Source: Isurus oxyrinchus | Lineage: Eukaryota | Assembly: GCA_026770705.1 (NCBI GenBank) | Contig: JANJGN010000008.1 | Span: 173,104,001-173,168,000, forward strand | Direction: 5' to 3' | Length of the DNA stretch: 64,000 nt | In this document: piece after piece, positions 1-64,000 of the stretch | Position numbering within the stretch: the first letter of the stretch is position 1 | Layout: each line of letters starts with the position of its first letter | Position numbers and translations under genes: made by a program | The notes under the pieces: generated by a model | Told to the model about the DNA's origin: nothing | The model's database searches: none | What the model saw: the letters and a program-made list of their open reading frames with translations, nothing else

Positions 1-744
1 GGGGTGAGCAGAAGCAGGAAACCCAGCTGGCTGAGAAGAGGGCCCAGAGAAAACAGAGGTCAGTTCAGCCTGCACCTTCTCACTTCCTCCTAATGCTAAT
101 GCGGCACAGGCTGCTGTGCCAGGGTGGTGCTTCTCTTGAGCCACATCCGGCGATGCTTAACAGACAGGCTTACCACCATGGTGCATACTATCATCATGAG
201 ATGGAAGGCTGACAACCACTGCTGCAAATATCAGGCCTGGGCTATTTTAACTCCCAGGCCTTGTTAACATGGCAGCAGTCCAGTTCCTGGTCAGCTGGAA
301 GTTGACAGGAATTAGCTGCTGCCCTCAGGAAGTTTGTGTGTCCATGGTGAGGGGAAGGGGTCTCTGGGTGGGTTTTGCGGGACAGAAAGGAGATGGAGAA
401 GTTTGTCACTCAGGTTCCCCTTTGCTGGGCCTGGATAAACCATCCTGTTCCTCCTGGCCCCACTAAAGAACATTTTTAAAATCTATTTGGGCCTCTTCAT
501 TTTCCTGACAAATCTTGGCCCTCTTCAGCCCAGTGGGAAAGCTATAGTGGTCATCATGCCTCGACAGTATCTTTGAACCCGAAATTTCACATTCAAAGCT
601 CAGCAATCTTTTAGAAGTCTGTGAAGTCTCAGTCAGTGGGAGCTGATCAGCTTGAGGGTGGTTATCCATATTAATACACTTTCCAGACAAAGTCACTGGA
701 AAACAAACAGGAGCAGGGGCTGATCTACCTCTCTCCAACTCACG

Positions 745-1200
745 GGTAGGTGGCTCAATGGGTAGTGTCCCTGCCTCAAGTTCTGGGTCCAATCCCACCC
801 AAGGAAAATGCAGTCATAACATGGCCAAGCAGATTGAGTATCAACCTGTAAATCCTTCCAACATATGTTAATTGCAGATGGTAAGAGAGGGAGAGATTCC
901 TGGTCAGGCATGTGGTGAAAAGGAAACTGGAGCCTCTACCCCCACTCTTCATAGCTCCAGACTACAATATGAATATAAAAGTGTGCATGTTTCCACAGCG
1001 ACTTTCTCCTTGGGGTAGGGGGGTGGGGGGCTGGGTGTTGGCTGAACAGCCAGTGTGGACCAGAATGGTGCCATCAGCACAGGGTTCAATCCCCATTCCG
1101 GCTGGGATGAATTCAAGACCAGCCTCCTTGCCCTACCCCTGGTGGAGGTCACGGCGTTGTGTTGCTGCAGAGAAGTGAAGAGGAACCCATGAGCGCTGAT
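745..1200 (+). mobile_element. Two degenerate tRNA-derived SINE heads
   Basis: A/B-box-like ggtggctcaatgggtag...gggtccaatccc (about 750-795) and gggttcaatccc (about 1082). Confidence 0.45.
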
Positions 1201-3049
1201 GCCAACTGGAGCACCCCTACCCCAGCGGAGCTCAGCTAACTTAATACAGACGTTGGATTCAACAGGGTAACTTTGATCCCCAAAGTGCACCTTTCTTACC
1301 AGATGTGCTCACTGACTTCTGGGGAGCCAGGTTTGAACCTCACAGTCACTTCTATGTTCAAGCTACTCTAGTTCAGATATATTCCCTTTTATCCCCTGCA
1401 TCACTACAAGCTCCAATCAGGGTAGGCTTTAGACAGCATCTGAGCGTCCAGGGTAAGTTCATCCACAGCTTGATTTAAAAAAAACCCCTGATACTAATAA
1501 AAATTGATCGCACCACCAAAGAATGAGTCCAAAATTCAGATTTGTGAATCTAAAAAATATCACTTCACATCCATAGTTGGATGTCAGATTTGGAAACCAG
1601 AAAATAACATTTAGGATAAGAATTATGGTTTTAAATTCCCCAACATACCAACACTTCAATGTTAAACAGTAAAAATTATTCCTACACCAGAGAGATGGCA
1701 ATTATTGTCAGACATATGGAAAACAGATACAATGATATCAACAAGCGGCTTACATTCTAACTCCTCCCTGCATCTTGGCTGCCATTGCTTGCCTGTGTTC
1801 CATCACTTTCACCATGAAAGCCAATAATATTAAGGTGATGAAAATTACTCTTGGAATCTGGAGATGTGTAATTCCCTCTGAGCTGAAATTTTCATTTTCA
1901 ATATTTGTCACTTTGGAAGATCTTTCTGAATTGTGACGTAAGTCAACTTTCAGCTCACCAACAATATGAACTGGACTGGAAAAATCAGATCCTAAGAGGA
2001 ACAAAATATGCTTTGGGAATAAAGGAAGATCTAGATCCTGGAAAAGCTGCCATGGGCCAGATGGATCAAATATGGCCAAACTCAGAATCAGACAACAGAG
2101 AATTGGAAGGATGAACTCACTGCACTGGAGTCTGCCCCAATTCTTAGTTCATCTAGGAATGGAAGATAACTGAACTCAGGCTAGCTGACAAGTGGAATTT
2201 TCCAACCCTGATCACTTTACATTACACTCCAATGAAACATGTTTTTACTTACATTTACATTCCACATAAATTGAAAAAACTAATAACGGTTAAAAAATGT
2301 TTTTTTAAAAATCCCTACAAAGATTGAATACATTAAAGTGGGGCAATAGTAAGTGTTAACATGTCAGGTATACATAGATCACACATGACAGGAAACAAGT
2401 GATACAAGACAACACACTGAGCAACAGTGAACCGAATAACATGAGCACATTTGAGTTATAATGATCTACATCTTAAGATGTATGTAGCACTACTGCCAAG
2501 TCAGGTACTCAGTTCACATCCATGCCAATACTTGCAGATTGAGTGGGATCATTCCAATATTATGCCCATACTTAAAATATTTGTTGCATTTTGTAAGCAT
2601 GAATAACAATTCATACACTGCATATGGGGCCAAGCCATTTATAAAATCTCACCTTTCATGCAATAGTTATTAATGTGGTCTTAAGTAAAACAATAATGAT
2701 TGTGCTTTAAAGAACAGCATTAATTATAATACAGATTAGTGTGAAATGGCAAATTTAAAATTTTACTTTTGTTTTAAATCACTTTTGGTGTCAGAGTTGA
2801 TGTTAGCTGACTTACGTTGCGTATCTCATGATTGCATTAAAGAATTGTTAGCCAGTACAACATCCTGGAAGTTACTGACCTAAATTTATGAGCAGAAGGA
2901 TTTGGGTTTAACTAAATAGTGACACAATGGCACCATCCTAACTCTCAGCCCCTCCTATAATCACTCTGCTATTTAAGAAAGGGGAGGGGAAAATCAGTGA
3001 ATTTTCAGATCAGTTAATATAATATCTGTTGTCAGGAAATTGCTAGGGT

Positions 3050-4170
3050 TTACAATTTAGAGTAGGATGACTGAACACTTTGAAAATGTTCAGGCTGATC
3101 AGAGAGAGCCAGCATGAATTTGTAAAGGTTGGGTCACGTCTGACAAACCGGAATGAATTTCTTGAAGAGGTGACGAAAGTAGTGTCAAGGAATGTCTATG
3201 GATGATATTTATATGGACTTCCAGAAGGTATTTGATAAAGTCCCATGTGAGAGATGGTTAGCTAAAGTTGAAGCTCATGGAATTGAAGTCAAATTACGGA
3301 TCTGGTTAGGAAATTGCATGACCGGCAGGAGAAAGAGTGAGGATAATGGGCAGGCATTCTAATTCTGTAATTGGCAGAATGTGGCTCATGGTGTCCCACA
3401 AGGATCTGTGTTAGGGCCGCAATTATTCACAAATGTATTAATGCCTTAATTGATGGGCTAAACAGCTACATATTCAAGTATGCCAATGACATGAAGGTGG
3501 ATGGCATTGTAAGCAGTGTAGATGGAATCTAAAACTATAAAGAGATATTAATAGGTTAAGAGAATGGGCAAAACTGTGGTAAATGGATTCAATATAAGCA
3601 AGTGTGAGGCCATCCACTTTGGACCTAAAAATGATAGGACAGAGTATTTTCTAAATTAGTGAAAAGTTAAGAACAGTTAAGGTCTAAAGTGTCTTGGGGG
3701 TCCATGTACATATATCATTAAAATATCATGAACAGGCACAGAAAATAATGAAAATGGCCAATGGAATGCTGACCTCTATATCTAGAGAACTAGAATACAA
3801 GGGGTTAGAAGTTATGTTAAGGCTACACTGGATCAAATCTAGAACACTGTGAGCAGACAGGGTGCTACATCTCAGGAAGAAGTACAGCATGGATTTACTA
3901 TGATAATATTTGAGCTCCAATAGTTAAATTGTGAGGAGAGACTACACAAGTTAGTATCGTGTTCCCTGGAATTTAGGAGGTTAAGGGGTAATTTGATCAA
4001 GGGTTTCAAGATATTAAATGCAACAGAGGGAATAAATAGAGAGAAGCTATTTCAAGAAGCTATTTCCCCTGGGGAGTCTTGGGGTGGGGTGGGGAGGGGT
4101 GGTGAGTATGGCAATGGGGGTATAGCCTAAAAGTTAGAGCAAGGTCTTTCAGGAGTGAAGTTGCAAAACA
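3050..4170 (+). mobile_element. CR1-clade LINE 3' fragment, RT region, degenerate
   Basis: agccagcatgaatttgtaaagg (SQHGF), atggacttccagaagg (MDFQKAFD), ggtgtcccacaaggatctgtg (GVPQGSV), tatgccaatgac (decayed YADD). Confidence 0.9.
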
Positions 4171-4588
4171 TTAATTGAACACTAATTGCCCACTTAAAGG
4201 CCTCAATTGGCTGTGGGGTGGGAAGGCCATTCTCAAGCTTGGACTTAAAAGTCCCTCCTGCACCAAATGCTCCATGGGCCAGGGCGTTAACTTAAGCCTT
4301 CAGGATCTGCTGCACTGAAAACCAACCCTGACTGCCAAAATAATAGAAGGGAAACAAATGCTGGGAACTGGCTGTGTTTTGAGCTCTGCTGGTCCAGAGG
4401 TCCACAAAATATAAAATGATCGTCAATAATCATAATGGGGGTTGCTGTTCTTAGTGACCTGTGCAAAAAATACTTATAATATTCACTGTTTGATATAATG
4501 CTGTGAGCTATTCAATGGTATGTCATATCTGCAGCTGCTCAGCTCCCAATGCAATAATAAATTCTTCATTATGTGAATCTATTCATAC

Positions 4589-4684
4589 CTGGATAACACG
4601 TCTGCTCAACCCAGTCATGTCCGCAAGCTTCTGAAGTGTTTGTGCGTCAGGGTTATTGTCTTGTGCAAACTGTGCCTGCATCAC
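4589..4684 (-). CDS. LHX6: LHX6 coding exon 7 (homeodomain: [32 protein letters not shown])
   Basis: gtacag|GTG ... CAG|gtatga; 96 nt; LADMTG is LHX6-type (LHX8 has LAERTG). The next exon (VWFQN) was not found in 1-4588. Confidence 0.98.
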
Positions 4685-5456
4685 CTGTACACAGATAGTG
4701 AGAGAAGTACTGTCAGCAAAGGCAGAGCTCAGTGCAAGGATCATAAGACAGTGTCTCCCACTGAACACCAATTCTTATCTATTAAAAAGGAAAGGATGGT
4801 CATTGACAAGGTATTGAAAATGAAGCAACTGGTATGGGATCTACATTGTGGCACTAGCTGTCACCATAATGGATAAGAATTCAATTTAACACAAAATCTG
4901 AAACGACCTGAGAAGGGCAACTTTGGTCAACTTGCAAATTTTTGACTTTTTCTCATTTAGGTCATTTTAGGTTGGCTGTTCCTTTAGTAAATGTGGACCC
5001 TTCCGTGAATAAACACTGTGTTTATAAATATATTTTCACCAGTCTCTCACTCTAATGATAGTTTGCTAGCCAGGAATTTGTCTTTATATATATTGCATCC
5101 AGCAGCAGCACCAAACACTCTGGGAGTCCGCTGTAGCACAAAGGCTTGAATTTAATATCTTATATAGGAAATTAATTAAAGCTGGCAGAATGACAGCAGA
5201 TACAGTTTAACATCACAAAGTGTGAGGTTATATAATGTAGAAGTAAGGATAATGGATGGGGTGTGGTCTAAATGGAGAAGTACTACAATATTCAGTCAGT
5301 GACTTTGAAATATCATTTTTAATTGCACTGGTTAGTTATTAGATGCTTCACACAGACTGGCGGCAGTGGTACTCATCAAGTATGGTTCAGAAATACAAGC
5401 AGCAACATAAATGGAAAGCATCTGATCTTAAATGGATTTTCCTGTAGCAATGCTAC

Positions 5457-5557
5457 CTGTAATTGCTCTGCAGTGAACGATGTCCGTGCTCTCTTTGCTG
5501 GCTTAGGATGACTGTCTTGGTCTGAAGGTACAGCTCCCTCCAACGTCAGCCCGTTAC
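5457..5557 (-). CDS. LHX6: LHX6 coding exon 6 ([34 protein letters not shown])
   Basis: aattcag|GT AAC ... CAG|gtagca; 101 nt; linker plus homeodomain N-terminal arm. Confidence 0.97.
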
Positions 5558-6119
5558 CTGAATTTAAACAAAAATGTTCATAAATGCTGAGTGTGATAGG
5601 CCATCTTGTAACAGGCAGTAAAACAGGATGCACACAGTTTCAAACTTGAATATTATAGGGATGGTTATATCAGTCTTAGTTATAAACATGTTTCAAGCTA
5701 CTTTACTTTTTTAATCAGGAATTAGTTTGTCTTGGGTTTGAAATGTATTGTATTTATACTGTGCATCCGGTAAAAGGAATGGTGGAGTGTATTGCTCACT
5801 TAAAACAGCTAAAAAAAACTCACTAGCAACAGAGAGGATGTAATGTCTAGGGTCCAGGATTGGATAACATTGCTTCCTCCATCATAGCTCCCCATTCACC
5901 ACAGCCTGAGCCTGCTCAAATGCCCAGTGTCTCCAGTGAACATTTTTTTTTCGCTTTGAGTTTTAATACAGGCTAAATCTAAACAGGGATTTCCACACCT
6001 CCATATCCAGTATGCAGCGAAAGGACCTCACGCACAGGAAGAACAAGGCAGCATGGTTTCACAGAAAGGCCTACCCCATAGCCAGACATGAGAATTTCCT
6101 GGAATGTGTAGCTTCATCT

Positions 6120-9100
6120 CGGAAACGATAAATGGAGTAACCGAGGTGGGAAGAGAAAGATTGGAAAGTGGGAAGTGTAATTACAAAGAACAAGGGGAAA
6201 AGTCACTAAAAGATAATAAACTACCGGAAATATAACGAGTCAACCACATTCGTGGTATTTTATATACAATCGTGATTATCAGCATAGGGTGTATTGCGCT
6301 CTGAACAGCGTCACGTCAAAATCAACAGCACATCTACTACACCTGGAACAGCAAAACCACACGGGTTTGTGCCATCATCGCAAAATACAAGCTCTTACTT
6401 CAGACTCTGTCACCTCATATCATCTTTAAACGGTAAATAACCAACTTTTAAAATACCAGAAAAAAAAAAGACTTGCATTTATCTGGCGTGATTTACGACC
6501 ATCAGACGCCTCAAAGCGCGTAACCGCGAGTGAAGTACTTGGGAAGAGTTGGAATGTTGGAAAAATAATGCACTTCACAAGCTCGCGAATCGGGGTCGTT
6601 CTGCACTTTTGAAAGGGGGTACGTTATTTTGATGTAAACACATAAGCGAAATTGGGATAAACGCATTCGCTGATAAAAACGCATTGATTATTTCAATAAG
6701 AGGCTGTTGTAGAAAAGTTTGTAGAATAATGGCAAGTTTGTTTACAAGTCCTGAACATGTCTTTGCTAATGGTATATTGAAAGAAACGGTTCATGGGGGT
6801 GTAATTGGTCAGCTAATAAATGGCTATCTCACCGACCTGAGAAGTGGAAAGGCCACTAACTATAGGTATGAAATGAACACAATACAGCGACATCTAAAGA
6901 TCGCAAGTGAACTCGCCATGTATTAAAGCCGACATCCCTGACTCCCCGAAGGGCGAAGTGAGTTCCATGAGACTGAGAATTTCCATTTGACTTGCTAGCT
7001 TCCGTTCGGGAAGAGGAGACTGGGCGTTTTGAAATGGGTTCGCGATGTGCTGCGTAAATGAGAACCAGTATGAAAATACAGGCTGGGGGTTGGTCTTTAG
7101 AGACCAATGTCCCCAAAGTCAATGAACGAGATGCAAGTTAATCATTTTCCAAGGTCCCATTTCTGAATCTTCAGTATCAAGTAACTCGTTTGTATTATAA
7201 TCTGCTTAAATTTTGTGTCCACTCCAAATAATAATTTTAAAATATTTATTGTGCAATAACATCTTTTCTAAAAGCGGGGAAATTTGAGGAAGTTCTCACA
7301 CGTAATGCAAAACAGGGTAAAATGTGAAAAATGTTCAGGCGGGTGGGAGAACGAACGGCTCCAGCCCCCCCACCCCCCCGAGTTGGGGTCCCGTTATGCC
7401 TTCAGCCAAGTGTTTAGGGTGTCTTTGCTCGCCGCGACAAGAGAAATCCCTCCCTTCGCCCCCGCAGTTGCCAGCTTTATCCTCCACAACCCAGGCTCAC
7501 AGGTGAAGGGCGGTGTGCGCGCGGCCGCGCAGAGGGGCACCAGCGCCTGAAGTGATCCATAATTCGCCAAGACTCGTTACAGCAGTTTACAGCCGGAGAT
7601 TGGAGCAAGCCGCCAGCTCGATTCACACCGAGCCGGGTCTACCTCGTTCGATCTGAGGGTAAACCCACTCTCCCTACCTGCAGTAGCGCAGCCAATAACT
7701 CCAGAGGTGCCAGCCCACCCCGAATAAACGCAGGTCACTTTCCTTTAGCCCAATGTGCAACCTCTCAATTCAGGTTACTGCGCTACCAAAATCCCAGCAA
7801 CGCGTGCCCCCGCCGCAACTTTTTTGCCTGGGCCACTGGACCCTTTTTGCAAATCACTGATCGGTCTGTTCAGCTTGAAAGTTGGTTTGTGGAAAAAAAA
7901 AATAAACCCGACGGTCACACAGTTCCCCGTTTCGATATGCAACGCAATGGAACACGCAGGTGTAACTGTGGTCAGCCTGCTTTGTAATAATTCATGTGCC
8001 GCTTTTAATCCTTCCTCTCCCCCCCCCCCCCCCCCCCCACCCTCTCCATGGGTCAAACCAGCTTCTGGCAATGTGAAACAGCTTTGCCTTATTCTCCCAT
8101 TACCCCCACCCCCCTGGAATATATAGAGAGCCGGGCCATATGACTGTCAACATCCGACCCCTTTTGTCGCTATCTGGCCAGTCAGATCGGCGTCAAATTC
8201 TGGATTTGGAAAGTGAGCCTAACTGAGCCTTGAACTGAATTCTCACACAACAAAGCTCTCGAGCCAGCTGGGACTCATCAGAGGGAGCTCGGATCAGAAC
8301 ATTTCTAACTCTTAGTGCCTGCCCTTTCTCGGTGGCTGTGAAGTTTAGCCCCTGCTCCATCGCAACTGGTTAAAGAAAAAGAAACAGGAGCGTCCTTGGG
8401 CACCACGCGCTTTTTATGTAACAGCTTTTAAAAAGGTCGGGTTGCTTTATATTAAAGGCGTTAAGCACATCTGGTGCAGTTACAGCGGTTTTCCAATCGC
8501 CACCGTAACTGGGCTGTCTGTTGGGGTTGCGGCTACCCTGGAAATCAACACACGGAAAGATGCAGTGATGTACCTGGATCGGGGGAGATGTGCTGCTGGG
8601 TGGGAGAATCTGTACCCAGTTCCAACTGGTGAAGCGCCGACTCCCTCTGAAACATTGGCGGACCGAACAGATTGGACCCCTTAAATAAAAACAGAAAGTG
8701 CTGGGGAAAAAAACTCAGCAGGTCTGGCAGCATCTGTAGGGACAGAAACAAGGTTAACGTTTCTTCCAAGGTGACTCACACTGCACTCCAAACGTTAACA
8801 CTGTGTCTCCCCGCTGCCAGACCTGCGCAGTTTTTCCAGCACTTTCAGTTTTTTTTTATTTCAGACTCCAGCATCTGCAGTATTTTACTATCAGTTTGGA
8901 CCCCTCACCTGGAAGCCTACGTGGATTAGATACTCTGCTCGCATTGCTGGAAGACATTGAGGACAGGACAAACACGAGATTCACCCTAAAGTCCTGCACA
9001 GCACAAGGGACCAAACTCTGGAAGATTATATTTAAGCAATAATGATAAAGATGTAACGTACGGTTTTAGTATATACTACTCTATCTCTGTGTCACCACGT

Positions 9101-9200
9101 GTTAAATGTATCTCCATGTGTTTAATGTCACAACAGCATTGCTGCTTACAATAGCTTGGAACACTGCGGCAAGTCCTTTTCGAGAATGCAATTCATGGGT
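6120..9200. promoter_or_regulatory. Intronic CpG-retaining island in LHX6 intron 5
   Basis: Visibly high CpG frequency compared with flanks, peaking at about 7340-7830 (e.g. gtgcgcgcggccgcgc). Confidence 0.6.
8682..8891. mobile_element. Penelope-pLTR-like palindromic element with TSD
   Basis: Inverted arms aaaacagaaagtgctgg..ctcagcaggtctggcagc / gctgccagacctgc..ccagcactttc; flanked by cag(a/t)ttggacccct at 8668-8681 and 8892-8905. Confidence 0.75.
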
Positions 9201-9237
9201 TAATTTCATTTAGCTTACTGTACTAATATCCATGTGT

Positions 9238-9480
9238 TATTTTACTCATTCACAGGGTGTGGGCTTCACTGGCTAGGCCAACGTTTATTGCCCTAATTGC
9301 CCTTGAGAAGGTGGTGGTGAGCTGCCTTCTTGAGCCGCTGCAGTCCATGTGGTGTAGGTACACCCACAGTGCTGTTAGGGAGGGAGTTCCAGGATTTTGA
9401 CCTAGCGACAGTGAGGGAACGGTGATAAATTGGTACAGGTTGGAGGTTTGGGAGGTACTGTCAAAAGTGCTTCGGTGAGT
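9238..9480 (-). mobile_element. LINE (CR1/L2 group) 3' end, same family as 55870-56525
   Basis: Reverse complement matches the 3' part of 55870-56525 (ggaactccctccctaacagc...gggcaattaggg). Confidence 0.8.
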
Positions 9481-9690
9481 TGTTCACACAAAGAGTAATG
9501 GAAATCTGGAGCTTTCTGCCTCATAAGGCTGGATGCCGGATTGAATGTTACAGGACACAGATTGTTAGGTTTCAGCTCAGTAATCAAAGAATAGTAGAAC
9601 CGGATAAATGGAGTTTAGAAAAGATCAGCCATGATCCGAGAATGGCAAACAGACTCAAGGGTTGAATGGCCCACACCAATTCTTATATTC
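9481..9690 (+). mobile_element. CR1 3' UTR fragment
   Basis: ttcacacaaagagtaatggaaatctgg ... gatcagccatgatc ... ctcaaggggttgaatggcc. Confidence 0.7.
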
Positions 9691-10009
9691 CTGGGTCTAT
9701 TCATTAAGTGTTCAGCAAAGAACAGATCTTAGTAATGTCTGCAGCATTCAACATTTCAATTTGCCTGTAGTTGCCTTTCAGACTTTCCTTTTGTCCAACT
9801 CTGCTCATAATCACGCAGCCTCCCTGAGGGATTATAATGACATGTTTTTAACTTTCAGTTAATAGCCAATTCAAAACAACTCAGTAAATCAACCAGCCTG
9901 AACTTTACCATTTCTGACTTATCCTAACTGAAATGTTCTCTTTAGTGTATGTGTCTGAATGAATAGCCTCATGAAATCTGGTTCATTGCCTGTGCTATCA
10001 CGTAAGGAG

Positions 10010-10445
10010 TGCAGTCTCAAATCATCAAAATGATATTGAGACTAAAGGTGTTAAGTTATGAGGACAGGTAACATAGATTAGGTTGCTATTCCCTTGACCT
10101 AATTGAGATAGTTACGATGATCAAAGGACATAAAAGGGTAGAAAGAGAAAAACTATTTTCAGTGATGGGGAGTCCAAAACAACAGAGGGTAACTTTAACA
10201 TTGGACCCAAACCATTCAAGAGTAATATTAGAAAACACTTGTTAACTTGGAACACTTGGAAATGTGGGACACCCCAAAAAGCTGCAGATTAACTGAATAT
10301 TTAAAAACTGAGCTTGATAGATTTTTGTTAGATAAGAGTATTACAATTTACAGAAGGCTGGAAAATTGAGTTAAGATACAGATCAACCATGGATCTACTT
10401 AAATGGTGGAGTGGGTTTGAGGGGTCGAATGGCCTACTCCTATTC
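10010..10445 (+). mobile_element. CR1 3' fragment
   Basis: agttatgaggacagg ... gatcaaccatgg ... gaggggtcgaatggcctactcctatt CR1 tail. Confidence 0.8.
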
Positions 10446-10508
10446 AAATGTTTTGAGACCTGTTGCCCTGTGCATAACCGTCACTAATTAATAGCACAAC
10501 TGGTACAT

Positions 10509-11317
10509 GGCAGTGAGCAAGCCTAGGGCAGAGAGCAGGCCTAGGGCAGAGAGCAGGCCTAGTGCAGAGAGCAGGCCTAGGGCAGAGAGCAGGCCTAGTG
10601 CAGTGAGCAGGCCTAGGGCAGAGAGCAGGCCTAGGGCAGTGAGCAGGCCTAGGGCAGAGAGCAGGCCTAGAGCAGAGAACAGGCCTAGGACAGAGAGCAA
10701 GCCTAGAGCAGTGAGCAGGCGTAGGGCAGAGAGCAGGTGTAGGGCAGAGAGCAGGCCTAGGGCAGTGAGCAGGCGTAGGGCAGAGAGCAGGCCTAGAGCA
10801 GTGAGCAGGCCTAGAGCAGTGAGCAGGCCTAGGGCAGTGAGCAGGCCTAGGGCAGTGAGCAGGCCCAGGGCAGTGAGCAGGCCTAGGGCAGTGAGCAGGC
10901 GTAGGGCAGAGAGCAGGCCTAGGGCAGTGAGCAGGCCTAGAGCAGTGAGCAGGCCTAGGGCAGTGAGCAGGCCTCGGGCAGTGAGCAGGTCTAGAGCAGT
11001 GAGCAGGCCTAGAGCAGTGAGCAGGCCTAGGGCAGTAGGCAGGCCTAGAGCAGTGAGCAAGCCTAGAGCAGTGAGCAAGCCTAGGGCAGAGAGCAGACGT
11101 AGGGCAGAGAGCAGGCCTAGGGCAGTGAGCAGGCCTAGAGCAGTGAGCAGGCCTAGAGCAGTGAGCAGGCCTAGAACAGTGAGCAGGCCTAGGGCAGAGA
11201 GCAGGCCTAGAGCAGCGAGCAGGCCTAGAGCAGCGAGCAGGCCTAGAGCAGCGAGCAGGCCTAGAGCAGCGAGCAGGCCTAGGGCAGTGAGCAGGCCTAG
11301 AGCAGTGAGCAAGCCTA
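10509..11317. repeat. 18-bp minisatellite, about 45 copies (GCAG[T/A]GAGCAGGCCTAG[G/A])
   Basis: Directly visible tandem array. Confidence 0.98.
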
Positions 11318-11404
11318 TGCCATAACACTGTATTTGGTTGGCTGACTCATTGAGTGATATTTCATTTTTTGAACATGGAACAAATCTTATCTTTATTATT
11401 TTTA

Positions 11405-12760
11405 AAGATAAGCCCGCAACAACTACAGGACAGTCAGTTTAACCTTAGTGGTGGGGAAGATTCTAGAAACAATAATTCGGTACAAAATTAATAGTCACTT
11501 GAGCAAACATGGGTTAATTAAGGAAAGCCAGCATGGTTTTGTTAAGGGCAAACTTGCTTGAGTGTTTTGATGAGGTAACAGAGAGGGTTGATGAGGACAA
11601 TGCTGTTGATGTGGTGTACATGGACTTCCAAAAGGCAGACTTCTGTTCAAGTTAGGGCTCATGGAATAAAAGGGACAGTAGTAGCAACGTGGATATGAAA
11701 TTGGCTGAGTGACAGGAAACACGGAATAGTGATTAACGGTTGTTTCTCAGGCTGGAGCAAGGTTTATAGCGGAGCTCCCCAGGGGTTGGTGTTAGGATCC
11801 CTATTCTTTCAGATATATATTAATGATCTAGACCTTGGTATACAGGGCACAATTTCAAAATCGTAGATGATAAGAAGTATTGTGGACTGTAAGGAGGACT
11901 GTGCAGAATTTCAAAAGGACATTGACAGGCTGGTGCAATGGGCAGACAAGTGGCAGATGAAGTTTAATGCAGAGAAGTGTGAAGTGATTCATTTTGGTAG
12001 GAAGACCTTAGAGAGGCTGTATAAAATAAAAAATACAATTCTGAAGGGAGGGCAGGAGCACAGGGACCTGGCTGTATAGGTACGTAAATCATTGAAGATG
12101 TCAGGATAAGCTGAGAGTGTGGTTAATAATGCATGCAGAATCCTAGGCTTTACCAATAGGGGCAAGAGTACAAAAACAAGGATGTTATGTTATACTTGTA
12201 TAAAAGACTGCTTCGACCACAACTGGAGTCTGGGCACCACACTTTAGGAAAGAGGTTAAGTTGTTTAAGAAGGTGCAGAAAAGATTCACAAGAATGCTTC
12301 CAGGGATGAGGAACGTCAGTTATGTAGATAGATTGAAGAAGCTAGGATTGCTTTCCTTGCAGAAGAGACGATTAAGAGGAGATTTCATAGAGGTATTCAA
12401 AATCCTGATGAGTCTGGACAGAGTAGAAAGGGAGAAACTGTTCCCATTGGTGGAATGACCAAGAAGCAGAGGGCACAGATTTAGAGTAATTGCTGAAGAA
12501 GCAATGGCGACATGAGGAAAAACTTTTTTTCACACAGCGAGTGGTTAAGACCTGGAAATGCACTGCCTGAGTGTGTGGTGGGGGCAAGTTCGATTGAGGC
12601 ATTCAAGAGAGAATTGGATTATTATCTGAAAAGGAAGAATGTGCAGGGCTATGGGAGAAGGCAGGGGAGTGGCACTAGGTGAATTGCTCCATCAGAAAGC
12701 CAGCATAGACACAAGAGGCCAAATGGCCTCCTTCTGAGCTGTAACCATTCTATGATTCCA
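11405..12760 (+). mobile_element. CR1 LINE 3' 1.35 kb, RT remnant and tail
   Basis: NYRTVSLT, SQHGF, LVQWADKWQMKFNAEKCEVIHFG, KVQKRFTRMLPGM, RRLRGD motifs; ends cattctatgattc. Confidence 0.95.
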
Positions 12761-13627
12761 TAACAATATCTGATTTTCTGATGAAGAACTTGGGAAATTG
12801 CTGTCTCCAAGCTACTCAACCATTGGCTCATTCAACATACTGTTGCTCAATGCTTAAAATCAAAGGAAAGACTTGGGAGCATTAAAGACTTCAAGCTTTC
12901 ATTTGTGATTATAGAAGGAGGTAAGAATTCACTCTATCCAGAGCAAACGCAGGTAATATCATTTGTTTCTCTGTATTACTTTTGCCTAATGCATTGGGTG
13001 TGTCAAGATTCAATTGAACTCTAACATTTAGTTGTCACTAAAAATTGCTGTTCAGGATAAGCACCTTACAATAGAAAGACAGCAGATAGAGAAGGTCTTA
13101 TCCAGAATTTTTAAAAGCTGCGCTAAACAAGAATGCTTTTGGAGGACACATCCTGGAACTCCCATCATTCCTTAGAGTTACCATTCTGTTACTGATGAAT
13201 AGGGCATACAAATTTATTGGAATTTAGTTGTGTTATTTTGTCCATAAGGGGATAAGTCTTAAACCCAAAAGCTACTGAGTAATTTTACTGAAATCAATCA
13301 CTTTTAAGATTTTTTCTGGGTTGTTTTGTGGGATATCAAATGTTCTGGAGACCCATCAGGTAGTCAAAAAAGAACAGGCTCATTCATGTTTTTATGAAAA
13401 ATCTTGCTTTATGCAAGATCACAGACTACTGTAAGATTAAGAGATTAAGGTTAAATTAGTAAATTGAATCACATCGTCTTCACTGATTTTCATAAACTTT
13501 TACCTAGATATCATGCAACTGGAAGGTTTACAGATACATAATACGATGATGGCCTTCTGCACAGATCCACTAACCAAAAGAATGTGAAGAAAGTTTACTG
13601 AAAGCCAGAGAAATAAAACCCTATCAT

Positions 13628-13820
13628 AAGAAATAGGAGCAGGAGTAGACCACACAGCTCCTTGAGCCTGATGCACCATTCAACAAGATTGTGACTGATC
13701 AACTTTATTTCCTGTCCTATCAACATATCCCTTGATTTCCTTAGTGCTCAACATTCAATTGAACTCAGTCTTGAATGTACTCAACAACTAGGCATTGAAA
13801 GCCCCCTGGGACAATGAATT
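13628..13820 (-). mobile_element. CR1 3' UTR fragment
   Basis: cataagaaataggagcaggagtagacca... is the reverse of the CR1 tail. Confidence 0.75.
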
Positions 13821-15361
13821 TTAATTATTTATACTCCGATAATACTTACTGCCCACGTGGGTGTACTTAAGCCTTAAGTGCCAACTTGCACTTATGGGCT
13901 TACACAAGTAGGATGTACACTTACAGATGGAGATTGTGCACTCCATAATAGGGCAAACAAAATCTAACTGTATGACTTCTCAGCAGCTTGGTTTAAACGT
14001 ATCAGCTATTCAGCCATGCAAAAGAAAATATTAGTAAAAATAGACATGGAAAAGAAAAGTTTACCAAAATACAGAAAAAATATGTAGTGCAACTATCAGA
14101 CTGTACTTAACCCTTAGAGAACTGCTGTAGAACATTTGTAACGCTCAACACCATTGCTGCCCTCAGCACTCCCATCTGTACCTTAACTAGTCGAAACCCC
14201 ACTACTTCTTTCAGAGTTCCATATTTGACATTAAACTGCTGGATATCGTCCATCGACAAGCATTTTGTTTTTTGGCAGCAAGTTTATGATAGAACACACA
14301 TTTCAAAGTGAAGAAGCACAGGCAGTTGTCAAAAGTTAAGATAATAAAATGGACTGAACAGCTCTGGAAAAAATAACTGCATCACTCTCCATCAACAACG
14401 AATGACCTCTAAATTTACAAGCAATGCGGCCAAATGAAAGAAATTTTCCTGAAGCCTACACATTCAGAAATACAAACACAAATCCTTCTAAACAAACAGG
14501 GAGACTTGTACTCTAATCAAGCAACAAAACATTAAAGGGTATTATTACCACCTATTGCTCTCTGTGTGCAATAACTATTGGGTATTAACACACCAGAAAT
14601 TAACTTGAAAGTAATGTGTAAACCATACTTATAAGTCTCTTAATTTAAGTTACAAAACATTATTTTATTGCTGCATTTTATTACTTCAGATTTACTGAAT
14701 TTTCAGATTACATAAAACTAATTACAACATCAGTTGAGCAAATAACCAACATCACAATGTCTTGCTGAACATTTATTAATAATGGGGGCTTATTCAATGA
14801 GGAGCTGACTGTACATTTAAATTGTTGTCAAATTTTTTGCTTAAATAAGATAGGTCAGGCAGGTACATAAACAATTTACAATGCAGCTCTTAAGAAGTTC
14901 TAATTTCTCAGTTGGAGCTGACCAGGTCCTTTATTGGGAGTTCCCATTTGATGTGTGAACCACATTGGAGAGATTGAGGAGCAAGGACTGGGTGTGCAAG
15001 TGGAGGTCAAAGTTTGGACTCAGTAAAACCTCAAACTTCTAAAAAAGCTTTCACAGGTCATCTCCAACAGTACATTTCCTTTAGGAGAACGCTGACATTA
15101 CAACTTCAAATGTACTTCACTGGATGTAAAACACTTTGGGATATTCCGTGGTTGTGAAAAGCACTATTCACATCCAAATTCTTTCATTCTTGGAGGAAAG
15201 ATGCCAATTCCTAATGTCTGAGGGGGAAAAGTAGAAGGCTATGGCTGAAGCAAATATTCAGTAAGAAGCTTGTGTGTCAGGGAGAGGGGCAAGGACACGT
15301 GAAAATGTCACAGCTGTTCTTAGCAGAGGCTCCTGTCATTTTGTAATTGCTCTGGGATTTC

Positions 15362-15621
15362 ACTCACTTTTCCAGAACTGCTTCATCCGATTCAGGACCG
15401 CGGGGAGTTGGAGCCTATCCCAATAGACAATGCGTACTAGGTGGGATGCCTAGCACCCAGGACAGGATGTCAGTCCATCACAGGACACAGACTTGGACAG
15501 TGGGACGAAACTGGAGCACTGGAAGGAAACCCACACAGACACAGGGAGAACATGCAAACTCTAGACAGATACCCGAGGTCAGAATCCCTGGTGCTATGAG
15601 GCAGCAGTACTAACCACTATG
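15362..15621 (-). mobile_element. V-SINE (HE1/DANA-type) with 13-bp TSD
   Basis: V-domain ggaaacccacacagacacagggagaacatgcaaactc; tRNA-head remnant at the right end; gctctgggatttc at 15349-15361 and 15622-15634. Confidence 0.85.
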
Positions 15622-16389
15622 GCTCTGGGATTTCTTTTGTTCATTTCAAGGACGTATATTAAAAAGTCATTGTAAAGATAGAATGTTTTCATTATATTTG
15701 ACTGCTATTACCATAGAGTTGCATTAGATTTAACCTGAGACAGTTTAATCTGTTTTTCAATGTGGGAATTCATTGACAACAACTAAAGTTAAGTGGGGAA
15801 CATAGACTATAAGCATGGAATAGACCATTGCAGTCCATCTAGCCATTTTCCCCCAATTGTAATTATGCACAAAGGCATTATCTTCACTAAATGTATTAGT
15901 TTCAAGGAGTGCAACTAGGTTTCTATCCTTGGCTTAAAATGGTGCCTTTAGGAGATCAAATGAAGAGAAGTCTGGATGGGATCAGGTTACATGATGAATA
16001 TGCCTGTGGGTTTAGACACTGGCCAATGTGTCTCTATTGCCATGACATCTAAGAAATATTTGGCAAACTGTAGCTGTGTTTTGGCCTGGTTCAACACTGT
16101 ATGCTTATGTTTGTGAACACAAGTCTCTTTTCTATTTACAGTTTTGCCTTAATTTTTCTCCATTTCCTTCTCTCCTGGGCTCTTGCCTCTGGTCAACCTC
16201 TTTCCTTTTTGGGGGCAGACACTGTGGACTCTTATGTGATTCTAACATTAACAGTACTCCATGTTAAAGTGCCAGGAGAAATGTATGGAAGAGGGCCAGA
16301 CTGAGATACACTGGTAGTTTTCCCTCTCTTGAGATGTCCTGAACATAAGCCTTTTTGATATTCTGAACACTAAACCATGAAATATATCT

Positions 16390-16730
16390 CCTCAATGGTT
16401 CAATGAGTAAATGCACCTAGTGGTACATTACTGAGCATTAAGGACAAGGAAGGGTTCAGATTTGATTCCTGTGAGGGGGTGGGGGAGGTTAGAGGATCTA
16501 AACTTGGCAATGCTTGAGCATTGGAATAGCCTCAGTGCCTCTAGACCAGGGAGGGAAATAATCAACGAGGTTCCCAGTCCTGATGGCTATCCGTTTACTA
16601 ATGTTGGAAAGGACACGCATCATACTAACTGATTGGGTTGTATTGTGATACTCCGCACGGTCAATTAGTCTGCGGACACACTGTCTAGGCTTCCCAAAGG
16701 GTGAGGTATTGGAGAAACAACCGAATGTCG
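16390..16730 (+). mobile_element. Old tRNA-derived SINE, family uncertain
   Basis: SINE-like head and body; partial similarity to about 49500-49720. Confidence 0.4.
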
Positions 16731-18759
16731 TGTGAGATGTAACAACCATAGTACATAATTCCCCCCCCCCCCCCCTGCCCCCCCCCCACCCCCTGGCAGT
16801 CTTGTCCCCTTTCCTTTGAAGACAACTGAGGGCAGGAAGGAATCGTGAAATACAATTTATATTAATTAAGCATTGACGGTGTCACAAATTATGGAGGAAA
16901 ATTATATCTTATTAAAGAAAAATCTCATGTACAATTGATTCTTTAAGGGTTCAATTTGCAATTTGTTTGAAATGGGATACTATGCAATACATCTGTAAGA
17001 ATTATAGCATGGGGGATATAGGAGTGTAGAGAGAGGAGGTGAACGTTGTACACAAAGTGAATATTTGTGAACAAAGAGAACATGTTTCAGCCAATGTCAG
17101 CATCAAGTGCTGCCAGATTATGGATGATATGGATCTATATCTGGGTCAAAGTGCTTTGTAAAGTTTGTTTTGCAAAACACAACAATACACCTCACATAAG
17201 CCTCAAGAGACTGTATGATACATCAGTAATCATCTAAATAACTAAATGGCTGGAGACAATTACAGATGCAATAGCTCTACAATACGAAAAGTTTAGTGCT
17301 GTGGATTTATGCCCCGTAGAAACTGGATCAAATTGTTTAACTTCATTTCTAATGGAACACTTGCAGAAGCAGAGTGCAAAAAATTTAGATAAGAGTAATA
17401 TTCCATCAGTGTATGTTGACTTTGAACCCAAGCCCCCAAGTGGAAAGAGCAGAACAGAACTATCTCCAGGATCATTTCTCAACTTTTCTGTGTAGAAGCC
17501 TATGATCCAAAGCATCAAATATCACAAATATCTATCAGAAAGAGATCACTATTCCTTTGTTTTACCTAAGTAATGCAAAATGCTCGGACTGAGTTCTGCT
17601 CATTGTCATTTCAAATAACGACCTTCTACCTAATCTCCAAATCTAAAAAAGAAGGAATTACGGAGTTCGCCCACTGACAGTTTAAAAATGTAATACTTGC
17701 TCTCAACTGTGTCATCAATACAACGCAGAGAGTTAGAGCTTCCCCATTGGGATGAAGGAAAAACAAATCATAGACAATTGCACAAAGCCACTGTAACATA
17801 CCATCTAGGAGCTAGGATCAGACTCAACTCAGTGGACGAAGCTGGGAGCTTCACTGCTAACCTCACAGGTAGGGAATGATATGCAAAGCAGTGAAAATCC
17901 AAGAAAGAGAGGTTCAAAGGAACCCAAATGAATAATTACTTAACATGAATACATTGTTCTTCTTATAAGTGAATCAAATGCATTGTTATAGCTGTATTCC
18001 ATAAATAGCAGTTTCCAACTCATGGGGTTACTGTTGGTTTCACTCATTGAAAACAGACTAGTTCCTTCTGAAACTCTTGTCACATAAGCATTTGTTTTTC
18101 AAATGTACTGGCATCTGCTCTATGCTTCCCATTGTCCCACTGTAACTAAAAGAACAAGCCCAGGCTTTGGGTCTCTCTTGCATCTTTTGATTCACAGCCC
18201 TAGAAATTGTTTTATTTTTGCTGTTTCAGATGTAGAATAAACTTGCCTTCTGATGCACACTGCGACATAGGTAAGGAAGGTTAGAACCTAACCAGCAAAC
18301 AATCATTTGTACAAGGTACAAAGTTATTAGGCGGTACATGTCAATGCCAAAAAATCTGAAATCATTGCAAGAAAATGCTGGGGAAATCAGCAAGGAAGCC
18401 CCGACTTTAGGAAGGATGGTAGTGAATTGAGGACAGGCAGCAGTGATGTGGAGACAGGACTCGATCTGCAGAAACACATTGGAAGATACCAGAATCAGAT
18501 TCACTTAGGTTTGTCAATTTTGGCATTTAGTAGCAGTGTGCAGAAAGCCTGAACTGAATGTCCCTGGAATAAGCTTGCGAAGAGCTCAGCATTAATTAGG
18601 CTGCAGAGATTGTTCAGGAAACTGGATAAAACTGGGCCTCATCTACACACCCATAATATAAATGACAAAATTGTACGCTGCTCCAAATTGGCTGCAGTTT
18701 CAAGGCCCCAGCTAATTTGGAGTGCCCAGAATGTGGTAGATCTTACGGAAGCACTATTT

Positions 18760-18985
18760 TTTTTCCTGTAGAGGGTAATGGGAATGTGGAACTCTTTCCC
18801 CAAAAAACTGTTGAGGCGAGAGTGTCAGTTGGAAAGTTTGAAATAGAGATTGATAGATTTTTGTAGGCAACAGTATTAAGGGATGTGGAACTAAGGCAAG
18901 TAGATGGTGTTAAGATATAGATCAACCATGATCTAATTGAATGGTGGAACAGGTTTGAGAGGACTGAATGGACTACTCTAATTCT
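18760..18985 (+). mobile_element. CR1 3' fragment
   Basis: gagggtaatgggaatgtggaactc...gagattgatagatttttg...gatcaaccatgatctaattgaatgg. Confidence 0.8.
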
Positions 18986-19679
18986 TAGATTTTAGCTGTC
19001 AGGCAATTGACTGGCTAAATGTGCTGCTGGGTGCACAATGCTGCCGGACAAAGGTTCAGTCCAATTCCAGGGCCTAGGCTTCAATAACATGTAAACAGTG
19101 GGAAGCAATCTGACACAATATTGGGCAGCTCAGAGGCCGACCCAGGCAGGAATAAGATAGAAAAGGTTGTGATGATGGGGTGCAGAAGGCAACCTGGCAG
19201 AAGATGCACACATTATTCCTGCGGAGCTTGGAGGAGCACTCCTGCTCATTCTGGCCCCTCAAAATTAAATTTCAGCACTAAAATGGAATGGCCTCTTTGG
19301 TTTCCCCTGCCAGGCTTTACTGGGCAGTGAACATGCTGTTCAGTAGGCAGTTAAATTGGAAGAAGATCTTGATTGGCATAGATTAATGAGGCTGCCTACC
19401 CTATTCAGGAAAATGCTTGGCAACCCAATGAAAGGGCTTGAGAAACAGGTTGGAGGAGCAGGAATTGTACGTCTAGCACTTCCATTTTAACTCTGCTACT
19501 ACCCTATTTCCTTCTGGAAAAATTATTTGGTCATCAAAAGTGAAACGTTAACTCTGTCTCTCCCTGTGGATGCTGCTTGATCTGGTGAGTATTTCCCACA
19601 ATTTTTTTTGTATGCTTTTGCTTGTCTTGCAATACAAGATGATAAGGGTCATCAACTACAGATTATTGGATAGACCTTA

Positions 19680-20065
19680 ATTCCTTTCCATCAGCAAGAA
19701 CACCTACTTCTGCCTCCATAACATTGCTCATCTCCATCCCTGCCTCAGTTCAATTGCTTTTCAAATCCCTTCATGACATCTGCTGTTTTCTGATTCTAAC
19801 TCCTCCAGCCCTACAACTCTCAGATTTCTGTGTTCCTCCAATTCTGGCTTCTTGCCCATCCCTAATTTTCCTGCTCCACCATTGATAACTTTGGCTGTCA
19901 GGTCCTATGCTTCGGAATTCCCTTCCTAAACCTCTCCTCTTTAAAAGCACTCCACTCATTATCTATCCTTTTGTGGCTTGGTATCAAATTTTGATTGATA
20001 AAACGTCCTGTTAAGCATCCTGGAATCTTTTACTCCATTACCCATGCTATATAAATGCAAGTTGC
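19680..20065 (+). mobile_element. L2 LINE 3' end
   Basis: cagccctacaac...ggaattcccttcctaaacctctcc... ending gctatataaatgcaagttg. Confidence 0.75.
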
Positions 20066-20619
20066 ATGGCTAACCAGTTATCATTAGTTTTTTTTGGTAG
20101 GGTACACAAGGTCATTTATTGTACCTGAACAATAGCTAACCAGACAATACAACACTATCACAACTGATTGAGAAACTATTAGTGAATAAGGTGCTACGGA
20201 ATGGCCATTGGGCGACATTGACACAGTTGTGTGTGGCTCCAATTATAGCTCAAGAACAGTGTAATCTTAAAATACTATTATTACCGTTAAAAAGAAAATG
20301 ATTGCACATTTTGATTTTCAATGATTTTGAAAGGCCAATATAAATGGTCGTTATAGCTTCAACATGAAAGTATTCTTATCTTCAATAAAGTACATTGATC
20401 CTGACTGATTTTCTAGCAAAGCCAGTGGGTTAAAGGGCTAGAGTACCAGTGGGCCACTCAAAATAAACATTGTGATTCACATATTACTGTGCTGGCCAAG
20501 GCCATTTCCCACCCACCAAACAAAATAGGAAACAATTCAAACGAGATAACATTTCAGAATAAGCCTGGAGATGATGCTAAACTTTTATAAAACACTAACT
20601 TGGCTCCAGCTGGGGTACT

Positions 20620-21227
20620 GGGCAGGATTTTCAGGCCGCTAGGTGGGCGAGCCTGAGAGCTGCCGGGAAACGGTCCCCACAATCGGCCCCCAACCATGGG
20701 TTCACACTGGCTGGCCAATTAACGGCCAGCCCGCGGGAAAGGCTCGGAGCTACCAGGGCAGGGGGAGGGTGAGCACTGAAATCTGCACAGGCGTGGGGAA
20801 GCTTGCAATAAATGCTCCCTGAAGGCAGAGAGCTGCCTCGGGGAGCTGAAGAATTTTAAATCCTTAAATAGAGATTTCAAAATCCTGGAAAAAAATTCCA
20901 CGCATAAGAAGTACTGACCTAAACATGTTGATGATAAAAATTCTGCCCAAACATTTTTTAAAAAATTATTATCAGAAACCTCAACCTGCCCTTGGATGAG
21001 GTCTCCTCAAAAATCCAAAGGGTTCTAGCTGATTCGCCTGCCCGCCAAACGTAAGGTTGGACAAGCAGTGAAAAATAATGGTTAATTAATTGTTAATGGC
21101 CTTAATAGGCCTCTTAATTGTCGGCGGGTGCGCTGCCAACTCTCACGCACGCCCACTGACCGAAATATTGCGTGTCATTTCATGCTCGAATGTGTTGGGT
21201 GCGCACGCTGAGTGGAAAATTCTACCC
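20620..21227. mobile_element. Non-autonomous DNA transposon (MITE), PIF/Harbinger-like
   Basis: TIRs GGGCAGGATTTTC / GAAAATTCTACCC; 3-bp TSD ACT at 20617-20619 and 21228-21230. Confidence 0.85.
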
Positions 21228-21564
21228 ACTGTGTCCAATTCTGGGGACCACACTTCAGGAAGGAGGTGAAGGCTTTAGTGAGGATACAGAAAAAATTAAT
21301 TAGAATGGTTCCAGGGACGAGGGATGTCCGTTACATAGATTGACTGGACTAACTGAGATTGTTTTCCTTAGAGTAGGGAAGGTGAAGAGGAGATTTGATA
21401 AGAGGTGTTTAAAATCATGACTGGTTTAGATACAGTAATTAAAGGAAAATTGTTTCCAATTTTCAAAAGGTCAATAACCAGAGAGCACAGATTTGAAGTG
21501 ATTGACAAAACAAAAGGGGCAACATGAGGAAAACTTTTAATTTGAAAGGGAGGAAGTGGTTTGG

Positions 21565-21730
21565 AACAAAAACAGAAAATGCTGGAATACTCAGGTCAGG
21601 CAGCATCTGTGAAGAGAAACATTTCAGCTCAATGATCCTTCATCAGTTCTGATGCTGCCTGTCCCAGTGAGTATTTCCAGCATTTTTGGTTTTACTTTCA
21701 GATATTCAGCATCTGCAGTATTTTGCTTTC
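21565..21730. mobile_element. Penelope-pLTR-like palindromic element
   Basis: aaaacagaaaatgctggaatactca...gcagcatc / gatgctgcc...tgagtatttccagcatttt; approximate TSD aagtggtttgg / aagtagttagg. Confidence 0.7.
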
Positions 21731-22349
21731 ATGCAAGTAGTTAGGATTTGGGATGTGCTGCCTGATAGATTTGATAGTATTCCCTTCAAAAGGGGATTGG
21801 ATATCTCCTTGAAGTTGAAAAGAAATAGGGATATGGGGGAAGAGTGGGGGAGTGGGACTAACTGGATTGCTCTTCAAAAGAACTAGCGCAGACTTCATGA
21901 ACCAAATAGTCTCCTTCTGTGCTGCACTATTCTATGATAATAACAAGGTAACATTAAGAGGTTTAGAGAAACTTTTGGAAGGGTGCCAGCCCTTTCTGAT
22001 AAAATGCTCCAAGATGCACTTTCGTGGGCTTAACATTCATTATTATCCAGACTGTGTCTGTTTCACCATATCCATGTTAATATAACTATTATAATAAATC
22101 ATTTCTTTACCTATAGATTTGGTTGAAAAGAATTAGGCACTTGTAGCTATGTACTGTTATTTCAGGGCAATTAAGAGCTACTGCATCTTGGAAAGGTATA
22201 CAAAATACACTTGATATTCAAAACAAAAAGGGAAGTGAATGCCGTGAACAATTCATTGTTATTTTCAAACAAATTACTTCCAAAATATCCAGCTAAAAGA
22301 GGATTGTTACCACACTGTCCTTTCAACTCTAGGGTCTCAATTTGAATTA

Positions 22350-22690
22350 GGTAGGAACATAGGAACAGGAATAAGCCATTCAGTCTTTGGATATGAATCA
22401 ATCAGATTATGGTCGGTCTGTATCTCAGCCTTATTCACCCATCTTGGCTACATCCCTTATCCCTTAAATACCCTTACCTAACCAAAATCTAACAATCTCA
22501 GCATTGACATTTTTAATTGATCCCTGCTTTCTAGGGAAGAGAGTTCTCAATTTCTACTAGCATTTGTGAGGAGAATTGCTTCTTGATATCACCACTGAAT
22601 AACCCAGCATTAATTTTAAGGTGAAGACTCCATGTACTAGACTCCCTTACCAGAGAAAATAGTTTCTTCTATCTACTCTATTGACCCCAC
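22350..22690 (-). mobile_element. CR1 3' fragment
   Basis: taggaacataggaacagg...ccattcag reversed tail. Confidence 0.7.
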
Positions 22691-23848
22691 ACTCAACGAC
22701 AAAATCTTATTGAAATATATTTATGGCAATCTCAGTTACTAGCGGTTGTAAATCCTCAGAATAAAGATGTCCATAATTTCAACCAAATTGTTAATCGCAA
22801 TTCAACAAGTCACAAGAATGACCGGTGTAGAAACTTGCAAGGAAAGAGTTAAACACCAAATACCAAAAGTGGAAAAACATTCCATTTCCCAACATTGATA
22901 TTAAAAAAATGTCAAAGTGATAAATCAAGTAAAAAGAAACCCAAAATATTGTTACACCATCAAAGTAAAATGGATAAGTACCTCTTGACCATCCAGTTTT
23001 ATTACCTGGTGCTTCCTGTGAAAACTTAGTTAAATGAATTTAATGCACTCCCCGCTCAAATTATTAGGTGGAGTGCCACATGGGCACAAAACATTCAACT
23101 ATCAGAGGAAAACAAAAAGCAACGAATCATTTCCACATGAAGTCACGTGTCCTATTGCCCAGGCATGAGTTGTCATTGTCATTGATGGTGGATAGGTCAT
23201 TATTGTCAACGCCAGGAATGAGGTGGGGTTTAGGCCACAAGGGTAAAACAAGTTTTAAAAAGGTAGGCAACAGGCAAAAAGGATGTAAGGACACAGTCAA
23301 GGTTGTCCCTTTAGTGAGAGCTATTGGATTATTTTTACATCACATTTACATACAGCTCCTGATTGAAGCACAGAACTCCAATGTACCAAGTCACTTTCCA
23401 ATCATCTCTATCACATACAAATTCTGGTTCAAGGTGTAGCACAGGATACAGCCAGCACAACACAAAACACAGAACCAGACATTTAAATGCTACCCAATCA
23501 CCAGCACAATAATTACAGCCAGACACAACCACGTATCACCAAGAGACAGCAGAGCATTCCAAAAGCCAAACCTCTTTCAAGTGTTTTATATTATGTTCTT
23601 TTAGATTGATTTGTTGAAAGAATTAAGAAGTAAATGTGGTACAGCAATTCACAAATGGAATATTTTATCTGCACTCCAATCTTTTTTTAAAAACCCAAAG
23701 AAATCTCAATCAAAGTACAATATTTCCTGACTGCATATGTTGTAACATTTGACTGGATAAAGGAAATGGAATGTGTTGTATTTCTTTGCAGTTTTAAGGG
23801 CACAAGCAGCACATAAATGCATTGGATTAACAATCTCACTACAATTAC

Positions 23849-24069
23849 CATTCTCTGCTGCTTGCTTGAGGTTTTCCAACATGGTGTCATAGTGGATCCT
23901 ACACAGCACTTTTTCTTCAACCAGCCCAAACTCCTCCCCTGTGGAGAGCTGCCTCTTACAGGAGAAACAAGCAAAGCATGCCAGATGGTAGGCATTACCC
24001 CGTGCTCTCCGTACCCAGTCACTGGCGTAGATCTGCCTGCCACAGCGGGCGCACTTTGTGCCAAACCGG
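23849..24069 (-). CDS. LHX6: LHX6 coding exon 5 (LIM2: [32 protein letters not shown]...[15 protein letters not shown])
   Basis: ctttttcag|C CGG ... AAT G|gtaatt; 221 nt; residues diagnostic of LHX6 rather than LHX8 ([23 protein letters not shown]). Confidence 0.98.
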
Positions 24070-27000
24070 CTGAAAAAGAGGAAACAATACATCAGAAAAT
24101 ACAATTAGGTCTCAGTTGTGTAGCTGAAGTCATGTATCATAAAATGTCAGGAAATGAACCTTTAATTGTGGGTGGTCTAAAATATTGCGAGTTTTTGAGC
24201 ATGATATATAATGAAAAAGTAATTAAAGAAGTCTGGTCCTGCATGCCCCCAACATTAATTCATACCATTGGAAACAGCTGAAGGCATACCTGCTTTAGTG
24301 AATTTGGTAATCATCCTATGACTCGATCTTAAACTAGGGGCCTGTTCAGGGTTTCAGAAAGAGACTGCCTTCACCGCTGGATAACAGATTGGAGCAATGG
24401 TGTGCTCCCCCCTCTAAAAAAGATCGGGTTACACTTTGTAAAAGTTACTTTCCTACAACTTTGGAATGATATTTTTCTTGAAGAAGCATGTTCCCTCTTT
24501 CCTACTCACACATCATAATCAGTCGTCTCAAGCGTTACTCATTTGGAGTGGAGTGTCACTCTTATGGTGTAACACTGTGACACATTTTAAATGCAGCACA
24601 TTTTTCAAAATAGTTTCATATGTTTGAGTGTGTTGGTGATCCGGTTTTCTTTTTGATCATGAATCCCACTAAGGATTCCACCCCCCCCACTGCACCCCGC
24701 GCCCCCCCTCCCCAAAGATTGACGATCAACAGCCTCATGTTCACAGCAACTCCACAATCTCAGTTACAGTACGGCGCAAGTTTTGAGATTCAGGAACAAG
24801 GCTGTAGTTTGGGAGGGCGAGCCAAGAGAGAGCAAAGCCAGACCGTGCAATAAGGTGTTTATAACACAACCTGCAGAGGTTATTTTTCATGGATTTGTGT
24901 TTATTTGTGTGAGAAATGCCATGACGGTATTAATCATCTCTTCCAGGCATGAGAGCGAGTAACTGCTTTATCTTTACAATCCAACTCTTAACTCTTTCGG
25001 TGCTGAATCTCAGGACATACAACTGTCCTACATTTACGTTGCTAAATGGTTTGAGTTGTGCTGTTATTTTGTGGGATTGATGATCATTTTAGAAACTGAA
25101 GTCTCAATCTAAGGTCAACACTATATTCCAGCGTTGAGGTTCTCTCTTTCTTTTGCTGTTCTCCAATTCCACCATCTGTAATCTGGTGATCATTGATGGC
25201 ACACGTGGATTTGATTGAAAAGTATATCAAACAAAGTTATTAAGTGTCAGCGCATGATGGATTTTCAAAAGGCAGGATGTTTGTAACTCTTAGCATTTGT
25301 GTTATAGCATTTAAATCAGAGAGTCAACTTTTATTACATCGTAGCACATCAGTAGATGATTCCACTGCATAAATATATAAACTTTTTGAGAGGGATGGTG
25401 CTTGATTATTTAATTTTCACAAGGCAGGCAGAAGGAGCAGACTGAGGATATGAAATCACGGATGAGGGCTATGGGATATGAGATCAGGACCCAGGGGATC
25501 CGAGATGTGGGCCAAGAAAAGCAGAAAAATTGGACCAGCCTGAAGCTGCCAAACTGAGATTTCACTGACCACTTTTACCACTTAATTTCTAAAAGCTGAT
25601 ATACCACTTTCCAGTATTTAATTTGGTGGTCCACATATACACAACTTTATAATCTTTCCACAGTCAAGTTTAAGGCACACTTTATGCATTGTTGAAATAA
25701 ATACAAGTCTTACCAGACAACAGAGTAATATTTTGACTATTGCCTGTAATTTCCAAGACAGTTTGCATTTTGTGCACATGTAGTAACAAAGCAATTAGTA
25801 TTCAATGATGATTACATAATTAATCTGGATAAAGACACAGCATTTAATGACTGTTAAATAAATAGCCCTCTGTCATTTTACTTTTGTTCTCTTGACTGTT
25901 TTTCTCTTTCTTTGCATATCTGCGATTAGACTGAGAAATGATTCCATTATTAGTCATTTTTACTTATGTGCCTAAAAAAAGTTGGTGTTCTATTAAACTT
26001 GGAGATTTTAAGATTGAAGGAGTGCCTTTAGGCTTTACTTCTAGAATGTCCTTTTACAAAAAGTGCTAACACCTCACTTATTGTGAAAGGCAAAGCGTTG
26101 TATTGCATTTTCCATTTCTTCTTCTTTAGTTTAAATAATAAATAAAAATTATTTGTGAGCTCATAAGATTATGTAAGAGTAACAAAGTATACTTACTTAA
26201 ACAAAGTATTTTGGCTCACTAAACAGAAAATGAACTGACAGGTGTAGAAGAACAGTAAAATGTTATGACTTGTCTTAGAATCCAACAGGACAAATTTTCA
26301 GGTCCTACTACCAGTAGCTGCACTCAATTGGACAAACAAAACCTAATTGGACAGTGACCCTTCAGCCTCTCCACGCTTGTAATTTGGGTGCAATTGTCCT
26401 TTAAACATTGCTAATTGTTTTGATTTTGTGATATCTGTTTTCATTGGAAGTGGTGCTTTTTCAGTTTAACTGCTCTCACCACATGCCTGCTGAGGACCAA
26501 GACAACAACATCCTTCCACATTCATTGTGTACTTTAACAAATTGCTAGCATTAATGTGCCATCTTAGAAATATGTACTGCCGCTTTGTTTTGGCTAAAGG
26601 CAGAGACTTAAATGGAGTTTCCCTGCCAAACTGTCCAGAAAAAAAATACATTGAACAGAAACATAATTACCATTTTACAATAACATCTCTTCCCCTTGAC
26701 CCTGATGCTGCCATAGCACCTTCCAAAATGGATGCATATAGAGCTTGTCAAGTAAATAGGAGCATCTTGTGAATACAACACAATTTGTAACTATTATTTT
26801 ATGTTATGTTAACTGTTATTTTATGCCACCTTCTCCCCATCCCAATTTTCAAACTTGCCTTGCCCCACCAAACCCTTCCTGATCTGCCCACCCCTTACCA
26901 CTTCCCACAGTGCTGATCCATGCTGGGCATAGTCCAGTGGATTCCTGCAGTCCTCGAGTACCTCAACAGGTTGTTTGACTGCAATAAGCTTCACAGTTGG

Positions 27001-27929
27001 TGCTAATCTGTTCTCAGCTGAATATGCACACTCACTTATACTCCAGCACCTATCTCATAGGTCTACATTTCTATAGCAACTTGTGTATCGCTCATATATG
27101 TCCCAAAATGCTATTATGGACAGTGAAGTGCAGTCAATATCTTTATGTAAGTAAAGTGCAGGTATTCATGAAGCACAACATTAGCAGTTGACTGTCTTTT
27201 GAGGGGAAGAATTTTGGTGGGCTGGTAAGTCTTTAAACCATAGAGTATTCTAAGGCTATAATGTAAAGTTTACAGCCTCATCAAGATGACATATGTTTGC
27301 TCTGTGCTTCGGTCGCAGTCGGTTCAGTTCCATTCAGCCTTATGTTCATGCAGAATATTATTGCAGGAAGCAATATGCGATGGGAAACATAATAGTTTCT
27401 CACAAACTAAAAAAAGGAAATCAGTCTTTAAAGGGTAATAGAAGCCAGAACTTGTTATTGTTGCAATTTTTCCTATCAATCAAAACAAATAGGAATTCAA
27501 GTTATTTTCAAAAATCAACATTTGTAACAATGGAGAGTATTTTTAGAAATTTGCCAGAATGATTACAGTGAGCATATCCTTAGCTTACAGTCTGGAGAGT
27601 TTATTTCTTTTAAGGTAAGGACACATTTATTTAACTGCCAATGCTGCAGATTTATAGTCAGAAAAGTGATAAACCAGGCTTCCTCTTACATTGCCAAAAC
27701 ACATCTGTAAGTACTGTATTAAAGCAGTAAATCCCAGATGATGAATATAACCTCCATTAAGAACTCAGACCGTAACAAAGTTTAATTACATTTTGGCACT
27801 GGATTATTAAATACAGTTTACCATTATCAAATATATTTTATGAAGTCACCACTTATATATTCAAAGGTGAGGGTGATGCAGAGAGAGGGGAGATAGGACA
27901 ACTCTGCTCAAGTACCAATTATGTGTCTG

Positions 27930-28335
27930 CTATGGCGCGGTGGTAGCACTCTCACCTCTGTATCAAAAGATTCAGATTCAAGTCCCACTCAGGAGGTTCG
28001 AGCGCAAAACTCTTGGCTCACAGTTCAATGCGGTACTGAGGGAGAGCTGCACTGTTGGAGGTGCCACCTTTCAGATGAGTCACAAAATTGAGGCTCTGCC
28101 TGCCCTCTCAGATATAAAAGGTCCAATGGCACTAGTTTCAAGAAGAGCAAGGGAGTTCTTATTGTTGTCCTGGTTAACATTTATCCCTCCATCAACATTA
28201 CAGGGAAAACAGGTTATCTATTTTCATTATCACTTTGCTTTTCCTACCTAACAACACTGATTACAATTCAATTTCAGTGACTGTGAAACATTTTGGGACT
28301 TTTGAGGTTCTGAAAGGCACTATAAAAATCTACAC
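27930..28335 (+). mobile_element. Deu-domain SINE (SacSINE1/AmnSINE-like), near full length
   Basis: tRNA head ggtggtagcactctc...ttcaagtcccactc; gtactgagggag; Deu-domain atggcactagtttcaagaagagcaagggagttc...gtcctgg..atttatccctc; L2-type tail. Confidence 0.85.
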
Positions 28336-31300
28336 CTTTCTTATTTTTTCCTTTAATTATTTATTGAATTTATTTTTTGACATTATATAAATCATTAAAC
28401 GTTTATATTAACCATTCAATAAAATGAGGATGAATGGTTGCCTAGAAGACGCTAATTCCTGCTGCAGTCATGCAGTCTAAGATTATACTTTAACTACAGT
28501 TTCCAACATTTTCCTGGAACTTCTTAAAAATTCACATTGGCACCACCAAAGTTTGAAAGCCCCTCACTGATGGGGCAGCTGTTGCCGGGAAACTTTTCAA
28601 CACGAGGCTTGAACCCCAGGACAGATGTGCCATGATGTGTAGCTCTGGTGCAGTAACTCTGGCGCAAGAGGCATTGCAATCAGGTGTGGTAAAGGATATA
28701 TTCACACCAACAGAAGTTTTCTACATCTCTTGCGAGCTCCTCCGGCTTGTGTCTCGTGAAATTATTTTCCACAAGTTCAATGATATAAAATCTGAGTTTA
28801 CAATGCCCGGTTACAAAGTTCCACTCCCTGAAATGATGAGTGGGAGCTGTTGCCTATTTTCACTTAGTCACTAAGTGAAGCTTCATGGCATCAGAGTCAA
28901 TGCTACGTAGGATGTCTACTCCAAACTGCCTCAAACACAGCATTTTAAACCATTTAATTACATTAACATTGGATATCTCAGAGTCATTGGTAAATATGTA
29001 ATGCATTCCTTTATAACATTTACGATCTGACAATTCCATTGAATAATTTTTCTCTTTAAAAGCTTTAATTGTGCAAGTCTAAATCTGATTGTGAAAGAAT
29101 TAAGTTTGAATGAGTTTATAATTTTTCTAAGATGAACAACAATCAGTGCAGTAGGAAGAAAATTTCAAGTACAGAATGAAAGACATTTAAATTGCAAGAC
29201 TAAATTTCAATTCAACCAGAATATCCTAATGCTTTTCCTGAATCTTCAGTCACGTGTACTTTAACCATGTTCTCTACTATTATTACTATTTTGAGATTAC
29301 GGGCAGCCTATTAAGTTGCTTCATAAAATCATTGATTGCTGATGGATGTACTGCAAACCAGCTAAAAGTATTAGCAGCCTAGACTAATGTACAAAAATAG
29401 AATATTGCCAAATTGACTCATCAAAATGTCGAAATATAGTTTAGGGTTATTAGTACCTAAACATAATTAGGCTGATGAGTGTCTTTACTGAGTGTCATTG
29501 CATCATCACATAAAGCATAGCTTGTGAGGCACTGCTAGCTATCAGAGATATAGCCTAGCTTTCACTTCAGTGGAGATGTAACACACACACGGGTTAAAAA
29601 AAAATCTATTGCAGTAGCATTCGATGATTACTGATTGTGGATCACTTTTACTTTCCTCATCCAGTCTAACTTTGATAACTCGTATATTTTCAAGCTTTGT
29701 TTAATTTATCCAATTTGATGAATTTCTGATTTATAAAAGCATTCTGTTACTCAAACTATGTATTTTTAAAATGTAAAAACTTGGTTTCAGGAGTGGCTAG
29801 TGTTCTGATCATGTTGTCTCAATATGCTGTGTTTTTTTTTGCTGGATTATGATGTTATTATTTTAGAATCTTGCCAGTTTAAACCATATATAAATTTGTG
29901 TCCCAAATAGTTGCTGTAATAAATATTTTTTACTTTAAAACATTCTCTAAATCCACAAAGTAAAATTTCCTGCACGAGTATAATATAGTTTATATTTAAA
30001 AATATCGATATTGCAGTTCAAACTACACCTGAACTTAGGTTACAGAATAGTTTAATACTTTGAAGAACTTTTGTGTCCTATTATCTGCTACCAGTCACAA
30101 GGAGATCGATCCAGTGGTCTGTTTGAACAGATGTATGTTGTTTAATTTATGTTTCAAAATTGATTTTAATGGATTTTTTAAAAGTCAAGAGAATTGATTT
30201 GGATTGTCAATATTCAACTGTGACTTCAGTATTAAAGGAAAATTATTTATTTCCATAATTCTGGTGTTACGTGATTGTTAAAAAAATCTTATCTTGGCTG
30301 CAGTTTTCAGACTATAATTGGTAAAGTATTGCCTTGTGGGCGTTCAGTCAGTATCACACATTCATCAGTCACTTGTGAAACTTAACTTGGTCAGTAAAGA
30401 GACCCCATGTCTGAAGCCAAGCAGGTACCAACTTTGGCTGCAACACCAATTATGCAGCAACGTTAGAGCCAACTGCTTGGCTTCAGTTTATTTTCCTGTG
30501 TGCGATCTGCCCTTTCACTGCTTTTATTGGACTCAAGGCTTTGATTGATGTCTCAGTTTACATCCGGGTAATTACTTAGACATATGTTTTCAAAGTTACT
30601 ATTGTGGTAAAAGCCTAAGCCAAACTGCCTATCAGATGCTCCACTTTGTTTAAAAGGGATAACAATGTGTGATTTATTGCACTAGATATTATAGTTTGTA
30701 TTAATTGGGAAGTCAAGGTGAAGGTTCATAGTTCATTGGTCCTTGGGTACAACTAAAATTAAGAAGTATAAAAGATGGAAATCAGGAGGTAGTGTATATG
30801 GGATCCCCAAATGTAATTGTAAGAGTCAGAAGATCATCTGTAGTAGGAAAGACCAGGCAAAATAAATACTTCCATAAGTAGGAGGTGCTGAAAAGTGTAA
30901 GTAGGCTAAGCAGACACAATACCTGGGGTAATGATGCCATATTGAGTATTACATTTGCTCATTCTAACTGTGTTTTGAACAGCACAATAGGAATAGACTG
31001 ACAGAATTACTTCAATTCAGAATCCAGAAATGTTATTATGTAGAACAGCAAGATCGTTTATGTCATGTGTAGTTTCTCGTGGAATTTCTCACACATGAAT
31101 TTCTGGCAGCAATTGATTCCCAGAGCAGTTTAAGAAATGTGAAAAAGTATACATTATGATTATTCATTCTTCTGTGATCAAGGTATGTCCTCCAATCACA
31201 ATACTGTAGAATAATATTTTCAAGACATATCAGTTCAATCTTTAACATGAGGCAGGGAACTTGATTAACTGGCTTCACATGAACCATGGACAACAGTATT

Positions 31301-33199
31301 TTCCTTATGCTGTGAGGTGCTTGCATCTATATGATAAGAATCCGAGTGCTCATGGTAACTCCGTAATGGGCAATGGGGTTTATCAGCTGGAACTTCCATG
31401 TACATGTGAACTTCATCCATAACATGGAGATATTTTTCCAATAGCATCAAGAGACTCAGTGTTATAAAGTTTTGTTGGGAGAGACTTTCATGCATCATTA
31501 CATTTATTGTGCAATATTACTTTTGTAACCAAAAAGTGTGTCCCTTTTCCATGCTTAATTTTATTTCAGCATTAGATAATTACATCCGTATACATTTTTA
31601 ATCTCTTAGAACAATTCTGTTGCAAAGTGCTTTTGGAGAATAATTTGATGCTTTTGACTGGCTGTGAGGTGATGCATTTACTGGAACCAAGGTAGTTTAG
31701 CCATGGCCTTGGGGTGTGTAACTTTTGACAAGTACTTCAGAAACCTCCTATTTTAAAAAAATCATACTGCTCATTTGTCCAGTAATTTAAACAGGTTTTA
31801 ATTTATTTTTAAGCATTAGAATTCAAGGATTGAATGTTTGGCATAAAAGGAACAATCCTCGTGTCGTAGGCGCAGTAATGTGATTTATATATCAGTATAT
31901 TTGACAAAATTTAAGAATGCCCTATACACCAACAAGGTTAAATGGTGATCCGTCAAAACCTGTTAATAAGCCACACAATCACAAGATTCAGAACAAAGAA
32001 TTTTAAGGAAAAATATCTAACTAACTAATGCATTCTTTTATTTTTAATTTTGCCTTAAGTTAAGCAAGCCTGCCTCCTGCAATAGTATATAATCCTGTAT
32101 CTGTATGAAATTAAAACTCCAAGAAAATACTTAAAAGTATTAGGCTTTGAAATTTACCTGATCACACATAAATTACTTGTGGAAGTTGTTGTGAGAATGG
32201 CAAGCTCACTTTGGGCTCCCACACTGGGAAACACAGCTGTTGATTCTTAAGTGAGAGCCCAGTTTAATCAGAAAGATAATGAGATTGGCAATATTAAAGA
32301 TTGTTTTTCATATTTATAAACAGTATTAATTATAAATAGGTTGAAGTAATAAAATGAGAGGGTTTATCCACCGGTTGTAGCAGCTGTTTTAACCTACATT
32401 AAAGCATATTGAGGTCACCGTCATCTTAAATCATTTTGTCTTCTCTTCATATATAACTTTGTGTCAGTCAACAACTTTGCCCATGCAAAATTCCATGCAG
32501 CTCATACAGCCAAGCATCTAGAGCACAATCTAACCATTTGAATAGGTTAACTTTCAAAGTTCTAGTAACACAACCAAAACCCATGAAGCTCTGAAACACC
32601 AGATTAACACAACAGTGCAAACTAATAACAATACCACTTCCAGGAATCAATTTTCAGAGTCATCCACAACCCGAAGCTCACTCACTACCACAACATACCA
32701 TATATTTTAATATATCATGTTATAAACATGGCTTTTTTAAAAAAAAAAGAATATGTCAAAATAAATATTGAAAATAAGGAATGGAAAGTCAAGGAGCAAA
32801 GTACCTGCTCAACAACGTCTACCTTTAAAAAGAATACGCCTAACACTATTCATTTTAAAGTATTTCTGAAACTTCATAACTGATACTATTCAGACCTTCG
32901 TTCCAGAGCACCATTGATTTTGCGCTCATTAATGCTTTACCTAACCATAAAGAAACAGGATCAGAGAACTGAGTTGAATGAGGATTCATCTCACTTTGAA
33001 TCAGGGTATAGTGTATGTGCCCAACACCAGAAAAGGCTGAAGAACACCAGTTACAATGACATCAAAGTGGAGTGCGGTGTGCTAGGGTGGGATTCTAGGC
33101 CTATATCAAATGATGAAGCAACAGAAATGTTCTTGGTGGTCAATCTCTGCAGCGTTTACAGTTTGAATGCATTTCAAACAAAAGCGCAGTCAAGTGGGC

Positions 33200-33335
33200 T
33201 ACATGATGTAATTAGATCCAACCCTCACAACTCTGGCAGCTGTGTTCAAATCTGACCCAAACAGATGGGATGAATGTCACTCTGTTTGTGGGCTGCAATG
33301 GTCCGATATGAAATGAATTGAAATGAAAATGAATA
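33200..33335 (+). mobile_element. Possible LF-SINE-like head remnant
   Basis: gttcaaatctgaccca...ggctgcaatggtccgatatgaaatgaattg resembles the LF-SINE 5' consensus as I recall it. Confidence 0.35.
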
Positions 33336-36300
33336 TCAAGTTGGTTCCACAGCAAAAAGCCAGCTGGTGTGAGAAATTAAGAAATTACTATAGAGTAGGA
33401 AATGCTTCTCTGAAATTGCATTTCATGTAGTGGAGAGGAAACTTTACTCTATATAAATACAAAAAATCTTATTTGTGATTACCCAATACTAATATGGGTC
33501 ACCAGTACTGACAACTTTCAATTAAAATTCACAAAAAAAATCCAAACATATATCCTGTGAACAGTTACATGGGCTCTGTTAATATTCTTTATTCTAAAGG
33601 CTCTGCTATGATTGTCACAGTCCGTGAATGACACAACTCTGAAAATAAGTCAGCCACCTACTAATTAATTTCTATGGAATGTAAACTGACACCACATTTT
33701 TAAAATTATTTAATTAATTAATTGAGATATGTTACCAGCCTCACCACTAAGGATGGCTTGCTGGAGTACTATTTTAGCAATGTTGGTCTCATTCTCTGTC
33801 CAAGTTGGTTGTGAATAGGATATCACAACTAGCACTGTTTCTAATCTCCCCTGTGGCCTTTCTGCTCTATACAGTCAAACATGGTGTTTTTATCTTAAAG
33901 CCACAGGGGAAACTTGGAACCATTCAGGCAATGCCCATACAACAGGATATTACTGTGGGTGATTGTGGGTACTTAGAAGTCAGTAGGTGATATTATAAAC
34001 GAGGTTCCCTGCCTAGCTCATAAATCACTTTAAAATATATTTACCACAAGTCAAAGCAGGTCCATCAGATTATCTGATTCATTTTATTGGAATAATACAA
34101 CCTTTTTATTTAGGACCTTTAGACCTTCCATTCAAGGCTTTCAGCCTAGACGTGGGATGTTCGACCACAAGTCGCATCACAACATACGCTGCTTCCAGCT
34201 AAATCACTGGTTAGCCATCTAGAGGTGGAAACCAGGTGTTTTTATTATATTCCCTAGCCTAAGAACACTGGGCTCAATTGTAATGTTTTGGTTTCCTTGA
34301 TATTTGAGCTCAACCCAATCAGCTGAAAGTCCTGAGGAAGAGGTTTACACCGGCTGCCCTCTGTTTCTCCATAGATGCTAACTGACCCGCTGAATATCTC
34401 CTGCTTGTTCTGTTTCTGTTTTCAGCTGAGTGTTTTGGAGATTTTAATCCTGCAAGGTGGGGAGGACAGGCCGGCAGAGACCCGTTCTCGCTGGTCACAC
34501 ACTGTGCCTAATAAAGGCTACAAACACACTACAGCTTGCCTCGCCTGTAGGAAAAACTATTCAATGGGTTCCCAACATATTTTCTGCTTATGCTACGAAC
34601 AGACCAGAATTAATAAAAAAAGAGTGAGAAAGGTGGATGTACTAAGTGGCACCTAGTGATGTAATGACATGAAATCGTTAATTGTGTAATTGCAGTAACC
34701 ATTTTAATTGGATACTTTAGTGCTTTGGTGCCAGGGTGGTTGCTAAGGGAACAGTTATTGACTCGTGTTAGAGTTCCCGGAGCACGCTTGTGTTTAGATA
34801 CGGCAACACAATCTCTGATGCCCCCAAAGCGAGGGGGAATAGTATCATTGAAAATGTTCACGATTGTTTTAATTAATAGGAACGAGTTTTGTCACTCAGA
34901 TAAGAGGATTCAGAATGTGCCAATCACAATGCTCCACTTAAACCAAAATACAGCGAAGAACTGAATAACGGTACGGGGTGCAATTACTTGGTAGCATTCT
35001 TTTTTTCACTGCAATGTGATTTTGTTTATGTCACGGTACGGCTAACTTGCTAATACATCTTATTCTCTGGCTCCAAGGGCAAGTTTGTTTTCCTAAATAA
35101 AAGCGGCATTTGTTTGTATTGTGTAAAATAACTATGTTGGGAGGGAGTTGATAACTTTACTACAACCTTGGAGTTCAGTTGACAGACATAGCCGCTTTTG
35201 CCCGTGTGTTTTATGGCACTGTCGGAAGCTCTTGATTTGCCTCCTCCGATCTATTCGACAATTAAAACCCTAAACACTGAGCGTGAGCGTGCTTCACGAA
35301 TGAGAGAAAATGTGCAGGATGATACCGCTATGCTATGTTGGCCATGATGTAAGTGCAGCCCTGTGTCGCTCTGCAAGATTGATGCTGCAAAAAAGCGACC
35401 TCCCTCCTCAATATTCCGCAGCCCCACCACAAAGTCCATTCGCACGGACTGTCCAGACACAAGCTTTCCCATTCTGTCTGCAAATTCACACTCATACCGC
35501 GCACACACAGGCAGCAGTAACGTTAATCCAGCCCAGCCGACACATGAATTGGTCCTTATATTTGGGTCGTTAATTGCACCAGTCTGTGTGGGGGTACCTC
35601 CCTCTCGTGTATTGATGTTTTATAGAGCTATAAGGTTTTTTTAAAAAAAAAACTTGCATTTATATAGCTCCTATCACGACTTCAGGGCATCCCAAAGCGC
35701 TTCGCCACATAGGAAGTACTGTTTGAAGTGTATGGTTGTAAATTAAACTATAAACAACCAAATTGTTTTAATGTTCAGTGGTCTTTGACTAGCAATTATT
35801 CCAATCCTGAACCGTTCGGAGTTTCTATGTTTCCTGGTTAATTTGATTACAATGGATTACACAGCTTTGTAAGAAGGGCGGCGCAGTGTTAAAAGGATCC
35901 CACCCACAGAATGGGTGAAATATATAACTGCACTGAGATCACTATAGAAATCGCACGTTAAGCTCATCACGCTCCCCAACTCTGTAATCTTTCTTAGACC
36001 TTCATAGCCGATTGTGCCCTGCACAAATCCTCACATCGCCTGCTAAAGGTCAACCCCATACACTTGTTTTTGGGGGGAAAAAAAACAAGGTGATCTGTTG
36101 AGAGCTCCCACAGCAGTGGCGTGAATAGCACCGTCCAGTATATGTACCACCCCTTATACCGAATCCAGCATGTTTGTTAATGAGCACAACAGCCAACAAA
36201 GTTGCCATTGCTCTTCCCTTCTCCCCACCGTCGGTGTTATGGAAAATAAGAAAACAGCCCAAAATTAACTTACTGCTACACATGGAAAATATTCATATTT

Positions 36301-38810
36301 CTTCATGACAGAGGTCACTCAGACATGGTTATTTACGCGCCCAGATGCTAAAAGCGGTGCTCAAGCACATAATTAGCACCACCCTCGGCAATTTATTGCA
36401 CTGCTTTCAATTATTCCCAGCCTAGGGTCCCCTGGAAACACCGATTGGATGGCGAGCATGTCAAATGTCAACACCTATATTGGTGGCATTTGTTTTTGAA
36501 AACTGCCTCTTTAAGGAGCGGGAAGGTCCATAAGGTGCGAGTTAATTCCCCACTCTGACCCCATACACACGGAGTTGGCTTGTGGAAAAAGTTCATTTAC
36601 TTCAATAAGCATCCAGATAACAGCGTTGTTCTAGCGTATGGTTTTATTTGTTTCACGCTATAAATTATATTAAAAAAAGTTGGTAAACTGAGCCCTGTTT
36701 TTATCGGATACACTGTGATAAATTGGTCCTGTTTGAAAGTTAGCTATTTCATTCCGCTTTGCAGGCTCCATTTCTATGTGACTAATCGAAAGACTCGGTA
36801 ATTGGCCTCCAATTTGATTTTAAAGTAAAAAAAAAATAACAGTAGTTTATTACAAAGTGCAATAAACGTAAAATAGATTTTCAAACCTTTTAAATCTTTT
36901 TAGAGTTCTACCAATACCCAGTGCCCTAAGGCATGAAATTCTATACCTGCACCTTAAATGTTACTGATTCAGAATTCAGAACGAATTCACATATTCAGCT
37001 CTTGCGAATATGAACAAGTCAACTTTAACAGATAAAAAAACACGAATGCGTGAGATTTAACTCCTCAGCAGAACGGACTGCAGGAAGTAAATGAAGAGAC
37101 ATAAATTTGACGATTATACACACAAACACACACACACAGACATTATATGGGAGGGATCTAGATTTTTTTTGGGGGGGGTATTAACTATTTTAATTCACCT
37201 CGAAAGCATTGTTTGAATATGATAGCTCTGATAAGTCCAACTATGTTCGAAATTTTAAGAGAATTCATTTATCAGGCTCCCACAGCATGTGTCATATGCC
37301 ATTATATATCTGTAAAACATACTTGCTCGAAGCTAAAATGTTGTTTATTAATAGAGCACAAAATCAAGATAAAAGATTCGCAGCAATGAAATAACTAAGA
37401 TATGATAGGATCATTTTACTGGTGGTTTGGTCAAATTGTCGGTCTATATTTTTGATGCGACTCCAAACGTGCACAACATTTCTTCCACTATAATTTGCAG
37501 CATGTAAAACTCACATAAAACACATGTGAAATATAAATACTTCTTGCTGGACAGACGCAATTACTGGCAACAAACTCAGATGCGGATCCAAACAACACTT
37601 GCATGGTTTCATATCGATTATCCCTGGTACTTACTGGCGCAGCGATTGACGTGGAAGCTGGAGAGATGCCTCCCATTTGGGGCATTAATAGTGCAAAGAA
37701 AATTCGAGTCATACCTTTCATTTTGTGAATTTATGTACTAACTATCAGCAAAATAAGGAGAAATCTACTTCCTGTCAGAATTCCTGCAAATGATTCATCC
37801 GTGTCTTCGCCCCTGAAATGGATAGTAACTGTACTGCAGCAATCCAATACATCCCAGTGACTAGATCCCCACAGTGCGGAAGGCTCCACATTACTTTCAA
37901 TTGATATCACACAGGGTTTGATCTAAAGACTGAATCCTGAGACATCATCAATACTTCTACGAAAAAGCTCTGGAATGGTCTGAAAATCTTGCACACCCTT
38001 TTGCAGGACACCTCTAACTTGAAATCAATTATTCGTCCGTGCCCAGGCTGAGCTGGATTGTATTATTTTGCAATGATATTTCAATTTGTTTCTTTAACAT
38101 GCAACACACCCCACAAGCCTCTTTGAGAAGTGAGGGCAGCAGTGCAATATAGCACTGGCAATCCGGATTCAATCCAAATAGTCGCATTCTGAGTAGGGAC
38201 TGGTTGGGAATTTAAATTACAAAGGGAAGTTAAATTGACAAGTTGATTAATAAAAAGGGGCAGTATAATTTCCCAGTTGTGGAAAAAAAATGGAAAATTC
38301 TGACCTTGTAAAATGTTTCAATGTGGCACACAATACCTATGCCGGCCTCACAAAGCGGACACAAAGGCCTTTCTGTTCCTCTCTCATAATTACATTACCT
38401 ACATTGCACATCATGGAAGGAGTGGAGATTATTTTCATGAAATTGTCTAAATGAATCGCACAGTTATGTGAAAGAAAGCGGAATTTAATGAACAAAACAT
38501 CAGGCGATTGCTAAGAAGCTAAAAAAAAAGATATTCAGAACGGGTGAAAACTAAAACGTAAATACAAGTTGTTGAGGAGGGTGGATGATATGTTCGGTAC
38601 TTTTGTCCATTCGCGGAGTTTTAATGTGGACACTGGTTTTGGATGAGACCTGAGGGAATTTTTGATCTGACGATTGGAGCTTTGAAACTTCCTGTCAACT
38701 TTCAAATCCACACTATTCTGTAAAGGACAGGCTGTGATCACCTGTCCGGATACCTGAGGCGTGCGATCTGCTTTAGTGATTTATTGGAAGGACCTATTTA
38801 AAACCCTCAC

Positions 38811-39242
38811 NNNNNNNNNNNNNNNNNNNNNNNNNNNNNNNNNNNNNNNNNNNNNNNNNNNNNNNNNNNNNNNNNNNNNNNNNNNNNNNNNNNNNNNNNN
38901 NNNNNNNNNNNNNNNNNNNNNNNNNNNNNNNNNNNNNNNNNNNNNNNNNNNNNNNNNNNNNNNNNNNNNNNNNNNNNNNNNNNNNNNNNNNNNNNNNNNN
39001 NNNNNNNNNNNNNNNNNNNNNNNNNNNNNNNNNNNNNNNNNNNNNNNNNNNNNNNNNNNNNNNNNNNNNNNNNNNNNNNNNNNNNNNNNNNNNNNNNNNN
39101 NNNNNNNNNNNNNNNNNNNNNNNNNNNNNNNNNNNNNNNNNNNNNNNNNNNNNNNNNNNNNNNNNNNNNNNNNNNNNNNNNNNNNNNNNNNNNNNNNNNN
39201 NNNNNNNNNNNNNNNNNNNNNNNNNNNNNNNNNNNNNNNNNN
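38811..39242. other. Assembly gap (432 N) in intron 4
   Basis: Run of N. Confidence 1.
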
Positions 39243-39499
39243 TTTTAAATTACAATTTTCACTGATGAAAAGTCGGTTTAATAAAGATCCTGTAGCTCAT
39301 AAAATGTTATCTTTAAAAGTGCTTCAAATGTTGATTATGAAATATTAATGCGCCGTATCCAAATATTTCATTCTATCCTTTCTAAAGCGGACTCTTCCAT
39401 GCTTTTCATCTTAAAGAGAAGCTTAACGCACTTCAAGAACCTTCACCAAGCGGGAAAGGAAACAGCCATCTAGATTCCCAAGGGAACGTAGGTTCTTAC

Positions 39500-39621
39500 C
39501 TGAAATAATCCACTTTGCAGAAAATTTCTTTGTTTTTAATGTAACAGCTGGTATGTCTGCGTAGGGAGGTCCTGCAGACTGAACATACCAAACAACGAAC
39601 GTGCCAGATCAGGTTATTCAC
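39500..39621 (-). CDS. LHX6: LHX6 coding exon 4 (LIM1: [41 protein letters not shown])
   Basis: Translated by hand (absent from the ORF track); ttgcag|GTG ... TTC AG|gtaaga; 122 nt, ends in phase 2. Confidence 0.97.
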
Positions 39622-41687
39622 CTGCAATGTAACACACAAAATCCATCAGCTGCCACAGAGTCAGATTAAACACTTCAGTCACTTAACCTGGACACATCCG
39701 AATGCGCAATAAGTGTTACATTCATGATTAACCTGTTTAGAATGTAATTCCGATGGAACTTGTGTATTTTGCCTGATCTATTTTAGAACCAGGGAGTGTG
39801 ATGATAGTGTAACAGCATCCAGAAATGCGTATGTAAAACAGTGTTCTGTTTGCACTGAAATACATCCAGAAATGTCAAATGCGGACATTGGTATTACTTC
39901 CTGATGATATCTTGTAACTATAAAATGTATACAATTCAACTGAGAATTTCTTATTGAGCATCATGGGTTTGTCGCTTATGTTGAAAGCGCAAAGTAGAAT
40001 AATCGGTTTTACTTTGCGCTTGTGGTTTTATATATATAATAAATATGACGCAAATTATCATAACGTATTTGTAACGTATAATGGATAAATAACGAGATCG
40101 CCTTGGTGCTTCAGACGAAAGGAATATTTCATAAGGTCCTAAATATCGAAGGATTAAATTTTACTTAAGTTATTTGAACACCTAATGTTGTTTATGAAGC
40201 CATTTTCTGCAGATCCATGAGTCAATCGGTTAAGATGGACCTGCCTCTGTATGCGAAACATAAGTATTTGCTGATGAAAATAGTGAGGTTTGGCCCTGAG
40301 AGTCACCATCGTCAGATACATTCATGTGGTTGTGCCTATTGCATTAGGCAAAAAAAAAACTCTGCAAGGGCTTCATATAGAGGGGATGTGGATATCCATA
40401 TAGTGCTTTGTTTTAAAGGGAAATCGGCAGAGTTGGATCATAGTTTGACATTAAACAATTATTCTTTCCACCCGCCGCCCCGCCCCCATCCGTCCTCATC
40501 TGCTTTACAGTGTCAAAAGGTCGAAAATGGTGCATTCGATAGAACTTTGAATTCGAAGTACTTCAAAGTTTAACAGCAACTCCAGTCATCAAGGTTGAAA
40601 GCAACACGCGATGTATCCACTCATGATGGCTGCGCACAGACATTAATTAAATACACGAATCTGTAGAAAACCAGCGGGTCACAGCTCAGGGATCGGAATG
40701 GTTCCCCCGTTGTGGCACTTTCCCGAACAGTTCGGCTGAAATCGCATTTGGCAACATTGGGACGATCTCGGAGTTGAATGTGTGCACTAACGGATACAAC
40801 TGCATGTGCAGTTTACACCTAGTGAGCTCCTCCCTCTCGCCTAGAGCTCGGGTAATAAAAGTAATCATTCATTTTATTAAAAAAAAAGTTGTTCGATTCA
40901 GTCAATATTTCTGTCCAGACTGATTAGCATTGCCACTTACCAGGAGTTAATAACCAACAACTAATATTCCACACTTTTCTAAATTGTAAATGTACAGAGT
41001 ATTATTTTCTAATTCCCATTCATTGGTGCCCAACCTCGGGTTATTTTCCATAAACCTCCATCTGCCCAAGGTGCAGAACACCTCCAATATCAGCATCAGG
41101 GATACTGGGAATTTTGGACTCGAGTTTTAACCTGGCGCGTTCAGTGACAGTTTATGCAGTCGGCCCTTGCTGTATTACTTTTTAACGCGGCGCTTTGATA
41201 CCCCCTTTAGATGCTGCATTTCAAACTTTGGGAGTTACCATCCCTCACTACGTTTATTTAAAACACTGGAATTAACGAGTACATCTCTTTACCGCAGCAT
41301 TGCATTGTCAGGTTTGGTGGGGGGAGGGGGGAGGGGTTGGCATATTGTTGAACTGTACATTTAAAATACATACATTTTATGTTTCTTGCAAAAAAAAATA
41401 ACTCTGGAGGATATATCAACGTTAAATCGGAATTGACGCAGTGAGTAATCTGAATCGGGCCACATCTATTTTCATTAGTCCCGCTAACGAGAGAAGACCA
41501 ACACTTCAAGGCACAGTTTATCCTCTCTGTGTCCATTATTCTCTTTACTTTTCTAACTCAGCTGAGATTCAAGACTATTTGTTTATTGGGTGAGCGCGCA
41601 TTATTCGAATTGCGCCTATCTGATGAATCGATACGGCGATGTTACTCTGGCGTTGTCCCCCTTGTGACCTCTCATTAAAATACTCAC

Positions 41688-41870
41688 CTTTAACAGATAT
41701 TTATCTAGGATTTCTAAGCCACAGCTGGCACAGATGTTTTTGTCGGCAGAGGTGATGGAGTAAGAGGATGAAGGCGGAGATGAAATAGAGGGAGTAGATG
41801 GAGGACTGGGGGAAGATCGGATCTCATCCTTCTCCACGTTAGTTCCCAACGTGTCCCCATCAGAGTGAGA
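41688..41870 (-). CDS. LHX6: LHX6 coding exon 3 (Ser/Pro-rich region and start of LIM1, ...KNICASCGLEILDKYLLK)
   Basis: ttttccacag|TCT ... AAG|gtgagt; 183 nt; PSTPS.SPPS and KNIC..CGLEILD motifs of LHX6. Confidence 0.97.
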
Positions 41871-43435
41871 CTGTGGAAAAGGACAATAGGGGGGAAAAAT
41901 ATGAATCCATTTCATCCAACTGCATATCTCTGAAAAGTATTAAATGCGTTCTAGAGTCCTTAAACGAGTTTGTTTTTTTTTTAAAAAAAACACTGCCTCC
42001 CCCGCTTAAATTTCCTTAATTTGAAAAACGATTAATGTCTGTTGCCATCAACAATTTGCAGGCAGCATTAGTTCCAAAGTTAGGCCGAATGTCAGACTGG
42101 GTTGCATTTTTTTTAAAAAAAAAGATTTTCAAACGAACTTTTCACATTAAGAAATACATTTACCAGATAAATGCAGGTGATCTGCCGGTTTCCAGACAAA
42201 TAAATCATTATCCAATACACGTATTTCACGTATTTCAGACTCAACCAGCCGCACATCTCTCTGAGCAAGGCTTGAGATTATTTGTATACAATGTCGGCTT
42301 TTATAGACTAGTCGCACCAGAGTTGATTATAACACAGAAAACGCGCCCGTCAAAAATTATTGGTGATCAATTTCGGATTTTGTTGACCCTCGTTTGAAAA
42401 TGGCGCTCGGGAGAATTCATGCATTTTCCCCCCAATTTCCAACTCGATCAGCGTGCGGGGCACTGGACCCACACTTCACCTGTCCAGAAACCAATACAGT
42501 TTTCTCGCTACGCCGTCTGTGCTTTCTATCGACGGGTTCGGAGTTTGCCCACATGTTACAGTTAAGCACCGTGCAATATTTAGCTAAATACCCGGCAAAT
42601 GCGAAGGTTTGAGTCTGGTCACTTTTTTTAAAAAAACCCTATTTTATGCATCACTATGTAACACTACAGGCTAATCAGTTTGGTTTTGCACTGGGGATTT
42701 CGAAGGGAAACGCATTCTTTGACACGGGTTGTTACAAGGGATCTAAATATTATGAGTTTAGCCAACAATGTGCACTCCATCGTGACAGCTGCGTTGACTG
42801 GTACATAGTTTGATCCCTGTCATTTTAAAAATACAGATATATCATGGCTCCTGTATTATACAGCGATATAGCTGGAGCGCTCTAACAGTTAATAATTATC
42901 ATCCGCGTATGTAACCTCTTTGTCCTATAAAATCTAGCACACACGGAGAGGGCTCAAATCCAATGGATTATCTTTACATGACACCTATTTTCAGGTAAAT
43001 TTCAGCATATCATTAAAAATGTCAATTCCATGCGGGGAAAATACAGTTCAGCTTTAAGAGCCCAAATTAAGTAAGAGCGTTCTTAACGTTAAAATAGTTT
43101 CCCTCCTTGGCAGCTGCAGACAGTTGTATGAAATACACGAGAACACACACACACACAAAAGCCACGCCGCTAACATTTTGCCTGTTATTCACCATCACTT
43201 TTTTGTTTGCAAACTTTTGATTGTTTGACCGTGGCGGCCCGGCTTGTAAAATCGCCGATTGTTTAATCTCTGACATTGACACAAACAATCCAAGTGGGAT
43301 CCTATAACCTCAAATGGATTTAGGATTTACCACGGGGGGAAAAAAAATAATCAAACCCGTAGCTGCATCGTCAGCCTGGAGCGAATGAAACAAGTTCTGA
43401 CTAATCATGTTCATCTTAAATGTTCTCATACTTAC

Positions 43436-43507
43436 CATGATCTGAGAAATGTTGTTTTCCACACAGCGCGAGGTGCCTTGTTTATGCTGACTGTCCTGTG
43501 ACATTAC
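43436..43507 (-). CDS. LHX6: LHX6 coding exon 2 (VMSQDSQHKQGTSRCVENNISQIM)
   Basis: ttcttaaag|GTAATG ... ATG|gtaagt; 72 nt; resembles mammalian [24 protein letters not shown]. Confidence 0.9.
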
Positions 43508-43584
43508 CTTTAAGAAAAATTTGAACCACAAACATGAATGCAATGCTTGCTGCAGCAGCCTTATAAAGGTATTTAAAAGAACTG

Positions 43585-43860
43585 GACGTTTATATATATG
43601 AGCCTAAAATAATAAATAATATTTTTTCTAGTGGGCATTTAAATCTATGCAACAATACGGCATTTAATGAAGCAATTTTAATTTTGATTCGATCTTTTCT
43701 CCACTTAACCCTGAGCTCTTGAAGTAATCGCTCACTTTCTGTGCAATCCAAGGCAGAGAAATAAACTACCTGCAATTAGAAACTGGATGAAATCCGGAAG
43801 ATAAGTGCTAACCAGGGTGTCAATTACAGCTGTCAATCAATAAGGCATCCGGGCACCACA
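43585..43860 (-). promoter_or_regulatory. Intron-1 regulatory module / candidate alternative promoter with NKX2-type, PBX-MEIS and TATA motifs
   Basis: GCTCTTGAAGTA 43715-43726, CCACTTAA 43701-43708, TGATTGACAG (minus) 43830-43839, TATATAAA (minus) near 43589-43596. Confidence 0.65.
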
Positions 43861-44834
43861 GAATTGGAAATTTGATTTCCTAAATGGCAGTAATTAAAAA
43901 TCTAATATTTTTGAACGAACGACTGGGGAATGAGAGTGTGAAGTGGTCAGCCTGAAAGCTTTTTTTCTATTCAGAAGACCTCTCACCCACCCCCCACCCC
44001 CACCCCCCCCCCCCCCTCCTTTAAATTTCAGATCGAGATTTACAATTGCAAATGCCTCATTTTTAACCAGCTGATGGTGAGAAGGAAGGTAGTAATTTTT
44101 GGATCTATAGTGCTGAGTTCAATGGAAACAAGGCACGTTTTCGATTATTAGTTGCATTTTAAGGAGACGGTACAACTTGCACTAGATCTGGGAGTGTGCA
44201 GTCATATCTAAGAGGTTTTTTTTGGCGCACAGTTTCTTGACATTGCATCATACATTTTACAATCCGTTTTGTTTCCAATGCTCTTAAAAGCAATAAGTAC
44301 TTGTTTGAATATATTCTTCAAACTTACATGGTTATGGGCGCTACTGAAACCGAAACAGTTGGCTTGAAACGTATACAGGCATAACACCACAGTGCAATAT
44401 TCTGCCGGGTCTTTCACTCCCCAATTCTCACTGACATTACTACAGCCCATTTATTATTATACATCCATCACCCCCAACCCCCATACTCTGAAGGTTTATT
44501 TTGGAAAAGCGATCGATTTTCAATTCATTCCTGTGTTTGAGGCGTTCATTCTCCCAGTTCGCCTTGAATATTTGAAAACCCTTTTCCTCCCCTGTAATAA
44601 ATCCCGCGGTAAACTACAGAGAGATACTTGGACATACTTAGCCTTAGCCCTCGTTTAAACGATTTCTAAGCCATTCAGAAAGAGGTTTTGCAGCCGGCTT
44701 CTTTCCTATATGCAAAATGCTCCAAGGGCTGATCAGAAAGTTAGTGAAAACTCGTAATTAACTTACACGCATAGCTGTCCAAACATTTCTCGCTCTGTCT
44801 TTCTCCCTCCCCTGTAAAAGCCAAGTGTTTTTAC

Positions 44835-44912
44835 CTTTTCGGCGGGGATTCCTTCAGATAGAACCTTGTTCCCCTCTGGCAGAGGAGCCAGAGTTTCACT
44901 TTTCCAGTACAT
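44835..44912 (-). CDS. LHX6: LHX6 coding exon 1 (MYWKSETLAPLPEGNKVLSEGIPAEK)
   Basis: ATG at 44912-44910; MYWK..LPEG N-terminus typical of the long LHX6 isoform; donor AAG|gtaaaa, phase 0, 78 nt. Confidence 0.93.
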
Positions 44913-45267
44913 GGGGATGGTCGAGTCTTGAAGGAACTGGTTCCGCAACACCCAGGAAACTGCTCGGGAGCTCTCTCTCTCTCTCTCTCAGTGCCGATCA
45001 GAAGGTTCCCTCCTTTTCTGCTCCCGCTCACTCTCCCCTTGGCCCTTCGCGAGGTAAACGTGTAAAATCCATCGGTGGACAGTTCCAGAGTCAGCCGGTG
45101 TGTTGGGCGAGCACCGCACGGTGAGACAGCATCAGCACTGATCGGGGGCGGACCAGAAAATCCTGTCTGCGCGGAGGTATGAAGGGGCATTCATTGTGAT
45201 TACGTTGCGAATCTGGACATCAACGCAGCGCCTGCGATTTCTTAGCCGTTCAGAGAGAGAGGAGAAA

Positions 45268-45301
<34 letters not shown>

Positions 45302-45400
45302 GCACAATTTGGTTCCAAGTTTCAGATCCCTCGGCTTTCACAGGTCTGATCGCAGACAACCGGGTTTTTTTTTCCAAGAGCTAAATGTTTACTGGACTTG
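44913..45400 (-). promoter_or_regulatory. LHX6 5'UTR / proximal promoter, CpG-rich
   Basis: Immediately upstream of the ATG; many CpGs, GC box GGGGCGG near 45145-45151, (CT)n near 44971-44989, (CA)n near 45268-45300. TSS position is inferred. Confidence 0.7.
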
Positions 45401-47785
45401 AGTGAAAAAAAAAACCTTCCTTCCACTTTTCCGTTTGGAGTGAAGTTGCTGGAAGCCAGGAAGTGAAGTGACTCGATCATACAGGGCAGGTCTGCTCTGT
45501 CAGCTTCTAGAGAAAGTCCATGTGGAGTGCGAGAGGTTCAGGGATCTGTTTAATCTAACTGTGTAATCAGGATTGACCGGAGGGAATGAGAGAGAGAGAG
45601 TTCACCTTCTCTCACTCGCTTTAACTACAGTGAGTTCCAACTTCAGCCAGAAGCGCCCATAGAGTTTATCTTGAGGTTAGCGGGGGGTAGAGATCTGTGT
45701 CTCTGTTTTCCAATAGACGCTTATTGAAATATGCAATTAAATTCCTACCGCAGTTTATTTTTTAATTGTGGAAATGCACCGTGGCCCCCTACATTTTAGT
45801 GACCCATCTCCGAACTGAAACCAAATAAACAGCTGGTTTGTTCAAATCTGACCTGGGGATTAACAACCCAGTGTCCTTTGGCGGAATATGCAATTGAGGG
45901 AGTTGGGGAGTGTTATTGCACTTGCTATGTGAGCACATGTCTGTAAATGAATGAAATGTACACACTCTGGTTGACTGGAAATGTATAGGTGAGGTGATTA
46001 CATTATGCATGTGATTAAACCTATCAGCCCATGCCTGGACTGGTACAGTAATCTGTGCACATGACACTTGCTGTTATTTGCTCTTCACTCCACCCCTAAA
46101 ACGCAATCCAGACCGATGTTTTTATGCGAATTGTTCGCTCGATTTTCTCCCAGCTCAAACTTCATCCGATATGTGACAGTTCTTTAGTATAAAGCCTTAT
46201 GTTTAGCAAATAGATCTCATCTCTTATACCTGTGTTTCCTTACGTGGCTCTGACACTAATGTTAAATTAGAAATGCGTTAAGTGGAACATTATCGATGAA
46301 TTTGTATCGAGATAACTGTGATATAAAGGCCAATGTTTAGCTAACTATGTGAATGTGCATATGTCTAAGCCACCTATCAACAGGGGTTAATTATAGCTTC
46401 TAGTCTAAGGAGTGAAAGTGCTTGAAATGTAGAATAGCTGGAGGTTACATGATGAGTGCTGGGGTCCGCACTATTTCTAATTTCAATTTCACTTTTAGGG
46501 TTTTCAAAATGGCAGACCCAGGCAAAGACCTGAAAGTATTTTACACGAAGGCAGGTTCAGGAAGCCTGGGTGTCTATAATAACGCACTGGCTGCATAAAC
46601 AAATTCCTCCCTGTTATAAGTGGTGGAGCAGGACTTTATCCCAATCGAAAATGGGACGGCAAAACTGATTTGTACCTGACCCGCTCCCTCCCAGAGACAC
46701 TGCAGCAACAGAATGTCTGTCGTGGCTTGTGTGTGTGAATTTCACTGTGCTCAGTCGCGGAATGCAGACTCCCTTTAAACAATCTGACATCCCCGATGAG
46801 GTCAGTTATCGCTTGGCATCCATTCCCCCCCTCACCTCACTATATTCTAGCCCACACTTGCATTATTTTGGTAGCGTTAAGGACGAAGCTCCGGACGGCA
46901 ATTTTGCGTTTGGTGTAGTAACAACGCATTTTACCAGTTCCTATGTCAGGAAATTTTTGGCTGCAGCGTTTCTAAAAGCAACATGGTCTTTAAAGACGGT
47001 GCTAATTCCCTATTCCGCTGGATGCTCCCCCCCCCCCCCCCCCCCCCCTTTGGAAAGTACAAATCAAATTAATTTTCCGCTTTTCGAAAGGAAAATAATT
47101 CAGTTGTCCAATTCACACACTTCGAATTTATTCGGTGAAACAAACTATCTTAGAGAATCGTGGACACGTTTGGAGAATTAGTTTGTCCTGAGACAGAAGA
47201 CTGAGGTTATCAGTTTAACAACCAGGGGCAGGTAGCCAGTTACAGAGAAGCCACATGAAACAAATCATTCACAACTCTCAACAAGCAACAGTTTCTATCC
47301 ACCTCGCCGGCGAATGAAACTGGAGCTGTCTCAATGGAAAAGTGGCAGTCGAATGGAGTGAGATGGTAAGCGAGTGCTCAGATGTTAGGATAAGTCTGCA
47401 GCTCTGCGGAAAATGTGGCCAAAATGACAGAAAAAAATACAAAAGCGAAAGGTATATATTTTTTATTTTAAAAAAGGAACAATCTCTCCCCTCACGGATC
47501 AGTTTGGCTGACGGCGGAGAGTCGGGTGTGAGTGAGTTCACTGTGGGGCATTTTACCTGATTGATTCGCAGGGACAGTATTTCTCTGCTTAACTCTGCCA
47601 TTTCTGGGTGAAATACTAACTTTCTGTTTGAAATACTAACCAAAGCGCTTAAAGGCAACCTGGTGAACAAGTAGGTAATTTAAAAAGAGGCCCAAAGCCT
47701 CAACTACTGATTTGTGTGCGTAGTTGCTGCAGACCGAGAAGCTGGGTCCTAGCTTCCTCCCGTGCTCCAGCCGCGTTAGTTACCA

Positions 47786-49490
47786 AAAAGACTTGCATTC
47801 ATGTAGGGCCTTTCCCGTCTCCAGGACGTCACAAGCGCTTTACAACCCAGAAAGTATTTATTTTGCAGTTGTTGTCATGAAGGAGCGTGGCAGCCTATGT
47901 GCGCACAGCAAGCTCCCAGAAACAGCATTATGTTCATGGCCAGAGGATCTGGTTTTGTGATTTTGAGTGAAAAATAAATATTGGCCAGGACACCAGGGGT
48001 AGATCCTTGGATCTTCTTCAACATAGTGACATGGGGTCTTTTTCACCTGGGAGGATAGACAAAGCCTCAGTTTAATATCTGTTGGAAAAATAGTGCAACT
48101 TCCAACAATGCTGCACTCCCTCAGTACTGAATTGCAGTATCATCCTGACAATACCGCACCCCCTCAGTATTGAACTGGAGTAACAGTACAATAATGCAGC
48201 GCTACCTCAGTACTGAACTGGAGCAACAGCCCAGCAATGCTGCACTGCCTCAGTACTGAACTGGAGTATCAGCCCAACAATGCTGTACCATCTCAGTACT
48301 GAAATGGAGTATCAGACCAACAATGCTGCACTCCCTCAGCAATGAACTGGAGTATCAGACCAAAAATGCAGCACCATCTCAGTACTGAACTGAAGTATTA
48401 GTCCAACAATGCAGCACTCCCTCAGTACTGAACTGGAGTATCAACCCAACAATGCTGCACTCCCTCAGTACTGAACTGGAGTATCAAACCAACAATGCTG
48501 CACTCCCTCAGTACTGAACTGGAAAATTAGTCCAACAATGCAGCACTCCCTCAGTACTGAACTGGAGTATCAACCCAACAATGCTGCACTCCCTCAGTAC
48601 TGAACTGGAGAATTAGTCCAACAATGCAGCACTCCCTCAGTACTGAACTGGAGTATTAGTCCAACAATGCAGCACTCCCTCAGTACTGAACTGGAGTATT
48701 AGTCCAACAATGCAGCACTCCCTCAGTACTGAACTGGAGTATTAGTCCAACAATGCAGCACTCCCTCAGTACTGAACTGGAATATCAGCCCAACAATGCT
48801 GCACTCCCTCAGTACTGAACTGGAATAAAAGTACAATAATGCAGCGCTACCTCAGTATTGAACTGGAGTATCAGCCCAACAATGCTGCACTCCCTCAGTA
48901 CTGAACTGGAATAACAGTACAATAATGCAGCGCTACCTCAGTACTGAACTGGAGCGTCAGCCCAGCAATGCTGCACTGCCAGTACTGAATTGGAGTAACA
49001 GTACAATAATACAGCACTACCTCAGTACTGAACTGGAGTATCAGACCAAAAATGCAGCACCAAATCAGTACTGAACTGAAGTATCAACCCAATAATGCAA
49101 GACTTTCTCAGTATTGAACTGGAGCATCAGCCCAACAATGGAGCACTCCCTCAGTACTGAACTGGAGTATCAGCCCAACAATGCTGCACTCCCTCAGTAC
49201 TGAACTGGAGTATCAGCCCAACAATGCTGCACTGCCTCAGTACTGAACTGCAGTATCATCCTGACAATACAACACTCCCTCAGTACTGAACTGGAATAAC
49301 AGTACAATAATGCAGCGCTACCTCAGCATTGAACTGGAGCATCAGCCCAGCAATGCTGCACTCCCTCAGTACTGAACTGGAGTGTCAGCCTTGAATTTTG
49401 TGCTCCGGTTTTGGAGTTTGGGGCTTGAATGCACAACTGTCCGCCTCTAGGGCGAGGGTGCTCTGCCAACAGCCACGGCTGACACTCAAG
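47786..49490 (-). mobile_element. Deu-domain SINE with internal tandem expansion
   Basis: Tail and Deu domain at 47786-48100 (aaatattggccaggacacc...tcttcttcaacatagtg..catggg), tRNA head at 49390-49490, array in between. Confidence 0.85.
48103..49390. repeat. 43-bp minisatellite, about 30 copies (CCAACAATGC[A/T]GCACTCCCTCAGTACTGAACTGGAGTAT[C/T]AG[C/T])
   Basis: Directly visible; consecutive units start at 48661 and 48704. Confidence 0.97.
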
Positions 49491-51149
49491 CAGATAGATC
49501 TGGTCAGTAGGAGTCCCTGCAAGTTCCCCTGTGCTAGGAAGGGGGGGAATCAGTCAGCATTGGCACACCGCTGCCGGGCTGGCATTGTTGTATGGATAGG
49601 ATCTACCCGAGCATCCCGGCTCTGTATTTACTGACCAGCTCACAAAGGTATTAGGGGCATTCGGAAGGGCACTGGTGCTTTGGTGAACTGCACCCCAGCA
49701 AAGGAGCTGAAATCTCCTGAGTGAAAAAGGAGCGGAGACTCATTTCACTGAAGCTCAAGTGATGTAAAAAAAAAACCCCTTAAAATTGGCCATTGAACCG
49801 TTTCAGTCCCAACAGAGCAGCTCCTGGCATTAGTTTGCCGAGAGAAGTGACTGACGGTGTCTGCTGGCCGGATATCCTACGGAGTAGGTTTGAGCCTCTA
49901 GGTGCCTACAATGGAGCTCAATAAATATTAACAATAAGCAGCAGTATATCAGTGTTACTAAGTACAGTTGACATGATGACTCGGCAATAAGCCAGCGCAA
50001 GTACACCAGCACGCGAACACCGGCCCGCAAATATTTCAACTTTTCGGTAAGAAGCTTCTCTGGCGACATCGCGACCCCCCCGCCCCCCCAAAGTCTCCCT
50101 GCAACTCCAGACAATGATTACAAAGTGGCATTCTGAGGTTGTACGTTTGGTACGGCAAATGGACTTGTGAACACTGGTTCCTAATCTATCACAGTGCTGT
50201 TGGTCCGGAATCGGTATGGAGCACAGCACGGCTGGGGGCAGACTCACACAGAGCCAGCAACTGCGCTGAGTTTGGAGGTAATAGCTATGTGTGAGCGCCA
50301 AGTTACTCGCTTTAGGAACAGGATGACCAATTTGAACTCACCCATTTACCAATGGCCACAAGTCAAAATCATCGTTACCCATTTAATGAGGGGTTGTTGT
50401 GAACTTTAGATATACTGTAGTGACTTTTTTTAAAGGTGTTAGGACCTTATTCAGAAAGTGTTATTTTCATCCATGGTGTTGCTCTCTCTCACTTGCTGTC
50501 CGAATTGTTACAACTCCCTCTGTCCAATCGATGCAGTGAATGCATTGACAGTTCGATGCAGCTGTACCCAAACTACTTGGGTGTTTACGGTATAAGTTAT
50601 GTTCCTGAGATTGTTCATAGATGCGAAACACATTATTCAATTTAAAAAGCTGGGAATTGCTTTTAATCCCTAAGCAAAACAGGGGCTTTCTTTGCATTAG
50701 CATATTTACATGCTGCAAAGCACAATTTATCACTGGTTCATCGGTAACCCGTCTTAAATCTGTGTTGAGTGCTTTATATTACAGTGTTTAGTTGCTGTAT
50801 GAAATGAGATTGTATAAACCATATAAAACGTATGTAACCAGACCAGAATAAAGATGGTGATGATTATAGCAATGTTTCCTCCCATTCACCGCATATTCAG
50901 TAGTATATTTTCCACCTGTAGTATTTTCCAGGCCTCACAAAGCACATTCTTAAAAGTGAGATAATTAGCTCAATCCTGTTGTATATTTACCCAGGATCTC
51001 TGGAACTGTAGGGATGACATAAATATAACGATTTATGATATTGGTCTCGTGTAGATGTCATTACATCTCTTTTTAAAAAAAAACTGAACATTTCAACTAA
51101 TTAAATTTCAAATTAAAACTAGCCCAGTTTTACGTTACAACTTCCTCCT

Positions 51150-54100
51150 TTAAATTCAAAGTCAGTTTGATTGGTCCGCCTCTTAATTACCTCAGTTTGT
51201 GGTGGTAAATGACTGCAGGATTTGAGTCAGTCCTCCCTCTTTGGGCCCTTCTCTGTATCCTGCATGAGTTAGCTCTCAGCAGTTGTTAGTCATTAGTAAT
51301 ATAGTACTGAAATTTTGCTTCTGTGAACATCCATATCCACTTGGCATCTTGAAGATCAATCAGGACATTCCTTTGTTTTCACAAGTTGCCTGCAATTATG
51401 TTGACACTGTTCCCTAATGCTCTTCATTTTATAGGTCCAGGAACAACCTACCAGATAGATGCTGCTTTTCCCACTGATTATTCCTCTGTTGATCACGGTT
51501 ACATTTTCTTCATTTTGCTTTTGTTAATGTTCTTTCCCTCTTTTGTAATCCCTTCTTACTTCTTTCAAGCCTTCGAAAACACCTTCCATAATTCTTGGCT
51601 TGGAAAGGGAAATAACATTTTGGTTCTTTGTTCCATTAGTGTTTGCACTGGAGAAGGGCCAAGCCCTTCAGTTGGAGTGTTTCTCCAGTCTATCAGGGGT
51701 AAGCAAGGACCTTTATCAGCCTTAGCTTTTTTCATCAATCTTTTGATTGTTTGAACGGCATTCTCCACTCTACTGTTAGACAATGCGTAATTTAAAAATA
51801 TTGTCATATGCATAAAGCCCGAATCTATTGATTTTAAACTGCAAGTTTGAAATCAAAAATCCATTGCCACTCCACACTATGGAACCAAAATTCTTCTGTG
51901 CACTATTTTAACAAACTAATTAACTTGTTTACATCAAATTTCTGTGTGTACTATTTCAACAAAGACTTTAATGTAGTTAAATAAATATGCTAAACTCTAT
52001 CTGGTATGCCAGAAGACGTAAAATATGATTTAAGACTTGCAATAACAAAACCTAGTGTTTCGTTGTAAGTTAACCACAAAATACTTTGCATTGTAGTTTA
52101 TTTGCAATTACATTTTTTTTCTATTTGGGATGAATTCAGCTACAGCTTCATTTGACAAAAACCTGTATGGGATATTATGAGACACCAAATGTTCTTCAGT
52201 CTGTGAGTTGTAATATGGATTAAAATTGCCACATGAAGCAATGTGGACTTAATTTCAGCATTCACGCTACACCAGCATACAACATATTTCTGGCATTGTA
52301 CAGACATTCTCTAATTCCAATATTGGCTGGAGTGGATTACCCACTTCTCACTAAGAAACTTGATTTCCTTGGAACAAGATTTCTTTTGATCAGGCTGGAC
52401 AGGTTAAAAAATAGTCACATCCTTTAATCTCATAAAAACCATTATTTTTGCACTTGGTCGTCCATTTAAAATTACATCTTTACATTTTTCTAGAGTTTAC
52501 GTTTTTGAGTTTTCAGCATAATTTCTGTGAGTCACTATTCCAAGATGGAAAACAATGCAATGGTATTGGTGTTTCTCATCTATTCAATTAATTTCTCTTC
52601 AGGAGCACTTCATGATCACCATCTTTATTTGTCCAGGCAATTAAACTCTACTGAAAGTATCAGCAATGCACACATATGTTCCTTGTTTGTACTATAATTT
52701 CAACATGTACTTCTGCAAACATTCCTTGTAATTTGGATGCTGAAAGGTGTGATTTCTTTCAATATTTTTAAAGAGCTTTTCTCAGCCTCTATCAAAATGT
52801 TTCTTCCATCACATATTTCTGAGGCCTCCTACAGCCTCACAGGTTGTTTTGACAGGCATCTCTATCTCATTTTCTACAAAACTCACTCCTGGTAAAGGTT
52901 GGAGGTGCATCTTGCTGATTCTCTTGGGATCAACATTGTACCAAGGTCTGATTCCAATGGACCACATTGTAATGGGATCTCTTCCTTCAAATCACAGCAT
53001 CTACAAACTGGATGTTCTGTACTTCGCTTTTTGTCTTCAACTACAAATTGGTCATGGGTTTATATCCAGATCTAATGCATACCATCATACATTACAATGG
53101 TCCAGTTACAGTCAAATGCAGAACAACCTTTGAAAGATAATTCAGCATGTCTACAGGGTGCTGGAATGAATGGACATAACCTGGTTCTAGCAGTTGCAGG
53201 GCAACTTCAACTTTTTTCATGTGGCTTCAACTTACTAATAATGAATAAGTGATCCATATATTTATCCTCAAGCTGCTCTTGTGTGATGCCTCAAACTGAC
53301 TACAGCGAATCTTGTCATGGCCTCCATGGTAGTCATAAGACCAGCTCCTTCTTTGTCTAAAATTTGACTAAAATGTCATTGCAATAACTTTGGATAAAGG
53401 AAAAGGTTTAGGTTAATGTTTACATCTATGACCCTTGACCATAATCATTTCCTTTCTCCACAGATGCTGCCTAATGTGTTTCCAGTGTTTTCTATTTTTA
53501 TTTCAGATTTCCAGAATCATCAATACTTTGATTTTTGTGTTATTGTAGTAACTTTAACTTATCAAGATCCTCATGCATTTTATGCATTTGTTATTCCTCT
53601 GAAGCTAAAGTACACATTCACTCCTACTGTGATGGTTGCCAATAGAATTGCATCTTTGTCTATCTTGATTTATCAGAACACATCAGTGGCATCTATTACA
53701 GACAAAATCTTTCTTAATTGGCTCTTTATTTTGTCTAGGGTGTGCATTACCAGTTTTTATTTCAGTATAATATGTACCTTGTTGACAAACCTGGTTTGAA
53801 GATACATATTCATATTTTTCTTAGTTTGCTGCCATGTGACAGGTATCAGTGTATATCTGTAAAATATAATGCGCAGACAGGAGCTGGACATCGTGAGTAG
53901 TTTATGCATTTTCACATTTGGATATATGCTTATCTCCAATTCCTGGTTCATTTTAATGTGATCAGATAGTTTGAAAAAGCTCGCAGAAGATCCAGTTGGT
54001 GCATGGGAACTTTTGAACTCTATTTCTGCCAGGTTGTGGTCATTGGGAACTTTGAAGTCACCCCTGGGCTTCAGTGCACTATTGAATTACACCAACATTT

Positions 54101-54250
54101 TTCCATTAAATATAACAGATTTTTACATTTATATTGTTTTATTAACTGCCCCAACAGTATTTGCACAATAGCATGTCGTATCAGCAAGCAGCGTCTTTGG
54201 AAAGTTTTGTTTCTGAAACATTACTGCACTTAACAATAGTGTGACATCTG
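51150..54250 (-). mobile_element. Degenerate Ty3/Gypsy LTR-retrotransposon internal region
   Basis: Integrase SNSRVENAVQTIKRLMKK...WRNTP..G.SP.Q.LM..RT (51565-51790); RNase H end YKQGTYVCIADTFSR (52647-52691); possible protease (about 53840-53870) and CKYC knuckle (about 54150); order fits gag-PR-RT-RH-IN on the minus strand. Confidence 0.85.
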
Positions 54251-55489
54251 CACCTCTAGCTTGGATCTCAAGATTGTGTTTGATTCCTCTGTACAATTCA
54301 ATCTACATTTGCCTATCACACATGTTGCACCTTCATTACAGGGCTTTAGTGTTGTTTTATTAACAGTCTATCTATAATGAAGGATCCATGGGAAATGCTA
54401 CTCCTGCCATTTAAAAAAAACTGAAGTAGTGAATAGAAATGTAAGTTAATTCAGTTCAATTTCAATTGGACTTTTTTTTAGCCTTACAGACAGAAATTCA
54501 GCAAATCTGGACTCACCTAAAAGTCATTTTGAGTCTCCCAGGTAGCTTCACAACTACTGAACCAGGCAAATAACAGCCAGAAAACATTAATCCACTATAA
54601 AGAGCAGGAAGCAGTGCATAATTAAGCAGACCAAAAGATTTGTATAACCTTATTCACTAACCCAGCCATTTCCATATTCTGAAAGACTGATTTGTATTTC
54701 TAGGACATTAATAGTTGCTCTTATGAGTGTAATCAACCTGTGGGGTTTTAAGTTAGAAGCAATTTGATATTGAAATTAAGCACGTAGCTGCTTCTGTAGT
54801 TTGTACTGAAAACTATATTTATTTCTTGATGAATTGACCATTTTACTTATTACTGTATAAATATTTATAAACTGAAAGTTTTAAATTCCCATGAAAGAGA
54901 ATGAACCATAAGCTGGACATTGCATTATAGCTTTTCAAAAGTTTCTGCTCATCTTTTTAGATGTGTCAAGTTGATTATTGCTTATCTGGTAAAATGCTGA
55001 TGATTGTGGTGCAGCAGATTATTGATTATTGTCTAATGGTGTTGGGGTGACTGCTCAGTCTGCAGTACAGTTCTCTTTGGCAACCTTCACCCATCAGCAA
55101 TGAATATGGAATCTAAAGCAGTTAATATTCTTAGGGAATTATCACCTTGGATACTGACTGGGCAAATGGCAAGACCACCAATACTGGTCCAAATTTCTTG
55201 GGGGTTGAGTTTGATATCTCCTAAAAATGGGCACAGGGATTACAAATAACCCATGCCCGTTGATTGAAATGCAAGTAAATGCTAACTTCATGCTACCTTT
55301 TTACTATCATGATTTCTGTGTAAAGCCGATCCTCTCCGCACTGTTCATTGGCTTGCAAGTCTAGTGCTACTTAAAACCAGCCTTCCTTACTTAAAGCTAG
55401 CCCACACATTTTAAGGAGAAGGTGTATTGTGGCTGCAGGAGATGCTAAGATAACTGAGAAATGTGCTAGGCAACAAGTAACGATGACTG

Positions 55490-55700
55490 ATCATGGGAGA
55501 GATTGTGCACCAAAGTCTTCAGGTGGATGTCTTAACTGATAAAGTGCAAAGGAGAGATATTCTGCATCCTCAGGGAGATCAGATGTATACTCAGAAGGTA
55601 GTGGCAAGAGATAGCAGAAAAGGTCAAAGCCAGGAGTAAATCTCCAAGAACATGGATGTTTTGCAGGAAGAAGTTTAATAATCTCACCCAGGCCATCAAG
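55490..55700 (+). pseudogene. Harbinger Myb/SANT-like DNA-binding ORF remnant, exon 1
   Basis: Hand translation from 55602: WQEIAEKVKARSKSPRTWMFCRKKFNNLTQAIK|gtcagt; likely continuation EKVVHKRKQQDLTG at about 56640-56685. Confidence 0.8.
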
Positions 55701-55869
55701 GTCAGTGAAAGCATTTTCAAATGCCATATCATTCTGAGTGCATTACTAGCCTCAGTCACTGATCAATTCACTACATCCCCATCACTCACCCACCACCAAC
55801 TAATCAGGACTCGTGCCTAAAATCCAAATGCTTCGCCTCACCCTCACAACTTAACACTGCTGCAAGCAT

Positions 55870-56525
55870 CATCCCTTGACATTCAATGGCATTACCATCA
55901 CCGAATCCCCCACTATCAACATCCTGGGGGCTACCATTGACCAGAAACTGAACTGAACTAGCTATATAAATACTATGGTTACAAGAGCAGATCAGAGGCT
56001 AGGAATCCAATAGCAAGTAACTCACCTCCTGACTCCCCAAAGCCTGTCTTGTGATGGAATACTCTACACTTGCTTGGACGAGTGCAAAAACACTCAAGAA
56101 ACTCAACACCATCCAGGGAAAAAGCAGCCTGCTTGATTGACACCCCATCCACAAGCATTTACACACTCCACCTCCAACACACAGAGGCAGCAGTGTGTAC
56201 CATCTACAAGATGCACTGCAGGAACTCATCAAGGCACCTTCAACAGCACCTTCCAAACCCACTACCACTACTATCTCAAAGAACAAGGGCAGCAGACATA
56301 TGGGAACACCACCACTTGGAAGTTCCCCTCCAAGCCACTCACCATCCTGACTTGGAAATATATCACCATTCCTTCACTGTCGCTGGGTCAGAATCCTGGA
56401 ACTCCCTCCCTAACAGCGCTGTGGGTGTACCTACACCGCATGGACTGCAGGCTTCTCAAGGGCAATTAGGGATGGACGATAAATGCTGGCCTGGTCAGCG
56501 ACACCCATATCCCATGAATGAATGA
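55870..56525 (+). mobile_element. LINE (CR1/L2 group) 3' 650 bp inserted within the Harbinger relic
   Basis: ESPTINILG..IDQKLN; decayed HSLHHRR-type motif; SWNSLPNS; ends (atga)n tail. Confidence 0.85.
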
Positions 56526-57093
56526 AGAAACAGCCTCAAACCCACACTTCACAGCTTGCACACGCTAACAGCTATTCGACCACATCAGCCAAGCAGATTG
56601 CACAGCACTCATTGACATGCTTCTTCCCTCTCTTGTGGGAGAAGGTGGTACACAAAAGGAAGCAGCAGGATCTAACTGGCATCTGCGAGGTGTGCTGCAT
56701 GCCCTAACACCATGGAGGAGGTGATGTTTGTCATCAGGAGAAGGACTATTGCCAAAGCTGTGGCAAATGTGGGAGGAGACAACTGAAGTGATTGAAGATG
56801 AGGGTATCCACATGCTTAATCTTTCTCTCATCTCACTCCTTCCTCACCCCACAATCTCTTCTGACTCGAGAAGCAGCTGATAATGTAAATACATCTTATT
56901 TTTTCCTCTCCTCTCATCACAAACTTACCTTACCCCCTTTTCGTTTCAGATACCTAAGAACTGCAACCTGCCCAGTTAGTTGAGGAAGAACAAACAGACA
57001 ATGAAGATGAAGACACAGCAACACTCCAGACAAGGCAGTGGTGCTCAGACTGGTGTTATACAGTTCCAGTGCAATTTACTCTCCAACAGATGA

Positions 57094-57385
57094 CTAGGAT
57101 TGCTGAAGCACTGCCCTGAGTGTGTGGCATCGGCACAGAGAGAGGACTGCAGTAGAATTAATGCTTTGTGTTGTTTTTAAGATAATGAGCATGATGCACA
57201 GTTTGTGGCCACACACCAGCTGCGCATTGACAGAGGAGAATCCCTGTCCATTCAGCTGCATGGCAGAGTTAGCTTGAGGTGTCTGCAAAACAATATGCGT
57301 GCAGTCAGTGGCACGCTGCACCATGGGGACTGCTGCAATCCTTGTAGACCCTTGTTCACCCTGTCTGCTTGTCTCTGGCAAGAGA
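57094..57385 (-). pseudogene. Harbinger (HARBI1-like DDE) transposase remnant
   Basis: IAAVPMVQRATDCTHIV resembles IAGFPxVxGAIDCTHV; NGQGFSSVNAQLVCGH resembles NRKGFHSxNVQLVCDH. Confidence 0.85.
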
Positions 57386-57811
57386 TAATGAGTTGAAGGT
57401 ATGGATGTTTTTCCCTAAATGCCGTCTGCAGATATGGACGTCTGCTCAGAGGCCTTCCTCCTCAACTACCAGTTTTCCACATCTAGGAACAACTGGTTAG
57501 CTCAGAAGCCTTTAAGGCAGCAAAAAAGTACTCCACAATACTGCCACATCATTCCTTGTAGACTACTGAAATTTTGACACTGTAGAAAGCACCCAAAATT
57601 GCAACAACCACCAAAAGAAATGAACCAGCAACTAAGCTGAAAGTAGTTCATGGTCCCCTGGTGGAGAAAGCCATGAAGATATTATGATTTCTTATTCTTG
57701 CAGATCATACCACCTCATGGTCTCTTTGGAAACAATCCAGAAGAGTTTTCTTTTTATAAGTCTTTGTTTCAGTTTTGATTTTAAGTGGGATTTAAGTTAA
57801 TCTTTGATTGT

Positions 57812-58063
57812 TAAAAACAAAAAAACTGCAGATGCTGGAAATCCAAAACAAAAACAGAATTACCTGGAAAAACTCAGCAGGTCCGGCAGCATCAGCGGAG
57901 AAGAAAAGAGTTGACGTTTCGAGTCCTCATGACCCTTCGACAGAATGTTTACTCGAACTCAAGTTCTGTCGAAGGGTCATGAGGACTTGAAATGTCAACT
58001 CTTTTCTTCTCCGCTGATGCTGCCGGACCTGCTGAGTTTTTCCAGGTAATTCTGTTTTTGTTT
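57812..58063. mobile_element. Young Penelope-pLTR-like palindromic element with 15-bp TSD and hammerhead-like cores
   Basis: About 100-bp near-perfect inverted arms (57845-57945 / 57964-58064); ttaatctttgattgt at 57797-57811 and 58064-58078. Confidence 0.85.
57962..58000 (+). ncRNA. Minimal type I hammerhead-ribozyme-like motif (mirror copy on the minus strand at 57908-57945)
   Basis: agtt-CTGTCGA-a-gggtc-atgag-gact(c/t)-GAAA-(c/t)GTC-aact: stem I, core, stem II, GAAA, NUH triplet. The core deviates from canonical CUGANGA. Confidence 0.55.
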
Positions 58064-59169
58064 TTAATCTTTGATTGTGTTGGTTAAATGATGAGGCCAC
58101 AGGACTCAGGTTGGTGTGGCGAGGGTTTGCAGAGACGATGGTCCCTGCAGCATGTGGACTGAGGAATTTTAATGAAGAAATTGGACAGCCTGTCATAGCT
58201 GAGCCCTTCCCAGCCGGGACATGAACAGGGTTAAAGACGTCCCTGTCTTAGTAAAGGTTCCGCCAATAACAAAAAGTGTTAAATGTTTAAGAGCCTCATC
58301 TGTTTTAGTTGTGAGGGAGCTGGAGCTGCATCTGCCACCATAGCGAGCCCCATTTTAACGCCCTTGTGTCCACAAACTTGTAAGGCTGGTTCCATAGCAC
58401 CTTTAAAAAAAACCTCCTAGGTTCAATGGAATTGACGTTTCAGAGAGAGTAGAATTTCTCACTAATAGTGTGGACAATATTAATCAAGATAAGGTGAGCC
58501 TCAAGGATAATTATATTGTTCAGTAGATGCACTGCAGGAATTCACCAAAGCCCCTGAGAAAGCATCTTCCAAGCCCACTCTTGCACGCCTGGACATGATA
58601 CAAGAAATAGACAGGTGACTTCTGATGTCCAGTTTCTCCCTTTCTGTTATTATCTTACTTGTCCATGTTGTATCATTAATATGATAGCAGAGTTTATTGA
58701 AATTTCCTCCTTTATGCCTCTTGTTGTAAATGTCTTCCTACACATCCTTATACCCATATTGTGTTGAAAGCTAGGCCCATTTCAGAGTCAACTATTTTAA
58801 CTCATTCTTTCACAGAGCCTGAAAATTGTGGAACTTCTCATTGTCTGTAGTTTCCCCCTCCCCTTCCAACCATCAGGCTTCTAAAACCCAGGCTTAACAT
58901 TGCATAATGATTGTATCTTGATTTACATCACCTTTGCTTTTACTTTTTTCAGGTTAGCTGGTGCCCTTAATGTTGGAACCCAGCCCTTCATTTTGGATTC
59001 TTAAATGTTAAAAAAAAAGTCTCTTCAAAAATATTCCTTTCATCCAGCGTTACAGTAATATTTTTTAACAAAAGTACAATTCTGCGATTAAAACCAATCC
59101 CAGTTTTCCGATAACGCTGTTCTGTTGGAAAGTACACCTGGCTGGGGATTCGTCAGTATTGCAAGGAAT

Positions 59170-59420
59170 GCTAAGCACAGAAACAGGCCATTCTGCCCAA
59201 TAGGTCCTAAGTGGCATCTATGCCCCACATGAGCTTCCTCCCACCCTTCTCCATTTAACCCTATCAACATAACCTTCTATTCCCTTTTCCCTCATCTGTT
59301 AACCTAGTTTCCCCTAAAGTGCATCGATGTTATACACATCAACTATCCCTAGTGATAGTGATGTCCATATGCAAAGCACTCTATGTGCAAATAAGTTTCT
59401 CCTGAATTCTCCATTGGATT
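59170..59420 (-). mobile_element. CR1-group LINE 3' fragment
   Basis: cacagaaacaggccattc...aagtttctcctgaattc..attggattt. Confidence 0.65.
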
Positions 59421-60389
59421 TGTTAGATTTATTCTACCTTTTTTACTCTCTATGGGGAAACACCTCAAGGCCATCTTTTATCCCTCTACCACCCTGCTTT
59501 CAGTCAAAAATGGACAGGCGGAAAATAAAACATCTATTCCTTTCGGGATTGTCATGCACATATTTAAATGGGGATCAAGTAAAATTATTGCAACATCAGT
59601 GCCATTTTTTGACCTCACCATTTCACGGATGCCAATTCCTGCTCTCAACCACCAACCATTGTTGGTACAAGTACTCAGATGATCATGTTAAATGCTATCT
59701 AAAGGGATGCTGTTAGGCAAAGTTCATGTTTAGCTTTTGGAAACAATTTACTTACAGCTGCAAGTATCTGTATGACCTTAAAGGATTGGAAGTGCTTGTA
59801 GTTGCTATTACAAGTTCTAAATTGTTAAGAGGTTCCTGGCATTTCAGTTGTTTCTTGATGAGATTCTTCCAGGAATCTGACTCTGGGAAGAGAATGAAGA
59901 GGAGGATTAGGAGGAAGGAGCAAATTGGCTGCAACTGTGGAGAGACCAAGTAGAAGGAAGCATGCTCTCCCAGGCATTTATAGGTTCTAGAGCAATTCAG
60001 TTGCAGTTCTCTGATAAGCACCACACAAGAAGGTTTGATTCTCTAGAGAGGCAGTGACAGAAATGTGTTGTATCCTGCAACAAGACCTGCAGACCGGAGT
60101 TGCAGCTAACACATTCTTCCCTGATGCCACCAAGAACTGCAGCCCTGATTATTTTTTGCCTCCAGCCCTTCCCCGGATGATACGAGCAATATAAGTAACT
60201 CTGTATGTTTGTATTAAACAGGTGACCAATATGTTGTTTGCTGGTGTAAGTACATTCCTGATGGACATTCAGAAGCAGCAGGATAGGGGTCTGGGGTTCT
60301 CACAAAATGAAGAATCCCTCAAGTCCAGGGCATCTCGGACTACACCCATGTTACCCTGCAGGTTTCTTCACACAATGCAATAGCCTTTA

Positions 60390-60745
60390 TAATTCACAAA
60401 CCCATCCTCTCTTTTAATGTGCAATTGATCAACATCCTGGGGGTTACAATGACCAGAAACTGAACTGGACTAGCCATATAAATATTGTGGCTACAAGAGC
60501 AGGTCAGAGACTAGAAATCCTAGATTGAGTAACTCACCTCCTTTCTCCCCAAAGCCTGTCCACCCTCTACAAGGTACAAGCCAGGAGTGCTTCGGATGAG
60601 TTACTCACTACAGGGTTTCTAGCCTCTAACCTGCTCTTGTAGCCACAATATTTATATGGCTAGTCCAGTTCAGTTTCTGGTCAATTGTAACCCCCCAGGA
60701 TGTTGATCAGTTGCACATTAAAAGAGTGGAAGGCTTTGTGAATTA
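60390..60745. repeat. Fold-back inverted repeat, about 147-bp arms with a 60-nt loop, largely LINE-derived
   Basis: 60390-60536 is the reverse complement of 60597-60745; the core matches 55915-56050. Confidence 0.9.
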
Positions 60746-60849
60746 CAATTTGATTTGATTGGTCCTCTGAAAAAATTCTTAAAACTAAGCATTTTATTTA
60801 GGCCTTTGTCACCAACTGCAATAAATGTGGGAAGGAGGGTGACTACCTG

Positions 60850-63800
60850 TCATTATGGGAAATATAATGGAAAGTATCAACATTTGGCAGAGGGATTATT
60901 GCATGCTTGTGGACTGAAGTTTAAGACAAGGAGTTATCTAAACCAGCGTGAACATCATCAACAAGTCGAGGTAAGTAATGAGAAGCGAATCATAAGGAGT
61001 AATCACCCCGCAGAGAGACAAAGGAAGAAAATCTTCATGGACTGTGGAGGAAATGAAACTCTTGCTCGAGCGCAAGATCAAATAGAAAGGCTCTCAAAAC
61101 ATTGGGGTGAAATTAGGTTTTAATAACCAAAATGAATAAATAAGTCTCAGATAAAAGAAGATCTGTAGAGATTATAGCCCTCAGGACCAACATGATGATG
61201 AAGAATAATCTAACAGTATTGTGGAGATCCCCGAGATAGTTTCAGATGATGGTGAAACAGTTAACCATGGTGTACAATCACTAGCGACAGCTAGTTTACA
61301 GGTTAGTTAGCAAGTGACCCAGGTGCCAGAGATAACAACAATGGACAAGAATGGCCATGATTTGACAGCTATGATTACTAATGCGGAACAATTGATTGTA
61401 CATCAGGTTGATGCAGATGGTACACTACAGGCCATTCATTTGAATGAAAGAATCACAGAAAGTGAAGAAAAAGGAGCGGTCTGGAGGCAATTTTAAAAGG
61501 AATTTTAATAACCGTTTTTATAATCTTTTAAATAGCTCTCTTAACAACAACAGTCCCTGTAAAAGATTTGTGGAAAAGAGTCAGCTTTTAAGACCCAGGT
61601 TCTTTTTAGAAATGAAAGGAGATTGGCAAGAAGAACAATGGGTGACCCAAATCAAGTCAAAAGCCCACTGGACATTGATAAATTCAACACAGATTTTATG
61701 AGTAAATTATTGAATTTTAATACTAAAACTGGCATTCATAAATTTGTCACCTGTCATAGAAATGCTAATAATAATGGTTTAATGGATGCAGTTAGTGAAA
61801 TAGAAATTAGTGGGGCCTTTTAGAAAATTTTAAGGAAAATACTGTTCCCAGTACTGATGATATGTGAGCTGACACCTTTCAGATTTAATAAACACCAATT
61901 TGATAATGTTACCAAGTCCCCTTATCTTATAAGTGAAAACCCAGATAGTTCCTGTCATATTCAAGATAAATAGAATTGCATTGCTGCCCTAATTGAAAGA
62001 CTCTAAAACATATCAATGATTGGTTAAATTTAACTCTGCTTCTTCAACAGAATAATCACTAAAAGATTGGCTAGTGCAATTAATCTTAATCCCAGACAGA
62101 AAAGATTTTATTGCAGCAACATATGGTAGCAATGCAATGCAAGCATCTCTATTCTTCAAAACTATTTCACTGGTGCAGAGTAGTAGCAGCAATGGACTGT
62201 TGTTTTTGTAGGCCTAGCTAAAGCCTGTGATTCTGCTAGCCATAATTTAATTTCTAAGGGCCTCAGTTGAATGAGATTGTGTGCCAAATGTATTAAATGA
62301 ATTGGTATGTATTCTGGAATCATGCCTGAGATTGGGGTTGTTAAAGGCAGGACTGTCTCTATATCCATCAGCAAGTATGTAAGCAAGGTGCCCCCTTATC
62401 ACCTATGATCTTTAACAGTTATGAATTCGCTCTTCTGTACTCTGGAAAAGAATGGTTCTGGCATCAGATTAGGGAGCACTGCCAGATCATTGAAACGTTC
62501 GGCTCTTCTGGCTTTTGTGAATGACATCACACTTCTCAGTGAATACCACATCAGAATAGCAATGAACTTGGCTATCTAGGATGCCTTCTGCAGGGAGATT
62601 GGTTTGGAGAATAGGAAAGTGATGGGCTTTCAGCTGAATAAAACTTCCCTCTACAATGTGGAAAAGTCCTGGAATTTGAAGAAAACAGGGCAATCGTATA
62701 TTACCCCAGTGTATCTTGGTACCCGTGTAAGTCTAGGGTAGATGTGAGGAAAAAAATTCTTGGATTGATAATCTGATGTTGACACCTTTGAAAGGTACAC
62801 AGAATGTTGAATTTTTAAGAGTTTACATGGTACCTCAAATTTAGCACCTTAAAGCAGATACTGCAAAATACATTGGATAGATTAGACAATGTAATTTTAA
62901 AAAGGTGTGAAAAACATCCTGCACTTAACTAACAACATTTCGGACAGTATTTTATATTATACAACAAAAACGTATATTTATATAGCACATTTAACATAAT
63001 AAAGTATTCCAAGGAGCTACACAGCAGCATTATAAAACCAAACATGAAAGTGAGCCAAAGAGGAGCTATCAGGTCAGATTACAAAAGTTTGTTCAAAGAG
63101 GTAGGTTTTAAGAAGTGTTTTAGAGGAGAAAAGTGGGAAGAGGTGGAAAGGTGTAGGGAGGGAATTCCAGAGCTTGGGGCCTAGGAATTGCTTTCCTTTT
63201 TAAATTAAGTCAGAGGATTACACCTACCAAGATTGGGGATCCAAAATCCTGCTGCTGTAATTAGGAAGTTCGAGGCCATTGAACATTCTCCTGGCTCCAT
63301 CATTAAGGCTTCATTTAGCTATAGTGACTCCAGCAATACCACAAATATTCGAAGGTATACAAGCTTGTGGATCTTAAATTAATTAGGGACTTTGAAGAGA
63401 CATTACAAAAGTCATTCATTACTAAACCCACTTTGGCTGGTGATGCAGAAATACCTTCACAGATCTTAATGGGTAGATTAAAGGAGATGAGTGCTGCCAA
63501 GGAGGAATGTGCCAGATGGAGAAATTGGGAGTTTCAGAAACTGACCAATTTAGTTTAAGGAGTTAAGCTGTCTTACTTTGTAATGATTTTACTTTGTATA
63601 TCTGGATCAATTTCAATAGTGATATCAGGCAATCTCATTTTATTCAGGCTCTTTTACTAAGGTTGAATATTTATCTGAATAAATACACCTGGGGCTGAAG
63701 TGGGCATTTGAAATACTGTAGAAGGTGTGGCTTCACATATTGCACATTTTTGGGAGCTGTTGGTTTGTTAAGAATGCCAGGACAAAAAGACATAAGATCC

Positions 63801-63900
63801 TCAAACTACTGAAGGCAAAGGCTGTGAAATACGTTTGGACTGTTTTTACTGAGCTGAGATTCAAACCTGTTGATGGGTGTGCTATGAAAGCCAGACATCA
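60850..63900 (+). mobile_element. Degenerate RLE-type non-LTR retrotransposon (R2/NeSL-like)
   Basis: Decayed C2H2-like ACGLKFKTRSYLNQREHH (about 60905-60960); RT KQGAPLSPMIFN (62381-62416), LAFVNDITLLS (62508-62540), YLG (about 62712); CRRCG (63717) then HIFGSC..VKNARTKRH (63743-63793) and E...G...K/PD (about 63850-63896); many frameshifts. Confidence 0.8.
62962..63186 (-). mobile_element. L2 3' end nested in the RLE element
   Basis: atttatatagcacatttaac...ggagggaattccagagcttggggcctagg; reverse of the family at 19680-20065. Confidence 0.75.
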
Positions 63901-64000
63901 GTCCAAATCTTCCTCCTCCGGATCGTGGGAGACCAGACATGCGGATCGATGTGGGAATTACCCAGGAAGTTTCAACTTTCGATGGGAATTCCCCTGCTCC

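Follow-up and report, generated by a model that had tools for sequence, protein, structure and literature searches.

A probable shark orthologue of the mouse Lhx6 NKX2.1 element at the end of LHX6 intron 1

In the shark Isurus oxyrinchus, LHX6 intron 1 ends in a group of NKX2-type and homeodomain motifs. We read this group as a likely elasmobranch counterpart of the enhancer/proximal promoter of mouse Lhx6. NKX2-1 would open it in medial-ganglionic-eminence (MGE) progenitors, and DLX proteins and LHX6 would then hold it. We put the probability of this reading at roughly 0.6. Three other accounts of the same DNA are weighed below, each beside the evidence that bears on it.

Results

The motif cluster had been assigned to LHX6 intron 1 by a first-pass annotation of the window (the whole 64-kb stretch of DNA analyzed here), and this assignment is borne out by an intact gene model. 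LHX6 lies on the minus strand in seven coding exons with canonical splice ends, and the reading frame is kept with 0 stops in 291 codons. Intron 1 is 1.3 kb long. The exons are as follows:

44835..44912, minus strand: LHX6 coding exon 1, 78 nt, with its ATG at 44912 and a GT donor; matches residues 1-27 of stingray Lhx6 (P0003)
43436..43507, minus strand: LHX6 exon 2, 72 nt, with AG/GT boundaries and an in-frame ATG at 43504-43502
41870-41688, 39621-39500, 24069-23849, 5557-5457 and 4684-4589, minus strand: LHX6 coding exons 3-7

The predicted product matches stingray Lhx6 at 264/291 residues, lungfish at 247/289, gar at 246/291, and a pair of mammalian proteins at 229-232 residues out of 291. 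Exon 5 alone is 92-99% identical to the 120 matches listed. Judging from sequence comparison, we identify the host gene as LHX6 and not LHX8, because the 291 codons match Lhx6 proteins, none of the listed exon-5 matches bears the name Lhx8, and an 82% paralogue, taken to be LHX8, is found on a separate contig (C16). Elsewhere in the gene, the intron between the two LIM exons measures ~15.4 kb (24110-39500) and the next one ~18.3 kb. CpG observed/expected ratios are 0.6-0.8 over ~14 kb (34001-48000, spanning exons 1-4) vs. ~0.2 in most other bins, and there is a further CpG-rich bin at 6001-8000.

Every motif named in the first-pass annotation was found where it had been placed, and together these motifs occupy the interval 197-335 nt upstream of the exon-2 ATG. 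The 12-mer GCTCTTGAAGTA lies 211-222 nt upstream of this ATG, agreeing with the claimed ~210-220 bp. The proposed element and its parts are listed below. Its bounds are the outermost motifs and were not derived from an alignment, and NKX2 scores count matches to the NKX2.1 consensus (G/C)CACT(C/T)AA given in a table of PMC9081933.

43589..43896, minus strand: putative enhancer or alternative proximal promoter, single copy in its own genome; it falls within 43400-44000, where comparison with a second species indicates constraint
43589..43598, minus strand: TATA-like TATATATAAA, 85-94 nt upstream of the exon-2 ATG; candidate promoter motif, going by its sequence
43629..43640, plus strand: exact 12-nt match to the 3′ end of a mouse Lhx6 NKX2.1 ChIP primer (primer from PMC5339799)
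43701..43708, plus strand: CCACTTAA, NKX2.1 consensus 8/8
43715..43726, plus strand: GCTCTTGAAGTA, candidate counterpart of the mouse -240 NKX2.1 site, with a TCAAG core on the minus strand; consensus 6/8
43773..43778, minus strand: TAATTG (CAATTA on the plus strand), homeodomain site of DLX/LHX type; mouse DLX5 and LHX6 summits fall at a compatible position
43801..43808, minus strand: GCACTTAT, NKX2-type site 7/8, containing TAAGTG (43802-43807)
43821..43839, minus strand: composite TGATTGACAG-CTG-TAATTG, made up of a PBX-MEIS decamer (43830-43839), an E-box CAGCTG (43827-43832) and TAATTG (43821-43826)
43891..43896, no strand assigned: TAATTA homeodomain palindrome

Within the list, CCACTTAA stands only 6 bases from the 12-mer and fits the NKX2.1 consensus fully, compared with six of eight positions for the 12-mer. 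A comparison with Rfam returned no match in 42500-45500.

To estimate how often such motifs would arise by chance, we used a third-order Markov model of the window. Taken singly, the short motifs are unremarkable: counting strand matches, the window contains CCACTTAA 7 times, TAAGTG 34 times, CAATTA 61 times, and CAGCTG 62 times. Perfect matches to the NKX2.1 consensus number 14. When a 166-bp span was slid along the sequence, 227 of 6324 placements held at least two TAATTG/CAATTA/TAATTA sites. The 12-mer is unique in the window and expected 0.0002 times in intron 1, a value that is informative only if this is truly the published mouse site. For the PBX-MEIS decamer, which was chosen post hoc, 0.0006 occurrences are expected per 166 bp and 0.22 per 64 kb, and dinucleotide shuffling of the element produced it in 16 out of 20000 trials.

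The comparison with mouse begins with the 12-mer. Du et al. 2008 (Development) reportedly described an NKX2.1 site of this sequence ~240 bp upstream of the equivalent mouse Lhx6 ATG, and GCTCTTGAAGTA at 43715-43726 would then have the sequence of that site. The first-pass annotation had counted the mouse distance of -240 from the ATG. A paper that cites the site instead measures -240 from a “putative transcriptional start site” (PMC5339799). A full-text literature search for the 12-mer returned unrelated papers only. Six metagenome matches to the two NKX2 motifs were dismissed as chance, their flanks being without similarity.

Indirect support for orthology comes from the published mouse assays. 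The mouse Lhx6 element is said to run up to the end of intron 1, and a 2.1-kb fragment is reported to be active where Nkx2-1 is, to be induced by added Nkx2-1, to lose activity in null slices, and to be silent in 7/7 ES clones (PMC3641041). Primers for a 391-bp mouse amplicon that includes the -240 NKX2.1 site have been printed, together with a positive NKX2.1 ChIP result at that amplicon (PMC5339799 and its preprint). The last 12 nt of one of these primers are identical to 43629-43640, are oriented toward the motifs, and form the longest exact run in the window. A 391-bp amplicon extended from this match would cover all of the motifs. Such a 12-nt match is expected 0.0037 times in intron 1 and 0.18 times in the whole window. 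Over its full length, the same primer matches at 15/24 positions, and a chance run of 11 nt is found at another place in the window. The second mouse primer could not be matched. The 120 Lhx6 protein records included no intron read-through over the element.

The first-pass annotation had also raised orthology with the NKX2.1-bound mouse element. This suggestion is strengthened by the primer match, by the position at the end of intron 1, and by constraint against a second species (below), and the intron-1 element is probably the shark orthologue. The two share the same gene, the end of intron 1, and a location just 5′ of the exon-2 ATG, and the shark carries the 12-nt primer block together with NKX2-type sites ~200-220 nt before the ATG. 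They differ in that the shark copy comes from a cartilaginous fish, with predicted binding and activity, and leaves one of the two mouse primers unmatched. In the 70 kb around the LHX8 paralogue, the best blastn hit (E 0.11) lay outside the element and the decamer was absent, indicating no duplicated element.

One alternative is that these motifs came together by chance in an AT-rich intron end beside a splice acceptor and are unrelated to the mouse site. Short motifs are indeed common in the window, and the primer identity covers half of one primer. However, that identity is rightly placed and oriented, the cluster occupies the position of the described mouse element, and the surrounding DNA is constrained, so we regard a chance origin as very unlikely.

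The constraint was gauged from the share of retained words rather than from an alignment, and against one close relative. In this second species, 0.93 (57/61) of the sampled 31-mers of 43400-44000 were kept, across 13 listed runs from 4 studies. For neighboring DNA, a second-species contig over 44056-45250 showed 18 substitutions and 3 indels along its 1195 bp, with 16 of these 21 differences falling within the 779 intronic bases. Rates from this neighboring DNA predict that 0.53-0.58 of the 31-mers would be kept vs. the 0.93 observed. In simulations with exon 2 held invariant, 57/61 words were reached in 19/20000 and 56/20000 runs at the neighboring rates, and in 1120/20000 runs at 1% divergence. 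By this indirect measure, the 43400-44000 stretch diverges less than the DNA beside it, and the case is weaker should local divergence be 1%.

To ask which factors might use the element, we turned to published ChIP peaks from mouse ganglionic eminence. The mouse Lhx6 start site was placed at 36104058 from the distance column, assuming that distance was measured from the end of the neighboring peak, and the strand of Lhx6 in mouse, which we also assumed, was used in mapping the peaks onto the shark element. DLX1, DLX2, and DLX5 peaks are reported over the Lhx6 start site (mm10 chr2:36103892-36105059), and DLX5 and LHX6 peaks span mm10 chr2:36104151-36104496 with summits at 36104268 and 36104337 (PMC11088997). 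With the start site at 36104058, mouse -240 falls between both summits. We infer that the DLX and LHX6 peaks map to the equivalent of the shark element, and this occupancy points to use of the TAATTG sites by homeodomain factors. In the same dataset, MEIS1/2 are marked absent at chr2:36103892-36105059 in E14.5 ganglionic eminence, with an Lhx6 promoter peak count of 0 (PMC11088997).

Under the orthology reading that we favor, NKX2-1 would bind CCACTTAA and the 12-mer in MGE progenitors, with the two sites presumably working as a pair, and would open or activate the element. DLX proteins and LHX6 itself would then maintain it through the TAATTG sites, perhaps supplying a start at the TATA-like motif. 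The role of NKX2-1 could also be smaller than this. NKX2-1 motifs have been argued to be mostly repressive, with NKX2-1 perhaps only poising loci and its route to Lhx6 activation described as unclear; in the same work, repression through NKX2-1 motifs extends to activating elements, and activation is marked by LHX6 motifs and E-boxes (PMC6138899). The element may thus be orthologous and yet merely poised by NKX2-1, or bound by it without being activated, with DLX1/2/5, LHX6 autoregulation, and bHLH factors activating it through the TAATTG sites and E-box. The DLX and LHX6 peaks at the presumed mouse position fit such a scheme, as does the weak consensus match of the 12-mer (6/8). Against it, added Nkx2-1 induces the mouse fragment, whose activity is lost in null slices (PMC3641041), and the amplicon is ChIP-positive (PMC5339799), even though induction and ChIP results of this kind do not tell direct from indirect activation. 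Overall, we consider a merely poising or passive NKX2-1 unlikely, though it is the chief competing account.

The first-pass annotation further suggested a TALE co-input at the cluster, based on the PBX-MEIS decamer. The decamer is present and exact, and on the minus strand TAATTG begins 3 bp past the MEIS hexamer; in mouse ganglionic eminence, MEIS-DLX spacing is reported to be commonest at 2-4 bp (PMC11088997). However, the suggestion is weakened because the mouse ganglionic-eminence ChIP data, from one tissue of one species, place DLX1/2/5 and LHX6 at the presumed mouse position and show MEIS1/2 without a peak there. The decamer would be at most a secondary input. In the shark sequence, a decamer-like 8/10 unit TAATTGACAC starts 3 bp after the PBX-MEIS decamer (43817-43839), and TGACAGCTGTAA within this interval is one base from what we take to be a palindromic MEIS/TGIF-type dimer site.

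Two known groups of elements offer a comparison. Like the MEIS2-DLX5 co-bound enhancers of the ganglionic eminence, the shark element has TGATTGACAG followed by TAATT at a 3-bp distance, within their 2-4 bp range. Yet LHX6 antagonizes those enhancers, whose targets are projection-neuron genes of the LGE, whereas the mouse Lhx6 element carries DLX and LHX6 peaks without MEIS1/2 in that dataset (PMC11088997). The shark element also resembles ancient Pbx/Meis conserved noncoding elements in being constrained noncoding DNA beside a developmental regulator with a TALE motif (PMC3261376). Its TGAT lacks a following NNAT, however, and so does not make a Pbx-Hox site, and the 9 supplement files of that paper do not contain the element.

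A stronger version of the TALE argument would hold that constraint stems mainly from TALE-plus-DLX input (TGATTGACAG, 3 bp, TAATTG) in tissues other than the MGE, such as first-arch mesenchyme or the diencephalon, with the NKX2 sites being minor. Lhx6 is expressed in the first arch. An exact decamer is rare among shuffles of the element (16/20000), its spacing lies within the in vivo 2-4 bp, Meis motifs are reported as enriched in vertebrate conserved elements (PMC3261376), and some zebrafish lhx6 domains are described as persisting after triple nkx2 knockdown (PMC4251446). On the other side stand the absence of MEIS1/2 from the mouse site in ChIP data of E14.5 ganglionic eminence (PMC11088997), the lack of an lhx6 entry in the zebrafish TALE supplements (7 files, PMC6023610), and the genome-wide count of the decamer-N3-TAATT arrangement, which is not enriched (37 vs. 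45 for the control). Weighing both sides, we think it improbable that TALE-plus-DLX input is the main source of constraint.

The 19-nt composite at first seemed over-represented in the genome (14 vs. 1 for its control), but this was set aside, as 7.5-9.8 occurrences are expected from composition. Seven of the 13 other 19-mer matches belong to one repeat family, and their likeness to the element is confined to the motif that was searched for. That dispersed family (L021, L023, L024, L025, L029, L030, and L031; ~65-78% alike over several hundred bases) carries the PBX-MEIS decamer beside CAGCTG, and repeats of this kind could spread TALE sites through the genome.

Discussion

If the orthology is true, NKX2-1 and LHX6 have been joined by a direct cis link since at least the jawed-vertebrate ancestor. 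Deep conservation of the NKX2-1 to LHX6 relationship is in itself already expected from zebrafish knockdowns and lamprey cell types. Pallidal lhx6 in zebrafish is reported to drop strongly upon nkx2.1 knockdown, in a paper that calls the mammalian site highly conserved (PMC4251446), and lamprey is described as having NKX2-1/4a+ LHX6/8+ neurons (PMC10555824); PMC7768279 provides context only for the evolutionary claim. Because the site had been called highly conserved, zebrafish dependence had been shown, and the lamprey cell type is present, a shark copy would come as a small surprise.

The first-pass annotation described this link as one that specifies MGE interneurons, and this description is overstated. 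In catshark, the MGE is marked by nkx2.1 and lhx6, which fits the orthology reading, but GABAergic cells bound for the pallium appear to be LGE-derived (bioRxiv 2025.05.08.652169). Since pallium-bound interneurons look LGE-like in catshark, the link is better termed MGE/pallidal than cortical-interneuron.

An orthologous shark copy would also serve as a phylogenetic footprint, pointing to the important bases of an element that has been tested mainly as a 2.1-kb fragment. Such a footprint bears on how NKX2-1, with its mostly repressive action, activates Lhx6 in mouse. The literature that we searched (titles and the starts of abstracts, with most subscription papers outside its coverage) yielded no paper on the shark copy. 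As a long shot, the ancestral jawed-vertebrate LHX6 switch could have been two-sided, combining an NKX2-1 pair with a PBX-MEIS/DLX arm. The shark copy would then respond in MGE territory as well as in MEIS-rich territory, and the TALE arm, by being gained or lost, would have helped to shift the source of pallial interneurons from the LGE, as in shark, to the MGE, as in mammals.

The element may have a promoter function as well, as the TATA-like TATATATAAA could possibly provide the start of a short isoform that begins at exon 2. Several Lhx6 protein records begin at the Met equivalent to the exon-2 ATG. Stingray, lungfish, turtles, and mammals have this Met. Among 43 records pattern-matched across exons 1-2, 28 have Ile at this position (25 of them from named ray-finned fishes) and 15 have Met, including one cod, so an exon-2-initiated isoform may have been lost in most ray-finned fish. 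In three bird isoforms (P0047, P0054, and P0055), exon 2 is extended 24 codons upstream, and the extension implies a TATAT word ~70 nt before the Met. Its resemblance to the shark TATA-like word at 43589-43598 is a weak hint.
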